Shown here: piece after piece, positions 1 through 64,000 of the stretch
How positions within the stretch are numbered: the first letter of the stretch is position 1
How the letters are laid out: the number at the start of each line of letters is the position of its first letter
NCBI GenBank assembly: GCA_943370825.1
Contig: CALRSR020000006.1
Location: 21,080 to 85,079, forward strand
DNA: 64,000 bases
Direction of reading: 5' to 3'
Origin: Bosea thiooxidans
GTDB taxonomy: Bacteria; Pseudomonadota; Gammaproteobacteria; Burkholderiales; Burkholderiaceae_C
Notes under the pieces: generated by a model
Seen by the model: only the letters and a program-made list of their open reading frames with translations
The model's database searches: none
Told to the model about the DNA's origin: nothing
Program-made: the position numbers and the translations under genes

Positions 1-1
1 C

Positions 2-622
2 GAAGCCCGCGTCAAGCAGATCCGGGTGCAGATCGAGGAAGCCACCTCCGACTACGACCGCGAGAAGCTGCAGGAACGCGTGGCCAAGCTGGCCGGCGGC
101 GTGGCCGTCATCAAGGTCGGTGCTGCCACCGAAGTCGAGATGAAAGAGAAGAAGGCCCGCGTTGAAGACGCCCTGCACGCCACCCGCGCTGCCGTGGAAG
201 AAGGCATCGTGGCCGGCGGCGGCGTGGCCCTGCTGCGCGCCCGCCAGGCGGCTGGCGAGATCAAGGGTGCCAACCCTGACCAGGACGCCGGCATCAAGCT
301 GGTGCTCAAGGCCATCGAAGCCCCGCTGCGCGAGATCGTAGCCAACGCCGGTGGCGAGCCGAGCGTGGTGGTCAACGCCATCCTGGCCGGCAAGGGCAAC
401 CACGGCTTCAACGCCGCCAATGACACCTACGGCGACATGATCGAGATGGGCATCCTGGACCCGACCAAGGTGACCCGTACCGCTCTGCAGAACGCCGCCT
501 CCGTGGCCAGCCTGATGCTGACCACCGAGTGCATGGTGGCCGAGGCCCCCAAGGATGACGCTCCGGCCATGCCGGGTGGCGGCATGGGTGGCATGGGCGA
601 CATGGGCGGCATGGGCATGTAA
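2..622 (+). CDS. groEL: Chaperonin GroEL, C-terminal part (5' truncated by window edge)
   Basis: [47 protein letters not shown] and the GGMGGM tail; frame open from position 2. Confidence 0.99.
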
Positions 623-654
623 ATGCCTCGGCCTTCGGGCCGGCCCATCCAGGC

Positions 655-688
655 AAAAAGCCCCGCGATCGCTCGCGGGGCTTTTTTT
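655..688. terminator. Bidirectional intrinsic terminator between groEL and tal
   Basis: AAAAAG-CCCCGCGA-tcgc-TCGCGGGG-CTTTTTTT between convergent genes. Confidence 0.9.
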
Positions 689-710
689 CGTCTGCTGGAG
701 GCGCGGGGGT

Positions 711-1652
711 TCAGCCCATCATGGCTTCGAGCTTGAGCGTGTCGGCCACGAAGGCGCGGATGCCCTCGGCCAGTTTCTCGGTGGCCATGGCGTCCTGGTT
801 CAGGGCGAACCGGAAGCCGGCTTCGTCGAACTGGACAAACGCCATGTCGAGGTCCTGTGCCGCCTGTGCGTCCAGCGCCCGGGCGAGCGGTGCATCGCTG
901 GCTTGCAGCTGGGCCAGCAGCTCGGGGCTGATGGTCAGCAGGTCGCAGCCGGCCAGTGCGGTGATCTGCCCGACGTTGCGGAAGCTCGCGCCCATCACCT
1001 CGGTCGCGATGCCGAACTTCTTGTAGAACGCATGGATGCGGCGCACCGACTGCACCCCCGGGTCGTTCGGGCCGGCCATGGCCGCTTCGTCCCAGGAAGC
1101 ACCCGCCTGCTTCTTGTACCAGTCGTAGATGCGGCCCACAAACGGCGAGATCAGCTGCACCTTGGCCTGCCCGCAAGCCACGGCCTGGCAGAACGAGAAC
1201 AGCAGGGTGAGGTTGGTGTGGATGCCGTCGCGCTCCAGGCGCTCGGCCGCCTGGATGCCCTCCCAGGTGGCCGCGATCTTGATCAGCACCCGGTCGACAT
1301 GCACGCCCTGCCCCTGGTACAGATCGATCAGGCGGCGGGCCCGGGTCACGGTGGCTTCGGTGTCGAAGCTCAGCCGGGCATCGACCTCGGTCGAGACACG
1401 CCCCGGAATGTGCCGGAGGATTTCGCAACCGAAGCGCACCAGCAGATGGTTCATCACCTCCTCCTTGCCCAGATGACCGAAGCGCGAGAGCGCGTCGGCG
1501 AGCAGGGGTGCGTAGTCGGGCTTCTGGACCGCCTTGAGGATGAGCGAAGGGTTGGTGGTGGCGTCGCGCGGCGCGAAGGCAGCGATCTGGTGGAAGTCGC
1601 CGGTGTCGGCCACGACGGTGGTGAACTGTTTGAGGGCTTCGAGCTGATTCAT
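711..1652 (-). CDS. tal: Transaldolase
   Basis: [32 protein letters not shown] (Schiff-base Lys), [14 protein letters not shown]. Confidence 0.98.
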
Positions 1653-1673
1653 GCCGCGATTATGCGGGGCTCA

Positions 1674-1688
1674 GGTAATAAAATTACG
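1674..1688. promoter_or_regulatory. Putative HexR operator
   Basis: Palindrome GTAAT-AAA-ATTAC in the short divergent tal/hexR gap; resembles the TGTAAT-N3-ATTACA-type HexR box. Confidence 0.7.
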
Positions 1689-1716
1689 CAACTTCGCGCA
1701 ACCCCATACAACTCCC

Positions 1717-2565
1717 ATGCTCGACCGCATCAAGGCTTCGCTGCCATCGCTCGCACCCGCTGAACAACGGGTCGGCAAGCTGGTGCTGTCCGACCCCCGA
1801 AGCTTTGCCAGCCTGCCGGTCTCCGAGCTGGCCGAGCGCGCCCATGTCAGCAAGCCGACCGTGGTGCGTTTCTGCCGCAGCATGGGCTACGACGGCCTGT
1901 CGGACTTCAAGCTCAAGCTGGCCGGCACGGTGAGCGAGGGCGTGCCCTTCATCCACCGCAGCGTGGACGTGGACGACAAGACCAGCGACGTGCTGGTCAA
2001 GGTCATCGACAACACGGTGGCCGCCTTCCTGAAGTACCGCAACGACGCCTCCACCCACGCCATCGAACGCGCGGTGGACGCCCTCATGGCCACCTACCGC
2101 AGCCGGGGCCGCATCGAATTCTTCGGCGCCGGCAACTCGGGCATCGTGGCGCAGGACGCGCAGCACAAGTTCTTCCGCCTGGGCATCAACGCGATTGCCT
2201 ACAGCGACGGCCACATGCAGGTGATGAGCGCCTCGCTGCTGGGGGCGGGTGACTGTGTGGTGATCGTCTCGAACTCCGGCCGCACCCGCGACCTGATGGA
2301 CGCCGCCGACATTGCCCGCCAGCACGGCGCCACGGTCATCACCATCACCGCCAGCGGCTCGCCGCTGGCCAATGTCGGCCACATCCACCTGGCGGCCGAC
2401 CATCCCGAGGGCTACGACCGCTACAGCCCCATGACCTCGCGCCTGCTGCACCTCATGATCATCGACGTGCTGGCCACCTGCGTCGCGCTGCGCATCGGCG
2501 GTCAGCAGCTGCAGCCGCTGCTGAAGGAAATGAAGAACAACCTGCGCAGCAAGCGCTACACCTGA
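1717..2565 (+). CDS. hexR: RpiR/HexR-family transcriptional regulator (HTH + SIS)
   Basis: MLDRIKASLPSLAPAEQRVGKLVL, VSKPTVVRFCRSMGYDGLSDFKLKL, SIS FFGAGNSG; divergent from tal; ATG at 1717 chosen over the longer ORF call. Confidence 0.88.
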   Translation: MLDRIKASLPSLAPAEQRVGKLVLSDPRSFASLPVSELAERAHVSKPTVVRFCRSMGYDGLSDFKLKLAGTVSEGVPFIHRSVDVDDKTSDVLVKVIDNTVAAFLKYRNDASTHAIERAVDALMATYRSRGRIEFFGAGNSGIVAQDAQHKFFRLGINAIAYSDGHMQVMSASLLGAGDCVVIVSNSGRTRDLMDAADIARQHGATVITITASGSPLANVGHIHLAADHPEGYDRYSPMTSRLLHLMIIDVLATCVALRIGGQQLQPLLKEMKNNLRSKRYT

Positions 2566-2571
2566 ACGGGT

Positions 2572-3792
2572 TCAGGCGGGCGGGAGCGGCAAGCCCTGCT
2601 CGATCAGGCTGGCATGCAGGGCGGCCCCCAGAGGCAACACTTCGTCGTTGAAGTCGTAGCGGCTGTTGTGCAGGAAGCAGCTGCCGATGCCGTTCTCGGC
2701 GCCCTGCCCCAGGCGCAGATAGGCCCCTGGCTTGACCTGCAACATGAAGGAGAAGTCCTCCGCGCCCATGCTTGGGTCCATCGCCCGGTCCACATGCTCG
2801 TGGCCGACCAGTTTCTGCGCCACGTCGGCGGCGAAACGGGCCTCGTCGCGGGTGTTGATGGTGGCCGGATAGATGCGCTCGTACTTCACATGGGCCGAGG
2901 CACCCAGACCCAGGGCCACGCCGGAACACACCTCGTTCAGACGGCGCTCCACCATGGCCTGCACCTCCGGGTTGAAGGTGCGCACCGTACCCACCAGCGT
3001 GGCCTTGCCCGGGATCACGCTGAACGCACCCAGATCGCCCGCCTGCATGGCGCACAGGCTGATCACCGCGCTGTCGATCGGCCGGATGTTGCGCGAGACG
3101 ATGCTCTGCACCGCCGTGATGATGTGCGCCGCCACCAGCACCGGATCCACCGTCTGGTAGGGGTGCGCACCATGGCCGCCCTTGCCGCTGATCTCGATGG
3201 TGATGCGGTCGGCCGAGGCCATCATCGGCCCCGGGTTGATGCCGATGCTGCCCGGTCGCATCTGCGGCCAGTTGTGCATGGCAAACACCGACTGCACCGG
3301 AAAACGCTCAAACAGACCGTCCTCGATCATGGCCTTGGCGCCGGCAAAGCCCTCCTCGCCAGGCTGGAAGATCAGCACCGCGGTGCCGTCGAAGTTGCGC
3401 GTCTCGGCCAGGTAGCGCGCGGCGCCGATCAGCATGGCGGTGTGCCCGTCGTGACCGCAACCGTGCATCAGGCCCGGCTTGGTCGACTTCCAGGCAAACT
3501 CGTTGGCCTCGGCCATGGACAAGGCATCCATGTCGGCGCGAAGCCCGATCATGCGCGGGCTGTTGCCACGGCCGCGGATGGTGGCCACCACGCCGGTGCG
3601 ACCGATGTCGGTGTGGATCTCGTCTACGCCACAGACCTTGAGCGTCTCGACCACCCGGCGCGAGGTGTAGTGCTCCTCGAAGCCCAGTTCGGGGTGCGCG
3701 TGCAGCTCGCGACGCAGTGCGGTGAGCTCGGGGTGAAAGGCAGCAATGTGCGCAAAAGCGCGGCTGTGGGCCTTGATGCGGTTCAGTGCCAT
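2572..3792 (-). CDS. M20D family amidohydrolase (hippurate hydrolase-like)
   Basis: HAHPELGFEE, LRADMDAL, MHGCGHDGH, FQPGEEG, MGAEDF, LHNSRYDFND. Confidence 0.93.
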   Translation of the reverse strand: MALNRIKAHSRAFAHIAAFHPELTALRRELHAHPELGFEEHYTSRRVVETLKVCGVDEIHTDIGRTGVVATIRGRGNSPRMIGLRADMDALSMAEANEFAWKSTKPGLMHGCGHDGHTAMLIGAARYLAETRNFDGTAVLIFQPGEEGFAGAKAMIEDGLFERFPVQSVFAMHNWPQMRPGSIGINPGPMMASADRITIEISGKGGHGAHPYQTVDPVLVAAHIITAVQSIVSRNIRPIDSAVISLCAMQAGDLGAFSVIPGKATLVGTVRTFNPEVQAMVERRLNEVCSGVALGLGASAHVKYERIYPATINTRDEARFAADVAQKLVGHEHVDRAMDPSMGAEDFSFMLQVKPGAYLRLGQGAENGIGSCFLHNSRYDFNDEVLPLGAALHASLIEQGLPLPPA

Positions 3793-3803
3793 GGGCGGGC
3801 GGT

Positions 3804-4562
3804 TCAGGGTTTTGCGGGCTGAAGGCTGACCGTACCGTACCAGGCGGTCAGGCGGCTGCGGGTGTTGTCGGTGTCCGTCATCAGTGCGATACCCACCAGC
3901 GGCCCGGGTTCCTCACCAAAGGCCAGTCGGTAGTCGGCCTGAACATTGCGAACATGGTCCCGCCACTGTTGCAGATGGCCGGTGCCGCTGTCGAGCACCA
4001 GTTTGCGGATGCGGTCCGAACGCGGGTTGAACACCACCGAATCCACCGGGTGCTGGGCGCTCCAGACATAGGCCAGCGTCGCATAGGGCAAGGGCTCGCC
4101 GGTGAGCAGCTGCGTGAGGTCGGAGAGCCGATGCTGCCGCGCTGTCCAGCGCGAGCGGTCGCCCTCGAACGCCAGCAACACACCCACCGGGGAGTCCGAT
4201 CGGTCCACATGGGCCAGATCACCATCACTGGGCAAAGCATCGGCACGCCAGCTCAGCCGCAACTGCAACGGCCCGGTGAGCCCGTCGCTGGCAACGGACA
4301 CGCGCTGCCGAAGGATGCTGACCGAAGAGTCGGCCTGCACCCGCAGCGCCGGGCGGCCATCGACCTGCGCTGGCTCGAAAGGAACATACCGCTTGCTGGG
4401 CAGCGGGAAAGGCTGCCAGACCACGCCGGACCAGGGCGTGACCAGCAACCGATTGGGGGCCACTTCGGACGTGGTTGGAACCTTCAGACCGGTCTGGCAC
4501 CCCGTCAGCAACAGCACACCGGACACCAGGATCAGCCATCGGGTCGCTGGGGCGGGCAACAT
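3804..4562 (-). CDS. DUF3047-like lipoprotein
   Basis: Lipobox LLLTGC; YATLAYVWS, RIRKLVLDSG, IALMTDTDNT motifs; start could be 4577. Confidence 0.75.
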   Translation of the reverse strand: MLPAPATRWLILVSGVLLLTGCQTGLKVPTTSEVAPNRLLVTPWSGVVWQPFPLPSKRYVPFEPAQVDGRPALRVQADSSVSILRQRVSVASDGLTGPLQLRLSWRADALPSDGDLAHVDRSDSPVGVLLAFEGDRSRWTARQHRLSDLTQLLTGEPLPYATLAYVWSAQHPVDSVVFNPRSDRIRKLVLDSGTGHLQQWRDHVRNVQADYRLAFGEEPGPLVGIALMTDTDNTRSRLTAWYGTVSLQPAKP

Positions 4563-4653
4563 GGAACGGAGATTCATTCGATGGAGATGGGTCAGGACTT
4601 TGTGCAGGTGCAGTCCTACATTGTCCTTCCCAACCCACTCTCAAGGAGATTTC

Positions 4654-5004
4654 ATGCGCAAGTTCCTGATCGCTGCCCTGTTTTCACTGGCCAGCCTGTC
4701 CTGCATGGCCGGTGACGACGTCAACAAAGCCAGCGCTGCCGACCTCGACAGCATCAAGGGCGTCGGCCCCGGCACCTCGACCAAGATCATCGAAGCCCGC
4801 AGGGCAGCACCCTTCAAGGACTGGAACGATCTGGTCAAACGCGTGCCCGGCATCGCCGAAAAACGCGCCGTGAAGCTTTCGGCAGAAGGGCTGACCGTGA
4901 ACGGCGAAGCGTACAAGCCGGCCTACACCCAGACCGTGGCCAGACCGGCGGAGCGCAAGTCGGTCGAAACCAGGACCCCGCCTGCAGCGTCCGGAACGCG
5001 CTGA
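4654..5004 (+). CDS. ComEA-like helix-hairpin-helix DNA-binding protein
   Basis: Signal peptide, then DVNKASAADLDSIKGVGP...IIEARR...VPGI; AGGAG RBS upstream. Confidence 0.85.
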   Translation: MRKFLIAALFSLASLSCMAGDDVNKASAADLDSIKGVGPGTSTKIIEARRAAPFKDWNDLVKRVPGIAEKRAVKLSAEGLTVNGEAYKPAYTQTVARPAERKSVETRTPPAASGTR

Positions 5005-5028
5005 TCGATCGGCATTCCGTCCGGACAT

Positions 5029-5061
5029 AAAAAAACCCACCGCTTGCGCGGTGGGTTTTTT
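5029..5061. terminator. Bidirectional intrinsic terminator
   Basis: A7-CCCACCGC-ttgc-GCGGTGGG-T6 between convergent genes. Confidence 0.9.
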
Positions 5062-5098
5062 GCTTCAGACGGTGTGCTGACGAATGTCAGCACATCGA

Positions 5099-6190
5099 TC
5101 AGAAGGTGTGGTTCAGACCAACGAAATAACGGTTGGACTTCTCGACCGACACGCCAGCAGCTGTCTCTTCTTCAGCTTTTGCCAGGCCGGCATACACAGC
5201 GGTACGCTTGGACAGCGCGTACTTCAAGACAGCAGAATAGCCGGTGGTCTCGTTACGATCAACACCGTTCACCTTGACTTGGGACTCGGCGTATCCAACA
5301 CCCAGGGTCAAAGCAGAACCAAACGGGACTTCAGCGCCGATGTTCCACTCGTTGGCCTTGGCGTTGCCAGCCACGGCGGTGGACGTGGCCTTGACAGTGT
5401 TGTAGCCAGCCAGAACCTTGGCCACGCCGAAGTCGTAAGACCCGTTGATCAGGGTGTAGGAAGTCTTGCTGACAGACTGAGCGGTGCCGCTGATCAGCTG
5501 ACTCAGGGCCGGGCCGTTGAAGGGAGTGTTGGACGCATCAGTCACAACTGTAGCAGCGGCACCGGCATTCTTGTCCTGCTGGATCTGGTGGGCCAGTCCG
5601 GCGGCGATCGGGCCGTTGGCGTAATTCAGGCTGAATGCGGTGATGCTGGAGGCACTGGTGGTGGCGGTTTTATCTTCGCCGAAAGTGTAGAGAGCGGAAG
5701 CAGTCAATCCGCCAAACGAAGGGGTGGTGTACTGGAGACCGTTGGTGGTGCGGTCGGTGTAACCGCGCCAAACGCTGAATGAGGAGGAGAAATTGGCGGT
5801 GAAAGTGTCGTTGATCAGAAAGCGAGTGTTGTCATAAGGGGTCCAGACGCGGCCCAGTTGCACTTCACCGAAACCGCCAGACAAGCCGACCCAGGATTGA
5901 CGATCCCCCAGGCTAGTGGCTGCAGGTTGGTCGAGGCCGACAGTGGTCTCGATCTGGAAGTTGGCCTTCAGACCACCGCCCAGATCTTCCGTGCCCTTGA
6001 AGCCCAGACGGCTGGTGGCGAGGCCTTCGTTGCTGGCCATCTTGCCGAAGCTGCCGGCGGTCACGCCGTTGGTGGTGTTCTTTTGCGAACCAACCCACAC
6101 ATCCAGCAAACCGTACACGGACACGCTGGACTGGGCCATGGCGACACCAGAGGAGGCCAGGACGGCCAGGGCAATCAGGGACTTTTTCAT
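5099..6190 (-). CDS. Gram-negative trimeric porin (Omp32-like), copy 1
   Basis: MKKSLIALAVLA signal, AQSSVSVYG, SRLGFKGTEDLGGGLKANF, C-terminal HTF. Confidence 0.95.
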   Translation of the reverse strand: MKKSLIALAVLASSGVAMAQSSVSVYGLLDVWVGSQKNTTNGVTAGSFGKMASNEGLATSRLGFKGTEDLGGGLKANFQIETTVGLDQPAATSLGDRQSWVGLSGGFGEVQLGRVWTPYDNTRFLINDTFTANFSSSFSVWRGYTDRTTNGLQYTTPSFGGLTASALYTFGEDKTATTSASSITAFSLNYANGPIAAGLAHQIQQDKNAGAAATVVTDASNTPFNGPALSQLISGTAQSVSKTSYTLINGSYDFGVAKVLAGYNTVKATSTAVAGNAKANEWNIGAEVPFGSALTLGVGYAESQVKVNGVDRNETTGYSAVLKYALSKRTAVYAGLAKAEEETAAGVSVEKSNRYFVGLNHTF

Positions 6191-6324
6191 GGATAACTTC
6201 CTTTTGGAGTTCTGCAACACAAGCGTTGCAGGTTGATGAAACGGACGCCGAATCTTAGAGCGGACGACGACAACCTCTAAGGGTATGCCCTAGAAATTCG
6301 CGATATTCGTTGCGGTGCAGCAAC

Positions 6325-6352
6325 AAAAAAGCCCGACGCTTTCGCGCCGGGC
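6325..6352 (-). terminator. Intrinsic terminator after porin copy 2
   Basis: Minus strand GCCCGGCGC-GAAA-GCGTCGGGC-TTTTTT (one G-U pair). Confidence 0.75.
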
Positions 6353-6400
6353 TTCGCTTCAGATGACTGAACTGCCTTCGATGGAAGGCAATCCGGCAGA

Positions 6401-7492
6401 TCAGAAGGTGTGGCTGATACCGATGTTGTAACCGGTGGAGCGGCCGTTGGCGGCGCCGGTGGTGGTCGGGCCGGAGAGGACGAAGCTGCCGCCGTTCTTG
6501 TTCTTCTGCGAAGCCACGGTTGCGTACACGGCGGTCCGCTTGGACAGGTCGTAGATGTAACCCAGGGCGAACTTGGACACCTTCGGATCGGCGTTGGCCG
6601 CAGCCGCGGTCAGGTCGAACTTGGAGTTGTTGTACGAAGCACGCAGGCGGCCAGGGCCGACAGGAGCAATGACACCGATTTCGTAGTTGGTGATCTTGGC
6701 CAGCGATGCGCCGGTGGCCTGAACACTGGCTTTCTCCTGGCCAAAGTTGGCCATGACCTTTGCGATGCCGAAGTCGTACGACACGCCGCCAACGACCGAC
6801 TTGTGCTTGGCCGAAGTGGTCAGGCCAGCCACCGGGGTTGCAGCGACAGTTGCGCCACCATCGGTGGTGCTGAAGCCGACCTCAGCTGCCAGGGGACCGC
6901 CAGAGTAGTTGATGCGCAGGCCAGCGCTGCGGCCAGCGTCGTTGCCGGCAGTAGCAATTTCGTCGAATGCGTACTGGCCCTGCACCATGAAGCCGGCCAT
7001 GCGCGGCGAGGTGTAGGTGATGGAGTTGTTGTTCCAGATGTTGTTGGTCTGGCCGGTGGCAGCGTGTGCGTTGGCGCGGTTGATGAAGCCGTAACCGTTG
7101 CCCACACCACCGGTGCCGAAGGGCGAGAACAGGAAGCCAGACCAGAAGGTGGTCGAGTACTCACGGCCCAGGCGGATTTCACCGAAGCCGCCGGACAGGC
7201 CGACCCAGGCGCCACGATCGCCGATGGACGAAGCGGCAGGGGCGTCAGCAGCCAGGCTGGTTTCGACCTGGAAGTTGGCCTTCAGACCGCCACCCAGATC
7301 TTCCGTGCCACGGAAACCCAGACGGTTGGTGGTCATGTTGCTGCTGGTCAGACCGGTGTTGTCGGTGCCAGTGCCGTTGTTGTTCACGCTGGTGAAGCCG
7401 ACGTCGACCACGCCATAGATGGTGACGCTGGACTGGGCCATGGCAGCGCCGGTGGCGGCGACGGCGGCCAGGGCGATGAGGGTCTTTTTCAT
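6401..7492 (-). CDS. Gram-negative trimeric porin, copy 2
   Basis: MKKTLIALAAVA signal, AQSSVTIYG, RLGFRGTEDLGGGLKANF, YDLSKRTAVY, C-terminal HTF. Confidence 0.95.
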   Translation of the reverse strand: MKKTLIALAAVAATGAAMAQSSVTIYGVVDVGFTSVNNNGTGTDNTGLTSSNMTTNRLGFRGTEDLGGGLKANFQVETSLAADAPAASSIGDRGAWVGLSGGFGEIRLGREYSTTFWSGFLFSPFGTGGVGNGYGFINRANAHAATGQTNNIWNNNSITYTSPRMAGFMVQGQYAFDEIATAGNDAGRSAGLRINYSGGPLAAEVGFSTTDGGATVAATPVAGLTTSAKHKSVVGGVSYDFGIAKVMANFGQEKASVQATGASLAKITNYEIGVIAPVGPGRLRASYNNSKFDLTAAAANADPKVSKFALGYIYDLSKRTAVYATVASQKNKNGGSFVLSGPTTTGAANGRSTGYNIGISHTF

Positions 7493-7808
7493 GGAAAGGT
7501 TCTCCAAGGGTTTGATGAAAGGCCGGCGGTCTTTTGCAGCCGGGCCAACCTCCGTAACAGGAAGCTGTTAGGGATTCCATCAGAAACATTTGCCCCCCGC
7601 CACGGGGGAATCCCCTTTTGTGCCCCGGCGTGGTGCCACTGTTGCACCATTACGACGACCTAAGTGGTAACCCTTGGTGCATAGGTATTCATTCAAATCG
7701 AAGGACCGACGCTGAAGATGACCGAGGGGTTTTTGCTGCGCTGCGGCAAGTTCGCCGGACAATGGCGGTGGTTACCGCGCGATACCGCATCAACCTGTGG
7801 AACCGACC

Positions 7809-8474
7809 ATGCCGAACTTCACGCCCGTGGACTCCCTTCTGACCGCCGCCGATGCCGCTTTGCGCACCTTGTTCGTGCGTCCGGCGGCCTCCAGGCCCTG
7901 CCCCACGTTACCGTCACAAAGCGACGGGCCGCTGTCGGCCGACGAAAAAGAGCTGTCGGGCGCACTGATGCGGGTGAATCACGTGGGCGAGGTCTGCGCG
8001 CAGGCCCTGTACACGGCGCAGGCGGTGGCGGCCCGCTGGCCGTCGGCCACTTCCGGCCGGGGCAATGAGGCGGTGGCACGCCAGCTTGAAGCTGCCGGCC
8101 GGGAGGAGACCGACCATCTCGCCTGGACGCGCGCCCGGCTCGACGAACTGGGCGCCCGGCCTTCGCTGCTGAACCCGCTCTGGTACGCCGGCGCGTTCGG
8201 ACTGGGTCTGCTGGCGGGGCGCATGGGCACGCCGGTGAGCCTGGGGTTTGTGGTGGAAACCGAACGGCAGGTGGAGGCGCACCTGGCGAACCATCTGGAT
8301 CGGTTGCCGCCGAACGACCACGCGTCGCGCGCCATCGTCGCCCAGATGAAGGACGACGAAGCACGCCATGCACGGGAGGCCCAGCACGCCGGGGCGGCGG
8401 AACTGCCGGCGCCGGTGAAGGGCTTGATGCGGGCCGCTGCCAAGGTGATGACCACCGTGGCGCACCGGATCTGA
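7809..8474 (+). CDS. coq7: Demethoxyubiquinone hydroxylase (Coq7 di-iron family)
   Basis: [51 protein letters not shown]. Confidence 0.95.
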
Positions 8475-8489
8475 ACGCCCTGCGGCCGG

Positions 8490-8939
8490 TCAGGCTTCGA
8501 TCAGGTCGAAGCTGGTGGTGATCTCGGCGGTCTTGGCCAGCATGATGCTCGCCGAACAGTATTTGTCGTGGCTCATGGCAATGGCCCGTTCCACAGCGGT
8601 GGACGGGATGCCTTTGCCGGTGACGGTGAAGTGCATGTGGATGCGGGTGAACACCTTGGGATCGGCGTCGGCCCGCTCGCTGGTGAGCTTCACGCTGCAG
8701 CCCCGCACGTCGTGCCGACCCCGCTTGAGGATGAGCACCACGTCGTAGGCGGTGCAGCCGCCGGTGCCAGCCAGCACGGTTTCCATGGGACGAGGGGCCA
8801 TGTTGGCGCCGCCGTTCTCAGGTTTGGCGGCGTCGGGAGCGCCGTCCATGGTGATCACATGACCGCTGCCGGTCTCGGCCACAAAACCCATGGCGGATCG
8901 GGTGCCGGTGGCGCCGGTCCAGCTGACGGTGCATTCCAT
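8490..8939 (-). CDS. OsmC/YhfA family protein
   Basis: AETGSGH, PRPMETVLAGTGGCTAYDVV, SHDKYCSAS; ATG at 8939. Confidence 0.9.
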   Translation of the reverse strand: MECTVSWTGATGTRSAMGFVAETGSGHVITMDGAPDAAKPENGGANMAPRPMETVLAGTGGCTAYDVVLILKRGRHDVRGCSVKLTSERADADPKVFTRIHMHFTVTGKGIPSTAVERAIAMSHDKYCSASIMLAKTAEITTSFDLIEA

Positions 8940-9016
8940 GTCTGTCCGTTCGTCTGTGAAGCGGCTCCGTTGGGGACCGCACTCTAAAAAAATGGGGCCG
9001 ATGGCCGGGCTGGATG

Positions 9017-9044
9017 TTGCATCGCAGCATGGCGTCGGTATACT
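9017..9044 (+). promoter_or_regulatory. Sigma70-type promoter of the sRNA
   Basis: TTGCAT-N16-TATACT. Confidence 0.6.
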
Positions 9045-9050
9045 CGCGGC

Positions 9051-9128
9051 ATTGTATTGAAGGTTGTCTCCTCTACCCTCCACGGGTGGATTCAAACCCG
9101 GTCCAGTTCGCTGGTCCGGGTTTTTTTT
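9051..9128 (+). ncRNA. CU-rich small RNA resembling the Betaproteobacteria toxic sRNA family
   Basis: TGTCTCCTCTACCCTCC...GTGGATTCAA core followed by CCCGG-T-CCAG-ttcg-CTGG-T-CCGGG-T8 terminator, with an upstream promoter. Confidence 0.7.
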
Positions 9129-9150
9129 CGCCGGTCGATATGATCCCGGC

Positions 9151-10740
9151 ATGCCCAAGTCCGTATCCCATGGCGCAGCCCCGACGGGTGCGCACCTCAC
9201 GCCGGCCGACTACCTCAAGAAGATCCTGACCGCCCGCGTGTACGACGTGGCGGTCGAATCGGACCTGCAGCCGGCCACCGCGCTGAGCCGCCGGCTGCAC
9301 AACACGGTGCTGCTCAAGCGGGAGGACCAGCAGCCGGTGTTCAGCTTCAAGCTGCGCGGGGCCTACAACAAGATCGCCCACCTCACGAAGGAACAGCTGG
9401 CCAAGGGCGTGATCTGCGCCTCGGCCGGCAACCATGCCCAGGGCGTGGCCCTGAGTGCCCGCAAGCTGGGCATCCGGGCGGTGATCGTCATGCCCACCAC
9501 CACGCCGCAGGTGAAGATCGATGCGGTCAAGGGCTTCGGTGGCGAGGTGGTGCTGCACGGCGACAGTTACTCCGACGCCTACACCCATGCCCTGACGCTG
9601 CAGAAGAAGCAGGGCCTGACCTTCGTCCACCCGTTCGACGACCCGGACGTGATTGCCGGTCAGGGCACGATCGCCATGGAAATGCTGCGTCAGCTGCAGA
9701 GCCTGGGCACCGACCAGCTGGATGCCGTGTTCGTGGCCATCGGCGGGGGCGGCCTGATTTCCGGGGTGGCCAACTACATCAAGGCGATCCGGCCGGACAT
9801 CCGGGTCATCGGGGTCCAGATGACCGACTCCGACGCCATGATGCGTTCGGTCGGCGAAGGCGAGCGGGTGAACCTGCCGGATGTCGGCCTGTTCTCCGAC
9901 GGCACCGCGGTCAAGCTGGTGGGCGAAGAAACCTTCCGCATCTCGCGCGAGCTGGTGGACGAGTTCATGGCGGTCGACACCGACGCGGTGTGTGCGGCCA
10001 TCAAGGACGTCTTCATCGACACCCGCAGCATCGTGGAGCCGGCTGGCGCCATGGCGGTGGCGGCCATCAAGGACTATGTGGCCCGCCACAAGACCAGAGG
10101 CCAGACCTATGCCGCCATCCTGTGCGGCGCCAACATGAACTTCGACCGGCTGCGCTTCGTGGCCGAGCGGGCCGAGGTGGGCGAGGAGCGCGAGGCACTG
10201 TTCGCGGTGACCATTCCCGAGGAGCGGGGCAGCTTCCGCCGCTTCTGCGAGACCATCGGCGGCCTGCCGGGCGGGCCCCGCAACGTGACCGAGTTCAATT
10301 ACCGCATCCACGATGGCAGCAAGGCGCATGTGTTCGTGGGCCTGACCACCCACGGCAAGGGCGAATCGACCAAGATCGCCGCCAACCTGCGCCGCCAGGG
10401 CTTCGAGACGCTGGACCTGACCCACGACGACCTGGCCAAGGAACACATCCGGCACATGGTGGGCGGGCATTCGCCGCTGGCAAACGACGAGCGCCTGCTG
10501 CGCTTCGTGTTCCCGGAGCGGCCGGGCGCGCTGCTGAAGTTCCTGAGCCTGATGCGGCCGACCTGGAACATCAGCTTGTTCCACTACCGCAACCAGGGCG
10601 CCGACTACGGCCGCATCCTGGTCGGCATGCAGGTGCCGGCCAAGGACCACAAGGCGTTCGACCGGTTCCTCGACGCGCTGGGCTACCCGTACGTGGAAGA
10701 GACACAGAACCCGGTCTACCGCCTGTTCCTGCAGACCTGA
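9151..10740 (+). CDS. ilvA: Threonine dehydratase, biosynthetic
   Basis: LKREDQQPVFSFKLRGAYNK (PLP Lys), CASAGNHAQGVA, two C-terminal ACT-like domains (FPERPGALLKFL). Confidence 0.98.
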   Translation: MPKSVSHGAAPTGAHLTPADYLKKILTARVYDVAVESDLQPATALSRRLHNTVLLKREDQQPVFSFKLRGAYNKIAHLTKEQLAKGVICASAGNHAQGVALSARKLGIRAVIVMPTTTPQVKIDAVKGFGGEVVLHGDSYSDAYTHALTLQKKQGLTFVHPFDDPDVIAGQGTIAMEMLRQLQSLGTDQLDAVFVAIGGGGLISGVANYIKAIRPDIRVIGVQMTDSDAMMRSVGEGERVNLPDVGLFSDGTAVKLVGEETFRISRELVDEFMAVDTDAVCAAIKDVFIDTRSIVEPAGAMAVAAIKDYVARHKTRGQTYAAILCGANMNFDRLRFVAERAEVGEEREALFAVTIPEERGSFRRFCETIGGLPGGPRNVTEFNYRIHDGSKAHVFVGLTTHGKGESTKIAANLRRQGFETLDLTHDDLAKEHIRHMVGGHSPLANDERLLRFVFPERPGALLKFLSLMRPTWNISLFHYRNQGADYGRILVGMQVPAKDHKAFDRFLDALGYPYVEETQNPVYRLFLQT

Positions 10741-10763
10741 TTCACACCCGCCACGCTGCCGCC

Positions 10764-11855
10764 ATGGCTTCCGGTGCTCTTCCCCCGCTGCGCAGCCGAG
10801 TGGCACCGCTGCCGCCCGATCTGGTGCTGCCACCCGTAGTTCACACCCGGGACAGCGCGATCGACGCGGCGGTCAGCGAGCAGCTGCTGCTGACCGGACA
10901 ACCGGCCCATGCCTTCGGGCGCCTCGGTGATCTGAGCCGGCAGATGGCGCGCATCCGGGCCGGCACCGCGTGGTCGGCCGAACCGCCCCAGCTGCTGGTG
11001 TTTGCGGCCGATCACGGGCTGGCCGACGAAGGCCTGTCGGACGAGCCCCAGACCACCACCGGCCAGCGGGTGGTGGATCTGCTGGCGGGCCGCACACCGG
11101 TGAACCGGCTGGCCCGTCAACACGGCGTGGCGCTGACCGTGGTCGACGCCGGCCTCGGCCATGCCCTTCCGCCGCTGCCGCCGCCGGACGCCACGCAGGC
11201 CACGCTGCAGTTGCGCAAGATCGCCTATGGCACCCGCAATGCACGGCTGGGGCCGGCGATGTCGGTGCCGCAGGCGGTGGCAGCGCTGCATGCCGGCATG
11301 GACCTGGTGCGCCAGCTGCCGGGCGATGTCCTGATGCTGGGCGACACCGCCGTGGCCAACGAAGGCAGCGCGGCGCTGCTGCTCTCCCGCCTGTGCGGTG
11401 TTCCGCTCTCCGACGCGTTCGCCCCCGGCATGCTGCAGATGATGGAGACCGAACCGGCGCTGTGGCAGAAGCGGCTGGACGTGCTGCTGGCCGTCGGCAC
11501 CCGGCACCGCCACGCGGTGGGGCCGGTGGCGGCACTGGCCGCGCTGGGGGGCTACGAGATCGCCATGATGGCCGGGGCCATGCTGCAGGCGGCCAACCAG
11601 CGCCGGCTGGTGCTGCTGGACAGCGTGGCCGCCGGGGCTGCAGCGCTGATCGCAAGGGGTCTGGTGCCGGCGGTGGGCGACTACCTGGTGTTTGCCCAGC
11701 GCAGCGCCGAGACCGGACACCGGCTGATGCTGATCCATCTGCAGGCCCAGCCGCTGCTCGATCTGGACATGCGGGTCGAACAGGGCCTGGGCTGCCTGCT
11801 GGCCTGGCCGACCGTGCTGGCCGCCCGCAGGCTGCTGGAGTCCGGAGTTCAGTGA
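10764..11855 (+). CDS. CobT-like nicotinate-nucleotide:dimethylbenzimidazole phosphoribosyltransferase (degenerate active site)
   Basis: VFAADHGL, VVDAG, GGYEIAMMAGAMLQAA, QPLLDLDMR. Confidence 0.8.
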   Translation: MASGALPPLRSRVAPLPPDLVLPPVVHTRDSAIDAAVSEQLLLTGQPAHAFGRLGDLSRQMARIRAGTAWSAEPPQLLVFAADHGLADEGLSDEPQTTTGQRVVDLLAGRTPVNRLARQHGVALTVVDAGLGHALPPLPPPDATQATLQLRKIAYGTRNARLGPAMSVPQAVAALHAGMDLVRQLPGDVLMLGDTAVANEGSAALLLSRLCGVPLSDAFAPGMLQMMETEPALWQKRLDVLLAVGTRHRHAVGPVAALAALGGYEIAMMAGAMLQAANQRRLVLLDSVAAGAAALIARGLVPAVGDYLVFAQRSAETGHRLMLIHLQAQPLLDLDMRVEQGLGCLLAWPTVLAARRLLESGVQ

Positions 11856-12514
11856 AGGCGTGAGATCAGCCAGCGGCGCTGGGCAGCCAGGCGCTGCACA
11901 TCGCGCCAGCTGCTGCACTGCCGCGAGAGCACCGGCCAGATCCGCAGCAGCAGTTCGCACTCGGCCAGGGTGTCGGCTGCGGCCTGATGACGGCGCGGAC
12001 ACTGGATGCTGAAATGCGCCATCCATTCGTCCAGCGACCGGGCCTGCACCTGTTCGTGCGTGACCGCGCACAGGTGCTCGATGTCGACCCAGGGGTTGGG
12101 CAGGGCCCGACCCAGGTGCTGGCGGCAGTGGCGGCCGATCAGGGTCTGATCAAACGCGCTGTGGAAAGCCAGCAGCGGGTCGCTGCCCACGAAGTCGGCG
12201 AAAGCCCGCAGGGCTGCCACCGGCTCGATGCCGGCCAGCTGCGACTGCACGCCGATGCCGTGCAGCAGGATGTTGTCGCGGCTGGAGGCCTGCTCCTGGC
12301 GCAGCACCACCTCGAAACTGTCGGCCAGTTGCACATCGATGCGGCGCGCGGCCCAGTCCACCCGGACGCCGATGGCCGCCATGGCAAGCAGCCGGTCCCG
12401 GTGCATGTCCAGGCCGCTGGTCTCGACATCGACCACCACCCAGCGGGCATGGCGCGCCTCGGGCACCGGCCGGGCCGGCCCCACCGCTTCGCGCAGCCGA
12501 CGCAGCCAGCTCAT
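11849..12514 (-). CDS. DEDDh 3'-5' exonuclease (DnaQ-like)
   Basis: VVDVETSGL, AFHSAFD, RRHQAAADTL; start overlaps the upstream stop (ATGA). Confidence 0.88.
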   Translation of the reverse strand: MSWLRRLREAVGPARPVPEARHARWVVVDVETSGLDMHRDRLLAMAAIGVRVDWAARRIDVQLADSFEVVLRQEQASSRDNILLHGIGVQSQLAGIEPVAALRAFADFVGSDPLLAFHSAFDQTLIGRHCRQHLGRALPNPWVDIEHLCAVTHEQVQARSLDEWMAHFSIQCPRRHQAAADTLAECELLLRIWPVLSRQCSSWRDVQRLAAQRRWLISRLH

Positions 12515-14433
12515 CGTTCGTAGTCCAGCCGCACGCGCTGCTGCAGGGTGCGCAGCACACGCAGGGTTTCCTTGAGGATGCGGCGGTCGATGTCGTTGAG
12601 GCTGCCGACATCGATGCAGTTGGGGTTGTCGCCCACCGTGGTGCCGTCGAGCTGGGCATGCAGGCGCAGCAGCTGCAGGAACTCGAAGCCGCCGATCCAG
12701 GCCTCGGACTCGCCCTCGGGTACGCCCAGCATCGGTCCCACGGCCTGCAGCCGGTCGCGGGTGCCGGTGGCCGCAACGCCGTGGGCCAGCGCGTAGAGCC
12801 GGGCCACATCGACGAACAACGCGGTGCCTTGCAGCTTGAGGTCGATGGTTTCCTTGCCGCCGATCTCGGTGCTGTCGATGCTGCCCAGCCAGTTCAGGGG
12901 CGCGGCGCGCTGCAGTGAGTTGACCGCCATCTGCCGCAGGAAACGGGGGTTGATGCGGGCCAGCCGCTGCACGCCTTCGCGCAGGGTACGGGCCAGCGCG
13001 TCGTTGCCGGCCAGCGGGCGAAAGTCGAAATAGATGCTGGCATTGAGCAGGTCCTGCGGTGCGCCCTGCTCGATCCAGCCGGCAAAGCGTTCCTGCCACT
13101 GCGCCAGCGTGAGGCAGCAGGCCGGGTTGCTGGCCATGATCTGGCCCTTGCACAGCGGGTAGCCGCAGGCGTCCAGCGCCTGGTTGATGTCGAGCGCCAT
13201 GGCCAGCGCGGCGGCCGCCGGCAGGTGCGGGGCCAGGATGAGGGCGTTGTCCTGGTCGGTGGCGATCGTCTGCTCATGCCGCCCTTCGGAGCCCAGCGCG
13301 ATCCAGCAGAAGTCCTGCTGGTCGATGCCGTGGCGCGCCGCCATGATGTCCACCAGCCGCGCCGTCAGCACATCGTTGAGGTGGCTGATGAGCGCGGTGA
13401 GCTGCTGGGCGTGCACGCCCTGGCCCAGCAGCGTGCGGGCAAACCGACGGATGTCGTGCGCCACCACGCGCAGCGTTTCGACATCGGGCGCGTTGCGGAT
13501 GCTGCTGCTCACCTGCTTGAGGCTCAGGCGCTGCAGGGCGAACAGATCGCGCTCGGAGACCATGCCGATCACCCGGCCCTCCTGGGTGACCGGCACGTGG
13601 CGGATGCCCTGCGCCGACATCAGCAGCGCGGCGTCCTGGGCGGTCTGGTCATGGCGCAGCGAATGCACCGGGCTCACCATCACCTGCGCGATCGGTGCAT
13701 CCAGCGGCACCTCGGCCAGCGTCACCCGGCCGAGCACGTCGGAGCGGGTCAGGATGCCGAGCAGTCGCTGCTGCGCGTCGACCACCAGCATGGAGCCGAT
13801 GCGCTGGGCCTGCATGATGGACAGCACCTCGCGCAGCGGCGTCTCGGGCAGGCAGGTCACCGGGGGTTTCTGCCCGGTCTGGCCCAGTCGGGACAGCGGG
13901 GTCTCCAGCGACTGCTCGGCCAGCGCCTGGGACGAATAGGCCACCTGCAGGGCGGCCCGGGAGAGTTCCAGAAACTTCAGGATGCGGCGGTTCAGGAAAT
14001 CACCGAACAGCGCGCTGCGTTCGGCCAGTGCCTGCATGGCCTCGACCGGTACGGCCAGCACGAAGGTGTCTTCCGTGGCGCTATAGCTGGTGGTCGGCGC
14101 CCGTTGTGCCAGCACCGCGCTGATGGGAAACAGGTCGCCGGCCTCGTACTGGAACGCTCCGCCGGACACATCCGACAGGCCCCGCTTGCCGGTCACGGCA
14201 CCGCGGCGGATGAAGAACAGCTCCCGCACCGGCCCGTCGTCGGGCGAGACCACGGTTTCGCCGGGCGCGAAGTAGGCCTGGCGGGATGCGGCCACGAACT
14301 CGCGCACATGGGCCACATCCATCTCGTTGAACGGCGCGTGCCGCTGCAGCTCGTCGCCCAGGTTGACCAGCAGGCTGCCGGACGGCCGCAGGTGTTCGGC
14401 AGCGGGGTCGATGGCGTCGGTCCGCCCGGTCAT
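12511..14433 (-). CDS. cNMP-binding + 2xCBS + DUF294 putative nucleotidyltransferase
   Basis: N-terminal cNMP-like domain, CBS pair (GILTRSDV, GMVSERDL), GSEGRHEQTIATDQDNAL, ASIYFDFR. Confidence 0.9.
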   Translation of the reverse strand: MTGRTDAIDPAAEHLRPSGSLLVNLGDELQRHAPFNEMDVAHVREFVAASRQAYFAPGETVVSPDDGPVRELFFIRRGAVTGKRGLSDVSGGAFQYEAGDLFPISAVLAQRAPTTSYSATEDTFVLAVPVEAMQALAERSALFGDFLNRRILKFLELSRAALQVAYSSQALAEQSLETPLSRLGQTGQKPPVTCLPETPLREVLSIMQAQRIGSMLVVDAQQRLLGILTRSDVLGRVTLAEVPLDAPIAQVMVSPVHSLRHDQTAQDAALLMSAQGIRHVPVTQEGRVIGMVSERDLFALQRLSLKQVSSSIRNAPDVETLRVVAHDIRRFARTLLGQGVHAQQLTALISHLNDVLTARLVDIMAARHGIDQQDFCWIALGSEGRHEQTIATDQDNALILAPHLPAAAALAMALDINQALDACGYPLCKGQIMASNPACCLTLAQWQERFAGWIEQGAPQDLLNASIYFDFRPLAGNDALARTLREGVQRLARINPRFLRQMAVNSLQRAAPLNWLGSIDSTEIGGKETIDLKLQGTALFVDVARLYALAHGVAATGTRDRLQAVGPMLGVPEGESEAWIGGFEFLQLLRLHAQLDGTTVGDNPNCIDVGSLNDIDRRILKETLRVLRTLQQRVRLDYER

Positions 14434-14446
14434 GTCGGGTGGGGCG

Positions 14447-14908
14447 TCAGGGCGCCGGGTCGGGCAGGCGCAGCTCCACGGTGGGCGCGCTGCGGGTGGA
14501 AGGTGCCAGCCGGGCGGTACGGCCCTGGACCGAGTGCAGCACCAGACCCTCGTCCACCGCCATGCCGATGCGGAACGGCCGCGCCGGCCGGCCGGCCACG
14601 GCAATCAGCGCGGCCACGCCATCACCCCGGTCGCCCACCACGCCTTGCAGCACATGGCGGGCATCGCCGGCGGCCAGCGGGGCGGCGTCGTCGGGCACAG
14701 CCTCGCTCGACCCCAGCGCACCCAGCGCGCGGGCCACCGCGGCGCCATCGGGGGCCGCCGGGGCGGTGGCCGGTGGCGGCACCGGCACTTCCGGCGAGCG
14801 CCCGAGCAGTTGCAGACCCCAATAGCCGGCAGCCAGCCCGGCCAACAGCCAGAGAACGACCCCGGTGGTGGCCGGGGCCCAGCGCTGCAGTCGGCTTGTC
14901 ATGTTCAT
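14447..14908 (-). CDS. gspC: Type II secretion protein C-like
   Basis: TM anchor LWLLAGLAAGYW, LQGVV...ALIAVAGRPARPFRIG; divergent from gspG. Confidence 0.7.
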   Translation of the reverse strand: MNMTSRLQRWAPATTGVVLWLLAGLAAGYWGLQLLGRSPEVPVPPPATAPAAPDGAAVARALGALGSSEAVPDDAAPLAAGDARHVLQGVVGDRGDGVAALIAVAGRPARPFRIGMAVDEGLVLHSVQGRTARLAPSTRSAPTVELRLPDPAP

Positions 14909-14974
14909 GCGACATTATGATCACCGAGCCGTGACAGAACGATCACGGCATGGACCCTCAGAACGGAGACCGCC

Positions 14975-15433
14975 GTGCCCTCCCCCTCCCGTCCGACCCC
15001 CCTGCGGACCCGCCTGCCGCGCGCCCTGGCGCGGGGTTTCACCCTGATCGAGCTGATGGTGGTCCTGGTCATCATCGGCGTGCTGGCCGCCCTGATCGTG
15101 CCCAACGTGCTCGACCGCGCCGACGATGCCCGGGTCACCGCCGCCCGCACCGATGTGAACAACCTGGTGCAGGCGCTCAAGCTGTACCGGCTGGACAACC
15201 AGCGCTACCCCACCACCGAACAGGGCCTGGCCGCGCTGGTCAACCGGCCGAGCGCCGCGCCGGCACCGACCAACTGGCGGCGTTACCTGGACAAACTGCC
15301 GGCCGACCCCTGGGGCCGGCCCTACCAGTACATCAACCCGGGCGTGCACGGCGATGTGGACGTGCTCTCGCTGGGTGCCGACGGCGCCCCCGGCGGCGAT
15401 GGCCTGAACGCCGACGTCGGCAGCTGGCAGTGA
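14975..15433 (+). CDS. gspG: T2SS major pseudopilin
   Basis: GFTLIELMVVLVIIGVLAALIVP, YRLDNQRYPTTEQGL, DPWGRPYQY. Confidence 0.96.
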   Translation: MPSPSRPTPLRTRLPRALARGFTLIELMVVLVIIGVLAALIVPNVLDRADDARVTAARTDVNNLVQALKLYRLDNQRYPTTEQGLAALVNRPSAAPAPTNWRRYLDKLPADPWGRPYQYINPGVHGDVDVLSLGADGAPGGDGLNADVGSWQ

Positions 15434-15456
15434 GGCGGCCCGCCCGCTGAGCCCGC

Positions 15457-15912
15457 ATGCGCGCCCACCGCGGTTTCACGCTGCTGGAGCTGATGGTGGT
15501 GGTGGCGCTGATCGCCCTGGCCACCACCAGCGTGGTGGTCAGCCTGCGCGACAGCAACGAGACCCGGCTGGAAACCGAAGCCCTTCGGCTGGGCGCCCTG
15601 CTCGACGCGGCCCGGGCCCAGTCGCGCACCAGCGGCGTGCCGGTGCTGTGGCGGGTCGGCGCCGACGGCTTCGGGTTCGGGCCGGCAGGTGCGGCCACCC
15701 CGACCGCCTCGACACCGGTACCCCAGCCGACGCCGTGGCTGCACGAGGGCACCACGGTGCAGATCGTGCAGCCCGCCGAAGCCCGCTGGCTGGTGCTGGG
15801 CCCCGAACCCCTGACCGTGCCGCAGCGCATCGAACTGCGCCTGGGCGAGGCCCGGCTGACCCTGGCCAGCGACGGCCTGGGGCCGTTCAGCGTGCTCCGG
15901 GGCACACCATGA
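15457..15912 (+). CDS. gspH: T2SS minor pseudopilin H
   Basis: GFTLLELMVV prepilin motif; position in operon. Confidence 0.85.
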   Translation: MRAHRGFTLLELMVVVALIALATTSVVVSLRDSNETRLETEALRLGALLDAARAQSRTSGVPVLWRVGADGFGFGPAGAATPTASTPVPQPTPWLHEGTTVQIVQPAEARWLVLGPEPLTVPQRIELRLGEARLTLASDGLGPFSVLRGTP

Positions 15913-16298
15913 AGGCGGGCATGAAAAGCCCGCGCGGCTTCACCCTGATCGAGGTGATGGTGGCCCTGGCGGTGGTGGCCGTGACCCTGCTCGCCGGGCT
16001 GCAGGCCAGCGCCGCCCTCACCCGGGCCAGCGAGCGCCAGGAAGAACAGTGGCTGGCCGAGATCTGCGCCGCCAACGAGCTGGCCCGGCTGCGGCTGGTG
16101 CGCCAGCTGCCCGGCACCGGCAGCACCACCGTGGGCTGCGAGCAGGGGCGGCGGCAGCTGCAGGTGCGGCTGACGGTGCAGACCACCCCCAACCCCAATT
16201 TCCGGCGCATCGACGCCGCCGTGCTCCGGCCCTCGGCCGATGGCGAGACCGACGCCGGCACCCTGCTGCAGGTGTCCACCGTGATGGGGCGCTTCTGA
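15909..16298 (+). CDS. gspI: T2SS minor pseudopilin I
   Basis: GFTLIEVMVAL, TTPNPNFRRI; start 15909 or 15921. Confidence 0.88.
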   Translation: MKAGMKSPRGFTLIEVMVALAVVAVTLLAGLQASAALTRASERQEEQWLAEICAANELARLRLVRQLPGTGSTTVGCEQGRRQLQVRLTVQTTPNPNFRRIDAAVLRPSADGETDAGTLLQVSTVMGRF

Positions 16299-17104
16299 TG
16301 CGCCCGCGCGGCTTCACGCTGGTGGAGATGCTGGTTGCCATCGCGGTGATGGCGGTGGTGGCGCTGCTCGGCTGGCGGGCCATCGACGGCATGCAGCGCG
16401 GGCGCGACATCAACCGCGACCACGCCGCCGGCCTGCAGCGGCTGCAGGCCGCCACCGGGCAATGGACGGCCGACCTGGATGCCCTGATCGACACCGGCGA
16501 GATCCGGCCGATCGAATTTGACGGCCGGGTGCTGCGGCTGACCCGCAACGACGCGCTGCAGTCCCGGCTCGACAGCGAAGGCCTGCGGGTGGTGGCCTGG
16601 GCCCGACGCGACAGTGCCGGCGGTTCGCGCTGGATGCGCTGGCAGTCGGAACCGGTGCGCAGCCGCGAAGCCCTGGCCCGCGCCTGGCAGGCGGGTGGCG
16701 ACTGGGGGCGCGGCGGGCAGGCCACCGAGGGCGTGGTCGATGTGCTGCCGCTGACCGACTGGCAGATCTATTTCCACCGCGGGGGCAGCTGGACCAACCC
16801 GCAGTCGTCGATCGGCAACGAAACCCCGGCCAGCGCGCCGTCGGCCTCCACGGCGGCCAGTGCCGAACTGCCGGCCGGGCTGCCGCCCGACCTGGCCAAG
16901 GCAGCCCAGGCGGCGGCTGAAGCCGTGGTGAACGACGCCGCCCCGCTGGTGTCGGACGAAGCCCCACCCGCCGCCAGCAGCCGCACCACCGCGTCGGTCG
17001 TGCCGGACGGGGTGCGCCTGGTGCTCGACCTCGGTCCCGGGCTGCCCCAGGGCGGACGCCTGCGCATCGACTGGGTTCGCCCGACGCTGGAGGCCGCGCG
17101 ATGA
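16298..17104 (+). CDS. gspJ: T2SS minor pseudopilin J
   Basis: GFTLVEMLVAIAVM; TGATG coupling to gspI. Confidence 0.88.
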   Translation: MRPRGFTLVEMLVAIAVMAVVALLGWRAIDGMQRGRDINRDHAAGLQRLQAATGQWTADLDALIDTGEIRPIEFDGRVLRLTRNDALQSRLDSEGLRVVAWARRDSAGGSRWMRWQSEPVRSREALARAWQAGGDWGRGGQATEGVVDVLPLTDWQIYFHRGGSWTNPQSSIGNETPASAPSASTAASAELPAGLPPDLAKAAQAAAEAVVNDAAPLVSDEAPPAASSRTTASVVPDGVRLVLDLGPGLPQGGRLRIDWVRPTLEAAR

Positions 17105-18087
17105 GGCCACACCGGCACCAGCGCGGCGCCGCCCTGCTGCTGGCCATGCTGATGGTCACGCTGGTGGCGGTGCTCGCCAGTGCCTCGCTCTGGCAGCAGT
17201 GGCGGGCCATCGAGATCGAACGGGCACAGCGGGTGCGGCTGCAGGCCGGCTGGCTGCTCACCGGCGCGCTGGACTGGACACGCCTGATCCTGCGCGAGGA
17301 CGGCCGTGCCAACCAGATCGCTGGCCAGCCCGACCACCTGGGCGAACCCTGGGCGCTGCCGCTGCAGGAAGCCCGGCTGTCCCGTTTTCTGGCGCTGGAC
17401 GCCAACGAGCGCGGCGACGAGCTGCTGGAGGCCTTTTTCTCCGGCGAGGTCATCGACCTGCAGTCGCGCCTGAACTTCGGCAACCTGGTGCGCCAGAGCG
17501 GCAGCGGCAACGAACTGAAAGCGGAAATCTCCCCGGTGGACCTGGAAGCCTTCCGGCGCCTGTATGCGCGGCTGGGTCTGCCGGTGGGCGAGCTGGAAGC
17601 CGCCGCCCAGGCCTGGCGGCAGACGCTGCAGCAGGCCCTGACCGACCCGCGCCCCTCCGCCACCGCCCTGATACCGCAGCGCTTCGCCCAGTTGCGCTGG
17701 CTGGGCATCTCCAGCGCCAGCCTGGCGGTGCTGGAGCCGCATGCCACCCTGCTGCCCGGCCGCACCCCGCTGAACCTGAACACCGCATCGGCCGAGGCAC
17801 TGGAAGCGGCCATCCCCGACATCGACGCCACCCAGGCCCGGGCGCTGGTGCTGGCCCGCACACGCCAGCCGCTGGTCACCCTGGCCGAGGCGCGCCGCGC
17901 GCTGTTCGGCGACCGGGTGGTGGAGGGCAATCCGCTGTCGGAGATCTACCACGACGTGCGCAGCCGCCATTTCGAGATCCGGGGCCGGCTGCGGCTGGAC
18001 GACATCACCATCGAGGAGCGCTCGGTGGTGCAGCGCAGCAACCAGGGGGTGAAGGTGCTGTGGCGGGAGCGGTTTTCGCGCAGTTGA
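17101..18087 (+). CDS. gspK: T2SS minor pseudopilin K
   Basis: QRGAALLLAML, DHLGEPWA, DLQSRLN, LNLNTASAE. Confidence 0.92.
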   Translation: MRPHRHQRGAALLLAMLMVTLVAVLASASLWQQWRAIEIERAQRVRLQAGWLLTGALDWTRLILREDGRANQIAGQPDHLGEPWALPLQEARLSRFLALDANERGDELLEAFFSGEVIDLQSRLNFGNLVRQSGSGNELKAEISPVDLEAFRRLYARLGLPVGELEAAAQAWRQTLQQALTDPRPSATALIPQRFAQLRWLGISSASLAVLEPHATLLPGRTPLNLNTASAEALEAAIPDIDATQARALVLARTRQPLVTLAEARRALFGDRVVEGNPLSEIYHDVRSRHFEIRGRLRLDDITIEERSVVQRSNQGVKVLWRERFSRS

Positions 18088-18179
18088 CAACGCTGCGGCC
18101 GAATCGCTGCAGGGCCGGACGCCATTTGTCACACGGCTTCCCTAGAATGGTCATAAACCCCGTGGAGTAATGCTTCGGG

Positions 18180-19442
18180 GTGACTTTCCGGCCTTTTCTG
18201 CGGCCCCGTGGCCCCCCTTCTGTGCTCATCGTCTGTCCTGTCGAATTCGAGGCCGGCGCGGCCGTGCGCCCCACCAGCGAGCTGGACTGGGTGCAGCCGG
18301 GCCCGGACGCCGCATCCCCCCGCCACGGTCGAGGGCCGGTCTCGTTGTTGCCGCGCGGCGACGACGTGGTGCTGGTGTTGCCCCCGCTGGCGGTGTCGTG
18401 GCATGCGGTGGCGCTGCCGCGCATGCCGGCCAACCGGGTGCGGGCGGCGCTGGACGGCCTGCTGGAAGACCGGCTGCTGGACGAGGTGGACCAGCTCCAC
18501 CTGGCGCTGGAGCCGGGCGGTCGGCCCGGCCAGACGCTGTGGGTGGCCGCCTGCCGGCGCGAACCGCTGGCGGCCTGGCTGGCCTTGCTGCAGGAAGGCG
18601 GACAGCGGGTGGTGCGCATCGCGCCGGCCCTGTGGCCGCAGGCCGAGGGCAGCCCGTCGTTGCACTGGGGCTTTGAATGGCAGGGCGAGGCCTGGGTGTC
18701 GCGCCAGGACGACCAGGGGGTGACCTGCCTGCCGCTGGCCGGCATGGCCGCACTCCCGACCCCGACCGAAGCCGGCGCGCGCTGGATGGCCGACGCCCCG
18801 GTGGCCGGCGCCACCGAGGCCGCGCTGCAGCGCCCGGTGTCGGTCGTCACCTGGCCGCAATGGCTGCAGCGCAGCACCGAAGGCCCCTGGAACCTGGCGC
18901 AGTTCGGCTTCAGCCTGAGCAGCAGCGCACGCCAGGGCCAGAAGATCGGCCAGTGGTGGCAACAGTTCTGGCGCGCCCCGGCCTGGCGCCCGGCCCGCCT
19001 CGGCCTGGCCGGACTGGTGGTGGTGCAGCTGCTGGGCTTGAACCTGGCGGCCCAGCAGGAACGGCGGTCGCAGGCGGCGCAGCGCGCGGCCATCGATCAG
19101 GTACTGCAGCAGAACTTTCCAGCGGTCACGCTGGTGCTCGATGCGCCGGTGCAGATGCAGCGCGAGGTGGAGCGGCTGCAACGCAGCGCCGGCGTGCTGG
19201 GCCGGTCCGACCTCGAATCGCTGCTGGCCGCGCTGGGCGCGGTGCTGCCGGACAACGGCGCCCTGCCCACGCCCGACCAGATCGCCTTCCGCGACGGCCA
19301 GTTGCGGCTGGACGGCTGGCGGGTGGAAGCGGCCCGGCTGCAGGGTCTGCAGGACGGTCTGGCGCAGGCCGGCTGGCGGCTGCAGACCGACAGCGAGGGC
19401 CTGGTGCTGACGGCCCTGCCCACCGGGGAGGCCCGCCCATGA
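18180..19442 (+). CDS. gspL: T2SS protein L
   Basis: ALDGLLEDRLLDEVDQLHLAL, WNLAQF, TM segment, LDAPVQMQR; start uncertain (18180 or 18222). Confidence 0.85.
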   Translation: MTFRPFLRPRGPPSVLIVCPVEFEAGAAVRPTSELDWVQPGPDAASPRHGRGPVSLLPRGDDVVLVLPPLAVSWHAVALPRMPANRVRAALDGLLEDRLLDEVDQLHLALEPGGRPGQTLWVAACRREPLAAWLALLQEGGQRVVRIAPALWPQAEGSPSLHWGFEWQGEAWVSRQDDQGVTCLPLAGMAALPTPTEAGARWMADAPVAGATEAALQRPVSVVTWPQWLQRSTEGPWNLAQFGFSLSSSARQGQKIGQWWQQFWRAPAWRPARLGLAGLVVVQLLGLNLAAQQERRSQAAQRAAIDQVLQQNFPAVTLVLDAPVQMQREVERLQRSAGVLGRSDLESLLAALGAVLPDNGALPTPDQIAFRDGQLRLDGWRVEAARLQGLQDGLAQAGWRLQTDSEGLVLTALPTGEARP

Positions 19443-19960
19443 ACGCCCTGACCTCGTTGCTGGCACCGCTGCGCGAAGAGGCGCGGCAACGGCTGTCGGC
19501 GCTCAGCGCCCGCGAGCGCCGCCTGCTGGCCGTCATGGCCGGGGTGGTGCTGACCGGCCTGCTGCTGGCGGTGGCCGTCTTGCCGGCGTGGCGCACGCTG
19601 GCAGCAGCGCCGGCGCAGCAACAGGCGCTCGACCTCCGCATGGCCCGCATGCAGCAGCTGGCGGCCACGGCCGCCGGCCTCAAGGACAGCGGAGCCGCGC
19701 AGGCACCGGCGCCGTCGGAGGTGCAGCGCTCGCTCGAAGCCGCCACCACGCGGCTCTCGGGCAGTTCGCGGGTGAGCATCACCGCCGGCCAGGCCACCCT
19801 GACGGTGCGCGACGCCGAACCGGCCGCCCTGGCGGCCTGGATCGAGCAGGCGCGCATCAATGCCCGCATCACACCGGTCACGGCCGAGCTGCGGCGCGGC
19901 GACGACGGCCGCTGGAACGGCACCCTGGTCCTGAGCGGCCCCGCCACGGGCGGCAACTGA
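19439..19960 (+). CDS. gspM: T2SS protein M
   Basis: LSARERRLL + TM helix; overlaps the gspL stop. Confidence 0.85.
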   Translation: MNALTSLLAPLREEARQRLSALSARERRLLAVMAGVVLTGLLLAVAVLPAWRTLAAAPAQQQALDLRMARMQQLAATAAGLKDSGAAQAPAPSEVQRSLEAATTRLSGSSRVSITAGQATLTVRDAEPAALAAWIEQARINARITPVTAELRRGDDGRWNGTLVLSGPATGGN

Positions 19961-19972
19961 CACCCCGGCCCC

Positions 19973-20773
19973 ATGCGCAGCGCCCCCGCCATCGCCCGCC
20001 CTGCCCTGTTGTGGGCCGCCGCCGTGCTGGGCCTGCTGCTGGCCCTGGCTTTTTTTGCGCCGGCCCGCTGGCTGACCGACCGCGTGACGCAGGCCACGGC
20101 CGGGCAGGTGCAGCTGGTAAACGCGCGCGGCACGGTCTGGAACGGCTCGGCCGATCTGGTGCTCAGCGCCGGTGCCGACAGCCGGGACCGCGCCGGACTG
20201 CCCGGCGGCCTGCAGTGGCGGCTGCGCCCCGGTCTGGCCGGCGCCTGGCCCGCGCTGCGTCTGGGCCTGAGCCTGCCCTGCTGCGCCAGCACCGCCCTGC
20301 AGCTGGCCACCCACCCTTCGGCCAACGGCTGGCGGGTGGCTGCTGCGGCCTGGGATGTGGCCTGGCCGGCGGCCCTGCTGGCCGGCCTGGGAACGCCCTG
20401 GAACACGCTCCAGCTGGAAGGCCGGCTCCGGCTGCAGACCGACGCCCTGGAGGCCCGCTGGCAGGACGGCGGCTGGGCGCTGGACGGCCAGGCCAGCCTG
20501 CAGGCCACCGACATCGCCTCGCGGCTGGCCACGGTGCGGCCGCTGGGCAGCTACCAGGCCACGCTGGAGGCCACCGACGGTCTGCCACCCCGCATCGGCG
20601 TGCGCACCGAATCGGGCGCCCTGCAGATCCAGGGCCAGGGCAGCTGGCGCGGCGGGCGCCTGCGCTTCGCCGGCGAAGCCCGGGCCGCTCCCGCCCACGA
20701 GGCCGATCTGGCCAACCTGCTCAACCTCATGGGGCGGCGCCGCGGCGACCGCTCCCTGCTCCAGATGGGCTGA
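19973..20773 (+). CDS. gspN: T2SS protein N
   Basis: FAPARWL, ARGTVWNGSA, GLGTPWNTLQ, RPLGSY, LNLMGRR. Confidence 0.88.
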   Translation: MRSAPAIARPALLWAAAVLGLLLALAFFAPARWLTDRVTQATAGQVQLVNARGTVWNGSADLVLSAGADSRDRAGLPGGLQWRLRPGLAGAWPALRLGLSLPCCASTALQLATHPSANGWRVAAAAWDVAWPAALLAGLGTPWNTLQLEGRLRLQTDALEARWQDGGWALDGQASLQATDIASRLATVRPLGSYQATLEATDGLPPRIGVRTESGALQIQGQGSWRGGRLRFAGEARAAPAHEADLANLLNLMGRRRGDRSLLQMG

Positions 20774-20810
20774 TGCCCGTCCACGCCCGACACCCCACAG
20801 GGACACCGAC

Positions 20811-22982
20811 ATGAACGCCTCGCGCCCCGACACCCGCCGCAGCGAACGCCCGGCCCGCACCGGCTCCACCACCCACCGGCTGCGCCGGACCCTGACCGGC
20901 ACGCTGCTGGCCCTGGGCCTGGCCAGCCTGCCACTGCAGGCCCAGCCGGTGCGCAGCAACGAGCCGGTGACGCTGAACTTTGTGGGCGCCGAGATCGAGG
21001 CGGTGGCCCGCACCATGGCCACCATCACCGGCCGCAATGTGGTGGTCGACCCCCGGGTGCAGGGGCAGATCACGCTGGCCACCGACCGGCCAGTCACGCC
21101 GGCGGCCGCCGTCAACCAGTTCGCGGCGGCGCTGCGGCTGCAGGGCTTCTCGCTGGTGGACACCGGCGGGCTCTACAAGGTGGTGCCGGAGGCCGATGCC
21201 AAGCTCATGGGCAGCGTGGTGGTGGCCGGTGCCGGCCCCGGTGCGGCACCGAACACGGTGGTCACCCAGATCTTCCGGCTCAACCACGAGTCGGCCAACA
21301 ACCTGGTGCCGGTGCTGCGGCCCCTGATCGGGCCCAACAACACCATCAACGTCAACCCGGGCAACAACTCGCTGGTCATCACCGACTACGCCGACAACCT
21401 GCAACGCATCGGCCGCATCATTGCCTCGCTCGACGTGGCGGGCGCCACCGACATCGAGATCATTCCGCTGCAGCACGCGCTGGCCGCCGATCTGGTGCCG
21501 CTGGTGCAGCGCCTGATCGAACCCGGCGGCAGCACCGGCGGCGGTGGCGGCAACGGTGCCGCTGCGGCCGGCGACGCCAGCTACCGCACCACCATCGTGG
21601 CCGAGCCGCGCAGCAATGCGCTGGTGCTGCGCGCCGCCAACCCGGCGCGGCTGGCGCTGGTGCGTTCGCTGGTGACGCGGCTGGACCAGCCCACCGCCGG
21701 CGCGCAGGCGGCGGGCAACATCCATGTGGTCTACCTCAAGAACGCCAACGCGGTGGCGCTGGCCGCCACGCTGCGGGCCGCCATCTCCGGCAGCGCCGGT
21801 TCGGCGCCCGCCTCGGGCAGCGTGCTGCGCACCGCGGGGGCGACCTCCAGCGGGCTGGCCGGCGGCCTTTCCACCGGCGCCGGTGCGGCGGGCAGCTTCG
21901 GCGGCAACGCCGGTTCGGCGGCCGCCAGCGCGCCGCTGGCGGCCAACGAGGGGCCGAGCACCGGCGGCCAGATCCAGGCCGACCCGGCCACCAACTCGCT
22001 GATCATCACGGCGCCCGAGCCGCAGTACCGACAGCTGCGCGCCGTCATCGACCAGCTCGATTCGCGCCGGGCGCAGGTGTATGTGGAGAGCCTGATCGCC
22101 GAGGTGAACGCCGACAAGGCGGCCGAATTCGGCATCCAGTGGCAAGGCGCTTCGGGCCGCGACGGCGACCGCACCATCGGCCTGCTGGGCACCAACTTCG
22201 GCAGCGGTGGCCGCAGCATCGTCGACCTCTCCAAGCAGGACGACTTTTCCCCCGCGCCCGGCCTGAACCTGGGCATTGCGCGGCGCAACAACGGCGTGTA
22301 TGTGCTGGGCTTCCTGGCCCGCTTCCTGCAGCAGAACGGCGACGGCAACATCCTGTCCACGCCCAACCTGCTGACGCTGGACAACGAGGAGGCGCGCATC
22401 GTGATCGGCCAGAACGTGCCTTTCGTGACCGGCCAGTTCACCAACACCGGCGCGGCCAACGGCGCGGTCAACCCGTTCCAGACCATCGAGCGCAAGGACG
22501 TCGGCCTGACCCTGCGGGTGCGGCCGCAGATCAGCGAGAACGGCACCATCAAGATGACCATCTACCAGGAGGTCAGCAATGTGCAGCCGCAGTCGGTGAA
22601 CTCGCCCACCGGCCTGATCACCAACGTGCGCAGCATCGAGTCCACCGTGCTGGTGGACGACGGCGCCATCGTGGTGCTGGGCGGCCTGCTGCAGGACGAA
22701 TACGCCGGCAACCAGGACAAGGTGCCCGGCCTGGGCGATGTGCCGGTGCTGGGCAACCTGTTCCGCAGCGAGAGCCGCAGCCGCCGCAAGACCAACCTGA
22801 TGGTGTTCCTGCGCCCGGTGGTCATGCGCGACAGCCGCGAGACCACCAACCTGGCGCTGGACCGCTACGACCTGATGCGGGCCGCCCAGCGCGAGGTGCA
22901 GCCGGCCAACAGCAGCGTGCTGCCGATCAACGAATCGCCGGTGCTGCCGCCCCCCAACGAAGCGCCCAAGGTCCGGCCGTGA
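20811..22982 (+). CDS. gspD: T2SS secretin
   Basis: LNFVGAEIEAV, IDQLDSRRAQVYVE, STPNLLTLDNEEA, ERKDVGLTLRVRPQI, KVPGLGDVPVLGNLFRS. Confidence 0.96.
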   Translation: MNASRPDTRRSERPARTGSTTHRLRRTLTGTLLALGLASLPLQAQPVRSNEPVTLNFVGAEIEAVARTMATITGRNVVVDPRVQGQITLATDRPVTPAAAVNQFAAALRLQGFSLVDTGGLYKVVPEADAKLMGSVVVAGAGPGAAPNTVVTQIFRLNHESANNLVPVLRPLIGPNNTINVNPGNNSLVITDYADNLQRIGRIIASLDVAGATDIEIIPLQHALAADLVPLVQRLIEPGGSTGGGGGNGAAAAGDASYRTTIVAEPRSNALVLRAANPARLALVRSLVTRLDQPTAGAQAAGNIHVVYLKNANAVALAATLRAAISGSAGSAPASGSVLRTAGATSSGLAGGLSTGAGAAGSFGGNAGSAAASAPLAANEGPSTGGQIQADPATNSLIITAPEPQYRQLRAVIDQLDSRRAQVYVESLIAEVNADKAAEFGIQWQGASGRDGDRTIGLLGTNFGSGGRSIVDLSKQDDFSPAPGLNLGIARRNNGVYVLGFLARFLQQNGDGNILSTPNLLTLDNEEARIVIGQNVPFVTGQFTNTGAANGAVNPFQTIERKDVGLTLRVRPQISENGTIKMTIYQEVSNVQPQSVNSPTGLITNVRSIESTVLVDDGAIVVLGGLLQDEYAGNQDKVPGLGDVPVLGNLFRSESRSRRKTNLMVFLRPVVMRDSRETTNLALDRYDLMRAAQREVQPANSSVLPINESPVLPPPNEAPKVRP

Positions 22983-24412
22983 AGTACCCGCTGCCCTACG
23001 CGTTTTCCCGCGAGCATCTCTGGCTGCTGGAGCAGGACCGCGACGGTGCGCCAGCCGTGTTGCTGGGCGCTGCGCTGGACAGCCCCGACCCGCTGCGGCA
23101 GCGGCAGCGCGCCTCTGCCCTGTCGGAGCTGTTGCGCTGGCAGGGCGGGCAGCCGCCGCGCGAGGTGCGCTGGCTGCCCGCCGACGAGCTGGCCCAGCGC
23201 ATCAGCGCGGCCTATGCCGGCAACGAATCGAGTGCGGCGGCGGTGGTGAGCGAGGTGCAGGGCGTGGCCGACCTCAGCCGCATGATGCAGGAGCTGCCCG
23301 CCATCGAAGACCTGCTGGAGGCCGCTGACGACGCGCCCATCATCCGCATGCTCAATGCGCTGCTGACCCAGGCGGTGCGCGACGGCGCCAGCGACATCCA
23401 CATCGAGCCCTACGAACGGCACTCCAGCGTGCGCTTCCGGGTCGACGGCACGCTGCGGGAAGTGGTGCAGCCCAACCGCGCGCTGCACGCGGCCCTGATC
23501 TCGCGGCTGAAGATCATGGCCGAGCTCGACATCTCGGAAAAACGGCTGCCGCAGGACGGCCGCATCAGCCTGCGCATCGGGACCCGGGCGGTGGACGTGC
23601 GGGTCTCCACCCTGCCTGGCGCCCACGGCGAACGCGCCGTGCTGCGCCTGCTGGACAAGAGCGAGGGCCAGCTGGAGCTGGAGTCGGTGGGCATGCAGGG
23701 CGAGGTGCTGCGCCGCTTCGACCAGCTGGTGCGCCAGCCGCACGGCATCATCCTGGTGACCGGCCCCACCGGCTCCGGCAAGACCACCACGCTGTATGCC
23801 GCGCTGCAGCGGCTGGACGCCGGCAGCAGCAACATCATGACGGTCGAGGACCCGATCGAATACGAGCTGCCCGGCATCGGCCAGACGCAGGTCAACGCCA
23901 AGATCGACCTGACCTTCGCCAAGGCCCTGCGCGCCATCCTGCGGCAGGACCCGGACGTGATCATGATCGGCGAGATCCGCGACTTCGAGACCGCGCAGAT
24001 CGCCATCCAGGCCTCGCTCACCGGCCACCTGGTGCTGGCCACCCTGCACACCAACGACGCGGCCAGCGCCATCACCCGGCTGGCCGACATGGGCGTGGAG
24101 CCCTTCCTGCTGAGCTCATCGCTGCTCGGTGTGCTGGCCCAGCGGCTGGTCCGCAAGACCTGCACCGCCTGCCTGGGTGCCGGATGCGAGGCCTGCGGAC
24201 AGACCGGTTATGCCGGCCGCACCGGCGTGTTTGAACTGCTGGTGGCCGACGAGGCGCTGCGCGCGCTCATCCACCGCCAGGCCAGCGAGGCCGAGCTGCG
24301 CGAATGCGCACTGGCCGGCGGCATGGTGCTGATGCGCGACGACGGTCAGCGCCTGGTGCAGGCCGGCGTCACTACCAGCGAAGAGCTGCTGCGCGTCACC
24401 CGCGACGTCTGA
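22979..24412 (+). CDS. gspE: T2SS ATPase
   Basis: ASDIHIEP, GPTGSGKTTTLY, LRQDPDVIMIGEIRD, Cys4 motif; GTG start overlaps the gspD stop. Confidence 0.96.
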   Translation: MKYPLPYAFSREHLWLLEQDRDGAPAVLLGAALDSPDPLRQRQRASALSELLRWQGGQPPREVRWLPADELAQRISAAYAGNESSAAAVVSEVQGVADLSRMMQELPAIEDLLEAADDAPIIRMLNALLTQAVRDGASDIHIEPYERHSSVRFRVDGTLREVVQPNRALHAALISRLKIMAELDISEKRLPQDGRISLRIGTRAVDVRVSTLPGAHGERAVLRLLDKSEGQLELESVGMQGEVLRRFDQLVRQPHGIILVTGPTGSGKTTTLYAALQRLDAGSSNIMTVEDPIEYELPGIGQTQVNAKIDLTFAKALRAILRQDPDVIMIGEIRDFETAQIAIQASLTGHLVLATLHTNDAASAITRLADMGVEPFLLSSSLLGVLAQRLVRKTCTACLGAGCEACGQTGYAGRTGVFELLVADEALRALIHRQASEAELRECALAGGMVLMRDDGQRLVQAGVTTSEELLRVTRDV

Positions 24413-24438
24413 TCCGGCCGCGCGCCTGAACGCGGTTC

Positions 24439-24474
24439 AAAAACCCCCGTCAGCTGAAGCTGCGGGGGTTTTTT
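24439..24474. terminator. Intrinsic terminator directly after gspE
   Basis: AAAAA-CCCCCG-T-CAGC-tgaa-GCTG-CGGGGG-TTTTTT. Confidence 0.85.
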
Positions 24475-24855
24475 ATTGACCTTAAGGCCGGCTTTATTTC
24501 TCATCTTGTTACTTCGATTACGTTTGTTAACGTCCGCACCAACTTTGTGACACTCCACTGTCAGTCGGAGGTTTTAGCCCCGAAGGACTACTTTTGTGTA
24601 AACAAAGGTATTCATTTTTTCAGGTGACTGATTGGTCACCCCGGTTTATAACACCGGTTCGGTCTACACAGACTGTTGATTGACCCCTTGAAGCCCTCAC
24701 CGAAAAATCACGCGGACGGATACCGGTTGTAAGCAAATCTGGCGAAGTGCTTCAAAGCCTGCCAGATGTTGACGTTTGTCAACGGCGTCCTCCCCGGCAC
24801 GGCGACGGCATTTCCCGTCGCATGCCGGCCCCCACACCGCGACGGGAGCTTCGAC

Positions 24856-26580
24856 ATGAACAAGAGCCACACACCAGGGCCGGATCAGGCCAGCCGCAGC
24901 GCCACCGGCATGAGCCGGCGCGATTCCCTCAAGCTGGGCGCCGCCAGCGCCGTGGCCGCCGGCCTGGGTCTGGCCCCGAGCCAGCAGGCCCAGGCGGAAG
25001 ACGTGCCGCCCGGACCGCCCACCGCCCCCTGGACCATGCCGCTGACCGTGATGCGGCCCAAGAAGCCAGTGGCCGAACTGCTGCCCCCACCGACCCGTGA
25101 AGCCGGGCCGAAAGAGGCCGGGCGGGCACCGCACCAGATCTGGGGCGAACCGCCCCACGCCCTGTACCGGATCGTGGTGAAGGAAGGCCAGCACTCGTTC
25201 CACCCAAACCTGCCGACCCAGACCATCCGCGGTTACGACGGCACCTTCCCCGGCCCCTGCATCGTTTCGCGTTACGACGAAGCCGCCCTGGTGCGCTTCG
25301 TGAACCAGATCGACCCGTATGCGGTGGGTTTCGGATCGCCCGAAATCTCGGTGCACCTGCACAACCTGCACTGCGCCTCCGAGAGCGACGGTTTTGCCGG
25401 CGACTACTGGGGCACGCTGCGCCACGGTCCCGGCCTGACCCGCCCGGGCAACTACAAGGACCACCTGTTCATGAACTACTACGCCGGGTTCTCCACCGAC
25501 CCGGCCGGCGTGGGCGATCAGCGCGAGGCCCTGGGCACGCTGTGGTTCCACGACCACCGCATGGACTACACCGAGCAGAACGTGTACCGGGGCATGATCG
25601 GTTCGTACCTGCTGTTCGACGAGATCGACTCCGGCAACGAGAACGACCCGAACCCGAAGGCCCTGCGCCTGCCCAGCGGCGTGGGCACCTACGACCAGGT
25701 GCTGATGATCTCGGACGTGCAGTTCGACCTCAGCGGCAACATGGTGTTCAACCCGATGTCGGAGAACAAGGGGCACCTGGGCAACAAGATCACGGTCAAC
25801 GGCCGCGTCCAGCCCTACTTCCGGGTGCAGCGGCGCAAGTACCGCTTCCGCATCATCGACGCCAGCGTGGCCCGCTTCTACGAGTTCTACCTCATGAACG
25901 GCACGAACTCGGAAGACTTCCAGTTCATCGCCAACGACGGCAACCTGCTCGAAGCGCCGCTGACCATGAACCGGATTCGCCTGGCCCCCGGCGAACGCAA
26001 CGACATCGTCATCGACTTCAGCAAGTACCCGCTGAGTACCAAGCTGTTCCTGGTGAACCGCCTGGCCATGAAGGATGGTCGCGGGCCCGAGGGCCTGGTG
26101 GCGAAGGGCACCCAGGTGCTGCGATTCGACGTGGCGGCCAACCCGGCCACGCCGGACAACAGCCGGGTGCCGGCCCGCCTGCGCGAGCAGCCGCCGATCG
26201 ACCTGAGCCAGGTCACCCGCCGCCGCTTCTGGGACTTCGACAAGAAGAACTCCATGTGGGCGGTCAACAGCGAACTCTTCGATGTCGAAAAGCCGGCCGC
26301 CCGCATTCCCAAGGGCAGTACCGAGATCTGGACATTGCAGGGACACGGCAGCTGGTTCCACCCGGTCCACATCCACATGGAGGAGTTCCGCATCCTCTCG
26401 CGCAACGGGAAACCGCCACCACCGCACGAACAAGGCCGCAAGGACGTGGTGGTGCTGGCCCCGGACGAGCGTGTGGAGGTGCTGATCAAGTTCCGGGACT
26501 TCACCGGCAAGTACGTCATGCACTGCCATAACCTCTCGCACGAGGACCACGCCATGATGATCCGGTTCGACGTGGTCTGA
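24856..26580 (+). CDS. Tat-exported three-domain multicopper oxidase
   Basis: Twin-Arg signal SRRDSLK; Cu motifs HLH, WFHDH, HPVHIH, HCHNLSHEDHAM. Confidence 0.95.
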   Translation: MNKSHTPGPDQASRSATGMSRRDSLKLGAASAVAAGLGLAPSQQAQAEDVPPGPPTAPWTMPLTVMRPKKPVAELLPPPTREAGPKEAGRAPHQIWGEPPHALYRIVVKEGQHSFHPNLPTQTIRGYDGTFPGPCIVSRYDEAALVRFVNQIDPYAVGFGSPEISVHLHNLHCASESDGFAGDYWGTLRHGPGLTRPGNYKDHLFMNYYAGFSTDPAGVGDQREALGTLWFHDHRMDYTEQNVYRGMIGSYLLFDEIDSGNENDPNPKALRLPSGVGTYDQVLMISDVQFDLSGNMVFNPMSENKGHLGNKITVNGRVQPYFRVQRRKYRFRIIDASVARFYEFYLMNGTNSEDFQFIANDGNLLEAPLTMNRIRLAPGERNDIVIDFSKYPLSTKLFLVNRLAMKDGRGPEGLVAKGTQVLRFDVAANPATPDNSRVPARLREQPPIDLSQVTRRRFWDFDKKNSMWAVNSELFDVEKPAARIPKGSTEIWTLQGHGSWFHPVHIHMEEFRILSRNGKPPPPHEQGRKDVVVLAPDERVEVLIKFRDFTGKYVMHCHNLSHEDHAMMIRFDVV

Positions 26581-26601
26581 CACCGCCCCAGGAGCACACA
26601 C

Positions 26602-27189
26602 ATGAACAGCAAACGCAACCTCCTGCGCCTGGCCGGCACCGCCCTGCTCGCCCCTATGGCCGCCCAGGCCGCCGCCCCTTCGCTGCGACGGCGCAGCAGC
26701 ATGGCCAGCTACTTCCCCAACGTGACGCTGGAAACGCACGACGGGCGCAAGGTGAAGCTCTACGACGACCTCATCCGCGACAAGCTGGTGGCCTTCAACA
26801 TGATGTATTCGATCTGCGAAGGCATCTGCCCGAAGAACACCGCCAACCTGCGCCAGGTGCACGAAGAACTCGGCCCGCGCGTGGGCCGGGACATCTTCCT
26901 CTACTCCATCACCCTGCGCCCGGAGTTCGACAACGCCGCTGCCCTGCGCGACTACATCCGCCACTACAACATCCAGCCCGGCTGGACCTTCCTGACCGGC
27001 CGCCGGCAGGACGTGGAGCGGGTGCGCGTGGCGCTGGGCTTCGTGGGTGACGACGCCAAGACCGACGCCGACATCACCCAGCACACCGGCATGCTGCGCA
27101 TCGGCAACGACCGGCTGGACCGCTGGACCATGACGCCGGCCCTGGGCTCGCACCGCCAGATCAAGCGCACCATCCTCGAGCTGACCTGA
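26602..27189 (+). CDS. SCO1/SenC family copper chaperone
   Basis: CEGIC (CxxxC), SITLRPEFD, GWTFLTG, conserved His in QHTG; KRNLL Tat-like signal. Confidence 0.9.
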   Translation: MNSKRNLLRLAGTALLAPMAAQAAAPSLRRRSSMASYFPNVTLETHDGRKVKLYDDLIRDKLVAFNMMYSICEGICPKNTANLRQVHEELGPRVGRDIFLYSITLRPEFDNAAALRDYIRHYNIQPGWTFLTGRRQDVERVRVALGFVGDDAKTDADITQHTGMLRIGNDRLDRWTMTPALGSHRQIKRTILELT

Positions 27190-27236
27190 TGGCCCGGCGG
27201 GCGCGTGGCGTCACACAGCCGCGCTAACATGCCCGG

Positions 27237-28457
27237 ATGCCCGCCTACTCCTTCGAAGCCCTGGACGAGCAGGGCCAGACCCGCAGCGGCCTGATCGACG
27301 CCGACACCGCACGCGCCGCCCGCGCGTTGCTGCGCTCGCGCTCGCTGGTGCCGCTGTCGGTCGAGCCGGCCAAGGCCGGCGCCGACGACGGCCAGACCCG
27401 CCGCACCGCCGGTGGCCGGCGGGTGTTCAATGCCACCGGCCTGGCCGTCTGGACCCGCCAGCTGGCCGGTCTGGTGGGCGCTGGCCTGCCGCTGGAACGT
27501 GCCCTGGCCGCCCTCGGCGACGAGGCCGAGGACCCGCGCCAGCAGCGCCTGGTGGCGGTGCTGCGCGCCGAGGTGAACGGCGGTGCATCGTTCGCCCGCA
27601 GCCTGTCCGACCATCCGCAGGAATTCTCCGCATCCTTCTGCGCCGTCATCGCCGCCGGTGAACAGAGCGGCCAGCTCGCCGCCGTGCTGGACCGTCTGGC
27701 CGATGACCTGGAAGCCCGCGAAGCGCTGCGCAACAAATTGATCGCGGCCTCCCTCTACCCGGCCATCGTCACCCTGGTGGCGGTGGTCATCGTGGTGTTC
27801 CTGGTGGCCTATGTGGTGCCACAGGTGGCCAGCGTGTTCGAGGGCAGCCAGCGCGCCCTGCCGCTGCTGACCGTGGTCATGCTGGGCATCAGCGGCTTCG
27901 TGCGCAGCTGGGGCTGGCTGCTGCTGGGCCTGCTGCTGGCTGGCGGCATCGGCCTGAAGCTGGCCCGCCGTCAGCCGGCGCTGCGGCTGCGCATGGACCA
28001 GGCCTGGCTGCGCCTGCCGCTGGCCGGGCGCATCGCCCGGGGCTACAACGCGGCCCGGTTTGCGGCCACGCTGGCCATGCTGGCCGGCGCGGGCGTGCCC
28101 ATCCTGCGGGCGCTGCAGACCGCCGCCGAGACCCTGCACAACCAGGCGCTGCGGGCCGATGCCCTGGCCGCACTGGTGCTGGTGCGAGAAGGGGCGCCAC
28201 TGGCCTCGGCCCTGGCCAGCCAGAACCGCTTTCCGCCGCTGCTGGTGCTGTTTGCCCGACTGGGCGAGCAGACCGGCGAGCTGCCGGCCATGCTGCAGCG
28301 CGCGGCCGACCAGCTGGGCGCCGAGGTGCAGCGGCGCTCGCTCAACCTGGCCACCCTGCTGGAGCCGCTGCTCATCGTGGGCATGGGGCTGATCGTGATG
28401 CTCATCGTGCTGGCGGTGCTCATGCCCATCATCCAGCTCAACCAACTTGTGACCTGA
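27237..28457 (+). CDS. gspF: T2SS inner membrane platform protein
   Basis: MPAYSFEALD, TRQLAGLVGAGLPLERAL, AGEQSGQL, SLYPAIV, GEQTGEL, LLEPLLIV. Confidence 0.96.
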   Translation: MPAYSFEALDEQGQTRSGLIDADTARAARALLRSRSLVPLSVEPAKAGADDGQTRRTAGGRRVFNATGLAVWTRQLAGLVGAGLPLERALAALGDEAEDPRQQRLVAVLRAEVNGGASFARSLSDHPQEFSASFCAVIAAGEQSGQLAAVLDRLADDLEAREALRNKLIAASLYPAIVTLVAVVIVVFLVAYVVPQVASVFEGSQRALPLLTVVMLGISGFVRSWGWLLLGLLLAGGIGLKLARRQPALRLRMDQAWLRLPLAGRIARGYNAARFAATLAMLAGAGVPILRALQTAAETLHNQALRADALAALVLVREGAPLASALASQNRFPPLLVLFARLGEQTGELPAMLQRAADQLGAEVQRRSLNLATLLEPLLIVGMGLIVMLIVLAVLMPIIQLNQLVT

Positions 28458-28463
28458 ATCCCC

Positions 28464-29360
28464 ATGGGCGTTTCCCTGGACGGCAAACTGGTGGTGGCGA
28501 TCTCCTCGCGCGCCCTGTTCGATTTCGAGGCCGAGAACCACCTGTTCGAGAAAGGCGATGACCGCGCCTACATGCGGCTGCAGCTGGAGAAGCTGGACGA
28601 GCCGGCCCACCCCGGCGTGGCCTTCTCGCTGATCCGCAAGCTGCTGAGCTTCAACGATGCGGCCAACCAGCGGGTCGAGGTGGTCATGCTCTCGCGCAAC
28701 GACCCGGTGTCGGGCCTGCGGGTGTTCCGCTCGGTCAAGGACCACGACCTGCAGGTGCAGCGCGGCGTGTTCACCCGGGGCCGCGACCCCTGGCGCTACC
28801 TGGCACCACTGAAGGCCAACCTGTTCCTCTCGGCCAATGCGACCGATGTGCGCGCAGCCCTGAACATGGGCTTCCCGGCCGCCACCGTGGCCACCCACTC
28901 GGCCCGGGCACCCAACAATTACCCCAACGAGGTGCGCATCGCCTTCGACGGCGACGCGGTGCTGTTCTCGGACGAGGCCGAACAGGTCTACCAGGCCCAG
29001 GGCCTGCCGGCCTTCCAGCTGCACGAATCCAGCAAGGCCAGCCAGCCGCTGCCCGGCGGGCCGTTCAAGCCGCTGCTCGAAGCGCTGCAGCGCCTGCAGC
29101 AGGAAGGCACGCCCCACATGCGCATCCGCACCGCGCTGGTCACCGCCCGCAGCGCCCCGGCCCACGAACGCGCCATCCGCACCCTGATGGACTGGAACAT
29201 CGAGGTCGACGAGGCCATGTTCCTCGGCGGCATGGACAAGGGCGAATTCCTGCGGGCCTTTGAACCCGACTTCTTCTTCGACGATCAGACCGGCCACATC
29301 GAATCCGCCGCCCGCCATGTGCCCGCCGGGCATGTGGCCAGCGGCATCGCCAACCCCTGA
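28464..29360 (+). CDS. 5'-nucleotidase (cN-I-like family)
   Basis: LVVAISSRALFD, RIAFDGDAVLF, TARSAPAHER, FFDDQ. Confidence 0.9.
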   Translation: MGVSLDGKLVVAISSRALFDFEAENHLFEKGDDRAYMRLQLEKLDEPAHPGVAFSLIRKLLSFNDAANQRVEVVMLSRNDPVSGLRVFRSVKDHDLQVQRGVFTRGRDPWRYLAPLKANLFLSANATDVRAALNMGFPAATVATHSARAPNNYPNEVRIAFDGDAVLFSDEAEQVYQAQGLPAFQLHESSKASQPLPGGPFKPLLEALQRLQQEGTPHMRIRTALVTARSAPAHERAIRTLMDWNIEVDEAMFLGGMDKGEFLRAFEPDFFFDDQTGHIESAARHVPAGHVASGIANP

Positions 29361-29366
29361 GGTCCC

Positions 29367-31175
29367 ATGACTGCCGAGATGTCCGTTGCACCGCCCGTGA
29401 AGTTGTCGCGCTGGCAAGCGTTCCGCGAGTTCGCCGGCAAGGTCGCCCGCCTCACCGCCCCCTATTTCAGCTCCGAGGAAAAGTGGAAGGCCCGGGGCCT
29501 GCTGGCCGCCATCGTGGCGCTCAACCTGGGCGCGGTCTACATGCTGGTGCAGATCAACGAATGGAACCGGGTGTTCTACGACGCGCTGCAGAACAAGGAC
29601 GCCGAGGTCTTCTGGCGCGAACTGGGCCGCTTCACGTATCTGGCCTTCGGCTTCATCCTGATCGCGGTCTACCGCTTCTACCTGACCCAGCTGCTGGAGA
29701 TGCGCTGGCGCGCCTGGATGACCGGCCACTACCTGGACCGCTGGCTCACCCACCAGCGCTTCTACCAGCTCGAACTGCAGCGCCATGCGCGCGGCGCCGA
29801 TGCGCCACCGGACAACCCGGACCAGCGCATCGCCGAAGACATGAACCTGTTCACCAGCTACTCGGTGAGCCTGTCCATGGGCCTGCTCAATGCGGTGGTG
29901 ACGCTGGTGAGCTTCGTGGGCATCCTGTGGTCGCTCTCGGGCAGCTTCGCCTTCAACTTCAACGGACAGAGCTGGGACATCCCCGGCTTCATGGTCTGGA
30001 TGGCGGTGGTGTATTGCGTGGCCGGCAGCGTCATCACCCATTACATCGGTCGGCCGCAGATCGGCCTGAACTTCCGCCAGCAGCGCTTCGAGGCCGACTT
30101 CCGCCACCACCTGGTGCGGGTGCGCGAGTACAGCGAATCCATCGCGCTCGACAAGGGCGAACCGGTTGAGCGGCGCCACCTGGGCCAGCGCTTCCAATCG
30201 GTGCTGTCGAACTACCTGCAGCTGATCAACGCCCAGAAGCGGCTGACCTGGTTCACCGTGGGCTTCGGCCAGGCGGCCGTGGTGTTCCCCTTCATCGTGG
30301 CCGCACCGCGCTTCTTCAGCGGCGCCATCCAGCTCGGTGAGCTCATCCAGATCGCCTCGGCCTTCGGGCGGGTGCAGGACGCGCTCTCGTGGTTCGTCGA
30401 CAACTACAGCAGCCTGGCCGCCTGGCGCGCCACCACCGACCGCATCACCAGCTTCGAGGAAAGCTTCCAGGCCCTGCAGACCGGGGGTGCCGACACCGCG
30501 CCGGCATCCGGCTCGGCCGACGACACCCTGGCCCTGGACCGCATGGACCTGGCCCTGCCCGGCGGCGTGGCGCTGCTGGGCGTGACCGGCCTGCGCCTGT
30601 CACCCGGCGACCGGGTGTTGCTGCAGGGCCCGTCGGGCAGCGGCAAGTCCACCCTGTTCCGGGGCCTGGCCGGCATCTGGCCCTGGGCACAGCGCCAGCT
30701 GCAGCTGCCGGCCGACTTTGCGACGCGGGCCATGTTCCTGCCGCAGCGGCCCTACTTTCCCACCGGCCCGCTGCGCGACGCCCTGGCCTACCCCGAGCCG
30801 GCCGAACGCTACACCGACGATCAGCTGCGCCAGGCGCTGAACGACGCCCTGCTGCCCGATCTGGGCGCCCGACTGGACGAGGTGGACAGCTGGGGGCAGA
30901 AGCTCTCAGGCGGAGAACAGCAGCGCCTGGCCGCCGCACGCGCCCTGCTCAAGCAGCCCCGCTGGCTGTTCGTGGACGAAGCCACCAGCGCGCTTGATCC
31001 GGCGGCCGAAGCCGCCTTGTACGAACGGCTGCAGGCCCTGGTGCAGGCGCAGAACGGTGCCCTGATCTCGATTGCCCACCGCCCGGCCGTGGCCGCCTTC
31101 CACAACCGGCAGTGGACGCTGGTGCCGGGGGACGGCACCGAAGGCGCGCCGCGTTACCGGGTGGCCGCGGCGTAA
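29367..31175 (+). CDS. Fused ABC transporter permease/ATPase (YddA / BacA-like, ABCD type)
   Basis: [41 protein letters not shown]. Confidence 0.92.
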
Positions 31176-31882
31176 GCGTCCCAGCCCCGCGCGCGCAGCT
31201 CGCAGGCCGGGCAGCTGCCGCAGCCCCAGCCCCAGGCGTGGCGGTGGGTGCGGTCGCCCAGGTAGCAGGTGTGGCTGTGTTCCACGATCAGGTCCACCAG
31301 ATGCTGGCCGCCCAGCTGCTCGGCCAGGCGCCAGGTGTCGGCCTTGTCGATCCACATGAGCGGTGTGTCGATCAGGAAGCGGTGGTCCATGCCCAGGGTG
31401 AGCGCCACCTGCAGGGCCTTCATGGTGTCGTCGCGGCAGTCGGGGTAGCCGGAAAAATCGGTCTCGCACACGCCGGTCACCAGCACCGTCATGCCGCGCC
31501 GGTAGGCCAGGGCTGCGGCCAGCGTCAGGAACAGCAGGTTGCGCCCCGGCACGAAGGTGTTGGGCAGGCCGCTGGCCTCCATGCGGAAGGCCATGTCGCG
31601 GGTGAGCGAGGTGTCGGACACCGCGCCCAGCACCGCCAGGTCGAGCACATGGTCGTCGCCCAGGCGATCGGCCCACTGCGGAAAGCGTTCGCGCAGCTCG
31701 CGCAGCACATTCAGGCGGGCCTGCAGTTCCACATGGTGGCGCTGGCCATAGTCGAAACCCAGGGTCTCGACGTGCTCGAAACGGTCCAGCGCATGGGCCA
31801 GACAGGTGGTGGAATCCTGGCCGCCGGAGAACAGGACCAGGGCGCGCCGGTGCACCGGCGCCGAAGAGGGAGCGTTTACCAT
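31154..31882 (-). CDS. queC: 7-cyano-7-deazaguanine synthase
   Basis: [36 protein letters not shown]. Confidence 0.97.
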
Positions 31883-31919
31883 GGCGTGATCGTACCGCCG
31901 GGCCGACGCCCAACCCGAT

Positions 31920-33164
31920 TCAGGTCATGCGTTCCGAGCGCCGCCCGGCATGGCTGTGGCTGGTGGCCAGCATGCGCAGCAGGCTGCGGTTGGCGGTCTC
32001 CAGCGAGATGTCGTGCACCCGGCACACCAGCGGCAGGCGGGCGATGTCGGCGGGCTGGCCCAGGGCGCGGGCGGTGTCCACCAGGGAGAAGTACGGGCCG
32101 TCGCGGCGCAGCAGCGCGTCGAAGATGCGGCCCGGCAACGGCAGCTTGTTGAGCAGCATGGCCAGCGGCTGGTGCAGCAGGCGGCCCAGCTCGCCCATGA
32201 GCGCGGTGGCATAGACCTCGGCGCGCAGGGTGTCGTCGGAGCCGGTCATCAGCAGGTGCTGGGCCAGGCGGGCGCGCATGACCATGGCCAGGCGCACCGG
32301 GTGCAGGTCGGGGTCGGGCTCGACCTCGGTGATCTGCTCGGTCACCCAGCGGCCCAGTTCGCGAAAGCCCAGCATCATCAGCGCATGGCGCAGCGAGCCG
32401 ATCTCGCGCCGGTTGCCGTAGGCGGCGGAGTTCACCAGCAGCAGCAGCCGATACACCAGCACCGCGTCCTGGCGCACCAGGCGCTCCAGCCGTTCGACCG
32501 AACAGTCGTCATCGTCGATGGCCTGCAGCACCGCGTGCAGGATGTCGCGGTCGTAGCTGATGGGGTGGTGGCGGTGGGAGGCCAGCACATCGTCTTCCGG
32601 CCAGCCGAGCACGCCGTGCACCGACTGTTCTTCGAGCAAGTGGCGCAGCAGGGTGCGGTTGTCGGCACCGCCGACGATCAGACCCGGCGGCAGCTGCGGC
32701 GGCGTCCGGCCAGGGGGCACCGCCGCCAGCAGGCGCTGGGCGTCATCGGTCGTGAGGTGCACCAGCGGCCGGGCGTCCACGCTGTCCAGGCCGGGGCCAT
32801 GCAGGCCGGACAAGGCCGTGCGGCACACCAGGCGGTGGCCACGGCGCACCGCAATGGACAGGCGGGCTGCGGTGTCGGCGCGGGCGAACAGATCGGCCGG
32901 CACCTCGATGCAGGTGTTGTGCACCGGGTCCACCGCGAGGGTCTGCAGCAGCAGGCGGGGCGAGGCGATGGACAGGATGAGCGTGGGCGCTTCTTCCGGC
33001 CAGTGCTCGCCCAGCAGTTCCATGAAATGGGCCGCGTCCACCCCGGTGGGCGTGACCGGGTGCAGGTGCAGGCGGGCCGCCACCAGATGGCGGTCGGGCG
33101 CCCACACCGGCTCGTAGGCCAGGGCCAGACTGTCGAGCACCGACTGGGTGTTGAGCACGGACAC
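31920..33164 (-). CDS. Degenerate-EAL / HDOD domain protein
   Basis: N-terminal YEPVW (QPI-like), [25 protein letters not shown]...LRHALMMLG; GTG start 1 nt from the flgL stop. Confidence 0.75.
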
Positions 33165-33165
33165 C

Positions 33166-34386
33166 TCAGCCGATCATCGAGAACAGGGAGAGCTTCTGCA
33201 CCTGGGCATAGCTCTTGATGGCGGCCTCCAGGCCCTGCTGCTGGGTCTGGAAGTCCGAGATGCCCTTGACCAGGTCCATGTCGGTCAGGCGGGAGTCCTC
33301 GGCCTTGTGGTCGAAGGCCCGGCCTTCAAGCAGGCTGCCCAGCGAATCGGCCCGGTTGAGCAGTTCGCCCACGCGGCCGCGCGCCAGCAGCACCCGGTCA
33401 TGGCCGGCGTCGACCTCGGTCATGGCGCGGGCGAGTTCCTGGTTGCGGTGGGCCGATTCGTTGGCGCCGTTGTAGCGCAGCGCATCGACCGCGTTCTGCA
33501 CGATGGAGAAGATGTCGGAGCGCGCCGGCGAGCCTTCGATGTCGATGGCGTCTCCGCTGGCTGGCTGACCGCTGATGGTGAGGCTCATGCCGCCGAACTG
33601 TACGACCTTGCCCGGCTCGTAAGGTACGCCGGTGTGACTGGCCAGCGGCGTGTTGCCGTTGGTCACATCGATCACGGTGTACTGCATCTGGCCGGCCACC
33701 TGGTTGAAGCTGATGCGGTAGTCGCCGCCGGTGTAGCTGGCCGGGTCGATCACCTCGCCCATGCTGGTGCTGGCCGCGCCGGTGTTGCTGTTGGGCAGGG
33801 TGACGACGAAGCGGCCGTTGCCCTGCGGCACCTGCATCCAGATGGACTCGCCGTCCAGGGCCTGGGGCAGTGCGGTGTTGCCGGCCGCGGCCTGGCCGCG
33901 CTGGCCATTGAAGGTCACGCCGTTGCCGCTGGGGGTGTAGAGGTCCACGAAGGGCGTTGCCGCCCCGCCCAGACCGCCGAACAGGGTGCGGCCGGCGCTG
34001 TCAGTGCGGTTGGCCACCGCGATCATCTGCTCCCGCAGGCCTTCGAGCTGTCGGGCCACGTCCTCGCGTTCGCTGTCGGTGAAGGCGGCGTTGCCGGCGG
34101 TGACCAGCAGGTCGCGCACCCGCTGGATCAGCTCGCCCGATTCGGCCAGGCCGCTCTCGGCCTGCTGCAGGCTGGTGCGCGAAGCCTCCAGCGCGCGCTG
34201 GTCGGCCTCGGCACGGGCCAGCCGGTTGCGGGCGGCCTCCGACAGAGTGGCGGCCACCGGATCGTCGCTGGCGCGCAGCACCCGCTTGCCGGTGGCCAGG
34301 CGCTCCTGCTGCTGGGCCAGCTGGGCCTGACGGTCGGCCAGCACCTTGATGGTGGTGTCGTAGTTGTTGGCGGTGGCGATGCGCAT
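33166..34386 (-). CDS. flgL: Flagellar hook-associated protein 3
   Basis: MRIAT, LATGKRVLRASDDPVAA, N-terminal flagellin-like helix. Confidence 0.95.
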   Translation of the reverse strand: MRIATANNYDTTIKVLADRQAQLAQQQERLATGKRVLRASDDPVAATLSEAARNRLARAEADQRALEASRTSLQQAESGLAESGELIQRVRDLLVTAGNAAFTDSEREDVARQLEGLREQMIAVANRTDSAGRTLFGGLGGAATPFVDLYTPSGNGVTFNGQRGQAAAGNTALPQALDGESIWMQVPQGNGRFVVTLPNSNTGAASTSMGEVIDPASYTGGDYRISFNQVAGQMQYTVIDVTNGNTPLASHTGVPYEPGKVVQFGGMSLTISGQPASGDAIDIEGSPARSDIFSIVQNAVDALRYNGANESAHRNQELARAMTEVDAGHDRVLLARGRVGELLNRADSLGSLLEGRAFDHKAEDSRLTDMDLVKGISDFQTQQQGLEAAIKSYAQVQKLSLFSMIG

Positions 34387-34413
34387 GTTGGTCTCCCCTG
34401 GAACTCAGACGGC

Positions 34414-36330
34414 TCAGCGGCCCACGGTCTGCAGCAGGCTGTCGAAGGTGCTCTGCGCGATCTGCAGGAACTTGGCCGACGCCTGGTAGGCCTGCTGGAA
34501 CTGCAGCAGCCGGGCGGCTTCCTCGTCCAGATTGACGCCGGCCACGCCGGCCCGGGCGGCCTCGGCCGTGGCGGCCACATTGCCCGAGAACTCGGCCGCG
34601 AACTGCGCGCCCTGCACCCGGGTGCCGATGTCGGAGAACAGGCTCACATAGCCATCGGCCAGCGAGACGCCGTCAAAGGTGGCCAGGTCGCGCAGGGCCA
34701 GCACGGCGCTGGCATTGCCGGCGTTCTGGGCCAGGCCGTTGGCCGGCGAGGCCTGCACCGCGAAGGTGTCGCCCGCCGTGGGCGCGCCACGCAGGGTCAG
34801 GCTCCAGCCATTGACCTGGATCGGCTCGCCCGGGGCGTAGTTGTAGACCGTGGCCGGGTTGGTGATGCTGGCGCCACTGAGCGTGTAGGTGCCGTTGGCG
34901 CCGAAGGTGATGCTGACCGGGCTGGTCAGGTTGGCGTCCTGGGCGGTGGCGTACAGGCTCTCCACCGACAGGCTGCCGCTGTTGGTGGTGCCCGGGGTCA
35001 CCGCCACCGGGCTGGCCGCCGCCAGCTTGTCGGGAGCGCCGATGGCCACCTGGATGTTGCGCGCGGCGGCCTCGAACGGGCGGGACCGGAAACGGTCGTT
35101 GGCGCCCAGGGCGCCGCTGTCCAGGGTGAAGGTCAGGCCGTCCACCTCGACGGGCAGCGCGCCGGTGGCCAGCGGCGGGTTGCCGGCCGGCGGGGTCATG
35201 GTGTTGTCGGACAGGCGCACGATGCGCAGGCCGCCGGCTTCGGCGCGGATGTCGTAGTCCGAGGCCTTGAGGGCCGAGGGATCGGTCACCGTCACGCTGA
35301 AGGCGGCATTGCCGGTGTTGGCCGGCGCGGCGATGGCCGCCATCGGCGGGGTGGGTGCAAAGAAGGGCTGGCCGGGCTGACCGGTCAGATCCACACCCAG
35401 GGCGTGCTGGCCGTTGACGATGGTGGCGGTGGCCAGGGCCATGCGGCCGATCTGGTTCTGTGCGGCGGCCAGGTCTTCGTTCAGGAAGCGCACCATGCCG
35501 GCCAGCTCGCCGCCACCCAGGGCCGCCAGATTCAGGTCCGACTGGGTGCTGCCCTGCAGGAAGGACACCTGGATGCGCGAGGTGTCCACCGGATCGCGCG
35601 TGACCGCCAGCCGGGCCGGCTGCGAGCCCAGCACCAGTGGCTGGCTGCCGCCCACGAACACGTTGACCGTGCCGCTCTCGCCGGGCACGGTGGCGATCTT
35701 GACCAGCTGGCTCATCTCGGCGAGCAGCTGGTCGCGCGAATCCAGCAGGTCGTTGGGGGTGTGCGAACCACCGGCGTTCTCGATGATGCTCTGGTTGACG
35801 GCGGCGAGGTCCTTGGCCAGGCGGTTGATGGACTCCACCGTGGTCTGCACCTGCAGCTCGGTGCCCTGCTTGAGCAGGTCCAGCTGGCCGGCGGTGTTGC
35901 GCAGGCGGCTGGCGAATTCGTCGGCGCGGGCAATGGTCACCACGCGGGCGGTCAGGTTGCTGGGCGCCGAGGTCACATCGTTCCAGGCGTTGAGCATGCT
36001 GTTGAGCGCCGTGCCCAGGCCGTTCTCGCCCATGGGGAAGGCCTTCTCCAGCTGCTGCAGGCGCGCCAGGCGAACGCTGTCGGCCGCCGCGGTGGAGCTG
36101 GTGGCCCGGGCCTCGCTGGTGAGGTAGGCGCTGTGGGTGCGCTCGACCGTGGCGATCTCCACACCCTTGCCGAAGTAGCCGCTGCCCATGGCCTGATAGC
36201 CGGAACTCTGCAGCTGCACCGTCTGGCGCGAGTAGCCCTCGGTGTTGACGTTGGCGATGTTGTGGCCGATGACCTGCAGGGCGGACAGGTTGGCATTGAG
36301 CGCACGGGTGGCGATGTTGAGGGATGACAT
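34414..36330 (-). CDS. flgK: Flagellar hook-associated protein 1
   Basis: GHNIANVNTEGYSRQ, PNDLLDSRD, GVNLDEEAARLLQFQQAYQASAK. Confidence 0.96.
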   Translation of the reverse strand: MSSLNIATRALNANLSALQVIGHNIANVNTEGYSRQTVQLQSSGYQAMGSGYFGKGVEIATVERTHSAYLTSEARATSSTAAADSVRLARLQQLEKAFPMGENGLGTALNSMLNAWNDVTSAPSNLTARVVTIARADEFASRLRNTAGQLDLLKQGTELQVQTTVESINRLAKDLAAVNQSIIENAGGSHTPNDLLDSRDQLLAEMSQLVKIATVPGESGTVNVFVGGSQPLVLGSQPARLAVTRDPVDTSRIQVSFLQGSTQSDLNLAALGGGELAGMVRFLNEDLAAAQNQIGRMALATATIVNGQHALGVDLTGQPGQPFFAPTPPMAAIAAPANTGNAAFSVTVTDPSALKASDYDIRAEAGGLRIVRLSDNTMTPPAGNPPLATGALPVEVDGLTFTLDSGALGANDRFRSRPFEAAARNIQVAIGAPDKLAAASPVAVTPGTTNSGSLSVESLYATAQDANLTSPVSITFGANGTYTLSGASITNPATVYNYAPGEPIQVNGWSLTLRGAPTAGDTFAVQASPANGLAQNAGNASAVLALRDLATFDGVSLADGYVSLFSDIGTRVQGAQFAAEFSGNVAATAEAARAGVAGVNLDEEAARLLQFQQAYQASAKFLQIAQSTFDSLLQTVGR

Positions 36331-36355
36331 GTCGGTCTCGCGTTGGCCGTCGGGC

Positions 36356-37195
36356 TCAGGTCTCGGCGCGCTGCAGGCTCAGGGTGGTGTTGATGGCGCG
36401 GCTGAGCTTGGCGGCATACGCCGGGTCGGTGGCATAGCCGCCGCGCTGCAGGGCGGTGGCAAAGCCGGTGACCGAATGGCGCTGGGCCATGGCTTCTTCG
36501 TAGCGCGGGCTGTTGCCGATCAGGCGGGCGTAGTCGCGGAAGGAATCGGCATAGCTGTCGTAGGCCCGGAACTTGGCCTTGACCTTGCGCGGCTCGCCGT
36601 CGATGTATTCGGTGGTGGTGATCTCGGCCACCTTGCCCTTCCAGCCCGGGCCGGCCTTGATGCCGAACAGGTTGAAGGACGGCGAGCCGTCGGCATGGCG
36701 GATCTCGCTGCGACCCCAGCCGGTTTCATGCCCGGCCTGACCGATCATGAAGCCGGCCGGAATGCCGGCCTCGCGCTCCACCTGGGCGGCCGCAGCGCTG
36801 TGGCGGCTCACGAAGTCGGCCTGGCGCGCACCGCCGGACACCCTGTCGATGGTGCTGGGCACCACCGGCGCAGCGGGACTGGCACCCTGCATCTGCCGGC
36901 CCAGCTGGCGCTCGATGGCCTCGGACAGGCCGCCGGGCATGCCGGCCAGGCTGACCGAGAGCTGCTGGTCGAGCAGGTCGGTGCCCAGGTTCTCGCCTTC
37001 GCTGTCCATCATGCCGGACTTCTGCGTGGCTTCGCGCATGCTCTTGATCAGCTCGCGCATGAACAGCGATTCAAACTGCTTGGCCGCCTCCTTCAGGGCG
37101 GCGCGGTCCTGACCCTGACCCGCCAGCGCCTTGAGTCCGCCCAGCGAGGTCGGATCGGCCGCCAGGCCGGAGGGCATGAGCGGGCTGGTGTTCAT
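36356..37195 (-). CDS. flgJ: Flagellar rod assembly protein / muramidase
   Basis: AAKQFESLF, QAGHETGWG, NLFGIKA, GYATDPAYA; ATG at 37195 overlaps the flgI stop. Confidence 0.95.
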   Translation of the reverse strand: MNTSPLMPSGLAADPTSLGGLKALAGQGQDRAALKEAAKQFESLFMRELIKSMREATQKSGMMDSEGENLGTDLLDQQLSVSLAGMPGGLSEAIERQLGRQMQGASPAAPVVPSTIDRVSGGARQADFVSRHSAAAAQVEREAGIPAGFMIGQAGHETGWGRSEIRHADGSPSFNLFGIKAGPGWKGKVAEITTTEYIDGEPRKVKAKFRAYDSYADSFRDYARLIGNSPRYEEAMAQRHSVTGFATALQRGGYATDPAYAAKLSRAINTTLSLQRAET

Positions 37196-38334
37196 CAGAT
37201 CACCTCGAGTTCGGCATTGAGCGCACCCGAGGCCTTGATGGCCTGCAGGATGGCCAGCAGGTCCTGCGGCGTGGCGCCCAGGCTGTTGAGGGCCTTGACC
37301 ACATCCGACAGCTGCGCGGCCGGGCCCATCTGGATCAGCGAACCCTTGTCCTGGCTGATCTGGATGTTGGCCTGCTCGGCCACCACCGTCTGGCCGTTGG
37401 ACAGCGGGTTGGGCTGGCTGATCACCGGGGTGGAGCTGATGCTCACCGACAGGTTGCCGTGTGCCACGGCGCACGGACCCAGGGTGACCGCCTGGTTCAT
37501 GGCGATGGAGCCGGTGCGCGAATTGATGACCACCTTGGCGGTGGGAATGGCGGCATCCAGCCGCACGTCTTCCACCCGGGCCAGGAAGGCCACCCGGCTG
37601 TTCGGATCGGCCGGGGCCCGCAGGCGCACCACGCGGCCATCGACCGCGCTGGCGGTGCCGGCGCCCAGCGCCTTGTTGATGGCATCGGTCACGCGGCTGG
37701 CGGTGGTGAAGTCGTTGCTCTGCAGGCCCAGATCGATGGTCTCGCCCAGTGCAAACGGCGTGGCCACCGCCCGCTCCACCTGACCACCGCCCGGGATGCG
37801 CCCGGCGCTCAGGTGGTTGATCTGCACCTTGCTGCCGCCCGCCGAAGCGCCGGCACCGCCGACCAGCAGGTTGCCCTGGGCCAGCGCATAGATCTCGCCG
37901 TCGGCGCCCTTGAGCGGCGTGGCGATCAGGGTGCCGCCGCGCAGCGACTTGGCATTGCCCATGGACGACACGGTCACGTCGATGGCCTGCCCGGGTTGCG
38001 CAAACGGCGGCAGCTCGGCGGTGACCAGCACCGCCGCGATGTTCTTGAACTGCGGGTTCACGCCGGGCGGCAGCGTCAGGCCCAGCTGCTGCAGGTAATT
38101 GGCCATGCCCTGGCTGGTGTAGGGCATCTGGGTGGTCTGGTCGCCGGTGCCGTCCAGGCCGACCACCAGGCCGTAACCGGTGAGCTGGTTGGTGCGCACG
38201 CCCTGCACCGCGGCGATTTCCTTGACCCGGATCGACTGCGCCGCTGCCGGCAGGGCGGCTGCCACGGCGGTGGCGGTGAGCACCGCCAGCGTGAGGAAGC
38301 GGCTCAAGTTCTGCAGCAGAGGGACGATATTCAT
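37195..38334 (-). CDS. flgI: Flagellar P-ring protein
   Basis: GVRTNQLTGYGLVVGLDGTGD, SLRGGTL, LQAIKASGAL. Confidence 0.97.
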   Translation of the reverse strand: MNIVPLLQNLSRFLTLAVLTATAVAAALPAAAQSIRVKEIAAVQGVRTNQLTGYGLVVGLDGTGDQTTQMPYTSQGMANYLQQLGLTLPPGVNPQFKNIAAVLVTAELPPFAQPGQAIDVTVSSMGNAKSLRGGTLIATPLKGADGEIYALAQGNLLVGGAGASAGGSKVQINHLSAGRIPGGGQVERAVATPFALGETIDLGLQSNDFTTASRVTDAINKALGAGTASAVDGRVVRLRAPADPNSRVAFLARVEDVRLDAAIPTAKVVINSRTGSIAMNQAVTLGPCAVAHGNLSVSISSTPVISQPNPLSNGQTVVAEQANIQISQDKGSLIQMGPAAQLSDVVKALNSLGATPQDLLAILQAIKASGALNAELEVI

Positions 38335-38376
38335 CTCAGTACACCCGATGGAAGACAGCCCCATTGTGGGCAGGGA

Positions 38377-39045
38377 TCAGAACGGGATAACGCTCAAAAA
38401 GAACCGCGCCAACCAGCCAATTGACATGGCTTCGCCCTGTGCGCCGCGGTTGCGCGATTCGATGCGGGCATTGGCCACCTGGGTGGAAGCCACCACGTTG
38501 CCGGGACGGATGGTGCGCGGATCGACCGTGCCGGAGAAGCGCATCACGTCCACATTGGCATTCACGCCGATCTGCTTCTCGCCCACCACCACCAGATGGC
38601 CGTTGGGCAGCACTTCCTGCACCGTGGCGGTGATGGAGCCGTTGAAGGTGTTGTTGGCCTGGTTCTTGCCGTCGCCCGCGAAGCTGTTCTCCGACTGGGC
38701 GCCCACATCCAGCTTGCCCAGCGTGGCGCCCTTGAGGAACGGGAAGGCCGTGATGCCGGCCGACACGTCGGCGCTGCGGTCGATGGAGGCCGACGAGTTC
38801 TGGCTGGCCGTCACCCGCTCGGTGATCTGGATGGTGACGATGTCGCCCGGCAGGCGCGCCCGCGCATCCTCGAAACCCGGCCGGTAGGTGGCGGGCCGGA
38901 ACAGGCTGCCGCTGGGCACGCCCTGGGCCTGCGGCGCCTGGGCATATTCCACCGGACGGGCCGGTGCCAGCTCCACCTTGGGCTGCATGGTCTCGCAGCC
39001 GGCGAGCAGGGCGGTGGCGCAGAGCACAAGAGCGATGCGTTGCAT
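38377..39045 (-). CDS. flgH: Flagellar L-ring lipoprotein
   Basis: Lipobox LAGC, GDIVTIQITE, VLPNGHLVV, GWLARFF. Confidence 0.96.
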   Translation of the reverse strand: MQRIALVLCATALLAGCETMQPKVELAPARPVEYAQAPQAQGVPSGSLFRPATYRPGFEDARARLPGDIVTIQITERVTASQNSSASIDRSADVSAGITAFPFLKGATLGKLDVGAQSENSFAGDGKNQANNTFNGSITATVQEVLPNGHLVVVGEKQIGVNANVDVMRFSGTVDPRTIRPGNVVASTQVANARIESRNRGAQGEAMSIGWLARFFLSVIPF

Positions 39046-39065
39046 GGGACACCTCGACAGAAAGA

Positions 39066-39848
39066 TCACAGCTGGCTCAGACGCTGCAGCATCTGGTCGG
39101 AGGTCTGGATGGCCTTGGAATTCATCTCGTAGGCGCGCTGGGTCTGGATCATGGTGACCAGTTCCTGCACCACGTTCACGTTGGAGGCTTCGGTGAAGCC
39201 CTGCATCAGGTTGCCCATGCCGACGGTGCCCGGGTTGCCGTTGATGGGGTTGCCCGAGGCCACGCTCTCGCGGTAGAGGTTCTGGCCCATGGGTTCCAGG
39301 CCGGCGGGGTTGATGAAGTTGGCCAGCTCCAGCACACCCACCTGCTGCGGTGCGGTGGTGCCCGGCAGCTTGGCGCTGACCACGCCATCGCCGGAGATGG
39401 TGATGCTGGTGGTCTCCGGCGGCAGCGTGATGCCGGCACTCAGCGGATAACCGCTGTTGGTGACCAGCTGGCCCTGCGAGTTGAGCTGGAACGAGCCGTC
39501 GCGGGTGTAGGCGGTGGTGCCGTCGGGCATCTGCACCTGGAAGAAACCCTGGCCGTTGATGGCCACATCCAGCGCGTTGCCCGATTGCTGCAGGCTGCCC
39601 TGGGTGAACGAGCGCGAGGTGGCCACAGTGCGCACGCCCAGGCCGACCTGCAGGCCGGTGGGCAGCTCGGCCTGCTCGGCGGTGTTGGAACCCACCTGGC
39701 GCAGGTTCTGGTACATGAGGTCCTCGAAGACCGCGTTGGACCGCTTGAAGCCGGTGGTGGAGACGTTGGCCAGGTTGTTCGAGATGACGTCGAGCTGGGT
39801 TTGCTGCGCCGTCATGCCGGTCTTGGAAATCAGCAGGGAGTTGATCAT
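39066..39848 (-). CDS. flgG: Flagellar distal rod protein
   Basis: [37 protein letters not shown]. Confidence 0.97.
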
Positions 39849-39859
39849 GGCGGTGTCCT

Positions 39860-40597
39860 TTATCCGTTGAGGCTCAGCAGCTGGCTGGCGGTCTGGTCGT
39901 TCTTCTCGCCGTTCTGCAGCATGCGCATCTGCACCTCGAACTGGCGGGCCACGGCGATCATGCCGACCATGGCTTCAATGGGGTTCACGTTGGAGCCTTC
40001 CAGCGCCCCGTCCTGCAGACGGGCCACGTCGCTGGCCGGCAGCGGATCGCCGCCCGGTGCGCGGAACAGGCCGTCCTCGCTGCGCTTGATCGGGTTGTCG
40101 GCGTCGGGCGTGACCATCTTCAGGCGGCCCACCACCTGGCCCGGCTCGTTGCCCACGCGGGCGCTCACCGTGCCGTCGGAGGCGATGTCCACCCGCGCGT
40201 TGGCTGGAATGGTGATGGGGCCGCCGTCACCCAGCATGGGCAGACCGGCCGCACTCACCAGGGTGCCTTCGGGGTTGACCTCCAGCGCACCGGCGCGGGT
40301 GTAGGCCTCGGTGCCGTCCAGGGCCTGGATGGCAAAGTAGGCATTGCCGCGGGCCGCCACGTCCAGGTTGCGGCCGGTCTGGCTCACGCTGCCCGGCAGG
40401 TCGGAGTGGCCCGCCGTGGCCTCCACCGCGAACACCCGGGTGCTGGCACCGTCGCCGCGGATGGGCACGGCGCGGAAGGTGGACATCTCGGCCCGGAAGC
40501 CGGGCGTGGACACGTTGGCCAGGTTGTTGGCCAGCACCTGCTGCCGGTATTGGGCCGCGCTGGCGCCGGTCATGGCGGTGTAGATCATGCGGTCCAT
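39860..40597 (-). CDS. flgF: Flagellar proximal rod protein
   Basis: [36 protein letters not shown]. Confidence 0.96.
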
Positions 40598-40632
40598 GGG
40601 GACTCCTGCGGATCAGTGGTTCAGTGCGGGCT

Positions 40633-41847
40633 TCAGCGCATGTTGAGCAGGGTGGTGAGCACCTGGTCCTGCGTCTTGATGGTCTGGGCGTTGGCCTGGT
40701 AGGCGCGCTGGGCGGTCATCATGTTGACCAGCTCGGCGGTGATGTCGACGTTGGAATCCTCCAGTGCACCCGAACGCAGGGCACCGAAGTTGCCGGTGCC
40801 GGGCTCGCCGTGCAGCGCCTCGCCGGAGGCGAAGGTGGCCTGCCAGTTGCCGCCGCCGGTGGGCTGCAGGCCCTGGGCATTGCGGAAGTTCACCAGCGCC
40901 ACCTGGCCGGCGGCACGGGTCTGGCCGTTGGAGTACTGGCCGGTCACCACGCCGTTCTCGCCGATCTTCAGACCGATGAACTGACCCGGCTGGTAACCGT
41001 CCTGGGTGAGGTTGGTCACCGCAAAGCTGGTGCCGAACTGCGTGATCTGGCCCAGGTCCAGGTTGGCATTGAAAGTGCCGTTGGGCGAGGTCATGGCCAC
41101 GGTGGCCGGATCGGGTGTGACGGTGTTGAAGGTGCCGTCGGCGTTGAAGGTGACGTCGATGAATGGGCTGGTGGCTGCGTTCGGCGGGGTGCCGTCACCG
41201 CTGGTGTAGATGCGCCAGGCGTTGTTGCCGGTCTTGGTGAAGGCCATGGCCACCGGCACCTCGATGCCTTGGGCGTCATAGCCGATGAGGGAGGTGCCGT
41301 AGGTGGCCAGCGGCGGCGTGTCGGTGGCCGCGTTGTAGACCTGGGCACGTGCGTCGAGGTTGAACTCGGCGGTGATGCCGGCGGTCTGGCGGGCCGGGAT
41401 CGGGCCACCGGTGGGCAGGGTCAGCGGGCCGGTCTCGAAGCTCAGCCGGTTGCCGGCTTCGTCGGTGGGATAGCCCATGAGCTGGGCACCCATGTTGGTG
41501 ACGATGCCGCCTTCGCGGTCCAGCTTGAACTGGCCGGCGCGGCTGTAGGCCGAACTGCCGTTGGGCATGGTGAGCTCGAAGAAGCCCGAGCCGTTGATGG
41601 CCACGTCCAGATCGCTGCCGGTCACGGTGATGTTGCCCTGGGTGAACTGCTGGGTGACGGCGGTCAGTGCCACGCCGATGCCGGAGTTCACGCCACCGGC
41701 CGCATTGACCGAGCTGGCGTAGAGCTCGCCGAATTCGGCGCGCGAGGCCTTCATGCCCACCGTGTTGCCGTTGGCGATGTTGTGGCCGATGACGTCGAGG
41801 TTCTTGCTCGCGCTGTTCAGGCCGGAGAGTCCTTGCTGGAATGCCAT
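40633..41847 (-). CDS. flgE: Flagellar hook protein
   Basis: MAFQQGLSGL, GHNIANGNTVGMK, LEDSNVDITAELVNMM. Confidence 0.97.
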   Translation of the reverse strand: MAFQQGLSGLNSASKNLDVIGHNIANGNTVGMKASRAEFGELYASSVNAAGGVNSGIGVALTAVTQQFTQGNITVTGSDLDVAINGSGFFELTMPNGSSAYSRAGQFKLDREGGIVTNMGAQLMGYPTDEAGNRLSFETGPLTLPTGGPIPARQTAGITAEFNLDARAQVYNAATDTPPLATYGTSLIGYDAQGIEVPVAMAFTKTGNNAWRIYTSGDGTPPNAATSPFIDVTFNADGTFNTVTPDPATVAMTSPNGTFNANLDLGQITQFGTSFAVTNLTQDGYQPGQFIGLKIGENGVVTGQYSNGQTRAAGQVALVNFRNAQGLQPTGGGNWQATFASGEALHGEPGTGNFGALRSGALEDSNVDITAELVNMMTAQRAYQANAQTIKTQDQVLTTLLNMR

Positions 41848-41892
41848 GTTGCTGTCCTTTGCAGATGGGTCTGTGTGAGGTGTTTGGCGCGT

Positions 41893-42558
41893 TTACATGA
41901 AGCTGCTGACCTGGTCGTACGCCAGGCTGCGGCCGTCCTGCAGCTGCAGGCTCATGGCGCCGTTGGTCATGCCGGTGGCGGTCACGGTCAGGCGGCTGTA
42001 GCTGGTGGCATTGACCGGCTGGCCGCCGTTGGCGGCACGCACCTTGAAGCCGGCCACGCGGGTCGGGTCGATGCCGGTGCCGTCCCAGTTGAAGGAATGC
42101 TGGCCGGCGGTGAGGGCGCCGAAGTCCATGGTGTCGATCACGCCGCCGGCCTTGTCCAGCACGTCCACCTGCACCGTGGCAGCGGGCCCGTCGATGCGGA
42201 AGGCCGCCTTGCCCACATTGCCATCGAAGCCGAACTGGGTGCCGGCCACCAGGGCCTCGCGGCCGATCAGGCTGGTGCCCTGCAGCGACTGCATCAGGCC
42301 GAACTGGCTGGCCATGCCCTTGAGCGTCTCGTTGAGCTGCTGGATGCCGCTGACCGTGTTGATCTGCGTCATCTGCGTGGTCATCTGCGCGTTGTCCATG
42401 GGGTTCATGGGGTCCTGGTTGTTCAGCTGCGCGACCAGCAGCTTGAGGAACCGGTCCTGGGTGGCGTTGGCATCGGTCTGCGCCGTGGCCGCCTTGGCGG
42501 TGGAACTGCCGACGGCAGAACCGAGGTTGGTGAGGTCCAGGGGTTGGGCCAGCATCAT
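41893..42558 (-). CDS. flgD: Flagellar hook capping protein
   Basis: FLKLLVAQLNNQDPMNPMDN; AGGAG RBS before ATG at 42558. Confidence 0.95.
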   Translation of the reverse strand: MMLAQPLDLTNLGSAVGSSTAKAATAQTDANATQDRFLKLLVAQLNNQDPMNPMDNAQMTTQMTQINTVSGIQQLNETLKGMASQFGLMQSLQGTSLIGREALVAGTQFGFDGNVGKAAFRIDGPAATVQVDVLDKAGGVIDTMDFGALTAGQHSFNWDGTGIDPTRVAGFKVRAANGGQPVNATSYSRLTVTATGMTNGAMSLQLQDGRSLAYDQVSSFM

Positions 42559-42569
42559 GGTGTTTCTCC

Positions 42570-42974
42570 TCAACTGCCCATCTGCAGCGTCTTGAGCAGC
42601 AGGGACTTGGCGGTGTTCATCACCTCGACGTTGTTCTGGTACGAACGCGAGGCCGAAATCATGTTGACCATCTCCTCCACCGGGTTCACGTTGGAGTGGG
42701 TCACGTAGCCCTCGGCATCCGCACTGGGATGGGTGGGGTTGTGCTCACGGCGGCCCGGAGCCTCGTTCTCGGTGATGTCGCGCACCTTCACGCCCGCATG
42801 GGCCTTGTTGCCCATGTCGACCGACTGGAACACCACCTGGCGCGCCTTGTAGGCCTTGCCGTCGGGGCCGGCCACCGCATCGGCGTTGGCCAGGTTGCTG
42901 GCCACCACGTTGAGCCGCTGGGCCTGCGAGCTGATGGCACTGCCCGAAACATTGAAGATGCCGAACATGGACAT
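42570..42974 (-). CDS. flgC: Flagellar basal-body rod protein
   Basis: RLNVVASNLANAD, SNVNPVEEMVNMISASRSYQNN. Confidence 0.97.
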   Translation of the reverse strand: MSMFGIFNVSGSAISSQAQRLNVVASNLANADAVAGPDGKAYKARQVVFQSVDMGNKAHAGVKVRDITENEAPGRREHNPTHPSADAEGYVTHSNVNPVEEMVNMISASRSYQNNVEVMNTAKSLLLKTLQMGS

Positions 42975-42985
42975 GGCGGGCCTCC

Positions 42986-43387
42986 TTACTGGCCGGTGAT
43001 GGCGCTGAGCATGGTCTTCACATGCCCGTTGATGAAGCGCAGCGTGGACTCGTAGCGGATGCTGTTGTCCACAAAGGCAGCGCGCTCGCGGTCCAGGTCC
43101 ACCGTGTTGCCGTCCTGGCTGGGCTGGGTCTGCACCGAATAACCCATCTTCGGATCGCGCGGGTCGGCGGTGCCGCTGCGGATGTGGCGCGCGTCGGTCA
43201 GGGCCACGTCGCCACGGGCGGGCGCACCCGACACATTGCGCAGTGCCTGGGCGAAGTCGAAATCGCGCGCCACATAGCCGGGGGTGTCGGCGTTGGCAAT
43301 GTTGCTGGCCAGCACCTGCTGGCGCTGCGAGCGCAGGACCAGCGCATTCGCATGGAAGTCCAGGCGGGCGGTCATCTGTTCAAGCAT
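42986..43387 (-). CDS. flgB: Flagellar basal-body rod protein
   Basis: LASNIANADTPGYVARD, DGNTVDLDRE; ATG at 43387. Confidence 0.96.
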   Translation of the reverse strand: MLEQMTARLDFHANALVLRSQRQQVLASNIANADTPGYVARDFDFAQALRNVSGAPARGDVALTDARHIRSGTADPRDPKMGYSVQTQPSQDGNTVDLDRERAAFVDNSIRYESTLRFINGHVKTMLSAITGQ

Positions 43388-43449
43388 GGTCACCTCGAAA
43401 CGGTGGGAGTCGGGCCCGCCCGGCACACGCACGGACGGGGGTTCGAGGT

Positions 43450-43495
43450 GATTGTGGGAATTCTTGAGGGTGACCGATCCCCCGAACAAAGGGGG
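43450..43495 (-). promoter_or_regulatory. Putative class II flagellar promoter of flgB (motif shared with flhA upstream)
   Basis: GATTGTG..CTTGAGGGT..CGATC..AGGGGG on the + strand, colinear with 53911-53956; -10 CACAAT on the minus strand. Confidence 0.55.
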
Positions 43496-43526
43496 TGTTG
43501 CCCCCCTGTTTCTTCCCTTCAGCGGC

Positions 43527-44384
43527 TCAGAGCCGGACCTGGGCTGCCAGACGGGCCAGGTCCGCCCGGGCCAGGTCGTCGGTGTCGGGGCAGCGCTGGA
43601 CGATGGCCCCCAGGTCGCGCATCAGGTCGGTCACCGCATGGCGCAGCGCCAGGGCCTCGGCGGAGCCGCCCAGCCAGCCCTGGGACTGGAAGACCTGGTG
43701 GCCGGTCAGCGCGACCAGCACCCGCAGCAGCAGCGTCACATCGTCGGAGCTGCGGGGGTCGGCCGTGGGGCGCAGCAGGGTTTCGTGCACCTGCTGCAGC
43801 CAGGCCGCCATGGGCGCCGGCGCCGGTGCACACAGCCGCTCTTCCAGCAGGATGGCCTGCACCGACAGCACCTCCTGCCATTCGCGCGGGGAAGGCACGC
43901 GCACCGGATGGGTCAGCCGGTGCACCGTGGTCCGCACCTGCGCATGCACCCGGGACAGACCCATCGCGGCCAGCCGGCCCGGGTCTTCGGTCAGGAAGAA
44001 CGACAGCTGGACAGGTGGGCGACCCTCCAGATGCGCGGCCCAGGTGCGGGTCACATCCGGCGGCAGGGGTTGCTGCACATCGTCGCCCTGGTCGTCCAGC
44101 AGGGCGCCCAGCCCGTTCTGGTAGAGGCGGGCCGCAGTCGCCCAGTGCGGGTCGGAGCCGGGGGCGTCGAGTCCGCTCTGCGGCAACACCGGCAGCACAT
44201 GGCGCGACCGGGTCATGCTGCTGAAGAAGCCCCGGGAGCGGGGACTCGGCGGCTGCAGCGGCTGGAGCGCACGGGACTTTCGCTGCGGGCCGGCACCCGA
44301 ACGGGGGCTGGTCGGCGGGGACGATGCGTCGCTGGCGATGGTGATGACGGGTGGCAGGGATGGAACGGAACAACGGGGAGACAC
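43527..44384 (-). CDS. Orphan hypothetical protein, Ser/Pro-rich N-terminus
   Basis: 285-aa ORF filling the flgB-flgA gap; plausible helical C-terminal half; GTG start uncertain. Confidence 0.6.
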   Translation of the reverse strand: MSPRCSVPSLPPVITIASDASSPPTSPRSGAGPQRKSRALQPLQPPSPRSRGFFSSMTRSRHVLPVLPQSGLDAPGSDPHWATAARLYQNGLGALLDDQGDDVQQPLPPDVTRTWAAHLEGRPPVQLSFFLTEDPGRLAAMGLSRVHAQVRTTVHRLTHPVRVPSPREWQEVLSVQAILLEERLCAPAPAPMAAWLQQVHETLLRPTADPRSSDDVTLLLRVLVALTGHQVFQSQGWLGGSAEALALRHAVTDLMRDLGAIVQRCPDTDDLARADLARLAAQVRL

Positions 44385-44527
44385 GGTGCAGCGGGGGGAT
44401 TGGGTGGATGAAGTGGACGGAACATGCCCGGATCGGACACCCCAGCTTGGTCACCGGACGCGCCATCCGGTCCTGATCAATCCATCAACAATCCAGTACG
44501 CACGGCACGAACAGCGCACCAGACAGG

Positions 44528-45235
44528 TCAGGAGGGTTGAGCACTCAGGCTGCGGCAGCGTGCCGACAGCCGTTCCCGGGTGGCGTCATCCAGATCGGCA
44601 CCCTGGATCAGCTTGAGCAGGCGCGGCAGGATGCGCGAACCGGTTCCGACCAGGATCCAGTTCAGGTAATGCCCGTTGTAGTCGTGGAACGAGAAGGTCT
44701 GCGCCAGGAGGCGCTGCAGCGCCTGCACCTGATCCAGCAGCGCCGTCAGGCCCCCCTCGGTGGCGGGCCGGTGCAAGCGCAGGAACCCCTCGGTCCGGTG
44801 CACTTGGGCCTCCATGTCCGGCAGGGTGGCCGGCATTTCCGAGCGGATCCATTCGGTCTGCAGACGGATGTGTCGCTCGTGATGAACGAAACACGCCTTT
44901 CTGCAAGGCGACAGCAGGTGATTGAGGACCTTCGAAAACCCGGCCTCGCCACCGCAGCGCTCCCGAATCTCGGCCCACACCGCCGAGGTGGGCCGATCCT
45001 GCCTGTCCAGGGCATCGAGCCATCGGATCACCTGCCGGTCCCACAGCAACGCGGTTGGATCCTCGCTCACGGGTGGATCCACCGACGGGACCACCGGGTG
45101 GGGTTCAAGCCCGCTCGCCGGGGCAGGAGCGACCGCAGTCCCGGGCTCGGGCCGGGCCGCAGGCTGGGGTGGAACTGGCGTGGCCTTGAACCCAAGACCC
45201 CGGCGGTGCTGGATGTCGCTTGATGTGCGCTTCAT
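44528..45235 (-). CDS. Orphan hypothetical protein, N-terminus MKRTSS, Pro-rich linker
   Basis: ORF fills the gap; ATG at 45235 gives the same start pattern as the LRR-like orphans. Confidence 0.6.
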   Translation of the reverse strand: MKRTSSDIQHRRGLGFKATPVPPQPAARPEPGTAVAPAPASGLEPHPVVPSVDPPVSEDPTALLWDRQVIRWLDALDRQDRPTSAVWAEIRERCGGEAGFSKVLNHLLSPCRKACFVHHERHIRLQTEWIRSEMPATLPDMEAQVHRTEGFLRLHRPATEGGLTALLDQVQALQRLLAQTFSFHDYNGHYLNWILVGTGSRILPRLLKLIQGADLDDATRERLSARCRSLSAQPS

Positions 45236-45348
45236 GCCGATAGGTAACACCACAGCGGCCAATGTGGCAGAGACAGAAGCAGAACCGGCCGGTGATGGCG
45301 CCGCTTTTCCGGCCTTTGGCCTGCTGCGCGCCCACCTACAGTGGTGGC

Positions 45349-46104
45349 ATGAAAACCGGTCTGCCCTTCACCCACTTCCCTCACGCACGGGCCATGGTGC
45401 TCGCCATCGCGCTGGCCCCCGCCACGGCGGCCCTGGCCCAGTCGAACCCGGCGGCGCCCGGTCCCCACAGCGGGCTGGAGCAGATGGCCAAGGATTTCCT
45501 GCAACCCGCGCTGGGCCAGTCGGTGGGCGGCGAAGCCGGCGTGTCGCTGCGGCCGGAGATCGTCATGGGCCAGCTCGACAGCCGGCTGCGCCTGGCCCCC
45601 TGCGGTGCCATCGAACCCTACCTGCCGCCCGGCACCCGCCTGTGGGGCCGCAGCAAGGTGGGCCTGCGCTGTGTGGATGGCGTGAGCCGCTGGAACGTGT
45701 TCGTGCCGGTCACGGTGAAAGCCTGGGGACCGGCCTGGGTGGTCAAGGCCAACGTGCCGGCCGGCGAAACGCTGAATGCCGACCATGCCGAGCAGGCCGA
45801 GGTGGACTGGGCCGCCCACCCCTCCCCGGTGCTGGCCATGAGCCAGCGCTGGATCGGCCACCAGACCGCCTACCCGCTGCAGGCCGGTCAGCCGCTGCGC
45901 GAGAACATGGTGCGGGCGCCCCAGGCCTTCGAAGCCGGCGCCCAGGTCAAGGTGAGCAGCGGCGGGGCCGGCTTCTCCATCTCGGTCATCGGCCAGGCCG
46001 TGGCCGCCGCCCGGATCGGCGAGCCCGCCCGGGTGCGGCTGCCCAACGGCCGCGTGGTCACCGGCACCGTGCGGCCGGACCAGACGGTCAGCATCGACCT
46101 GTAA
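45349..46104 (+). CDS. flgA: Flagellar P-ring assembly chaperone
   Basis: LDSRLRLAPC, LWGRSKVGLRC, SAF domain, GEPARVRLPNGRVVTG. Confidence 0.93.
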   Translation: MKTGLPFTHFPHARAMVLAIALAPATAALAQSNPAAPGPHSGLEQMAKDFLQPALGQSVGGEAGVSLRPEIVMGQLDSRLRLAPCGAIEPYLPPGTRLWGRSKVGLRCVDGVSRWNVFVPVTVKAWGPAWVVKANVPAGETLNADHAEQAEVDWAAHPSPVLAMSQRWIGHQTAYPLQAGQPLRENMVRAPQAFEAGAQVKVSSGGAGFSISVIGQAVAAARIGEPARVRLPNGRVVTGTVRPDQTVSIDL

Positions 46105-46122
46105 GGCTCAGGGCCCGGCCCG

Positions 46123-47112
46123 TCAGACGGGGGTACCGCTCCAGGCCTCGTAGTTCCTGCGATTGGTCAGCGCCACAGCCCGCAAGTGGTCATGGAGCGG
46201 CACCGATCCTGCCTGAAGGTGTGAAGCAATCACGCTTGAAACATCAGGAAGAAGCCGTTCTGAGCCACCCAGGTCCATACCTCGCCGGATCAACCGCTGG
46301 GCCGATGCCGCCGCCTGGAACCTGGTCCCGAAATCAGCGTTCGGCACCCTCGCCGGCATCTGTGCCGCAATCACAGCCCGGTTGATGTCCGAAACCCGAA
46401 CGGGGTTGGTCTGCAGCGCCCACAAATCGTCATGCATGCCTGCCCAGACGCGGAACCGGTCGGCCATGTCATCCGGATCACCCACGCCCTTTTCAACACA
46501 CCGCGCGTAGATCGAAGAGATCAGCGACAGCGCCTTGGCGCTGTACAGCAACTCCAACGGGCCGGCTGCATCGGGGAAAGCCGTCAGGAAGTTGTGCACC
46601 ACAGTGAGCAGACCGTCGGCCATGCGGGCCGCCTGGTGCAGATCACTGCGGTGATCGCACAGGAGGGCCGACTCGAACTCGACCTTGATGTGCTGCAATG
46701 ACAGCATCAGACCACGCACGCTGGGAGCGACAGAGTAGTACTCCGGGGTGAGGTTGCGCTGGTCATCAATGACGACCATGCCCAAGCGGTCCGCCAGCGG
46801 ATTCAGCAACCGGGCCACTGCAAGCAAGGTTGTCGGGCATTCCAGATCACCCTTGGCCATGATTTGTTGCAGGCTGTCGGATGCAACCAAGAAATCCTGT
46901 CGTTCCATGCTGTTGAGGCATCCACCCCTCACCTGCCGCTCGTAGATGGGCTTTCCGGTGTTCTTCGGACGCCGGACGACATGGCTGCGCAGGTCGTTTT
47001 CCACCCGGGCATTCCCAGGCTGCTGGGTGTTCCGGTGGGGGGTGATGGCAACGGAGCGCCTGACCTTCTGGCGGTCAGCAGGGGGGGAACGGTGAACGGT
47101 ACTGGGGCCCAT
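46123..47112 (-). CDS. Orphan hypothetical protein with atypical codon usage
   Basis: 329-aa ORF (alternative ATG 46908) between flgA and flgM; visibly more A/T in third positions than the flg genes. Confidence 0.55.
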   Translation of the reverse strand: MGPSTVHRSPPADRQKVRRSVAITPHRNTQQPGNARVENDLRSHVVRRPKNTGKPIYERQVRGGCLNSMERQDFLVASDSLQQIMAKGDLECPTTLLAVARLLNPLADRLGMVVIDDQRNLTPEYYSVAPSVRGLMLSLQHIKVEFESALLCDHRSDLHQAARMADGLLTVVHNFLTAFPDAAGPLELLYSAKALSLISSIYARCVEKGVGDPDDMADRFRVWAGMHDDLWALQTNPVRVSDINRAVIAAQMPARVPNADFGTRFQAAASAQRLIRRGMDLGGSERLLPDVSSVIASHLQAGSVPLHDHLRAVALTNRRNYEAWSGTPV

Positions 47113-47309
47113 GGGGACATTCCTTTGAAGTTTTGGTCACATCCAATGTCAAATGACATTGACAACAGCCCTTAGTAATCCAGTCTTCCCGTTTTCTCCG
47201 CGCAAAGCGGCGAGCCGACCATCGGTCCATCTGGCGGTCGATCTGGCCTGTGTTCACCCTCCTTTTCCGGGTTTTGCACCGGCAGCAGTGGCCCTACATT
47301 CGCATCCCA

Positions 47310-47345
47310 GGGCGTCAGACGCCGCCGACCCGGCGTCTGACGCCC
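47310..47345. repeat. Perfect 15-bp inverted repeat
   Basis: GGGCGTCAGACGCCG-ccgacc-CGGCGTCTGACGCCC. Confidence 0.9.
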
Positions 47346-47376
47346 ATCTGCCCCCAAAAAACTTTTCCCCAAGGCC

Positions 47377-47403
47377 TCAAGTTCCCGCCCGGACCGACGA
47401 TAG
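47377..47403 (+). promoter_or_regulatory. Sigma28 (FliA) promoter of flgM
   Basis: TCAAGTTC-N11-GACGATAG versus the consensus TAAAGTTT-N11-GCCGATAA. Confidence 0.8.
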
Positions 47404-47444
47404 TTCCTGCACAGAGCCCCCGAACAGGGGGTGTGGAGCGTGAC

Positions 47445-47780
47445 ATGAAGATCGAATCAACCCCGGATTCCTACATCGGCTCGGTGGCCGGTGGCCCCAA
47501 CAAGGCCACCCCCACCACGGCCGGCGAAGCCGCTGCGGCCGGTGCAGCGTCGTCTGCTGCCGCCGCCAAGCCGCAGGCCGGCGTGCAGGTGACGCTGTCC
47601 AGCGCCACCCAGTCGCTCTCGGCCACCGGCTCGGGCAGCAGCGACGTGTTCAACGCCGAGAAGGTCGAAGCCATGAAAGCGGCCATTGCCAATGGCACCT
47701 TCCAGGTGAACGCCGAGGCCATCGCCGACAAGATGCTGGCCAACGCGGCCGAAATGCTCAACGGCGCACGCGGCGCCTGA
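47445..47780 (+). CDS. flgM: Anti-sigma28 factor
   Basis: VTLSS...DVFNAEKVEAMKAAIANGTFQVNAEAIADKML. Confidence 0.93.
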   Translation: MKIESTPDSYIGSVAGGPNKATPTTAGEAAAAGAASSAAAAKPQAGVQVTLSSATQSLSATGSGSSDVFNAEKVEAMKAAIANGTFQVNAEAIADKMLANAAEMLNGARGA

Positions 47781-47797
47781 TCACAGGAGTGATGTCC

Positions 47798-48157
47798 ATG
47801 CCCACGGTTGCCCTCTCCCACCCCTGGATCCTGCAACTGCAGGGCGCGCTGGACGCACTCGAGAAATCCCTGCTGGCCAGCGACGCCACCGCCGTGGAAG
47901 CCGCCAGCGCCCAGGTGCAGGCCATTCTGAACCACGCCCCCCGCACCGCCGAATTCCAGGCCGAAGGCAGCACCCTGGCCAAGGACCTGCCCGCCGCCGC
48001 CCAGCGCTTTGCCATGCTGCGCCAGGCCGTGCTGCGCGCCCAGGCCCAGAGCCAGCGCGCCCTGGGCAGCCTGATCCCCGAGGCCGTGTCCACCCCGGTC
48101 TACGGCCGCACCGGCCAGGGCAGCGTGAGCTCCCGCCGGGGTTACCTCAGCGCCTGA
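47798..48157 (+). CDS. flgN: FlgN-like flagellar chaperone
   Basis: Helical protein directly after flgM ending in PVYGRTG; AGGAG RBS. Confidence 0.6.
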   Translation: MPTVALSHPWILQLQGALDALEKSLLASDATAVEAASAQVQAILNHAPRTAEFQAEGSTLAKDLPAAAQRFAMLRQAVLRAQAQSQRALGSLIPEAVSTPVYGRTGQGSVSSRRGYLSA

Positions 48158-48165
48158 CAGGCGCG

Positions 48166-48195
48166 TGGACAGCGCCCGGCCGATCCCGGGATAAT
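48166..48195 (+). promoter_or_regulatory. Sigma70-like promoter of the C4-like module
   Basis: TGGACA-N18-GATAAT. Confidence 0.5.
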
Positions 48196-48366
48196 CGCGC
48201 CGGGCCGCAAGGCTCGGTGCTTCAAAACACCCCCCCAGAAGAACAGCGGTGCTACCTCCCCGTCAGAGAGGTTGATCGCGTCCAGACTCTGTGAGCTTCC
48301 CCTGCGGGAGGCTTGAGGGTGCGCCACGACGGCGCATCCGAGCCCGTTGTGCGGGCCACCAGGTTA

Positions 48367-48435
48367 TGGGCGGGATGGGCTTCTCCGCAAGGATGGCCGC
48401 ACGGACTGTTCTCCGTGTTTTGAACATCCCGCCCA
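48367..48435 (+). ncRNA. C4/CI-like phage antisense RNA
   Basis: Closing stem TGGGCGGGATG/CATCCCGCCCA, GCAA-loop hairpin, CACGGA-ctgttc-TCCGTG hairpin, single-stranded GTTTTGAA; complementary targets on both sides. Confidence 0.75.
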
Positions 48436-48492
48436 CCCACTCCGCTTCAAAACGGAACGGGTGGCTTCTCGTCTCGAACAGGAGCCCGAACC

Positions 48493-48588
48493 ATGTCCAA
48501 GGTCACCCACCGCGCCGGCTGCTGCGCCGCTGCGCTCGCACCCACTCACCACCCGTCCCTGCCCCTGCCTTGCAGGAGGCCCGCATGA
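48493..48588 (+). CDS. 31-aa leader ORF in the icd/kil-like position
   Basis: AGGAG RBS inside the antisense target; MSKVTHRAGCC...; stop overlaps the next ATG (ATGA). Confidence 0.45.
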   Translation: MSKVTHRAGCCAAALAPTHHPSLPLPCRRPA

Positions 48589-48800
48589 CCGATGACCAAA
48601 GAAAGGCCTGCCTGGAAGCGGCCTGGGAGATCGAGGCGCTGGCCCTGCTGCTGCCCGAAGTGAAGCTGAGCGAAGAACCCCTGGCCGCGCTGCAGCTGCG
48701 GGGCCTGGCGGCGCGGATGGTCCAGTTGTCGGGGGTGGTGATGGCCGGCCTGCAGAGCGAGGCTGCAGGGCCTGGCGACGCTGTGACCGCGTCGCCGTAA
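48585..48800 (+). CDS. 71-aa hypothetical protein, probably phage-derived
   Basis: AGGAGG RBS; MTDDQRKACLEAAWEIEALALLL...; high-GC codon usage. Confidence 0.65.
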   Translation: MTDDQRKACLEAAWEIEALALLLPEVKLSEEPLAALQLRGLAARMVQLSGVVMAGLQSEAAGPGDAVTASP

Positions 48801-48806
48801 AGAATT

Positions 48807-49523
48807 TCAGTGTTCCCGCAGCTTGGCGCGCAGCCGGGCGATCGACTGGCTGTGCAGCTGGCAGATGCGCGATTCGGTCACGCCGAGCACGGCGGCGATT
48901 TCCTTGAGGTTCATGTCGTGCTCGTAGTACATGGACATGATCTGCTGCTCGCGCTCGGGCAGCATCTTGATGGCGGCCACCAGGGCCATGCGCATGCGCT
49001 GGTCCTGCAGCACGGCCGACGGGTCGACCTCGGTCTCGCCCATGTGGCGGTCCAGAAAACTGTCGTCGTCGTCGGAGCCGCCGCTGATGTCTTCCAGGTA
49101 CACCAGCTGGGTGCCGCGCACCTTGGCCAGCAGGCTCTGGTAGTCGGCCAGGCTCATGCCCATTTCCTGGGCAATCTCGCTTTCCATGGGCGAGCGGTGC
49201 AGCTTCTGCTGCAGCCGGTTGACCGCCTGCTCGATGTCTTTCTGGCTCTTGCGCGAGCCGCGTGACATCCAGTCGCCGTCGCGCAGCTCGTCGAGCATGG
49301 CGCCGCGGATGCGCTGGCTGGCAAAGGTCTCGAACTGCACACCCTGGGTGGGTTCGAAGCGGGCAATGGCCTCGGTCAGGCCGATCATGCCGACCTGGAT
49401 CAGATCGTCCAGCTCCACGCTGGGCGGCAGCTTGGCGATCATGTGGTGGGCCAGGCGGCGCACCAGCGGGGCGTATTGGCGCAGCTGGGCGTCGCGGTTG
49501 AGCGTGCCTTTGGCGGTGTACAT
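48807..49523 (-). CDS. fliA: Flagellar sigma factor sigma28
   Basis: DDLIQVGMIGL, FETFASQRIRGAMLDELR, LGVTESRICQLH. Confidence 0.97.
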   Translation of the reverse strand: MYTAKGTLNRDAQLRQYAPLVRRLAHHMIAKLPPSVELDDLIQVGMIGLTEAIARFEPTQGVQFETFASQRIRGAMLDELRDGDWMSRGSRKSQKDIEQAVNRLQQKLHRSPMESEIAQEMGMSLADYQSLLAKVRGTQLVYLEDISGGSDDDDSFLDRHMGETEVDPSAVLQDQRMRMALVAAIKMLPEREQQIMSMYYEHDMNLKEIAAVLGVTESRICQLHSQSIARLRAKLREH

Positions 49524-49525
49524 CG

Positions 49526-50305
49526 TCAGCTCCAGAGAAAACGGCCGGGTCCGCGTGCGGCGGGCTCTGCGGCGGAGGCATTCGGGTGGGCAGGGCTCGG
49601 TGCCACCTGGGCCACCACCGGAATGCGGGCCACCCAGGATTCGGCGCTCCAGACCGGCCATTCGGTATTCAGGTGGCGCCGGGCGCAGTCGGTCACGGTG
49701 AGGGTGGTGCGTTCGCCTGCAGCGTCCTGCTGCAGCGGGCACAGCACCGGCTGCAGGCCGGCAAAGTGCAGCAGCTTGGCGGCGGCGTAGGTGTCCAGGC
49801 CGGCCTGGGCCGGGCCGAGCACCGGCACCATGGCATGGGCGCCGGTGTCGCACAGCAGCTCGCCCAGGGCGGCAGCCGGCGCGAACAGCAGCACCACCAC
49901 GTCGGCGGCAAACGGGGCCAGCAGCCGGGAGAGCGCGGCGCGCGGGCCGCCGGCACGGGCGGTATCCAGCAGGCGTTCCAGGCCCAGGGCGGCCGGCAGG
50001 ACCAGCCATTCGGCGTCGTCCAGCGGGCGCTCCAGCTGCACCACCGAGGGGTCGATGAGGGCGCGCAGCAGGCCCAGGGGCAGGTCGCGGCTGCCGCCGG
50101 TGCGGTGCAGGGCGGGTTGTTCGGCGGCGGTGGCGTCCAGCACGGCCACGGCATGGCCGGCAGCGCTCAGGCGGGCTGCCACCTCGCACAGCCAGTCGTA
50201 CGACTGGGCCGGTCGGGCGCTGCTGGCCAGCGGCATGAGCAGGGCACTGCCGGTCAGGGCTGCGCCCTGGAGCCCTGCGGCCTGGTGGGCGCCGGGCTCA
50301 AACAC
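49526..50305 (-). CDS. FlhG/FleN-position protein with degenerate P-loop
   Basis: HQAAGL N-terminal motif, VAVLDA, located between flhF and fliA; no GKGGVGK. Confidence 0.6.
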   Translation of the reverse strand: MFEPGAHQAAGLQGAALTGSALLMPLASSARPAQSYDWLCEVAARLSAAGHAVAVLDATAAEQPALHRTGGSRDLPLGLLRALIDPSVVQLERPLDDAEWLVLPAALGLERLLDTARAGGPRAALSRLLAPFAADVVVLLFAPAAALGELLCDTGAHAMVPVLGPAQAGLDTYAAAKLLHFAGLQPVLCPLQQDAAGERTTLTVTDCARRHLNTEWPVWSAESWVARIPVVAQVAPSPAHPNASAAEPAARGPGRFLWS

Positions 50306-51830
50306 GGGCGCCTCCGAGCTGGATGCCGGCAGCGTTGTTGGCCTGGGCGAAGTAGTAACCCAGGTCGTCGGGCACCGGGTCGTGGGCGGCCTTGGTCTGC
50401 GCGCCCATGGACAGGCGCACCAGGGCGGCGGCGTCGGGGTTCTGCCAGTCTTCGGGCACGCGCTGGCCGTTGGCCACGCCGCGCAGCACCGCCTGGTGGC
50501 GGATGAGGGCATCGAGCACCGGGCCGAGCTTGGCGGCTTCGTCCACCTTGGACATGACCACACCGTGCAGGCCGCCCACCTTGAAGGAGGCCATGACCTC
50601 GTCCAGCGTGTCGCCGTGGGCACCGGCGTTGAGCACCATGACCTTCTTGATGCCGGGCTGGTCGAGCACGTCCAGCATGTCCTGGATGCGCTGGTCGCGC
50701 TGGCCCAGGCCGGCGGTGTCGATGATGACCAGGCGCTTGCCCGAGAGCAGGTTGAGCAGGTCCTTGAGCGCGGCGCGGTCGTGGGCCAGGTGGGCCACCA
50801 CGCCGAGCATGCGGCCGTAGGTGCGCAGCTGCTCGTAGCCGGAGACGCGGTAGGTGTCCAGGGTGATCAGGCCCACGCTGCCGGCGCCGTACTGCTTGAC
50901 GCACTGGGCGGCCATCTTGGCGGCGGTGGTGGTCTTGCCCACGCCGGTGGCGCCGATCAGGGCCACCACACCGCCCTCTTCCACCAGGCCGGCGCCGGGG
51001 GCTGCGACCTTGAGGTTGCGGGTCAGCACGTCCATGACCCAGCGCACCGCTTCGGCCGGGCCGGCTTCGGTGGGCACACGCTCCAGCACGGCACGGGCCA
51101 TGGAGGGCGAGTAGCCGGCGCGGATGAGCTTGTGCATCAGCTGCGACTGGATCGGGTTCTGGCGTGAGGATCCGATCCAGGCCAGGGTGTTGAAGCGCTC
51201 CTCGATCATTTCGCGCAGGGCCGAGATCTCCACCGCCATGCGGTTGTTCTCGTCCTTGGGGAAGCGGGCCGGCTCGGAATGGGCCCAGGCGGCTTCTTCG
51301 CGGGTGCGGATGGGTTGCGGGGCGGGCGCCATGGTGATGGGGCCGGCCGGGGCGTTGAAGCGCTGCACCGGGATGGCCGGGGCGGCGGGCTGGGCCACCG
51401 GGCGGGCCACCGGCTGGGCCATCGGCTGCACGGCAGCGCGCTCCACCGGGCGGGCAGCTTCCTGCACCGGGGCGGCGGTGGTGCCCATTTCCTCGCGGCG
51501 CTTGCGCAGCATGCGTTCGCGCACATAGTCCTGGAAGGACAGGGTGCTCATGGCCAGGGCTTCGGTGTCGCTCTCCACCGACTGGCTGACGGGGGCGGCG
51601 CTGCGGGCGGCCGGCTGGGCCAGGGGCTGTGCCGCCGGCTGCGCTGCAGGCTGGGGCAGGCCACGGGCCGCACCGGTGAGGCTGGCCAGGCTTTCTTCGG
51701 CGGCAGCCATCACTTCAAAACCCTCGGCGGTGTTGCGGGAGGACAGGATCACCGCGCTGTCGCCCAGGGACCGGCGGACCTTGGACATGGCTTCACGCGA
51801 GGTGGGGGCAAGGAATCGCTGGATGTTCAT
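50298..51830 (-). CDS. flhF: Flagellar SRP-like GTPase
   Basis: GATGVGKTTTAAK, DTYR, DTAG, SKVDEA, NGQRVPED. Confidence 0.96.
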   Translation of the reverse strand: MNIQRFLAPTSREAMSKVRRSLGDSAVILSSRNTAEGFEVMAAAEESLASLTGAARGLPQPAAQPAAQPLAQPAARSAAPVSQSVESDTEALAMSTLSFQDYVRERMLRKRREEMGTTAAPVQEAARPVERAAVQPMAQPVARPVAQPAAPAIPVQRFNAPAGPITMAPAPQPIRTREEAAWAHSEPARFPKDENNRMAVEISALREMIEERFNTLAWIGSSRQNPIQSQLMHKLIRAGYSPSMARAVLERVPTEAGPAEAVRWVMDVLTRNLKVAAPGAGLVEEGGVVALIGATGVGKTTTAAKMAAQCVKQYGAGSVGLITLDTYRVSGYEQLRTYGRMLGVVAHLAHDRAALKDLLNLLSGKRLVIIDTAGLGQRDQRIQDMLDVLDQPGIKKVMVLNAGAHGDTLDEVMASFKVGGLHGVVMSKVDEAAKLGPVLDALIRHQAVLRGVANGQRVPEDWQNPDAAALVRLSMGAQTKAAHDPVPDDLGYYFAQANNAAGIQLGGARV

Positions 51831-53905
51831 GCTGCAAGCTCTCCAAGAATCGGGCCGATGCGGATCAGGTGGGTTTCAGGGATTTCGCCGTGGGCGAGCA
51901 CCTGCAGGCGCGGGGCTGCGCGGCGCAGCAGGCGGGCCATGGCGGTGCGGATGGCGTCGGGCACCAGCAGGCAGGCGGGCACGCCTTTTTCTTCCTGCCG
52001 GATGGCGATGTCGGTGGCGGATTTGCTCAGCATCTCGGCCACACCGGGGTCGAGCGCGGCGCCGCCCTGGCCGGTGAGGGCCTGCATCAGCAGGCGCTCC
52101 AGGCCGGGCTCGATGGCGATCACTTCGAGTTCCTTCACCGGGCCGTAGATCTGCTGGACGATGGCCGGGGCCAGGGCCAGGCGCACGCGGCGGGCCAGTT
52201 CGGCCGGGTCGGTGACGCTGGGGGCGTGTTCGGCAATCGCCTCGATGATGGTGCGGATGTCGCGCACATGCACACCTTCTTCCAGCAGCAGCTGCAGGAC
52301 TTTCTGGAAGGTGGCGACCGGGATCATTTTGGGGACGACTTCTTCGATCAGCTTGGGGGCCAGGCGGGTCACGTGTTCGACCAGGTCCTGGGTCTCGGTC
52401 CGGCTGAGCAATCGCGCGGCCTGGACTTGCATCAAGTGTGAGAGATGGGTGGCCAGCACGGTCTCGGAATCAACGACCGTAAAACCGGCCATTTGCGCGC
52501 TCTCCTTCTGCTTCTCGTCGATCCAGTGCGCGGGCAGGCCGAAAGCGGGGTCGGTGGTGGGGGTGCCGATCAGCGGGGTGCCGATGCCACCCGGATCGAT
52601 GGCCAGGAACATGCCGGGGAACACCTCGCCCTGGCCCACCACCACGCCACGCAGGGTGATGCGGTAGGCGCTGGGGTGCAGTTCCAGGTTGTCGCGCACA
52701 TGGACCGGCGGGGGGAGGAAGCCCACGTCCTGGGCGAACTTCTTGCGCACGCCCTTGATGCGGGTGAGCAGGTCGCCCGAGCGGGTCTTGTCCACCAGGG
52801 CGATCAGGCGGTAGCCCAGCTCCAGGCCCAGCAGGTCGATGGGCTGCAGGTCGTCCCAGCTGGCTTCGCCATCGGCGGCCGGGGCGGCCGGGGCTTCTTC
52901 GGCCACCGGCTTGAGCGACTGCTGGTGGCGCCACCAGGCCAGGCCGCCGGCCAGGGCGGCAAAGCCCAGGAAAAACACATGCGGCATGCCGGGAATCACA
53001 CCCAGCAGGAACAGCACGCCGGCGGTGACACCCAGCACGCGGGTGGACAGGAACATCTGCTCCACCACCTGGGCGCCCAGGTCTTCGTCCTTGCCCACCC
53101 GCGAGACCACCATGGCGGCGGCCACCGAGATCAGCAGCGAGGGGATCTGCGCCACCAGGGCATCGCCCACGGCCAGCAGGATGTAGCTGTCGGTGGCCTG
53201 TGAGGCCGACAGACCGTGCTGCACCATGCCGATGATCAGGCCGCCGATGATGGTGATGATCAGGATCAGGATGCCGGCAATGGCGTCGCCACGCACGAAC
53301 TTGGAGGCACCGTCCATGGAGCCGAAGAATTCGGCTTCCTCGGCCACCTCAGCGCGGCGGCGCTTGGCCTCCTTCTCGTCGATCAGGCCGGCGCCCAGGT
53401 CGGCGTCGATGGCCATCTGCTTGCCGGGCATGGCGTCCAGGGTGAAGCGGGCCGACACCTCGGCGATGCGCTCCGAACCCTTGGTGACCACCACGAAGTT
53501 GATCACCACCAGGATGACGAACACCACAAAGCCGACCGCAAAGTTGCCCCCGATGAGGAAGTGGCCGAAGGCCTCGATCACCTGGCCGGCCGCGCCCGGG
53601 CCGGTGTGGCCTTCGAGCAGCACCACCCGGGTGGAGGCCACGTTGAGCGACAGGCGCAGCAGCGTGGTGAGCAGCAGGACGGTGGGAAACACCGAGAAGT
53701 CCAGCGGCCGCTTCATGTAGGCGGCCACCGTCATCACGATGAGGGCCAGCGCGATGTTGAGGGTGAAGAAGGTGTCCAGCAGCCAGGGCGGCAGGGGCAG
53801 CACCATCATGGAGAGGATGGTGATCACCAGCATGGGGGCGGCCAGGCCACCGGCCCAGCCGGCGTTGCGGCGGAACCATTGCTGCAGGGGCTCGAGAGCG
53901 TTCAT
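51827..53905 (-). CDS. flhA: Flagellar export gate protein
   Basis: RFTLDAMPGKQMAIDADL, FFGSMDGASKFVRGDAIAG. Confidence 0.98.
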   Translation of the reverse strand: MNALEPLQQWFRRNAGWAGGLAAPMLVITILSMMVLPLPPWLLDTFFTLNIALALIVMTVAAYMKRPLDFSVFPTVLLLTTLLRLSLNVASTRVVLLEGHTGPGAAGQVIEAFGHFLIGGNFAVGFVVFVILVVINFVVVTKGSERIAEVSARFTLDAMPGKQMAIDADLGAGLIDEKEAKRRRAEVAEEAEFFGSMDGASKFVRGDAIAGILILIITIIGGLIIGMVQHGLSASQATDSYILLAVGDALVAQIPSLLISVAAAMVVSRVGKDEDLGAQVVEQMFLSTRVLGVTAGVLFLLGVIPGMPHVFFLGFAALAGGLAWWRHQQSLKPVAEEAPAAPAADGEASWDDLQPIDLLGLELGYRLIALVDKTRSGDLLTRIKGVRKKFAQDVGFLPPPVHVRDNLELHPSAYRITLRGVVVGQGEVFPGMFLAIDPGGIGTPLIGTPTTDPAFGLPAHWIDEKQKESAQMAGFTVVDSETVLATHLSHLMQVQAARLLSRTETQDLVEHVTRLAPKLIEEVVPKMIPVATFQKVLQLLLEEGVHVRDIRTIIEAIAEHAPSVTDPAELARRVRLALAPAIVQQIYGPVKELEVIAIEPGLERLLMQALTGQGGAALDPGVAEMLSKSATDIAIRQEEKGVPACLLVPDAIRTAMARLLRRAAPRLQVLAHGEIPETHLIRIGPILGELAA

Positions 53906-53910
53906 GCAGC

Positions 53911-53956
53911 GATTGTGAAAATCTTGAGGGTTGTCGATCGCGGGAAAAGCAGGGGG
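53911..53956 (-). promoter_or_regulatory. Own promoter of flhA (motif shared with flgB upstream)
   Basis: -10 CACAAT 6 nt upstream of the flhA ATG; GATTGTG..CTTGAGGGT..CGATC..AGGGGG. Confidence 0.55.
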
Positions 53957-54089
53957 AAACCGGCCAGATCGGCAGTGAAAAACGTTCGACGTGATTCATG
54001 ACAAATGCATCACGCATGGCCGAGAGGCGGATCGACGGCCGGGACGGGGGCACTCAGGGGCCTGCGCTTCCTGAACCGGTCAACTGCCC

Positions 54090-55718
54090 ATGAAACGAAC
54101 TTCGCTCAACACCCCCTCCCCAAGACCTTCCCCACCCGCCACGCCCACGGGCTCACCCGCCCGCTCCAGCGGATCGCTCGATGCGTCGAACGATGTGAGC
54201 GAGAACCCGCTGGACTTCGACTCGCAGGACGAGTCGGCCATCGACGAGATCCTGCTGGACCGGCAAGCGATGTTGGAGAGCGGCGACTTGGCCGGCCTGC
54301 GGGAGAGCCTGAGTCAGCATCCGAACGTCGGCCTGGAGCTGGACCTGTCGAACGGCCCTGGAGCGCATGTCAGCCCCGAGGTGATGGCCCAGGTGTTCAC
54401 CGACCCCCACATCACCCGGTTGAAACTGACCGGGGTGCCCATGGACCCGCCCGTGCTCCAGGCCATCGCCGGCGGGATCGCCCGCAACGGCACCCGACTG
54501 CACGAGCTGACCTGTCTGAATGACACCGCACAGATGTTCAGCCCCGGGCTGGCGCAACTGCTGCCGCTGCTGCGCGGGCTCAAGGCACTCCACCTCCAGC
54601 TGGCCCAGCAGCCCGCCGACAGGGTTCCGAACACCTCTGAATGCGGCCCCTTGATGACGGCATTGCTGAACATGCCGTTGCAGGAGCTCAGCATCCAGAA
54701 CTTCGGAGCGGCCCTGCGACACATGATTCCGCACTGGGCCACGTCCTCGCTGCAGCCAGACTGGAAGCTGGTCCGGCTGGAAGGCATCAACCTCGGCCTC
54801 AATGTTCAGGACCGTGTGGCCGACTGGTGCTTCAGAGGCTTCATCGGATTCGTGCACCTCGTCGTCTGCAGAAGCTCGGCGAGCAAGCTGATGCTCGGGA
54901 ACATCGGCTCGGACGCCCAGATGCGCCGACATCCCGATCCGCCCCTGAACCTGAACCAGGCCTGCTTCGCCGAGTTGCGCCGGACGTTGCAGTCGGGTCT
55001 GCAGCAAAGATCGCAGCAGCCGGGCTCGAAGCCCTTCTACATTTCCCTGGGCATGACCGATCTGGGCGTTCTGCGCATCCTGTTGCCGGCCATTGCGTCG
55101 CCCTCGATCAATGGCCTGCGGGGCCTGGATCTGGGTTGGGAGCATCCTGGGTACGCTCCGCCCGACACCGGAGAGATGCAGGCCCACGCCCAGCAATTCC
55201 TGCAGCTCGTCGCCCAGCACGCCATCCATCTGAAGCACACCGACGAGCTGTCCATCCACCTGGACCTGCCCGGCTCGGCCGCCCACCCTGGCGCCCGGCC
55301 CAGCATCAACGCGCTGTCCCATGCGCTGAGCGGCCTGCACCTGACCTCGCTCGATTTCAGCGGCACCTGGTTCGACGACATGCCCGGAGCCTTGCAGAAC
55401 TGCATCCATGCCGCCGTGACCCGGACCGTTCACATGGAGCTGCAGCGCCAGGCCCTGGGCAGCTGCATCCGCTTCGGCGGGCCCGCCTATGCCCAGCTGG
55501 GCGAGGTGGGCAGCGAGGTGCTCGACCGGCTCGAACACCCTGACCGCCTGTTGCCCGTGCTGCCCGCGCTCGACAGCGCCCACCTGAAGGCCTTCGTGGA
55601 CCGCTACGAGTCCCGACGCCAGCAACGCGCCCGGGTGGACGAGATCGACATGCCGGGTCCGCATCCGCTCAAGGCGGTGTCAGACAGCGTGCAGAAACGT
55701 CTGAAGGGTGGCTCATGA
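54090..55718 (+). CDS. LRR-like orphan protein, paralog 1 (candidate secreted effector)
   Basis: 542 aa; MKRTS S/P/T-rich N-terminus; LxxLxL repeats (LRGLKALHL, PLQELSI, LRGLDL, LTSLDF). Confidence 0.8.
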   Translation: MKRTSLNTPSPRPSPPATPTGSPARSSGSLDASNDVSENPLDFDSQDESAIDEILLDRQAMLESGDLAGLRESLSQHPNVGLELDLSNGPGAHVSPEVMAQVFTDPHITRLKLTGVPMDPPVLQAIAGGIARNGTRLHELTCLNDTAQMFSPGLAQLLPLLRGLKALHLQLAQQPADRVPNTSECGPLMTALLNMPLQELSIQNFGAALRHMIPHWATSSLQPDWKLVRLEGINLGLNVQDRVADWCFRGFIGFVHLVVCRSSASKLMLGNIGSDAQMRRHPDPPLNLNQACFAELRRTLQSGLQQRSQQPGSKPFYISLGMTDLGVLRILLPAIASPSINGLRGLDLGWEHPGYAPPDTGEMQAHAQQFLQLVAQHAIHLKHTDELSIHLDLPGSAAHPGARPSINALSHALSGLHLTSLDFSGTWFDDMPGALQNCIHAAVTRTVHMELQRQALGSCIRFGGPAYAQLGEVGSEVLDRLEHPDRLLPVLPALDSAHLKAFVDRYESRRQQRARVDEIDMPGPHPLKAVSDSVQKRLKGGS

Positions 55719-57430
55719 AGCGGCTGTCTTCTGCCCTGTCGGCTCCGATCCTGCCCACCACGGCTGGCCAGGCGGTGGCCATCGAGCCGGCCACCGCCGA
55801 GCTGTCCGGCGCCGAACTGGACACCCTGCGGTCCGGGGCACTCGATGCCGGCCAGCCGATGCGCCTGCGGCAATGGCTGGTGGCCGACCCGCAGCGGGTG
55901 TTTCACCTGCCGCTGCACACGGATGCCGCGCCCCGCCACCTGAACACGCTGCTCAGGGCATGGCCAGACCAGGGTCCTGTGCCGCCCCTGGTGCTGATGG
56001 GGCCGGCCTGCCCGGATCTGCAAGACCATGCCCTGGCCCGGATGCTGACCCACCCGGGTCTTCGCGAACTGGGGCTTCAGGAGCTGGAACTCGACGTCGA
56101 CCGGCTGCATGCCGTGGCGCAGGCGCTGACGCCCGGGGCTGGCGGCCTGAGCCAGCTGCAATGGGCCGACGATGTGGACTGTCTGATGAACGATGGCGTG
56201 GCCAGCATCCTCAAGCGCCTGCCGTCGCTGCGCCATCTGACGCTGCAGATGACCTCGACCGATGCGGCCAACCAGTCCCGCTGTGACGCGGGTGCCGTGC
56301 AGATGGCCCGCACGCTGGCCAGCCTGCCGCTGGACTCGCTGACGCTGTGCGATCTGGGCTGCTTCATGGCCGTGCTCAGCATGGTGCTGCCCAAAGGGGG
56401 CGTTGTCCCCTGGAAGGCGCTGGAGATCCAGGAGATCGATCTGAGCATGAACGGATCCGCGTACCTCCTGCCTCTGACGGTGGTGCTGGTGCGGTGCCTG
56501 GATTCCCGGGAGTTCAGGTCCCTGCAGCTGAGCGGTTTTCACATCGGCACCGCTGCGCTCCTGGCCGGCGGCATGGACAACCTGTGCGCACCGGCATGCC
56601 TGGATCTGGTGAAAGGTCTGGCGGTGGCCATGCACAAGCGCTCGCAACCGCTGGAGCTGGCGGTCGAGTCCGACGACCTGTCCGCCCTCATCCTCCTCAT
56701 GGACGGGCTGACCGGCGACCCCGACGGCGCCACCGCCAGCGACAGCGAATTCGACGAGGTCATTGCCGGACCGGTGAACTGCGTGCGCAGCCTGTCGGTG
56801 GGCTACCGGCCCGACCTGGGGCATCTGGAGGGGCTGGAGCTGATGGGGGATGCCCTGCACTCCATCACCGTCTGGCTGGATGCATTTCCGCGCTTGGAGG
56901 CACTGGAGATCGCGCTGCAGCCCACCGCCGCGCTGCCGGTGTCGTCGGCCCTGCTGTTGTCGCAGGTGCTGGTCCACACACAGGAACAGCTGGCCAGGGC
57001 CGTGTCTGCCAGCGCCATCACCCATGTGACGCTGCGGGGCGCCCCGCTGGAACCGACGCCACCGTTCCTGCAGCCCTGCCTGGCGGACGTGGCGCGCCGC
57101 GCCCTGGACCGGCAACTGCGCATCGGGGCGCTGGATGTGGGGCTGGACTTTCTGGGCCACCAGCACAGGCTGCCGCCCGAGCTGCGGGTGAAGCTGGTGC
57201 AGGACACCGTGGACGGTTCGGGGTCGCCGCATCCGGTGGCCGTGCTGCCGGCCCTGAACAGCCAGCAGCTGGCCGGCCACGTGGCGCGCTACAACCAGCT
57301 GGCACAGTCGGTGCACCGGAACGATCCGGCCATACCGCTGCTGTCGCACCCGTTGACCGGGCTGTCGGCGCAGGTCGGTCAACGGCTGGCCGCCAGCGCT
57401 GCTCAGACCGGGGGCGACGGCTTGCGGTAG
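55715..57430 (+). CDS. LRR-like orphan protein, paralog 2
   Basis: 571 aa; ATGA-coupled to paralog 1; LRELGL, LRHLTL, PLDSLTL, LEALEI; 3' end overlaps the flhB 3' end. Confidence 0.8.
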   Translation: MKRLSSALSAPILPTTAGQAVAIEPATAELSGAELDTLRSGALDAGQPMRLRQWLVADPQRVFHLPLHTDAAPRHLNTLLRAWPDQGPVPPLVLMGPACPDLQDHALARMLTHPGLRELGLQELELDVDRLHAVAQALTPGAGGLSQLQWADDVDCLMNDGVASILKRLPSLRHLTLQMTSTDAANQSRCDAGAVQMARTLASLPLDSLTLCDLGCFMAVLSMVLPKGGVVPWKALEIQEIDLSMNGSAYLLPLTVVLVRCLDSREFRSLQLSGFHIGTAALLAGGMDNLCAPACLDLVKGLAVAMHKRSQPLELAVESDDLSALILLMDGLTGDPDGATASDSEFDEVIAGPVNCVRSLSVGYRPDLGHLEGLELMGDALHSITVWLDAFPRLEALEIALQPTAALPVSSALLLSQVLVHTQEQLARAVSASAITHVTLRGAPLEPTPPFLQPCLADVARRALDRQLRIGALDVGLDFLGHQHRLPPELRVKLVQDTVDGSGSPHPVAVLPALNSQQLAGHVARYNQLAQSVHRNDPAIPLLSHPLTGLSAQVGQRLAASAAQTGGDGLR

Positions 57431-58551
57431 TGAGGGTCCAGCTCCTGCGGGACCTGCGGCACCGGCTCGGCGGGCATCACGCCCTCGCCGCGCAGCGCGG
57501 CCTTGAGCTGGTACACATAGGCCAGCACCTGGGCCACGGCGGTGTAGAGGGCCGAGGGAATCTCCTGGTCGATCTCGGCGTGGGCATACAGGGCGCGGGC
57601 CAGCATGGGCGACTGCAGCACCGGCACCTTGGCGTCCTTGGCCACGTCGCGGATCTTCAGGGCCAGCATGTCCGATCCCTTGGCCACCACACGGGGCGCG
57701 GCCATGGTGGCCTCGTCGTAGCGCAGGGCCACGGCGTAGTGGGTGGGGTTCATGACCACCAGATCGGCCTTGGGCACGGCCTTGATGCTCATGCGCTGGG
57801 CGATCTCGCGGGCGCGGGCGCGGCGGCGGCCCTTCATGTGCGGGTCGCCTTCGCTTTCCTTGTGCTCGCGCTTGACCTCGTCATGCGACATGCGCAGCTG
57901 GTGTTTGTGCAGCAGCTTCTGGACGGGGAAGTCGATGGCGGCCACCACGGCCACGGTCACCATGAGGCCGGCCACGCCGAACATCATCCACCGCCCCAGC
58001 TGACCGATGCCGGACTCCAGCGGCTGCATGACCAGCGAACTGAAATCACCCAGGTGCGATGACAGGAACTGCCAGCCCACGGCGCCCACGATGAGGGTGA
58101 TGACGCTGAGCTTGGCAGTCTCCACCAGCTGCTGCTTCGAGAACAAGCGGCCGAAACCCGAGAGCGGGTTGATGCGCGAGAGGTCGGGCGTGATGGGCTT
58201 GGTGGACAGCGTCCAGCTGCCCGAGGCAAAGGCCACAGCCAGCACGAACACCAGCAGCAGCAACCCCAGCGGCAGGTACAGCACCAGCCCCTGACCGAAG
58301 GCGTCGAAGGCCCGCTGCAGGCCCACCTCGGGCGTGACCACGGCGGCGCGGTCGAACCGCAGCTGGCCGCGCAGGCCGTCCTTGAGCAGGCCGAAGGCCA
58401 GCGGCAGCGCCAGCATGAGCAGGGCCGATCCGGCCCCCAGCACCGCCAGGTTGAGCAGGTCCTTGGAACGGGCCACCTGGCCATCGTCGCGCGCCTTTTT
58501 CAGGCGCTGCGGCGTGGCGGGCAGGGTTTTGTCTTGGGCGGAATCGGACAT
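57403..58551 (-). CDS. flhB: Flagellar export / substrate-specificity switch protein
   Basis: ATPQRLKKARDDGQVARSKD, KESEGDP, VVMNPTHYAVAL (NPTH autocleavage), LARALY. Confidence 0.98.
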   Translation of the reverse strand: MSDSAQDKTLPATPQRLKKARDDGQVARSKDLLNLAVLGAGSALLMLALPLAFGLLKDGLRGQLRFDRAAVVTPEVGLQRAFDAFGQGLVLYLPLGLLLLVFVLAVAFASGSWTLSTKPITPDLSRINPLSGFGRLFSKQQLVETAKLSVITLIVGAVGWQFLSSHLGDFSSLVMQPLESGIGQLGRWMMFGVAGLMVTVAVVAAIDFPVQKLLHKHQLRMSHDEVKREHKESEGDPHMKGRRRARAREIAQRMSIKAVPKADLVVMNPTHYAVALRYDEATMAAPRVVAKGSDMLALKIRDVAKDAKVPVLQSPMLARALYAHAEIDQEIPSALYTAVAQVLAYVYQLKAALRGEGVMPAEPVPQVPQELDPHYRKPSPPV

Positions 58552-58675
58552 GGACGTGAAACGGAGGCTTCACGCCATTGTTTCTGCGCCACGGACCGAC
58601 GGTCTGTGGAACAGAGGGGCAGTCACCGGTCACTTCGCGGACTGACCGGGCATGGCGCTCAGGCGTCGGACGGGG

Positions 58676-58706
58676 GGTCAGGCACCGGCGTGACCGGTGC
58701 CTGACC
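58676..58706. repeat. Perfect 13-bp inverted repeat
   Basis: GGTCAGGCACCGG-cgtga-CCGGTGCCTGACC. Confidence 0.9.
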
Positions 58707-59078
58707 ATGCAGGTTGAATGTCCGGACATGGGCCGCAAGGTCCTGCAACAGGCCAGCGGTCAAGGACAGGAGCGTTTCGGCCGGACAGATTCCAGCCATT
58801 GCTGGATGTTCCGATGGATGTCGTCGGGGTTGGCAGGCCCTGGATCACCCCGGTTCAAGGAGTGGGAGTGGGTACTGGCGACGACGCTGGAGGTGTAGGT
58901 GGATCTCGGCATCACAGCGGGCTCCAGATGGTTGTTGAATGGACATGTCCATCACCTTGGCCAGCACGACCCGGGCCGCCAGGACCACCGGTCAGCTTTT
59001 CGGATTAAACGATATCCATCTGATCACCAACCATCTTGTTCCACTGACCCGGCTGCTCGCTGAGCACCGCTCGATCCC

Positions 59079-61934
59079 ATGAAACGCTCCCAATCCTCCA
59101 CCTGGACGCCGCCTGTCACGGCCCATCCTGGCCAACCCCTGGCGACCCCCGGCAATACAGCGGTGGCGGGCCCGGCCAGCACCGCTCTCGCCCTGCAGTC
59201 AAGGCTGAGCGCGGCCCAGTCCCAGGCGCCGAATCTGCAGGTGCAGACCACCCCCCAGGAGCGATGCATCACCACTGCACTGGCCCAAGCACTGTCCCTG
59301 GCCGATCTGATCCCCAGGCACCAGCGCCGCCAGGACAAGATGGACAAGTGCGCACAACCCGACTCCGGCGTCACATCGGCCGATGTGGGCAGCGACAGCG
59401 ACAGCGACGCCGACCTCAACGCCCCCGCACAGGCCGCTGCTGCGCGCGCCGCGCTGGACAGCGCACTCCCCGGCATACCCCGGCTGCACGGCATGGCAAC
59501 GAACGACACGGCCGCGCATCATTGCCAGGCTTATTGCCTGGCAACGATGCAAGCCCACACATGTCATACCGCCGGCCACCACCTGCCTGAAACCTGCGGC
59601 GCCCTGCACAGCCCCAATTCGCAGAACATTCAGCTCGCCCGACTGGAAGTGCTGAGCCTTCTCAGCCTCACCGCTCAACCCGATCCACAGCTGCTGAAAC
59701 TGCTTACCCGGCTGCTGCAGATGGCCAGTGACATCCCCATGACCCTGGCCGCCACAGCCCTGCTGCCGGGCAGCCTTGGAAAACACATGGCCCTGGCCCT
59801 GCAGGCAGCCTATCTGCAAGGCAGCGACCTGCCACTGCCCGCCTTCGGGCTGCAGGGCACCCTGCCCCCCTACATCAAGACCGCCTACCTGCCGCCGCTG
59901 CAGCCCGGTGCCATCGCCAGTCAGGACATGTTCCGCCTCTCGATCCGTGGCTCCGGTGTGTGGGAGGCGGCTGTGGAGAAGGCCCACGATCTGAGCGAGA
60001 AGCTCTACCAGTGCCTGGAGCTGCGTCGTACGCAACGCACCAACCCCACCCGCCAGTTGCGGCAAAAGGTGCAGCAGCAACAGATCGCCCAGCACCGTCA
60101 GACCGCACACAAGGCGCTGCAGCAACTCGATCAGCTCGATCAGTGGCAGACACCCATCGGTGCTCCGATCGCCAGCACGCCCGCCACCGACCCACGCCTG
60201 GCCCAGATCAACGCGGTGCTGCTGGTGGATCAGCACCAGCAGAGCCTGACCCAGCCCGAGGCGGTCTTCAAGGCGCTGGCACAACACCCGCCGCAGACCG
60301 AGGCCCTGCAATCCGCGCGCGAGTCCGTGTTGCTGGACTGCCTGCGCCAGGACAACCCGCCGGCGCACCTGGCTCTGCTGGACTGCCTGCTGCGCATCAA
60401 CACCGACAGCTGGTTCAGTGTGAAGCAGACTTCCATCACCCAGGCTTTGGCCATACCGGAACAAGACATCCAGGGCCAAAGCAACGCCCTGAAGAAAGCC
60501 ATCGACACGCTGGTGCGGGCTACGAAGCACAACCCATCGCCCATCGCTCCCATTGCGCTGTGCTGCCCTGAACGCATCAGCCGCTCGTTGGCCGACCATG
60601 CGCCCAACCTGGGCCTGCTGTTCTCTCACCCAGGCATCCGCGGCTTGCGCCTGGATGGTGTGCTGCTGAACCCGACCCCACTTGTGCAGACACCAGCGGA
60701 CTCACTGGTGCCGATGGCTCGATCAGCATCAGCCCTGGAGCGGCTGGAACTGGCCAACCTGGCGCCGGAGTCCTACACATGCGAAGCCGTCGTGAACCTC
60801 ATCAAGGAACTGCCCGGGTTGCGCGAGCTGGCCCTGGGTGCGGAGGACCTGCAAGGCAATTCGGCCTCCCAGTGCCTGGCTTTCGCCCGCGCGGTGCTTG
60901 GCAAGAACCTGAAGAGGCTGGAGATCACGGGATCGACCAGTGACCGGCCGGCATCCTGGGACCTGCTGCGGGCCTTCGAATGGGCGCTGAACGACCCGGG
61001 ATCAGAGCCAGGCGCCATGCAGCAGCCGACTCTGGGTACTGTGGCGACAACCGTCCGAATCACAACCACCCTACATTCCAATTGGCTGTTTGGCTACCTG
61101 GCGTCTCTGGTGAGGGCAGATTGCTCCGCGCTCGAACTGAATGCAGCGGAGGAAGCCCTCGTAACGTTCGTGTCTGAAGGACACCCCGCCGTGACCGATT
61201 GGCTGACAGCCATGGAACAGCGAACCCGCCCTCTTCACCTGACGCTCCGTGAAGGCTTGCCGGGCACCGGATCCTGGCTTGCCTGCCTGCCGTCGAACCG
61301 GCCGACCGGTGAAAAGTACACCCTCGGTTGTCTTGAAGCGCTGTCATTCGAATACACAGCGGATGACGTGGGTGCAGACCTTCAGGACATGTGCCACTCC
61401 CTCGGCTCGTTGGCGCTGGTGGTCGAGCGCCTCCACCGCCTGCAGACATTGGAAGTCGTCATGAACATTGGCGGGCACGTGACCGAGCCGCTGCATCGCT
61501 GTGATCCCAGCAATCTGGCTCACGAATTGATACAGACCGGCAACAAGACCCATGCGGTCATCCCCCCCAACAATGCCTGGTCCATCCAGTTCAAGCGGTC
61601 TCTGGAATGGGCGCGTTTCGGTCGCGGGCCTCTGCAGACGGCGTCCTGGGCGGCCTTGCTGAAGCAGGCCAGTGGGCGCAGCTGGCCTACCGAGATCGTG
61701 CAGCGCATCCTCGACGCCTTGAACAAGACCGGCCACGCGCATCCCGAGGCCCCTGCGCTCAACCGCGCGCAACTGCTGACCTCGGTGGAACACTACGAAG
61801 CCATGCAGGCGCGCCAGATCGCTCAATCCATGCCAGTGCCGGCCTGGGTGGCCAGGCACCCCCGCCACGATCTGGCAGAACAGGTCAAGCAGCGGCGAGG
61901 AATCGCACGTGGCATTCCGGATCTCATCATCTGA
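59079..61934 (+). CDS. LRR-like orphan protein, paralog 3, with long N-terminal extension
   Basis: 951 aa; MKRSQSS start; HPGIRGLRL, LERLEL, LRELAL, LKRLEI, LQTLEV. Confidence 0.8.
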   Translation: MKRSQSSTWTPPVTAHPGQPLATPGNTAVAGPASTALALQSRLSAAQSQAPNLQVQTTPQERCITTALAQALSLADLIPRHQRRQDKMDKCAQPDSGVTSADVGSDSDSDADLNAPAQAAAARAALDSALPGIPRLHGMATNDTAAHHCQAYCLATMQAHTCHTAGHHLPETCGALHSPNSQNIQLARLEVLSLLSLTAQPDPQLLKLLTRLLQMASDIPMTLAATALLPGSLGKHMALALQAAYLQGSDLPLPAFGLQGTLPPYIKTAYLPPLQPGAIASQDMFRLSIRGSGVWEAAVEKAHDLSEKLYQCLELRRTQRTNPTRQLRQKVQQQQIAQHRQTAHKALQQLDQLDQWQTPIGAPIASTPATDPRLAQINAVLLVDQHQQSLTQPEAVFKALAQHPPQTEALQSARESVLLDCLRQDNPPAHLALLDCLLRINTDSWFSVKQTSITQALAIPEQDIQGQSNALKKAIDTLVRATKHNPSPIAPIALCCPERISRSLADHAPNLGLLFSHPGIRGLRLDGVLLNPTPLVQTPADSLVPMARSASALERLELANLAPESYTCEAVVNLIKELPGLRELALGAEDLQGNSASQCLAFARAVLGKNLKRLEITGSTSDRPASWDLLRAFEWALNDPGSEPGAMQQPTLGTVATTVRITTTLHSNWLFGYLASLVRADCSALELNAAEEALVTFVSEGHPAVTDWLTAMEQRTRPLHLTLREGLPGTGSWLACLPSNRPTGEKYTLGCLEALSFEYTADDVGADLQDMCHSLGSLALVVERLHRLQTLEVVMNIGGHVTEPLHRCDPSNLAHELIQTGNKTHAVIPPNNAWSIQFKRSLEWARFGRGPLQTASWAALLKQASGRSWPTEIVQRILDALNKTGHAHPEAPALNRAQLLTSVEHYEAMQARQIAQSMPVPAWVARHPRHDLAEQVKQRRGIARGIPDLII

Positions 61935-61945
61935 CCCATCGCACC

Positions 61946-64000
61946 ATGATCCGCCACAGTCCCACCACCCCATTGCACCGATCCACCTTCAGAAGCACAG
62001 ACAACGAGCCGTCCCACCACACCCCGTCATACGCCTCAGACCTGCTGAGGGAGTCCCGCCAAGGCTCCGGCTGCACCGTTGCCCGCCAGCTTGACACCCG
62101 GTGCGTCACACCGGTCAATTCATCCGCACCGCCCCCGCTGACGCTGGAGCGCTTTCCATCCTGGGCTCCATCGATCGAGGCCTGGAATGCGCACCTGGAG
62201 AAATGGGCGCACGCATGCCGATTGATGAAGAATGACAAGCTTCCGCTGGTGCACCAAGCGCTGGCCAGTCCGCTGACCGACCCTGAGCTGTTGCAGGCCG
62301 CTCGGGAAGAGTTGATGATCACGCGCACCAGGAAATCCCACAGCATTGCTTACAACGATGGCATGCTTGCCTTGCTTCGACTGCGACCCGATGTGCCCTT
62401 CGTCATGTCACGCAGCAGGCTGGATGATGCGCTGCCTGGGAAGATCGGCGGGTATCACGGCTGGTCGCGCGCTGTGCGTTGTCTCGGCTTGTTCGTTGTC
62501 AAGGAGAAACATCCGATAGCGGATCTGCGTCTTAACGACAAAGCAACGCCGCCTTCTTTTCTTGATTCCACGGCCTTCTTCCCGCCGCAGGCCTACACGC
62601 TGTTTCAGTCGCCCGCAGTGGGTCACATTCACCTGCAGCACGTTCAGATCTCGAATACGGCCCTGCAGTACTTCAAAAGCGACAAGAAACCCGCAACGAT
62701 CCCATCGCTGACCCTGGAGGGACTGGGTGTGGACTCTGCTTTCTTCAAGCAGGAAAGTGATCTGTTTCCTCAATTGCGGACACTGCACCTCAACCTGCGG
62801 CCTGAGTCCAAAGAAAGCGTCTCCGCCAAGATATTCGAAGCGACCGCCAACAGCTTGCTGGACCGGACTCTGGACCGGTTGCAGATCTTTGTCACACCCA
62901 ACCAGGATCCCACCACAGTGCTGTCGCTGTTGAAGAGCATCGGCGCGCAACGTCGCCAGCGGTCCGAGGCACCGCACTGGGGGCAATTCAGCCTGGTGCT
63001 GCCCGAGCACGAACGCAGGTTGCCGGCTGCGGTCGGCCAGGTCATCCGAGACATGGTGGAACTGGGGTGCCCGAAGGCCATGCTGGAGCTGGGGGCGAAC
63101 AACGGCCAGCCAGGCGGTGGCACCCCTTCCCCGGATGGTCCGGCTTCATCCGGGATGCTGAAGCTTCTTTTTGAGCCCGGATCCAGTCACCTCCATCTGC
63201 GCAATCTCATGGTCAACGACAAGGTACTGGATGCCATCGGCATGTTGCCAGCCCGCACACCCTTGCGATCGGTGACGCTCGAACAGATGGACATCGCCTC
63301 ACCCGGCTTGCCGGAGAGCCTGGCGGCGTTCACCGGCTTGCAGGCGCTTGACCTGAACATCGTGCAGAAGGGCCCGGTCACCGCTGCACAGTTTGACGAG
63401 TTGGCCAGAGCCCTGCTGACCATGCCATTGCAGGAGCTGCAGTTGAAGGTGATGCCTGGGGACGATCTTCTCCCGGTGTGGTGTCTTCTGCACTCCCTGC
63501 AGCTGGAACGGCAGAAGATGAAAGAGGCACCGCCCTGGAAGTCATTGAGCTTGCTGCTGCCGACACTTGCGCTGGCGATGCAGGCGCGCTACCACGCCGC
63601 TGTAGCGATGATGATCGGCCTGGGCTGTCCTCGGCTGGTGCTGGAAGTGCAATCTCTGGACAAGGACTTCCGGGACAGCGTCCAGGCAGACCAGCCTTTG
63701 AGTCCTTCCAGGATCGCACTGCGGGAGCGAACGCAACCGCTGGATCTTCAGATCCGGCTGGGCCATCACGCCCTGGCGCACCATGTGATGGCGGCGTGGG
63801 TGAAACCACTGACCTGGCTGAGCGACAACGATCCGGACACCCCCGAACTGCCCCATATCCCCTGTTTGACCGGCTTTTCGATGCAGCTGTCGGGATCTGG
63901 GGTGGATGTCGACGAGCTGTTGCTGCAGCGGGCGGCCCTGATGAGCCAGGCGAGCCATGTCTGCGCCTCGGTGGTGCATCAGAGTCCGAACCTCAAGACG
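61946..64000 (+). CDS. LRR-like orphan protein, paralog 4 (3' truncated by window edge; absent from the ORF track)
   Basis: Manual translation is open from ATG 61946 (MIRHSPTTP...) to the window end; LRTLHL, LQALDL, PLQELQL, ERTQPLDL. Confidence 0.8.
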   Translation, partial: MIRHSPTTPLHRSTFRSTDNEPSHHTPSYASDLLRESRQGSGCTVARQLDTRCVTPVNSSAPPPLTLERFPSWAPSIEAWNAHLEKWAHACRLMKNDKLPLVHQALASPLTDPELLQAAREELMITRTRKSHSIAYNDGMLALLRLRPDVPFVMSRSRLDDALPGKIGGYHGWSRAVRCLGLFVVKEKHPIADLRLNDKATPPSFLDSTAFFPPQAYTLFQSPAVGHIHLQHVQISNTALQYFKSDKKPATIPSLTLEGLGVDSAFFKQESDLFPQLRTLHLNLRPESKESVSAKIFEATANSLLDRTLDRLQIFVTPNQDPTTVLSLLKSIGAQRRQRSEAPHWGQFSLVLPEHERRLPAAVGQVIRDMVELGCPKAMLELGANNGQPGGGTPSPDGPASSGMLKLLFEPGSSHLHLRNLMVNDKVLDAIGMLPARTPLRSVTLEQMDIASPGLPESLAAFTGLQALDLNIVQKGPVTAAQFDELARALLTMPLQELQLKVMPGDDLLPVWCLLHSLQLERQKMKEAPPWKSLSLLLPTLALAMQARYHAAVAMMIGLGCPRLVLEVQSLDKDFRDSVQADQPLSPSRIALRERTQPLDLQIRLGHHALAHHVMAAWVKPLTWLSDNDPDTPELPHIPCLTGFSMQLSGSGVDVDELLLQRAALMSQASHVCASVVHQSPNLKT

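Follow-up and report, generated by a model that had tools for sequence, protein, structure and literature searches.

The window, a 64,000-nucleotide stretch of Hydrogenophaga DNA, carries a type II secretion system (T2SS) operon on its + strand in which gspE and gspF are separated by two genes only, encoding a multicopper oxidase (MCO) and an SCO1/SenC-type copper chaperone (SCO). The upstream T2SS genes (14975–20773), recognized by their Pfam domains, comprise gspG (14975–15433; T2SSG), the minor pseudopilins (15457–17104; N_methyl), gspK (17101–18087; T2SSK), gspL (18180–19442; T2SSL/GspL_C), the gspM region (ending at 19960; T2SSM) and gspN (19973–20773; T2SSN). They are followed by the gspD secretin gene (20811–22982, with an ATG start at 20811; Pfam Secretin, Secretin_N and GspD N0) and the gspE ATPase gene (22979–24412; TIGR02533, 644.9 bits, cut-off 630.25), whose GTG start overlaps the gspD stop. 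Beyond gspE lie an intrinsic terminator (24439–24478), an AT-rich leader or regulatory region of ~380 nt (24479–24855), the MCO gene (24856–26580; 574 aa), the SCO gene (26602–27189; 195 aa; PF02630, 51 bits, cut-off 22.8), a 47-nt spacer (27190–27236) and gspF, which encodes the inner-membrane platform protein (27237–28457; TIGR02120, 439.5 bits, cut-off 424). Genes for a 5′-nucleotidase (28464–29360; PF06189) and an SbmA/BacA-like ABC transporter (29367–31175; Pfam) come next, and this pair is syntenic 3′ of gspF in all Hydrogenophaga loci; in Polaromonas it directly follows MCO-SCO. The T2SS core genes gspD, E, F, G, K, L, M and N are all present above curated cut-offs, and this gsp set is the sole T2SS of its genome. 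An earlier, sequence-only reading of this DNA had described a terminator, an AT-rich leader, a Tat-signal MCO and an SCO between gspE and gspF, and each of these features was recovered where it had been placed.

That reading had also held gspE and gspF to be normally adjacent, which was borne out in all 15 loci without a cassette that were sampled in the genus and the order, where the spacers measure about 2–140 nt (2–20 nt in most relatives) and no cassette scars were found. In the window, the two genes are split by a 2.8-kb segment within which no IS or integrase was seen. Because, in addition, the GC3 of its two genes (0.90–0.94) matches that of the host, MCO-SCO is not a recent foreign import. 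The two genes of the segment make up a module, self-contained and conserved widely, that brings along a predicted promoter region.

The terminator consists of a 10-bp GC stem with one bulge, followed by a U-tract, and was overlooked by a simple consensus scan because of this 1-nt bulge. Its hairpin has a folding energy of −27 kcal/mol (z −4.6 relative to shuffles), and 0/200 shuffles folded equally well. A strong terminator also follows gspE in the four closest relatives, whereas the other cassette-bearing loci have weak hairpins or none at this position. The leader is low in GC (0.51 over 24400–24799 versus ~0.70 in the flanks), and contains small palindromes and a predicted promoter-like sequence, TTGACC-17-AAAAAT (24680–24708), found by a promoter scan; the TTGATTGAC block and further blocks are common to the leaders of two other loci (G014 and L029). 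A terminator scan of the SCO-gspF spacer found no + strand terminator. Because gspE is followed by a terminator and the SCO-gspF spacer is free of one, gspF is probably transcribed from the oxidase promoter, together with MCO-SCO, in the sublineage of the window. The strong terminator in this sublineage, the terminator-free gap of 47 nt and the otherwise tight coupling of gspE to gspF would also fit a cassette that is mainly a regulatory insertion, in which a terminator and a new promoter tie T2SS assembly to an oxidase-inducing signal, whatever the exit route of the MCO. We consider this very improbable, as it is at odds both with the other cassette-bearing lineages, which do not possess the strong terminator, and with Polaromonas, in which MCO-SCO has been kept without any adjoining T2SS gene.

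The MCO itself matches three Pfam domains (Cu-oxidase_3, Cu-oxidase and Cu-oxidase_2). Its copper ligands, H167/H169, H232/H234, H502/H505/H507 and H556-C557-H558/H562/M567, include the T1 His, Cys, His and Met and eight T2/T3 His residues, all of which are invariant across 17 homologues, in agreement with the earlier assignment of all four copper motifs. In the signal (SRRDSLKLGAASAVAAGLGL...AQA), the Tat motif SRRDSLK precedes a hydrophobic h-region that ends in an AxA cleavage site. All 17 homologues compared have both R21 and R22, and RR occurs in every further homologue inspected. A phmmer search of the PDB returned bilirubin oxidase (E 3e-68), CotA (5e-54) and CueO (4e-36), and bilirubin oxidase and CotA were also the best structure matches in a Foldseek search with the AF2 model (pTM 0.81), at 27–32% identity and with a TM of 0.72–0.77 to bilirubin oxidase. 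The MCO is thus a three-domain oxidase of the bilirubin-oxidase/CotA branch. CueO-type detoxification enzymes were considered and rejected: the CueO profile NF008205 is the top NCBIfam match of the MCO, yet its score of 186.8 bits lies far under the cut-off of 525, and, among structures, those of CueO come well behind bilirubin oxidase and CotA. The resemblance to MofA/McoA that the sequence-only reading had proposed is not supported by the architecture of the MCO. At 574 aa and with a Tat signal, the MCO is set apart, by published descriptions, from the large Sec-exported oxidases of the MofA/McoA/MnxG type, such as McoA (1,131 aa) and MnxG (1,944 aa) of Pseudomonas putida GB-1 (PMC13689576). 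Pseudomonas homologues of the MCO are ~590 aa in length and 44–48% identical to it, and each has an SCO gene downstream.

The SCO, a protein of the thioredoxin fold, carries a CEGIC-P (CxxxCP) motif and a downstream His, and a comparison of homologue N-termini revealed KR in its signal peptide where RR would be expected; no NCBIfam equivalog matched the SCO. Its gene lies directly 3′ of the MCO gene in 10/10 family loci as well as in most of 80 loci from many phyla. On this gene-order evidence, MCO-SCO is a conserved gene pair across many phyla.

Nesting of the cassette between gspE and gspF was found in 11 of 131 Hydrogenophaga genomes, three of which have two tandem MCOs, in a genome of another genus (G364) and on metagenome contigs (L029–L032). 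Hydrogenophaga sp. IBVHS2, a cultivable carrier, has an MCO that is 91% identical. With regard to the possibility that the arrangement is ancestral and widespread, which the sequence-only reading had raised, it does recur within the genus, yet in only ~8% of species. The MCOs at the Hydrogenophaga gspE|gspF junctions form one clade (100/100 support), their identity falls to about 63–72% within the genus with the nesting still kept, and a decayed extra MCO copy persists in one genome (G523). These comparisons indicate that gspE|gspF is polymorphic within Hydrogenophaga, the cassette being present in some genomes and absent from others, with one origin in the genus. Its later history consisted either of repeated loss or of exchange by recombination through the conserved flanks; as the junctions are scar-free, repeated loss is indistinguishable from gain by recombination. 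On the tree of the flanking GspE and GspF proteins, a single clade of cassette-bearing loci was rejected (AU p 0.00015), at least five changes being required.

Physical linkage to T2SS genes extends to distant bacteria. In a Nitrospira MAG (L052), MCO-SCO occupies the gspD|gspE junction, in the order GspC-like, GspD, MCO, SCO, di-haem peroxidase, GspE, GspF and pseudopilins, and this nesting is independent of that at gspE|gspF. Sphingomonadales and Terriglobia MAGs (L075, L095) have gspE-gspF 2–4 kb from MCO-SCO. Such recurrent nesting supports a putative functional tie of the cassette to the T2SS. To our knowledge, no sequence signature marks T2SS cargo, and genomic linkage is therefore the sole available clue to secretion of the MCO. 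As bacteria both related and distant show this nesting, the MCO probably acts as an oxidase outside the cell, perhaps on manganese; for the complete scheme, in which periplasmic copper loading by the SCO would be combined with export first by Tat and then by the T2SS, we see about an even chance. According to this scheme, the MCO, whose Tat signal is evident, would cross the inner membrane via Tat, the SCO would supply its four coppers in the periplasm, as the strict gene pairing suggests, and the surrounding T2SS would move the folded enzyme over the outer membrane, as the recurrent physical linkage suggests.

CueO and FtsP are Tat-exported MCOs that reside in the periplasm, and MCO-SCO might likewise work within the periplasm, for instance to detoxify Cu(I)/Fe(II) or to oxidize a periplasmic metabolite, its genes being lodged at a permissive intergenic site where the T2SS position is irrelevant to export. 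The rank of CueO as top NCBIfam match, albeit far under its cut-off, and the possession by the cassette of its own predicted promoter agree with this possibility, as does the location of the MCO-SCO family at large, most of which is encoded far from any T2SS genes. Carriers also show no T2SS enrichment (8/10 MCO-bearing family genomes versus an 80% background); a T2SS is present in 23/24 sampled genomes of the genus and in 319/401 genomes of the family, and at such a frequency in the family, co-occurrence of MCO and T2SS at the genome level is uninformative. Two of the genomes that carry the MCO, those of Methylotetracoccus and Sorangium, yielded no GspL match. We nevertheless regard a periplasmic system as a doubtful, if respectable, explanation, against which stand the nesting at two T2SS junctions in different phyla with T2SS genes nearby in two more, the retention of nesting despite the divergence of the MCO within the genus, its nearer relationship to bilirubin oxidase and CotA than to CueO, the finding of no cop/cus genes adjoining MCO-SCO, and the secreted peroxidases that are its partners elsewhere. 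In the proposal of the sequence-only reading that the MCO is a dedicated cargo encoded within its own secretion locus, the word 'dedicated' is not supported: the T2SS is general, most of the genus and family genomes that have one lack the cassette, and in Hydrogenophaga ~90% of species use this T2SS in the absence of MCO-SCO.

If the MCO is secreted via Tat and the T2SS, as we favor, it would use O2 outside the cell to oxidize an extracellular substrate. MCO-SCO is adjoined by Pfam-confirmed An_peroxidase/RTX giants in L046, L047, L048, L057 and L122, and by MopA-like tblastn matches in Hydrogenophaga G456 and G465. Moreover, the clades closest to the MCO of the window are those linked to MopA-type peroxidases. 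Mn oxidizers occur in Hydrogenophaga, and CotA-type and bilirubin-oxidase-type enzymes, for example Arthrobacter BoxA, are able to oxidize Mn(II) (PMC12896264). The idea of a manganese oxidase gains independent support, by guilt by association, from the repeated adjacency of MCO-SCO and MopA-type peroxidases, and since it is these Mn-oxidizing haem peroxidases that relatives of the module adjoin, we place Mn(II)/Mn(III) first among the candidate substrates. MopA itself leaves the cell by type I secretion. In the window's genome, a separate contig (C35) encodes a response regulator, a histidine kinase, a MopA-like protein and a type I ABC exporter. Three 9-mers occur both in the leader of the MCO gene and upstream of mopA on this contig, with ~1 expected by chance, which is not significant.

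The alternative substrates would be iodide or phenolics, as with the iodide oxidase of Iodidimonas, where a 62-kDa MCO, SCO1/SenC and flanking gsp genes occur together (PMC9415286). The MCO could thus be a secreted IoxA-type iodide or phenol oxidase that serves antagonism or humic/phenolic turnover rather than manganese oxidation, and two of its distant relatives (L068, L072) do show iox-like clusters, in which a ~620-aa protein of unknown type and a further SCO accompany the MCO and its SCO. This seems unlikely to us. The window has neither an IoxC-like partner nor extra SCO copies, the iox-like loci belong to a separate deep clade with about 38–42% identity, IoxA itself being compared by description only, and the closest clades of the MCO are tied instead to MopA-type peroxidases. 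No named Iodidimonas protein was among the best 120 matches of the iox-like query.

A secreted MCO could be one half of a larger strategy, in which Hydrogenophaga and its relatives would conduct two-armed extracellular oxidation, with a MopA-type enzyme and its type I exporter as one arm and MCO-SCO in the type II operon as the other, and in which gspF would have been captured by the oxidase promoter in the sublineage of the window. We offer this extension as speculative and rather improbable. If it were true, a cargo gene would control its own secretion machine, the assembly of which would be tied to an oxidase-inducing signal. These loci bear on how Mn and iodide oxidases are supplied with copper and exit the cell, questions raised by work on Pseudomonas and Iodidimonas, in which SCO partners and nearby gsp genes have been noted (PMC13689576, PMC9415286). 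Close Hydrogenophaga species that differ only in the 2.8-kb cassette within the T2SS operon constitute a natural experiment, and the large, phylum-spanning MCO-SCO family with its MopA-type links may be a missing class of Mn oxidases that environmental surveys could look for.

Among known enzymes, Myrothecium verrucaria bilirubin oxidase (2xll, 6iqz) and Bacillus subtilis CotA (1gsk) share the three-cupredoxin fold and the copper ligands of the MCO, but the former, a secreted fungal protein, and the latter, a spore coat protein, lack a Tat signal, are not paired with an SCO and stand outside any T2SS context. A two-step Tat and type II route, such as the one that we infer for the MCO, is reportedly taken by Pseudomonas aeruginosa PlcH and PlcN, which use Tat and then Xcp according to Voulhoux et al. 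in 2001, although these cargo proteins are unrelated to the MCO and have no copper cofactor or chaperone. The ioxABCDEF clusters of Iodidimonas sp. Q-1 and Roseovarius sp. A-2 are comparable to the window in combining an extracellular ~62-kDa MCO with SCO1/SenC and nearby gsp genes. In Iodidimonas, the iox cluster is flanked by gsp genes, SCO1/SenC homologues accompany the gene for the 62-kDa MCO IoxA, and relatives of IoxA are reported from Gammaproteobacteria and Nitrospirae (PMC9415286). The iox cluster, however, has three SCO genes as well as IoxC (~71 kDa) and IoxE, whereas the window has one SCO gene and neither partner, and the gsp genes stand beside the iox cluster, while the cassette of the window is inside the gsp operon, at gspE|gspF. 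In P. putida GB-1, mcoA is followed by SCO1/SenC as a conserved pair, just as the SCO gene follows the MCO gene in the window, and the MopA haem peroxidase is a third oxidase, with two-component regulation (PMC13689576). The P. putida Mn oxidases have SCO1 partners, and surface Mn oxidation requires a specialized T2SS, xcm (PMC13689576). The Pseudomonas oxidase genes, of which McoA and MnxG were compared by description only, are outside the T2SS operon, in contrast to the nested MCO gene of the window. The iox cluster of Iodidimonas and mcoA-SCO1 of P. putida are the published parallels to the locus of the window.

The window (contig C6, positions 21080–85079), listed under Bosea thiooxidans, lies in a 3.45-Mb Hydrogenophaga genome, and Hydrogenophaga sp. 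IBVHS2 is the source of the closest named homologue of its multicopper oxidase (MCO; 91% identity). The T2SS operon in the window is complete and runs on the + strand, with gspG and the pseudopilins (14975–17104), gspK, gspL, gspM and gspN (17101–20773), gspD (20811–22982) and gspE (22979–24412). Between gspE and gspF (27237–28457), all in the same orientation, stand a strong intrinsic terminator 3′ of the gspE stop codon (fold −27 kcal/mol, z −4.6), an AT-rich leader of ~380 nt (GC 0.51 versus ~0.70 in the flanks) in which a promoter scan placed a promoter-like site at 24680–24708, the MCO gene (574 aa; 24856–26580), the gene for an SCO1/SenC-type copper chaperone (SCO; 195 aa; 26602–27189) and a 47-nt spacer. 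A PF06189 5′-nucleotidase gene and then an SbmA-like ABC transporter gene follow gspF. The sequence-only reading had described a terminator, an AT-rich leader, a Tat-signal MCO and an SCO gene between gspE and gspF, and every element of that anatomy was correct. Directly 5′ of gspG, a 197-aa ORF (14327–14920, +) with coding-like GC3 and no Pfam match may encode a T2SS component that escaped recognition, GspC for example. Two genes beyond the operon look ordinary, namely a cNMP-binding/CBS/DUF294 nucleotidyltransferase gene upstream (12511–14604, −) and the gene for the flagellar hook-associated protein FlgK downstream (34414–36378, −).

The MCO begins with a twin-arginine signal (SRRDSLK…AQA) and possesses all of the copper ligands. 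Across 17 aligned homologues with identity down to 39%, neither the ligands nor the RR pair varied, and RR was also present in every additional MCO homologue inspected. By sequence, its best matches of solved structure are the bilirubin oxidase of Myrothecium (3e-68) and CotA of Bacillus (5e-54), with CueO far weaker, and an AlphaFold model (pTM 0.81) gave TM scores of 0.72–0.77 to bilirubin oxidase and about 0.70–0.80 to CotA. Assignment as CueO was rejected, the equivalog model scoring 187 bits versus a cut-off of 525. The SCO protein matches PF02630 and contains the CxxxCP motif and the distal His. Its signal peptide (26602–26690) reads S-K-R-N-L-L-R, with KR where more distant homologues have RR, so that the chaperone, too, could be a Tat substrate, with a KR variant of the motif.

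Interruption of the gspE-gspF junction is unusual, not unique. That the two genes are normally neighbours, as first supposed, was borne out in 15/15 cassette-free loci, drawn from 12 genomes of Hydrogenophaga and 3 from elsewhere in the order; spacers there were 2–140 nt, the order M-N-D-E-F-5′-nucleotidase-ABC was kept, and no cassette remnants were found in the 15 E-F spacers. MCO relatives occur in 13 of 131 Hydrogenophaga genomes, and nesting between gspE and gspF (E|F), exact and always with SCO, in 11 of these 13; the other two (G456 and G465) encode a different MCO subtype (47–48% identity). MCO-SCO is rare within the family as a whole (10/400 genomes), and E|F nesting was also seen in metagenome contigs and in G364, a genome from a different genus of this family. 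A tandem MCO pair is present in 3 of the 11 E|F genomes (loci L135, L136 and L137 of genomes G462, G440 and G457). In these loci and in L029/L030 the tandem MCOs, ~63% and ~70% identical to the window MCO, precede a single SCO between gspE and gspF, each copy with its own AT-rich leader. In G523, one more of the 11, the 1.3-kb stretch from gspE to the MCO (L138:6725–8026) holds pieces of the first tandem MCO, broken in frame and with an internal deletion, and reads as cassette gene decay caught in progress.

The E|F enzymes of Hydrogenophaga form one clade in the MCO tree (support 100/100) that excludes the G364 enzyme, which is placed with those of Polaromonas, a Variovorax MAG and further genomes of its family. 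In the GspE+GspF tree, loci with the cassette are interspersed with loci that lack it, and at least five changes of cassette state are needed; a single clade of cassette-bearing loci was rejected (AU p 0.00015). One MCO clade together with scattered GspE+GspF placement indicates that the cassette arose once at the E|F junction in Hydrogenophaga, followed either by repeated loss or by between-species recombination through the conserved gspE/gspF flanks; the scarless empty junctions fit both histories alike. Because GC3 of the MCO and SCO genes equals that of the host, the cassette is not a recent foreign import. In Polaromonas (L034/L049, L061) no T2SS gene adjoins MCO-SCO, which lies 3′ of ilvA and cob genes and directly 5′ of the same 5′-nucleotidase and SbmA-like ABC genes as are found after gspF in Hydrogenophaga; the Polaromonas T2SS is on another contig, and the 5′-nucleotidase/ABC region is still syntenic.

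In cassette-free relatives gspE and gspF are nearly fused. The strong terminator after gspE is present in the window and in the four relatives closest to it, and nothing resembling a terminator was found between SCO and gspF in the window, an arrangement in which gspF is probably transcribed from the oxidase promoter. In the remaining lineages with the cassette, hairpins after gspE were weak or none were found, so the strong terminator is a feature of this sublineage and not of the cassette. The window, G014 and both leaders of contig L029 have leader blocks in common, among them the −35-like TTGATTGAC. The MCO leader (24500–24760) also has the 9-mers TCTTGTTAC, TGCTTCAAA and AAGCAAATC and a GTATTCAT block in common with the region upstream of a gene for a giant MopA-like haem peroxidase (L142:7186–7449); three common 9-mers, where about one is expected by chance, hint only weakly at a regulator acting on both.

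When one genome for each prokaryotic species was surveyed, at least 596 relatives were obtained; the best 80 came from Pseudomonadota, Nitrospirota, Acidobacteriota, Myxococcota, Planctomycetota, Verrucomicrobiota and others. In most of these 80 loci SCO is directly 3′ of MCO, the exceptions being chiefly the most distant matches (31–38% identity) and contig ends, which argues that MCO-SCO is a conserved functional pair. In a Nitrospira MAG (L052:5325–17504) the order is GspC-like, GspD, MCO, SCO, di-haem cytochrome c peroxidase/MauG-like, GspE, GspF, pseudopilins, i.e. nesting at a different junction (gspD|gspE) in a different phylum; a sigma-54 response regulator gene is divergently encoded upstream. 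In one Sphingomonadales MAG and one Terriglobia MAG, gspE-gspF lies within 2–4 kb of MCO-SCO. The iodide-oxidase (iox) cluster of Iodidimonas, with an MCO and three SCO homologues, is flanked by gsp genes whose role its authors left open (PMC9415286), and cell-surface Mn oxidation by Pseudomonas putida GB-1 requires a specialised T2SS (PMC13689576). By a rough estimate a random gene has a ~0.5% chance of lying within 8 kb of gspE/F, and T2SS linkage in several independent lineages is well above this. Contrary to a secretion link, most family members among the best 80 of at least 596 are away from T2SS genes, and T2SS was not enriched among carriers (8/10 versus an 80% background). About 90% of Hydrogenophaga species have a T2SS without the cassette, so the machine is not dedicated to this MCO, and that part of the sequence-only proposal was not supported. 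No description of MCO-SCO nesting within a T2SS operon was found in the literature searched. The arrangement is real, recurrent and testable; the mechanism is one that we infer.

Neighbouring genes bear on the substrate. Pfam-confirmed giant genes with an animal-haem-peroxidase domain stand beside MCO-SCO, with RTX repeats in metagenome contigs L046 and L047, Methylotetracoccus oryzae (L057) and a Sphingomonas genome (L122), and as a partial ORF with the peroxidase domain only in a Variovorax MAG (L048). The peroxidase/RTX combination is the architecture of Mn-oxidising MopA, and genes for a two-component pair of the HisKA_3/GerE type frequently occur there too. The different-subtype MCO-SCO pairs of G456 and G465 likewise adjoin MopA-like tblastn matches, together with an ABC transporter gene. 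Elsewhere in the window's genome (C35:1–9700, locus L142), a GerE-type response regulator, a HisKA_3 kinase, a 2,080-aa MopA-like protein (animal-haem-peroxidase/RTX) and a type I ABC exporter are encoded in a row. In L046/L047 the first three flank MCO-SCO as a trio; at C35 MCO-SCO is absent, so that the genome holds both arms, each beside an export system. Considering also that Mn(II)-oxidising Hydrogenophaga strains are known (PMC12896264), Mn(II)/Mn(III) is the leading candidate substrate by association, though a tentative one that we rate at somewhat under an even chance.

The MofA/McoA-type resemblance noted in the sequence-only reading did not extend to McoA/MnxG membership, the window MCO being set apart from the described features of those enzymes by its size and export route. 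The enzyme may instead oxidise iodide or phenolics in the manner of IoxA, with which it shares SCO and gsp neighbours; relative to the full iox cluster, IoxA being compared by description, the window has no IoxC and a single SCO only. In an iox-like clade (L041, L072), the CxxxC cysteines are missing from the SCO-like proteins, and next comes a ~620-aa protein that matches nothing in Pfam and is a possible IoxC-like partner. P. putida GB-1 has SCO1/SenC genes alongside both mcoA and mnxG, and the authors propose copper chaperones as their products (PMC13689576). The window module is proposed to work like the iox and mcoA-SCO1 systems.

Follow-up and report, generated by a model that had tools for sequence, protein, structure and literature searches.

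A compact cassette between flgN and fliA that probably forms an island-derived antisense RNA gate of the C4/sRNA-Xcc1 class

Antisense immunity of the C4/CI kind is usually viewed as a device of phages and satellite phages. For the CI RNA of P4, acting with seqA and seqC, premature termination has been reported as the mode of action. In phages P1 and P7, the specificity of immunity reportedly differs through co-varying RNA and boxes (Citron & Schuster 1990 via PMC3632133), and the C4 RNA of these phages is said to be matured by RNase P (Hartmann et al. 1995 via PMC4919922). The immunity RNA of P4 arises by processing of the leader of its own target operon (PMC3632133). In the literature, sRNA-Xcc1 appears as a trans-acting sRNA controlled by HrpG/HrpX (PMC2996969; Chen et al. 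2011 via PMC12189769).

We analyzed a window of 64,000 nucleotides from a Hydrogenophaga chromosome, in which a segment between flgN and fliA appears to carry a switch of this kind detached from any phage. It is reduced to the barest form, in which a promoter and putative decoy boxes precede an RNA, its target boxes and a single tiny protein, and it is present five-fold in a 3.4-Mb genome. The architecture of P1 c4-icd-ant and P4 CI, which had been proposed for this locus in an earlier note made from the sequence alone, was supported by comparison with the annotated P1 record. We consider it probable that the cassette is a self-contained antisense gate of the P1 C4/P4 CI/sRNA-Xcc1 class; it derives from an island, is under selection and is probably kept because its cargo would be harmful when unrepressed. 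The kind of switch is known; its free-standing, multi-copy form and its protein have not been described.

Layout of the cassette

The cassette occupies positions 48166-48800 of the + strand and comprises a promoter, boxes a1 and b1, an RNA with a three-way junction, boxes a2 and b2, a 31-aa ORF (ORF1) and a 71-aa ORF (ORF2, the cargo) coupled to it by ATGA. The earlier note had given the same order of elements, and every one of them was found where it had been placed. A sigma-70-type promoter (TGGACA-18 nt-GATAAT, 48166-48195, + strand) is the single such site in 47700-49100; this one sigma-70-like site in the 1.4 kb around the cassette compares with a mean of 0.1 in shuffled sequences. In all Hydrogenophaga copies a -10 element of the form CATAAT or GATAAT occupies this very position, 7-9 nt ahead of a 5' hairpin, and in the copies of other genera variants of the CACAAT or TATAGT type occupy the -10 position. 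The promoter originally suggested is present, with the qualification that its -35 hexamer belongs to DNA common to a relative that lacks the module.

The 5' leader hairpin has a GNRA cap in the minimum-energy fold (CGCCGGGCC-GCAA-GGCUCGGUG, 48198-48219, + strand) and is kept in paralogs with compensatory changes (GGCC-GCAA-GGCC, ACCC-GAAA-GGGU). It is followed by the upstream box a1 (TTCAAAACAC, 48221-48230, + strand), the complement of the RNA linker GUGUUUUGAA, and by the upstream box b1 (AGAACAG, 48240-48246, + strand), the complement of the hairpin 2 loop CUGUUCU. A GGTG/CACC loop had been drawn at this first target; the box sequences are there but the helix competes with the 5' hairpin 48198-48219, which takes the same GGTG and is both stronger and conserved, so that box a1 is probably single-stranded in the predicted fold. 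Upstream of the RNA lies a structured spacer (48254-48360, + strand), for which folding predicts a hairpin right after b1 and three more GC hairpins. The first hairpin, ACCUC...GAGGU, has a short U/C tract behind it and is kept in paralogs, and the spacer beyond it varies in length among them. The hairpin after b1 may have the role of an attenuator.

Downstream of the RNA, box a2 (TTCAAAAC, 48446-48453, + strand) lies in the loop of a CCG/CGG hairpin nested in CCACCC/GGGUGG. Box b2 (GAACAG, 48476-48481) is presented in a CUC-N6-GAG loop and, with the sequence AGGAG (48480-48484), takes up 48476-48484 of the + strand. At this second target, b2 overlaps the Shine-Dalgarno sequence of ORF1, AGGAG, at a distance of 12 nt from the ATG (48493), and the two exposed segments of the RNA complement both targets, each of the four sites being matched exactly over 6-10 nt; both points agree with the first reading of the locus. 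The bipartite word TTCAAAAC-N8-45-GAACAG was found in the whole 3.45-Mb genome at the cassette's two sites only.

ORF1 (48493-48588, + strand; 31 aa, MSKVTHRAGCC...) is a short leader ORF. It overlaps ORF2 (48585-48800, + strand; 71 aa, motif ACLEAAWEIEALA...LQLRG...GVVM) by ATGA; ORF2 has in addition its own ribosome site, AGGAGG, at 48574-48579. A 169-aa ORF in the frame of ORF2 (48291-48800) was discarded as a high-GC artefact because it spans the RNA and the boxes, and a recent frameshift does not account for the 31+71 split, since both ORFs and the ATGA overlap are retained in the ortholog L068.

The antisense RNA and its pairing with the boxes

The C4/sRNA-Xcc1-class antisense RNA (48365-48438, + strand) scores 94.9 bits with our covariance model R1. 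It consists of a closing stem (48367-48377/48425-48435), a hairpin 1 with a GCAA loop, a hairpin 2 (48399-48418) whose loop b' is CUGUUC (CTGTTC, 48406-48411), a single-stranded linker a' with the sequence GUUUUGAA (DNA GTTTTGAA, 48417-48424) and a CACCC tail. This is a three-way junction and not the four-arm cloverleaf that had been suggested; a tRNA or tmRNA identity was dismissed, as ARAGORN made no such call. The folding energy of the segment is -43.1 kcal/mol (z -4.5), and none of 200 shuffled sequences was equally stable. With the covariance model, 41 related copies were found, of which five belong to this Hydrogenophaga genome; within the Comamonadaceae, the distribution of the family is patchy. 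Over the 41 copies, 17 of the 23 base pairs show compensatory changes and 93% of cells are paired; none of 500 shuffles was as good, and slid controls gave 39-50% paired. All 41 copies share a closing stem of 10-11 bp and the invariant tail (C)ACC.

The earlier note had proposed two Rfam models as a check, and neither recognized the RNA: C4 gave no match at E<=10 in positions 44000-53000 of the window, and c4-a1b1 gave none for the module, even at E<=10. IsrK likewise had no match at E<=10. In the whole genome, the best C4 match reached 15.3 bits and lies at another place; the gathering cut-off of C4 (RF01695) is 45 bits, and the C4 model gives P1 c4 68.8 bits. Our own covariance model gives P1 c4 just 7.3 bits, which is not significant, so that homology with C4 rests on architecture. 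The sole Rfam match of the RNA was sRNA-Xcc1 (RF02221), at 33.4 bits and E 0.0078 over the full model (1-87), below the cut-off of 53; the other copies tested scored 29.7-39 bits with this model, all below the same 53-bit cut-off. Since there is no Rfam C4 match and the match to sRNA-Xcc1 is sub-threshold, the RNA appears to be a divergent branch of that RNA class. By analogy, the element would work like C4, yet it lies outside the Rfam C4 family.

The pairing between the RNA and its boxes was compared in 34 loci, which contain 29 distinct loops and 13 distinct linkers. The linker matches the upstream site over at least 6 nt in all 34 loci, and the hairpin 2 loop does so in 31. After the RNA, a2 is found at +8 to +10 in 28/34 loci and b2 at +36 to +41 in 28/34, always abutting GGAG. 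Both loop sites match over at least 6 nt in 25 of the 34 RNAs at their own loci, compared to 10 of 1112 cross-locus pairings; the matches go with the RNA of each locus and exceed what chance would give. The ortholog L068, which also adjoins fliA and has a cargo core 92% identical, carries the loop CUCUUC and the linker UUUUCAA; the RNA is thus changed at two points, with matching alterations in each of the four boxes. Within one genome, the specificities all differ (5/5 in genome G000, 6/6 in genome G062). This three-way covariation in 41 copies shows RNA-box pairing to be under selection. One subtype, formed by the copy on contig C1 and its relatives, has upstream boxes only; masking of the ribosome-binding site can therefore not be the entire mechanism across the family.

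The cargo and its genomic surroundings

ORF1 has a 31-aa counterpart with the same end in L068, and its first ~15 codons are conserved at the DNA level across module types; an hhalign comparison with the first-gene proteins called 'family B' was no more than suggestive, with an E of 0.057. The product of ORF2 is predicted to be soluble-looking, acidic/helical and rich in E/R/D, and was modelled by AlphaFold as a two-helix hairpin (helices 3-25 and 33-60, pLDDT 87). The dN/dS of the cargo is 0.18 with respect to the ortholog and 0-0.24 overall, values that indicate purifying selection. It represents a widespread, unnamed family of small proteins, for which a profile search gave 382 cluster representatives. 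No Pfam, PHROG, NCBIfam or PADLOC family was assigned to it. Searches with tblastn gave no match to the cargo in 50,697 phage records and none in the plasmid collection, and blastn with the leader gave none in the phage or plasmid collections; there was also no cargo match in IMG/VR, nor in any of 400 genomes of the class, its own genome excluded (0/400). Foldseek against PDB and BFVD returned generic helical hairpins only (E>1), and hhalign was negative for P1 Icd (probability 0.2) and for 'family B'. In the searches made, the cargo resembled no known toxin and no defence or phage protein.

The cassette stands without a nearby phage gene, as had been stated from the start: its neighbours are flgM, fliA and flhF/flhA, and no integrase lies nearby. 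The stop of ORF2 (48800) is 6 nt from the convergent stop of fliA (48807), without a terminator between them, and the same holds for the ortholog. An origin as an integron cassette was rejected, since these 6 nt leave no room for attC. The gap between flgN and fliA is variable in relatives, from 0.45 to 11 kb, and in the closest relative it carries an unrelated ORF. Solo copies of the module occupy non-tRNA sites and have no integrase.

In at least nine metagenomic loci, distant homologs of the cargo follow the same RNA at a distance of 380-1700 nt; in six of these, an int-alpA RNA motif comes after the cargo homolog. The operon of one locus, L099, has the order RNA, famB, orfX, famA, orfY, int-alpA RNA and AlpA. 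Integrase, CHC2 primase finger and KilA-N adjoin other copies, and in AlpA/integrase/primase islands elsewhere the cargo takes third place among the genes of an RNA-gated operon. These arrangements put the origin of the cassette in the early operon of the AlpA/integrase/primase (P4-like) integrative islands that the same bacterial family harbours. With its relatives in island operons and purifying selection on its cargo, it is a reduced, still-selected derivative. The alternative of relic or domesticated module, left standing by the earlier note, can be refined in this sense: the cassette comes from the early operon of an AlpA/primase island, yet its cargo is under purifying selection.

Two copies share one deletion of the RNA together with a2/b2, and they carry different disabling lesions in the cargo: a TAG in one, and in the other a frameshift together with changes of the -10 and the Shine-Dalgarno sequence. 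In contrast to these broken RNA-less copies, the intact cargo genes of that subtype all retain the RNA (9/9). This hints that the unrepressed cargo may be harmful; the two decayed copies are related, and neutral decay is the alternative. A toxin or anti-phage role of the ORFs is conceivable.

Proposed mechanism, alternatives and known systems

In the mechanism that we propose, the cassette's own promoter would give one transcript, and the ~70-nt three-way-junction RNA would be excised from its leader, by analogy with P1 C4 likely with RNase P as the 5' enzyme. The linker GUUUUGAA and the hairpin 2 loop CUGUUC would pair with a2/b2 just downstream, and since b2 would then cover the ribosome-binding site of ORF1, translation of ORF1, and with it of the ATGA-coupled ORF2, would be shut off. 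The upstream boxes a1/b1 would bind the same RNA and serve as a decoy, in autoregulation or in attenuation. Of the island operon, the cassette has kept only the RNA and a single small, helical, conserved protein, and selection maintains it alongside four paralogous copies of different specificity in the genome. Its persistence would most likely be due to a protein that is harmful if unrepressed, which would make it the toxin-antitoxin-like 'last survivor' of a decayed island. A wider and more speculative proposal, which we consider possible but less likely than not, is that the cassettes are distinct mobile RNA-gated toxin-antitoxin or abortive-infection modules: a leader-released C4-type RNA would be the antitoxin, a two-box code of loop and linker would provide dozens of orthogonal specificities and let several copies live side by side in one chromosome, and a new small effector, the conserved ACLEAAWE-type two-helix protein from a P4-like early operon, would be freed on loss of the RNA, for example upon shut-off of transcription by a phage.

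The cassette could also be a functionless relic, the last fragment of the immunity region of a decayed island or prophage in neutral drift between flgN and fliA. The module does stem from island operons, ORF1 looks as if the usual first gene had been cut down to its beginning, the gap between flgN and fliA varies, and decayed copies are known (C26, L075 and an orphan RNA beside a tRNA on C11). The truly decayed copies, however, show a premature stop, a shifted frame or the loss of the -10, whereas here the promoter, the Shine-Dalgarno sequence and both ORFs are intact. Purifying selection on the cargo, at a dN/dS of 0.18 against the ortholog, and the concerted change of the RNA and four boxes in L068, which neutral decay would not yield, make a relic improbable. 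A trans-acting sRNA with its real targets elsewhere in the genome, for which the flanking complementarity would be secondary, is suggested by the description of the only Rfam match, sRNA-Xcc1, as trans-acting. We regard it as the least credible of the readings: within 3.45 Mb the bipartite target is confined to the two sites of the module itself; across 29 variants, the loop and the linker change together with the flanks, as they could not if a target in trans were conserved; and the Xanthomonas integron cassettes also place the RNA just before symE on the same strand (bioRxiv 10.1101/2025.06.18.660453).

The gate might instead act on transcription: binding of the RNA to a1/b1 would cause premature termination after b1, masking of the ribosome-binding site would be auxiliary, and read-through into fliA would matter. 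The upstream boxes are indeed the best conserved (34/34 and 31/34, compared to 28/34 downstream), the C1 subtype has no others, and P4-type immunity has been described as RNA-based with seqA/CI (PMC3632133). The conserved hairpin with its short U/C tract after b1 would suit this reading but lacks a proper U-run and is not called as a terminator, and b2 overlaps the Shine-Dalgarno sequence exactly here, like in P1. The 6 nt without a terminator between the stops of ORF2 and fliA, seen in the ortholog too, would permit read-through; the cargo and the other four copies, however, have no link to flagellar genes. On balance, control mainly at the level of transcription seems unlikely to us, and translational gating by the excised RNA is the reading that we prefer.

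If gates of this kind operate as proposed, the at least 29 natural specificity variants would be a library of orthogonal RNA/target pairs that use two short kissing contacts. Current annotation still lists sRNA-Xcc1 as a trans-acting, virulence-linked sRNA, and the cassette offers a clear, testable case for re-reading such RNAs as gates of cis modules. If the protein is toxic, a new route would lead from an island immunity module to a chromosomal addiction or defence module.

Among known systems, the cassette resembles type I and type III toxin-antitoxin loci in that a compact unit runs from promoter to stop with an RNA and a small protein, is intergenic and patchy, occurs in multiple orthogonal copies and has broken protein genes where the RNA is missing. 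It differs from type I by an RNA that lies upstream on the same strand and in the same transcript, not antisense-overlapping, from type III by an RNA that is not a protein-binding repeat, and from both by a predicted cargo without a membrane helix or known toxin fold. A classic type I system was rejected given the soluble-looking two-helix hairpin of the cargo and the same-strand upstream RNA. With sRNA-Xcc1, the RNA aligns end to end and shares the helices, the CU-rich loop of hairpin 2, the UUUUGA linker and the CACCC tail. Both are found in non-phage settings, where a small gene in the same orientation follows directly (bioRxiv 10.1101/2025.06.18.660453), and in multiple or tandem copies, as in Xylella (PMC12189769). 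Hairpin 1 of the cassette RNA is much shorter, its cargo is not SymE and there is no attC/integron context. As for P4, compared here by description, full-length relatives of the cassette reside in elements with an integrase, AlpA, the int-alpA RNA motif and a CHC2 primase, and the island RNA gates a string of small ORFs; in contrast, the cassette has lost every island gene but one small ORF.

The differences from P1 are a GNRA loop in hairpin 1 where P1 has UUCG, a cargo unrelated to Icd or Ant, flagellar neighbours, the lack of a C1 operator and of a surrounding phage, and the presence of five orthogonal copies in one chromosome. The likeness to P1/P7 immI extends over the whole layout: in both systems, a1 b1, the RNA, a2 b2 and the ORFs follow each other on one strand. 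Both RNAs are 70-77 nt long, with a closing stem, a tetraloop hairpin, a hairpin with the b' loop, an a' linker and a CCACC-type tail, and in both the b' loop pairs with the box at the ribosome-binding site and the a' linker with the RNA-proximal box. The spacing of a2 and b2 is ~30 nt, the start codon follows b2 after 11-12 nt, and an ATGA overlap joins the short first ORF to the second. Finally, specificity shifts through co-variation of the RNA and its boxes, as it does between the heteroimmune phages P1 and P7.

Anatomy and position of the module

The earlier note had described a C4-type antisense switch between flgN and fliA, and all the elements that it listed were present on reading positions 47800-49300. 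The module (48166-48800) carries its own predicted promoter, TGGACA-18-GATAAT at 48166-48195, the sole sigma-70-like site in 1.4 kb (0.1 expected in shuffles). The predicted transcript begins with a GNRA-capped hairpin (48198-48219), followed by the upstream boxes a1 (TTCAAAACAC, 48221-30) and b1 (AGAACAG, 48240-46) and, 3' of b1, by a spacer of GC hairpins of about 110 nt. The RNA itself (48365-48438) is predicted to fold as a three-way junction of -43.1 kcal/mol (z = -4.5), a stability reached by none of 200 shuffles. The junction is closed by a stem of 11 bp; hairpin 1 is capped by a GCAA loop, hairpin 2 carries b' (CUGUUC, 48406-11) in its loop, and the single-stranded linker a' (GUUUUGAA, 48417-24) and a CACCC tail complete the RNA. 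The names a' and b' are those used for P1. Downstream, box a2 (TTCAAAAC, 48446-53) forms the loop of a short hairpin inside CCACCC/GGGUGG, and box b2 (GAACAG, 48476-81) overlaps the AGGAG at 48480-84, with the ATG of ORF1 12 nt further on. The complementarity is bipartite and directed at two sites, pairing at one of which would mask the Shine-Dalgarno sequence. In the minimum-energy fold of the entire leader, a1/b1 pair with a'/b' in cis. ORF1 (31 aa, 48493-48588) is coupled to ORF2 (71 aa, 48585-48800), which has its own AGGAGG and whose start overlaps the ORF1 stop as ATGA. ARAGORN called no tRNA in the module.

The fliA product carries Sigma70 r2/r3/r4 domains; the name flgN reflects position. 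The 122-aa ORF at that position (47789-48157) has no FlgN match in Pfam or NCBIfam and matches DUF2937 weakly; flgM (PF04316) lies upstream of the module. The ORF2 stop (48800) is 6 nt from the convergent fliA stop (48807). The same stop-to-stop gap is found in L068 (2716-2723), an orthologous locus from another assembly; both strains with the module at this site lack a terminator between the two genes, and read-through past ORF2 would be antisense to the fliA 3' end. The flgN-fliA gap is a replacement hot spot within the flagellar cluster, since its length in species of the genus varies between 0.45 and 11 kb. In the closest relative (genome G014, locus L017; fliA 96% identical), an unrelated ORF of ~190 aa (MNPIGNSIRRMARSL...) replaces the module.

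Copies of the RNA and their matching boxes

The 651-bp module has paralogs in the source genome (3.45 Mb, 63 contigs): full modules lie on C11 and C15, C1 has a copy with a different ORF, and the copy on C26 is decayed. A covariance model of the RNA built from four paralogs matched five copies in this genome, and gave matches in 12 of 101 Hydrogenophaga genomes, in 8 of the family's 151 genus representatives, which carry 1-6 copies each, and in one of ~148 genomes in the remainder of the order. In the alignment of 41 RNA copies, 93% of the cells are paired and 17 of the 23 pairs show compensatory changes; the observed pairing values were reached by none of 500 shuffles, and slid structures paired at 39-50% only.

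An orphan RNA with loop CUUGAU and linker UGACUAU lies without cargo (the ORF2 protein family) on C11 (54179-54249, minus strand; L029 1812-1882), ~100 nt 3' of a tRNA gene (L029 1954-2043). Boxes matching it were found nowhere in the source genome. Directly 3' of it lies the promoter of a further, complete module. An RNA of the same type heads a full module beside the same tRNA in two other Hydrogenophaga genomes (L060, L063). In an ortholog of the C15 module, a DUF3800-VI RNA motif (RF02915, 44 bits; L047 1993-2046) lies ~420 nt 3' of the RNA.

Among the source-genome paralogs, loop and linker co-vary with their own boxes. The window copy (C6) combines CUGUUC with GAACAG and GUUUUGAA with TTCAAAAC; the corresponding pairs are CUGUUAG/CTAACAG and GUUCUUAA/TTAAGAAC on C11, CUGGUC/GACCAG and UUACGA/TCGTAA on C15, and CUGUAU/TACAGA and GUGUUUGAA/TTCAAACAC on C1. 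A script then matched every RNA against the flanking sequences of its own locus and of the other loci (34 loci). A linker complement of at least 6 nt was present upstream at 34/34 loci and downstream, at +8 to +10, at 28/34; for the loop, such a complement was present upstream at 31/34 and downstream, at +36 to +41, at 28/34. Both loop sites were matched in 25 of 34 own-locus comparisons versus 10 of 1112 cross-locus comparisons. The cleanest single case of co-variation is L068, which adjoins fliA, has a cargo core 92% identical and keeps the 31-aa ORF1 and the ATGA overlap: its RNA has a CUCUUC loop and a UUUUCAA linker, with the corresponding GAAGAG and TTGAAAAC at all four boxes. Specificity varies over 29 distinct loops and 13 distinct linkers, and no two copies sharing a genome agree in both segments (5/5 in the source genome, G000, and 6/6 in G062), so that each has a private specificity. 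A search of the source genome for a trans target of the form TTCAAAAC-N8-45-GAACAG returned only the module's own two sites. We conclude that RNA-box pairing is under selection.

The cargo, its relatives and the loss of the RNA

The cargo family shares the core R-x-ACLEAAWEIEALA-x-LLP ... LQLRG-x-A-x-RL ... GVVMSGLDD. Modules of the C11, C15 and C26 types encode the cargo as one ORF of 93-106 aa that starts at the gated RBS; the window copy and its ortholog place the 31-aa ORF1 ahead of it. Across all module types, conservation at the DNA level covers the leader and about 15 initial codons. AlphaFold models the cargo with confidence (pLDDT 87) as a two-helix hairpin, the helices spanning 3-25 and 33-60. 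The cargo matched no family in Pfam, PHROGs, NCBIfam or PADLOC, nothing in phage, plasmid and IMG/VR collections, and not P1 Icd, and Foldseek returned matches only at E>1. A profile search retrieved 382 cluster representatives at E<=1e-3, none of them named; a sample of 400 genomes from the class yielded no relatives. Over 19 ortholog pairs the core has dN/dS values of 0-0.24, that of the window copy being 0.18. Judged from sequence and comparison, the cargo is a real protein, and selection acts on RNA, boxes and protein.

A single deletion of ~190 bp has removed the RNA and a2/b2 from the C26 copy (45068-45421, minus strand), whose cargo gene is interrupted by an in-frame TAG. In a second Hydrogenophaga genome, L075 (1300-1720) has the same deletion junction but is damaged in other ways: it carries a frameshift, and both its -10 (CAAGAT) and its SD (ACGGAG) are spoiled. 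One deletion is common to the two species and the cargo is disabled differently in each. Neutral decay could explain these lesions; broken cargo in the two related decayed copies is also what would be expected if unrepressed cargo were deleterious. The RNA lies ~56 nt upstream in 9 of 9 intact C26-subtype genes examined. On two NCBI MAG contigs (L064, L065), an AAA_15/AAA_21 ATPase gene lies on one side of an intact C26-type module, and the other side in L065 has a PemK-family toxin gene; these surroundings are a defence/TA-like neighbourhood.

At least nine metagenomic loci that encode cargo homologs of 38-46% identity also carry the RNA, on the strand of the homolog and 380-1700 nt 5' of it. 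In six loci (L096, L099, L107, L111, L114, L115) a cargo-family gene is followed after 90-500 nt by the int-alpA RNA motif (RF02996), which therefore may mark the end of the islands' RNA-gated early operon. In L099, the order is RNA, a 'family B' first gene (MTT..LASRRAAP...), a 100-aa ORF, the cargo homolog, an 86-aa ORF, the int-alpA RNA, a 332-aa ORF and AlpA. Copies of the family-B type, in Hydrogenophaga and other genera, adjoin genes for tyrosine integrase, HTH_17/AlpA-like proteins and CHC2 primase fingers, and one copy, from a different family within the order, has a KilA-N gene 3' of it. Unlike these island-borne relatives, the five source-genome copies are flanked by housekeeping genes: the sites are in the flagellar cluster, 3' of aspartokinase and a tRNA, behind a DUF1501-like pair, close to ABC transporter genes and behind a sensor kinase. 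From these contexts and the variable flgN-fliA gap, we conclude that the cassette in the window is a reduced form of an island's RNA-gated early operon.

Mechanism and relation to known RNA immunity systems

By analogy with P1 and P7 (Citron & Schuster 1990; Hartmann et al. 1995, both via PMC3632133 and PMC4919922), RNase P would excise the RNA, which would then repress translation. The invariant stem and ACC tail of the RNA are consistent with RNase P excision. Boxes a1/b1 are the most conserved partners of the RNA and the sole boxes present in the C1 subtype, and may control RNA maturation or attenuate at the hairpin 3' of b1. The copies provide a natural specificity library and an easily testable hypothesis of cargo toxicity.

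The layout of the annotated P1 record is that of the window module, which upholds the proposed P1 c4-type architecture. P1 has a1 at 48255-61, b1 at 48269-76 and the 77-nt c4 at 48343-48419, followed 4 nt 3' by a2 and, 29 nt 3' of a2, by b2 on the icd RBS; icd encodes 73 aa and overlaps ant1 by 4 nt. In c4, a' is the linker CUGUCAA and b' the hairpin-2 loop CACUAAC, a topology and geometry exactly as in the window module. The match to the Rfam C4 model suggested in the earlier note was not obtained: RF01695, which scores 68.8 bits on P1 c4, finds nothing at the module. The best match of a paralog-built RNA model on the P1 record is c4, at a non-significant 7.3 bits. The only Rfam family aligning end to end is sRNA-Xcc1 (33.4 bits versus a cut-off of 53; other module copies, 30-39 bits).

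The RNA immunity systems of P1, P7, N15 and P4 are structurally alike (PMC3632133). In Xanthomonas integron cassettes, symE lies just 3' of sRNA-Xcc1 on the same strand (bioRxiv 10.1101/2025.06.18.660453), and in Xylella, C4, IsrK and sRNA-Xcc1 annotations are adjacent or in tandem (PMC12189769). This literature supports placing the window RNA, C4-type RNAs and sRNA-Xcc1 in one class. The observation was confirmed and its interpretation as a C4-type antisense gate is supported. The kind of system is already known, and the window RNA is a divergent subfamily that scores under the Rfam cut-offs; it takes a chromosomal form that stands alone and has several copies, and it gates a small protein that is widespread but uncharacterised.

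Follow-up and report, generated by a model that had tools for sequence, protein, structure and literature searches.

Antisense to the flagellar genes of a 64,000-nt stretch of genomic DNA (hereafter, the window), four plus-strand genes, here designated A–D, flank flhB as two pairs, each with its genes in the same orientation, exactly where the first-pass annotation of this DNA had placed them. The first pair lies between flhB (57403..58551, minus strand), which codes for the export-gate switch protein, and flhA (51827..53905, minus strand), which codes for the FHIPEP export gate. It consists of gene A (54090..55718; 542 aa) and gene B (55715..57430; 571 aa), short forms of the A and B subclade, respectively; the B start overlaps the A stop (ATGA), and the 3′ ends of B and flhB overlap tail to tail by 28 nt. 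The second pair comprises the long-form gene C (59079..61934; 951 aa) and gene D (61946..64000 and 219 nt beyond the window; 757 aa), which belongs to the long-form lineage. The whole cassette is embedded in the flhDC–motAB–cheYZ–flhB–flhA block of one Hydrogenophaga subclade, in which family genes form convergent overlaps with flhB and cheZ.

The view that A–D are highly diverged, locally amplified paralogues is borne out by pairwise, profile and HMM scores. Over 490 aa, A and B are 24% identical (61 bits; E 9e-9 for a database of size 1e8), C is matched by the short-form profile (E 1.8e-12 at Z=1e6), and D, marginal against that profile (24 bits), reaches 128 bits (E 2e-37) with a broader family HMM from which it had been left out. 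A search of the genome with the broader HMM returned no fifth member. In D, the N-terminal LRR part is duplicated, with residues 15–351 corresponding to HMM positions 24–253 and residues 396–724 to positions 113–455. Therefore, of the six sequence blocks read by eye, block (i) of D belongs to the first LRR copy, and blocks (ii)–(vi) belong to the second. D is also the member that has lost the C-terminal module conserved elsewhere in the family, as well as the MKRxS start (it begins with MIRHS), and its GC3 is the lowest among the four genes (0.75). None of A–D matches a Pfam, NCBIfam or PADLOC family, scans of their N- and C-terminal segments were equally devoid of meaningful hits, public records list them as hypothetical proteins, and about 23 cluster representatives of the family are found among 1.84 billion. 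The family formed by A–D has not been described before, is restricted to one clade, and consists of proteins made in the cytoplasm.

Gene A illustrates the basic architecture, namely an MKRTS start, a Ser/Thr/Pro-rich leader, an LRR horseshoe and a C-terminal helical module of ~120 residues that is conserved in all members except D. In C, ~110 disordered residues are followed by a helical extension of ~370 aa with a duplicated motif, and only then by the LRR and the C-terminal module. The AF2 model of B (pLDDT 77, pTM 0.76) contains 12 strand–helix units alternating between residues 60 and 441, the first seven repeats being spaced by 26–34 residues and the later ones irregularly, by 39–44 residues; after this horseshoe comes the C-terminal helical module. 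Foldseek searches with this model retrieved the LRR domains of NLRP, TIR1, SKP2, CARMIL and ribonuclease inhibitor (E 4e-6 to 4e-3), with probabilities of 0.98–1.0 for those of NLRP, ribonuclease inhibitor, TIR1 and SKP2. In addition, the family profile matched ribonuclease inhibitor (E 4e-4) and NLRP5 among PDB sequences, as well as LRR_6 and NACHT-LRR proteins. In the LxxLxL strands, the core leucines are invariant and the exposed x positions alternating with them are highly variable. The earlier proposal of a ribonuclease-inhibitor-type solenoid thus agrees with all four lines of evidence, and a predicted RNI/NLR-type LRR horseshoe of about 12 repeats is supported. LRR_6 proteins were reached solely by the family profile, not by single members, hmmscan of A–D returned no LRR family even at E 0.1, and the Pfam LRR_6 gathering score was not reached. 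Neither F-box nor F-box-like Pfam families (E up to 10) nor the NEL domain were detected in whole A–D or in their N- and C-terminal segments. The Cys of an LQPC motif is missing from the long forms, and no Cys is universally conserved in the C-terminal module. The AF2 model of C is less confident (pLDDT 62) and yielded weak NLR LRR matches only, with nothing for the N-terminal extension, for which ESM Atlas scores of up to 0.70 were uninformative.

At or near the called start, 24 of the 30 family sequences compared carry MKR followed by T, S, L, M, P or V. The MKR(T/L/S)S start leads into a disordered Ser/Thr/Pro-rich leader of 30–110 residues. Within the first 40 residues of the MKR-starting members, the S/T/P fraction amounts to 0.28–0.53, which places them in the top 1–13% of the proteome (most above the 90th percentile), and their first 12 residues contain at most one Asp or Glu. 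Such a composition would suit a T3SS signal but does not by itself identify one. We found no Sec-like hydrophobic N-region, twin-arginine motif or TM-grade segment in A–D (the last by a Kyte–Doolittle scan), as the first-pass annotation had also noted. The genome, 99.99% complete, carries flhA as its single FHIPEP gene, and hence one T3SS, the flagellar one, and no injectisome, which excludes ‘another T3SS’ as the export route proposed earlier; the T6SS marker TssC and the T4SS marker VirB4 had no match in the genome either. Because the flagellar T3SS secretes into the medium and has no translocon, there is no support for the related idea of effectors being injected into a host.

No chaperone gene is evident adjoining A–D, and a 144-aa ORF in L031 that was considered for this role proved to be the broken N-terminus of a family gene. 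Pattern searches in five clade genomes led us to reject the MKRTS start as a genome-wide export tag: the matches were family genes, one extra orphan in genome G000, and chance or antisense occurrences, for example inside a UreG-like gene, and the tag is therefore family-specific. The extra orphan, with an MKRTSS start, sits in another flagellar gap and has no homologue in four clade genomes.

A and flhA diverge from a common control region (53906..54089), in which the ~85 bp nearest to flhA are conserved in six genomes, as is the palindrome TGACAAATGCATCA (53999–54012). The corresponding region between flhB and C (58552..59078; about 528 bp) contains a perfect 13-bp inverted repeat at 58676–58706. 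Neither the leader preceding the A ATG, which is C-rich, nor that preceding the C ATG has a Shine–Dalgarno sequence. Consensus scans found no sigma-28-like site (TAAA-N15-GCCGATAA) upstream of A or C and no sigma-70 promoter-like site in positions 53500–64000. Two further candidates were rejected: GGCAC-N5-GGCC upstream of the A-type genes as a sigma-54 site (by eye, its spacing being off by one), and the palindrome TGACnAATnCnTCA as a common operator of flagellar-region orphans, with nine matches against 3.8 ± 2.3 expected, which is not significant.

The family occurs in all five species genomes of one tight freshwater Hydrogenophaga clade, delimited by at least 94% FlhB identity (94–100% observed), and is absent from the other 126 Hydrogenophaga genomes that were searched, 106 of which have an FlhB match. 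The copy number varies from one to four per genome. Its association with the flhA/flhB locus, pointed out from the sequence of the window, is strict: at all 11 loci with visible flanks, family genes are located antisense between flhB and flhA, and at some of them also between cheZ and flhB, the two occupied gaps lying 1.1 kb apart. In four other Hydrogenophaga species examined, flhB touches flhA. However, the synteny may trace to a single ancestral insertion in one clade, and thus it does not constitute independent evidence of a functional link.

The cassette and its flanks differ profoundly in their divergence. The flanking flagellar proteins are 82–100% identical between strains (92–100% for FlhA, FlhB, FlhF and CheY), whereas the cassette proteins share 25–83% identity. 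For the B-position gene of G000 compared with four relatives, dN is 0.67–0.75 and dS 0.75–0.93, as opposed to 0.01–0.05 and 0.12–0.49, respectively, in the flanks; omega is 0.33–0.58 within the family genes and 0.06–0.10 in the flanks. Since the cassette values far exceed the flank dS, the cassette alleles or paralogues must be much older than the genes that surround them. Gene gain and loss and pseudogene remnants are also apparent among the cassettes. We dropped positive selection focused on the concave LRR face, as omega for this surface in three close pairs is inconsistent (0.13, 1.28 and 0.18). Together, the old alleles and the split flhB–flhA junction point to strong balancing selection on some interaction.

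The explanation we favour, with a probability of roughly 35% for the reading as a whole, is that A–D are variable binding modules exported via the flagellar type III gate. A–D would leave the cell through this gate, the sole one-step export route found in the genome. Their layout resembles that of late flagellar substrates, with a putative disordered N-terminal export signal and a C-terminal helical region that might serve for docking to FlhA or to a chaperone. Once released, they would bind something that changes fast, for instance a protist grazer, an algal partner or a phage, and the resulting frequency-dependent selection would preserve many old alleles in the population. Expression could be coupled to flagellar transcription by the promoter region common with flhA and by the overlap of 3′ ends with flhB and with cheZ. 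From their sequences, A–D resemble exported binding proteins shaped by an evolutionary arms race. The data are consistent with export through the flagellar gate, which may occur, though at less than even odds; for this export, as for a possible action on a eukaryote, the basis is circumstantial: leader composition, architecture, the lack of another one-step route, and arms-race-like divergence. Against it count the antisense orientation of the genes relative to the flagellar operon, the absence of a sigma-28-like promoter at A or C and of a chaperone gene, and the loss of the module and MKRxS start in D. More tentatively still, a free-living freshwater bacterium might release an NLR-like LRR repertoire via the flagellar gate, its ancient alleles being retained under frequency-dependent selection by eukaryotic grazers, algal partners or phages, as an effector or decoy system housed in the flhBA operon and recognized by the MKRTS/Ser-Pro leader and the C-terminal docking module.

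Could the cassette instead be a historical accident, i.e. a fast-evolving orphan LRR family that arose by one ancestral insertion followed by tandem duplication and local rearrangement, functions independently of the flagellum, and is either not exported or exits by T1SS, vesicles or lysis? We consider this doubtful, yet deserving of real weight. Restriction to one tight clade with synteny that is essentially one event, occupied gaps so close to each other, the antisense orientation, and the lack of a flagellar-class promoter would all be expected under it, and both the GC3 of 0.75–0.87 (0.89–0.92 in core genes) and the omega of 0.3–0.6 fit weak constraint. Against this reading stand ORFs that remain intact at 540–950 aa in every genome, with conserved N-terminal start, C-terminal module and core leucines, and the retention of at least one copy in all five clade genomes. 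Moreover, a cassette that coalesces far deeper than its flanks is hard to explain without selection maintaining alleles, the insertion persists despite splitting the flhBA operon, and a further MKRTSS-start orphan occupies another flagellar gap. That A–D are no genes at all, but frames left open by chance in GC-rich DNA or shadows cast by minus-strand genes, is refuted for practical purposes. Long ORFs do exist on both strands, including minus-strand ORFs at 54153–55664 and 55604–57382 opposite A and B, and a Shine–Dalgarno sequence is missing upstream of A and C. Nevertheless, the plus frames show the gene-like codon-position pattern of coding DNA (GC3 0.75–0.87 above GC1 0.64–0.75), which is reversed in the long antisense ORFs; the minus-strand ORFs are broken in relatives, homologues keep the plus frame at 25–83% identity with omega below 1, and the B model is a confident LRR fold.

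Two further readings keep the proteins inside the cell. A–D may act in the cytoplasm as LRR adaptors or regulators, binding to components of the export gate or motor (the C-terminal domains of FlhA and FlhB, FliI/J, or chaperones) and tuning flagellar assembly or substrate choice. Strict adjacency to flhA/flhB with a common divergent control region, the lack of a signal peptide in proteins built on a protein-binding scaffold, and convergent overlaps with flhB and cheZ, suggestive of reciprocal transcriptional control, speak for this role. We regard it as improbable: the presumed partners are 92–100% identical across strains and a housekeeping regulator would co-evolve with them slowly, yet the LRR proteins are only 25–83% identical and vary from one to four copies, and the other flagellated Hydrogenophaga searched, 106 with an FlhB match, do without a family member. 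A shade less credible is an intracellular immune or self-recognition module, in which variable LRR proteins would sense phage or foreign protein in the manner of NLR-like sensors, under balancing selection and at an incidental location. The closest structural matches are indeed the LRR domains of NLRs and, as is typical of defence islands, old alleles occur in a conserved frame, copy numbers turn over and pseudogene remnants are left behind. However, no NTPase, nuclease, TIR or other effector domain was found in any member or neighbour, PADLOC returned no matches for A–D, and known bacterial sensors have no use for a conserved disordered leader rich in S/T/P.

To our knowledge, only a few pathogens send non-flagellar proteins through the flagellar gate, and no diversifying repeat-protein family is among these cargoes. 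If export through this gate is confirmed, the locus would represent a natural, compact example in an environmental bacterium, with the MKRTS leader as a candidate for a linear signal and a putative docking domain besides. Even without export, we found no described counterpart for cassette alleles several times the age of near-identical genes 100 bp away, nor for a position that splits the otherwise invariant flhB–flhA junction.

Among known systems, the family is closest in fold to RI-like (Pfam LRR_6) domains, with which it has in common the alternating beta-strand/alpha-helix horseshoe and the fixed leucines of LxxLxL, its best fold and profile matches being NLRP LRRs, ribonuclease inhibitor, CARMIL, RanGAP-like proteins and F-box LRRs. 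It differs from them in that no A–D member reaches the LRR_6 threshold directly, the later repeats are irregular and long, and the horseshoe comes with a leader and a C-terminal helical module specific to this family, which is bacterial and confined to one clade. LRR injectisome effectors, which include IpaH/SspH/SlrP (LRR and NEL), Xanthomonas XopL (LRR and XL-box), Ralstonia GALA (F-box and LRR) and Yersinia YopM, are multi-copy and rapidly diversifying, and combine a disordered Ser/Pro-rich leader, an LRR recognition domain and an all-helical C-terminus (NEL, XL-box). The same order of parts and a comparable multi-copy repertoire are seen in the A–D family; however, it resides in a genome without an injectisome, shows no NEL or F-box match, has a C-terminal module that is only ~120 residues long and devoid of a universal Cys, and is built of 28–29-residue RI-type repeats instead of the 20–24-residue bacterial, CC or GALA type. 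In the proposed route, by which a non-flagellar cargo with a disordered N-terminal signal would pass the flagellar gate of a bacterium that has no injectisome, A–D would resemble the Cia, FlaC and Fed proteins of Campylobacter and YplA of Yersinia enterocolitica. We know of none among these that is an LRR protein, forms a hypervariable multi-copy family, or is encoded within the flhBA operon. Finally, hypervariable cassettes in conserved frames are familiar from O-antigen and capsule loci, the central domain of flagellin and defence islands. Although the A–D locus consists of one soluble LRR family and not of glycosyltransferases, surface structures or known defence genes, it has in common with them near-identical flanks, deep-coalescing alleles, and the gain, loss and remnants of genes.

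Genes A to D are real and belong to a new family of RNI-type LRR proteins, restricted to one clade and characterised by a conserved leader and C-terminal module. The source genome is that of a Hydrogenophaga (3.45 Mb, 99.99% complete), and the window is its segment G000:C6:21080-85079. In this genome, fliA, flhF (50298-51830) and flhA (51827-53905) on the minus strand are followed by A (54090-55718) and B (55715-57430) on the plus strand, flhB (57403-58551) on the minus strand, C (59079-61934) and D (61946 to 219 nt past the window end; 757 aa) on the plus strand, and then cheZ, cheY, motB, motA, flhC and flhD, all on the minus strand. The first-pass annotation had described two same-strand pairs flanking flhB, and the gene order agrees, with A/B antisense between flhB and flhA, and C/D antisense between cheZ and flhB. 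Tail-to-tail overlaps of 28 nt between the 3′ ends of B and flhB (57403-57430), and of about 4 nt between D and the cheZ stop just beyond the window end, leave no space for terminators; at both sites, transcripts of the converging genes necessarily extend into the partner, which makes mutual antisense interference possible. The flhB/C intergenic region is unusually long (528 bp) and contains a perfect 13-bp inverted repeat, GGTCAGGCACCGG-cgtga-CCGGTGCCTGACC (58676-58706), with no T-run after it.

It is the plus frames of A-D that code for protein: GC3 (0.75-0.87) is higher than GC1 in them, and the long ORFs on the opposite strand have the reverse pattern and are interrupted in relatives. That the four are artefacts rather than real genes is hardly conceivable. 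All-vs-all alignment and HMM searches bore out the proposal that they form one paralogous family. A and B align with 61 bits across 490 aa; a profile of the short forms (A and B types) gave E 1.8e-12 for C and a marginal match for D, and a broader family HMM, built with D left out, scored this protein at 128 bits, split over two domains, which shows that its N-terminal LRR part is duplicated. D is devoid of the C-terminal module. The broader HMM found no fifth member in the genome. In the family tree, two deep lineages are separated, the short forms dividing into A and B subclades and the long forms, C and D included, having a helical extension at the N-terminus in which a motif is duplicated.

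Scans of A-D against Pfam, NCBIfam and PADLOC gave no family match, and family members are recorded as "hypothetical protein" in public databases, where a Hydrogenophaga sp. R2 is listed among the carriers. The expected RNI-type LRR solenoid was recovered by several independent searches. The AF2 model of B (pLDDT 77, pTM 0.76) comprises a disordered N-terminus (residues 1-27), twelve strand-helix repeats (60-441) and a helix bundle (450-564), and its Foldseek matches include NLRP LRR domains, TIR1, MAX2, SKP2, CARMIL, ribonuclease inhibitor and axonemal LRR proteins. The family profile matches ribonuclease inhibitor and NLRP5 among PDB sequences, and LRR_6 and NACHT-LRR proteins, in many short stretches, among 1.84 billion representatives; a protein atlas search indicated RanGAP and LRR_6 clusters. 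In the weaker model of C (pLDDT 62), a helical extension leads into the same LRR, and no enzyme domain can be recognised. At the LRR strand positions, invariant leucines alternate with very variable exposed residues.

The family is narrowly distributed. Word matching against 5.8 billion proteins yielded only 4 relatives, and an exhaustive profile search about 23 full-length cluster representatives. Within Hydrogenophaga, 5 of 131 species genomes carry it, and these coincide exactly with the genomes in which FlhB shares 94-100% identity with that of the source genome (next-best FlhB, 73%); all five are small (2.9-3.45 Mb). At every locus with visible flanks (genomes G000, the source, G014, G075, G127 and G135, and metagenome contigs L008, L031, L032, L040, L041 and L042; G075 is probably the same contig as L009), at least one member lies antisense between flhB and flhA, so that the suspected link to these genes holds strictly. 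An additional member lies between cheZ and flhB in G000, G014 and L031, and in L008 all four copies, the long form too, lie between flhB and flhA. About 20 bp separate these two genes in four other Hydrogenophaga species, which indicates that the cassette split an ancestral flhBA operon. Copy number in the cassette turns over, and remnants and broken copies occur: a gene in L031 (1206-3173) is split into ORFs of 144 and 491 aa, by a frameshift or a contig error, and L008 retains a remnant of an A-type C-terminus (1050-1220), both being signs of ongoing gene birth and death. One carrier, Hydrogenophaga sp. IBVHS2 (G014), was assembled out of lake-surface metagenomes (PMC5571423) and has been found in a xenic cyanobacterial culture as well (PMC13532358), occurrences that give a weak hint at the ecology of the clade.

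The cassette alleles are much older than their flanks. Between the source genome and four relatives, flhA, flhB and flhF show dN of 0.01-0.05 and dS of 0.12-0.49, compared with 0.67-0.75 and 0.75-0.93 for the gene between flhB and flhA. Against L008, A, B and C show dN 0.21-0.35, dS 0.42-0.66 and omega 0.5-0.75, and the flanking genes 0.00-0.02, 0.07-0.28 and 0.06-0.10, respectively; even against the closest relative, L032, A and B reach dN 0.10-0.13 and dS 0.22-0.23 (omega 0.46-0.57). Across the strains compared, identity is 82-100% for the flanking flagellar proteins in general and 92-100% for FlhA, FlhB, FlhF and CheY. Cassette dN is several times the neutral divergence of the neighbours, and cassette dS is also much larger, which implies that the cassette genes coalesce far deeper than the flanks, either as old alleles, as paralogues sorted among lineages or through exchange by recombination. 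A test for omega > 1 at the exposed strand positions gave results that disagree between close pairs, with no consistent sign of positive selection on the binding face. The dS of flhB, which sits between two variable gaps, always exceeds that of flhA (0.21-0.49 versus 0.12-0.22; source genome against G127, G014, G135 and L041); possibly, flhB has hitchhiked with old alleles of the cassette or contains breakpoints of recombination.

Among 30 family sequences compared, 24 have MKR followed by T, S, L, M, P or V at, or near, the called start, most often MKRTS, and the start region is usually encoded by ATGAAACGCAC, with a C-rich leader lacking a Shine-Dalgarno sequence upstream. The Ser/Thr/Pro content of the first 40 residues falls in the top 1-13% of the proteome, and acidic residues are nearly absent from the first 12 positions; such N-termini are typical of type III secretion signals without being diagnostic. 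Across the five clade genomes, this start motif is practically confined to the family. Upstream of flgB, the minus strand carries two orphan genes (285 aa, 43527-44384; 235 aa, 44531-45235). The latter also starts with MKRTSS, is otherwise unlike the LRR family (HMM positions 1-62 only, E 0.5) and has no homologue in the four other clade genomes or in G009, a further genome compared.

The region between flhA and the family gene retains in six genomes about 85 bp adjoining flhA together with a palindrome, TGACAAATGCATCA (TGAC-N6-GTCA type, 53999-54012), and varies in its family-proximal part. This arrangement would be compatible with a divergent control region common to both genes, the palindrome being a candidate operator for a putative regulator. 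Similar sequences occur in the window no more often than expected by chance. A weak copy, TGACCAAAACTTCA (47126-47139), lies directly upstream of the start of a 329-aa orphan ORF (46123-47112, minus strand; low GC3, 0.75) between flgA and the flgM/flgN region. Promoter scans revealed neither a sigma-28-like site ahead of A or C nor a sigma-70 consensus site in the region.

As the first-pass annotation had stated, none of A-D has a Sec signal, Tat signal or TM helix (0/4). Its suggestion of export by another T3SS is excluded, the genome encoding a single FHIPEP (FlhA-type) gene. Neither TssC nor VirB4 was found in the genome, and the only outer-membrane secretins detected, one in the window (22323-22829, G000:C6:43402-43908, within a 903-aa open frame) and one on C25, presumably belong to a T2SS and a type IV pilus. 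Should the signal-less A-D exit the cell in a single step, the obvious candidate route is the flagellar gate. Late flagellar substrates combine an N-terminal signal with a C-terminal helical docking or chaperone-binding part. Likewise, A-D may pass through the flagellar T3SS, the leader serving as signal and the C-terminal helices for docking or chaperone binding, and would then meet an external, fast-changing target, a reading to which we assign a probability of about 0.35.

The position of the family inside the export-gate operon is strict; that it is an accident, and the function unrelated to the flagellum, appears unlikely. Cytoplasmic regulation of the export gate by A-D would account for the location as well, but the presumed partners are nearly invariant, which makes this quite improbable. 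Slightly less probable again are intracellular immune or recognition sensors: the fold is shared with NLRP proteins, but A-D carry no effector domain of any sort.

Our literature search found no paper on this LRR family or on genes between flhB and flhA. The LRR fold is already known, as are, as ideas, LRR effectors and the flagellar export of foreign cargo; what is new is a putatively balanced-polymorphic LRR cassette built into flhBA, which had not been described before.
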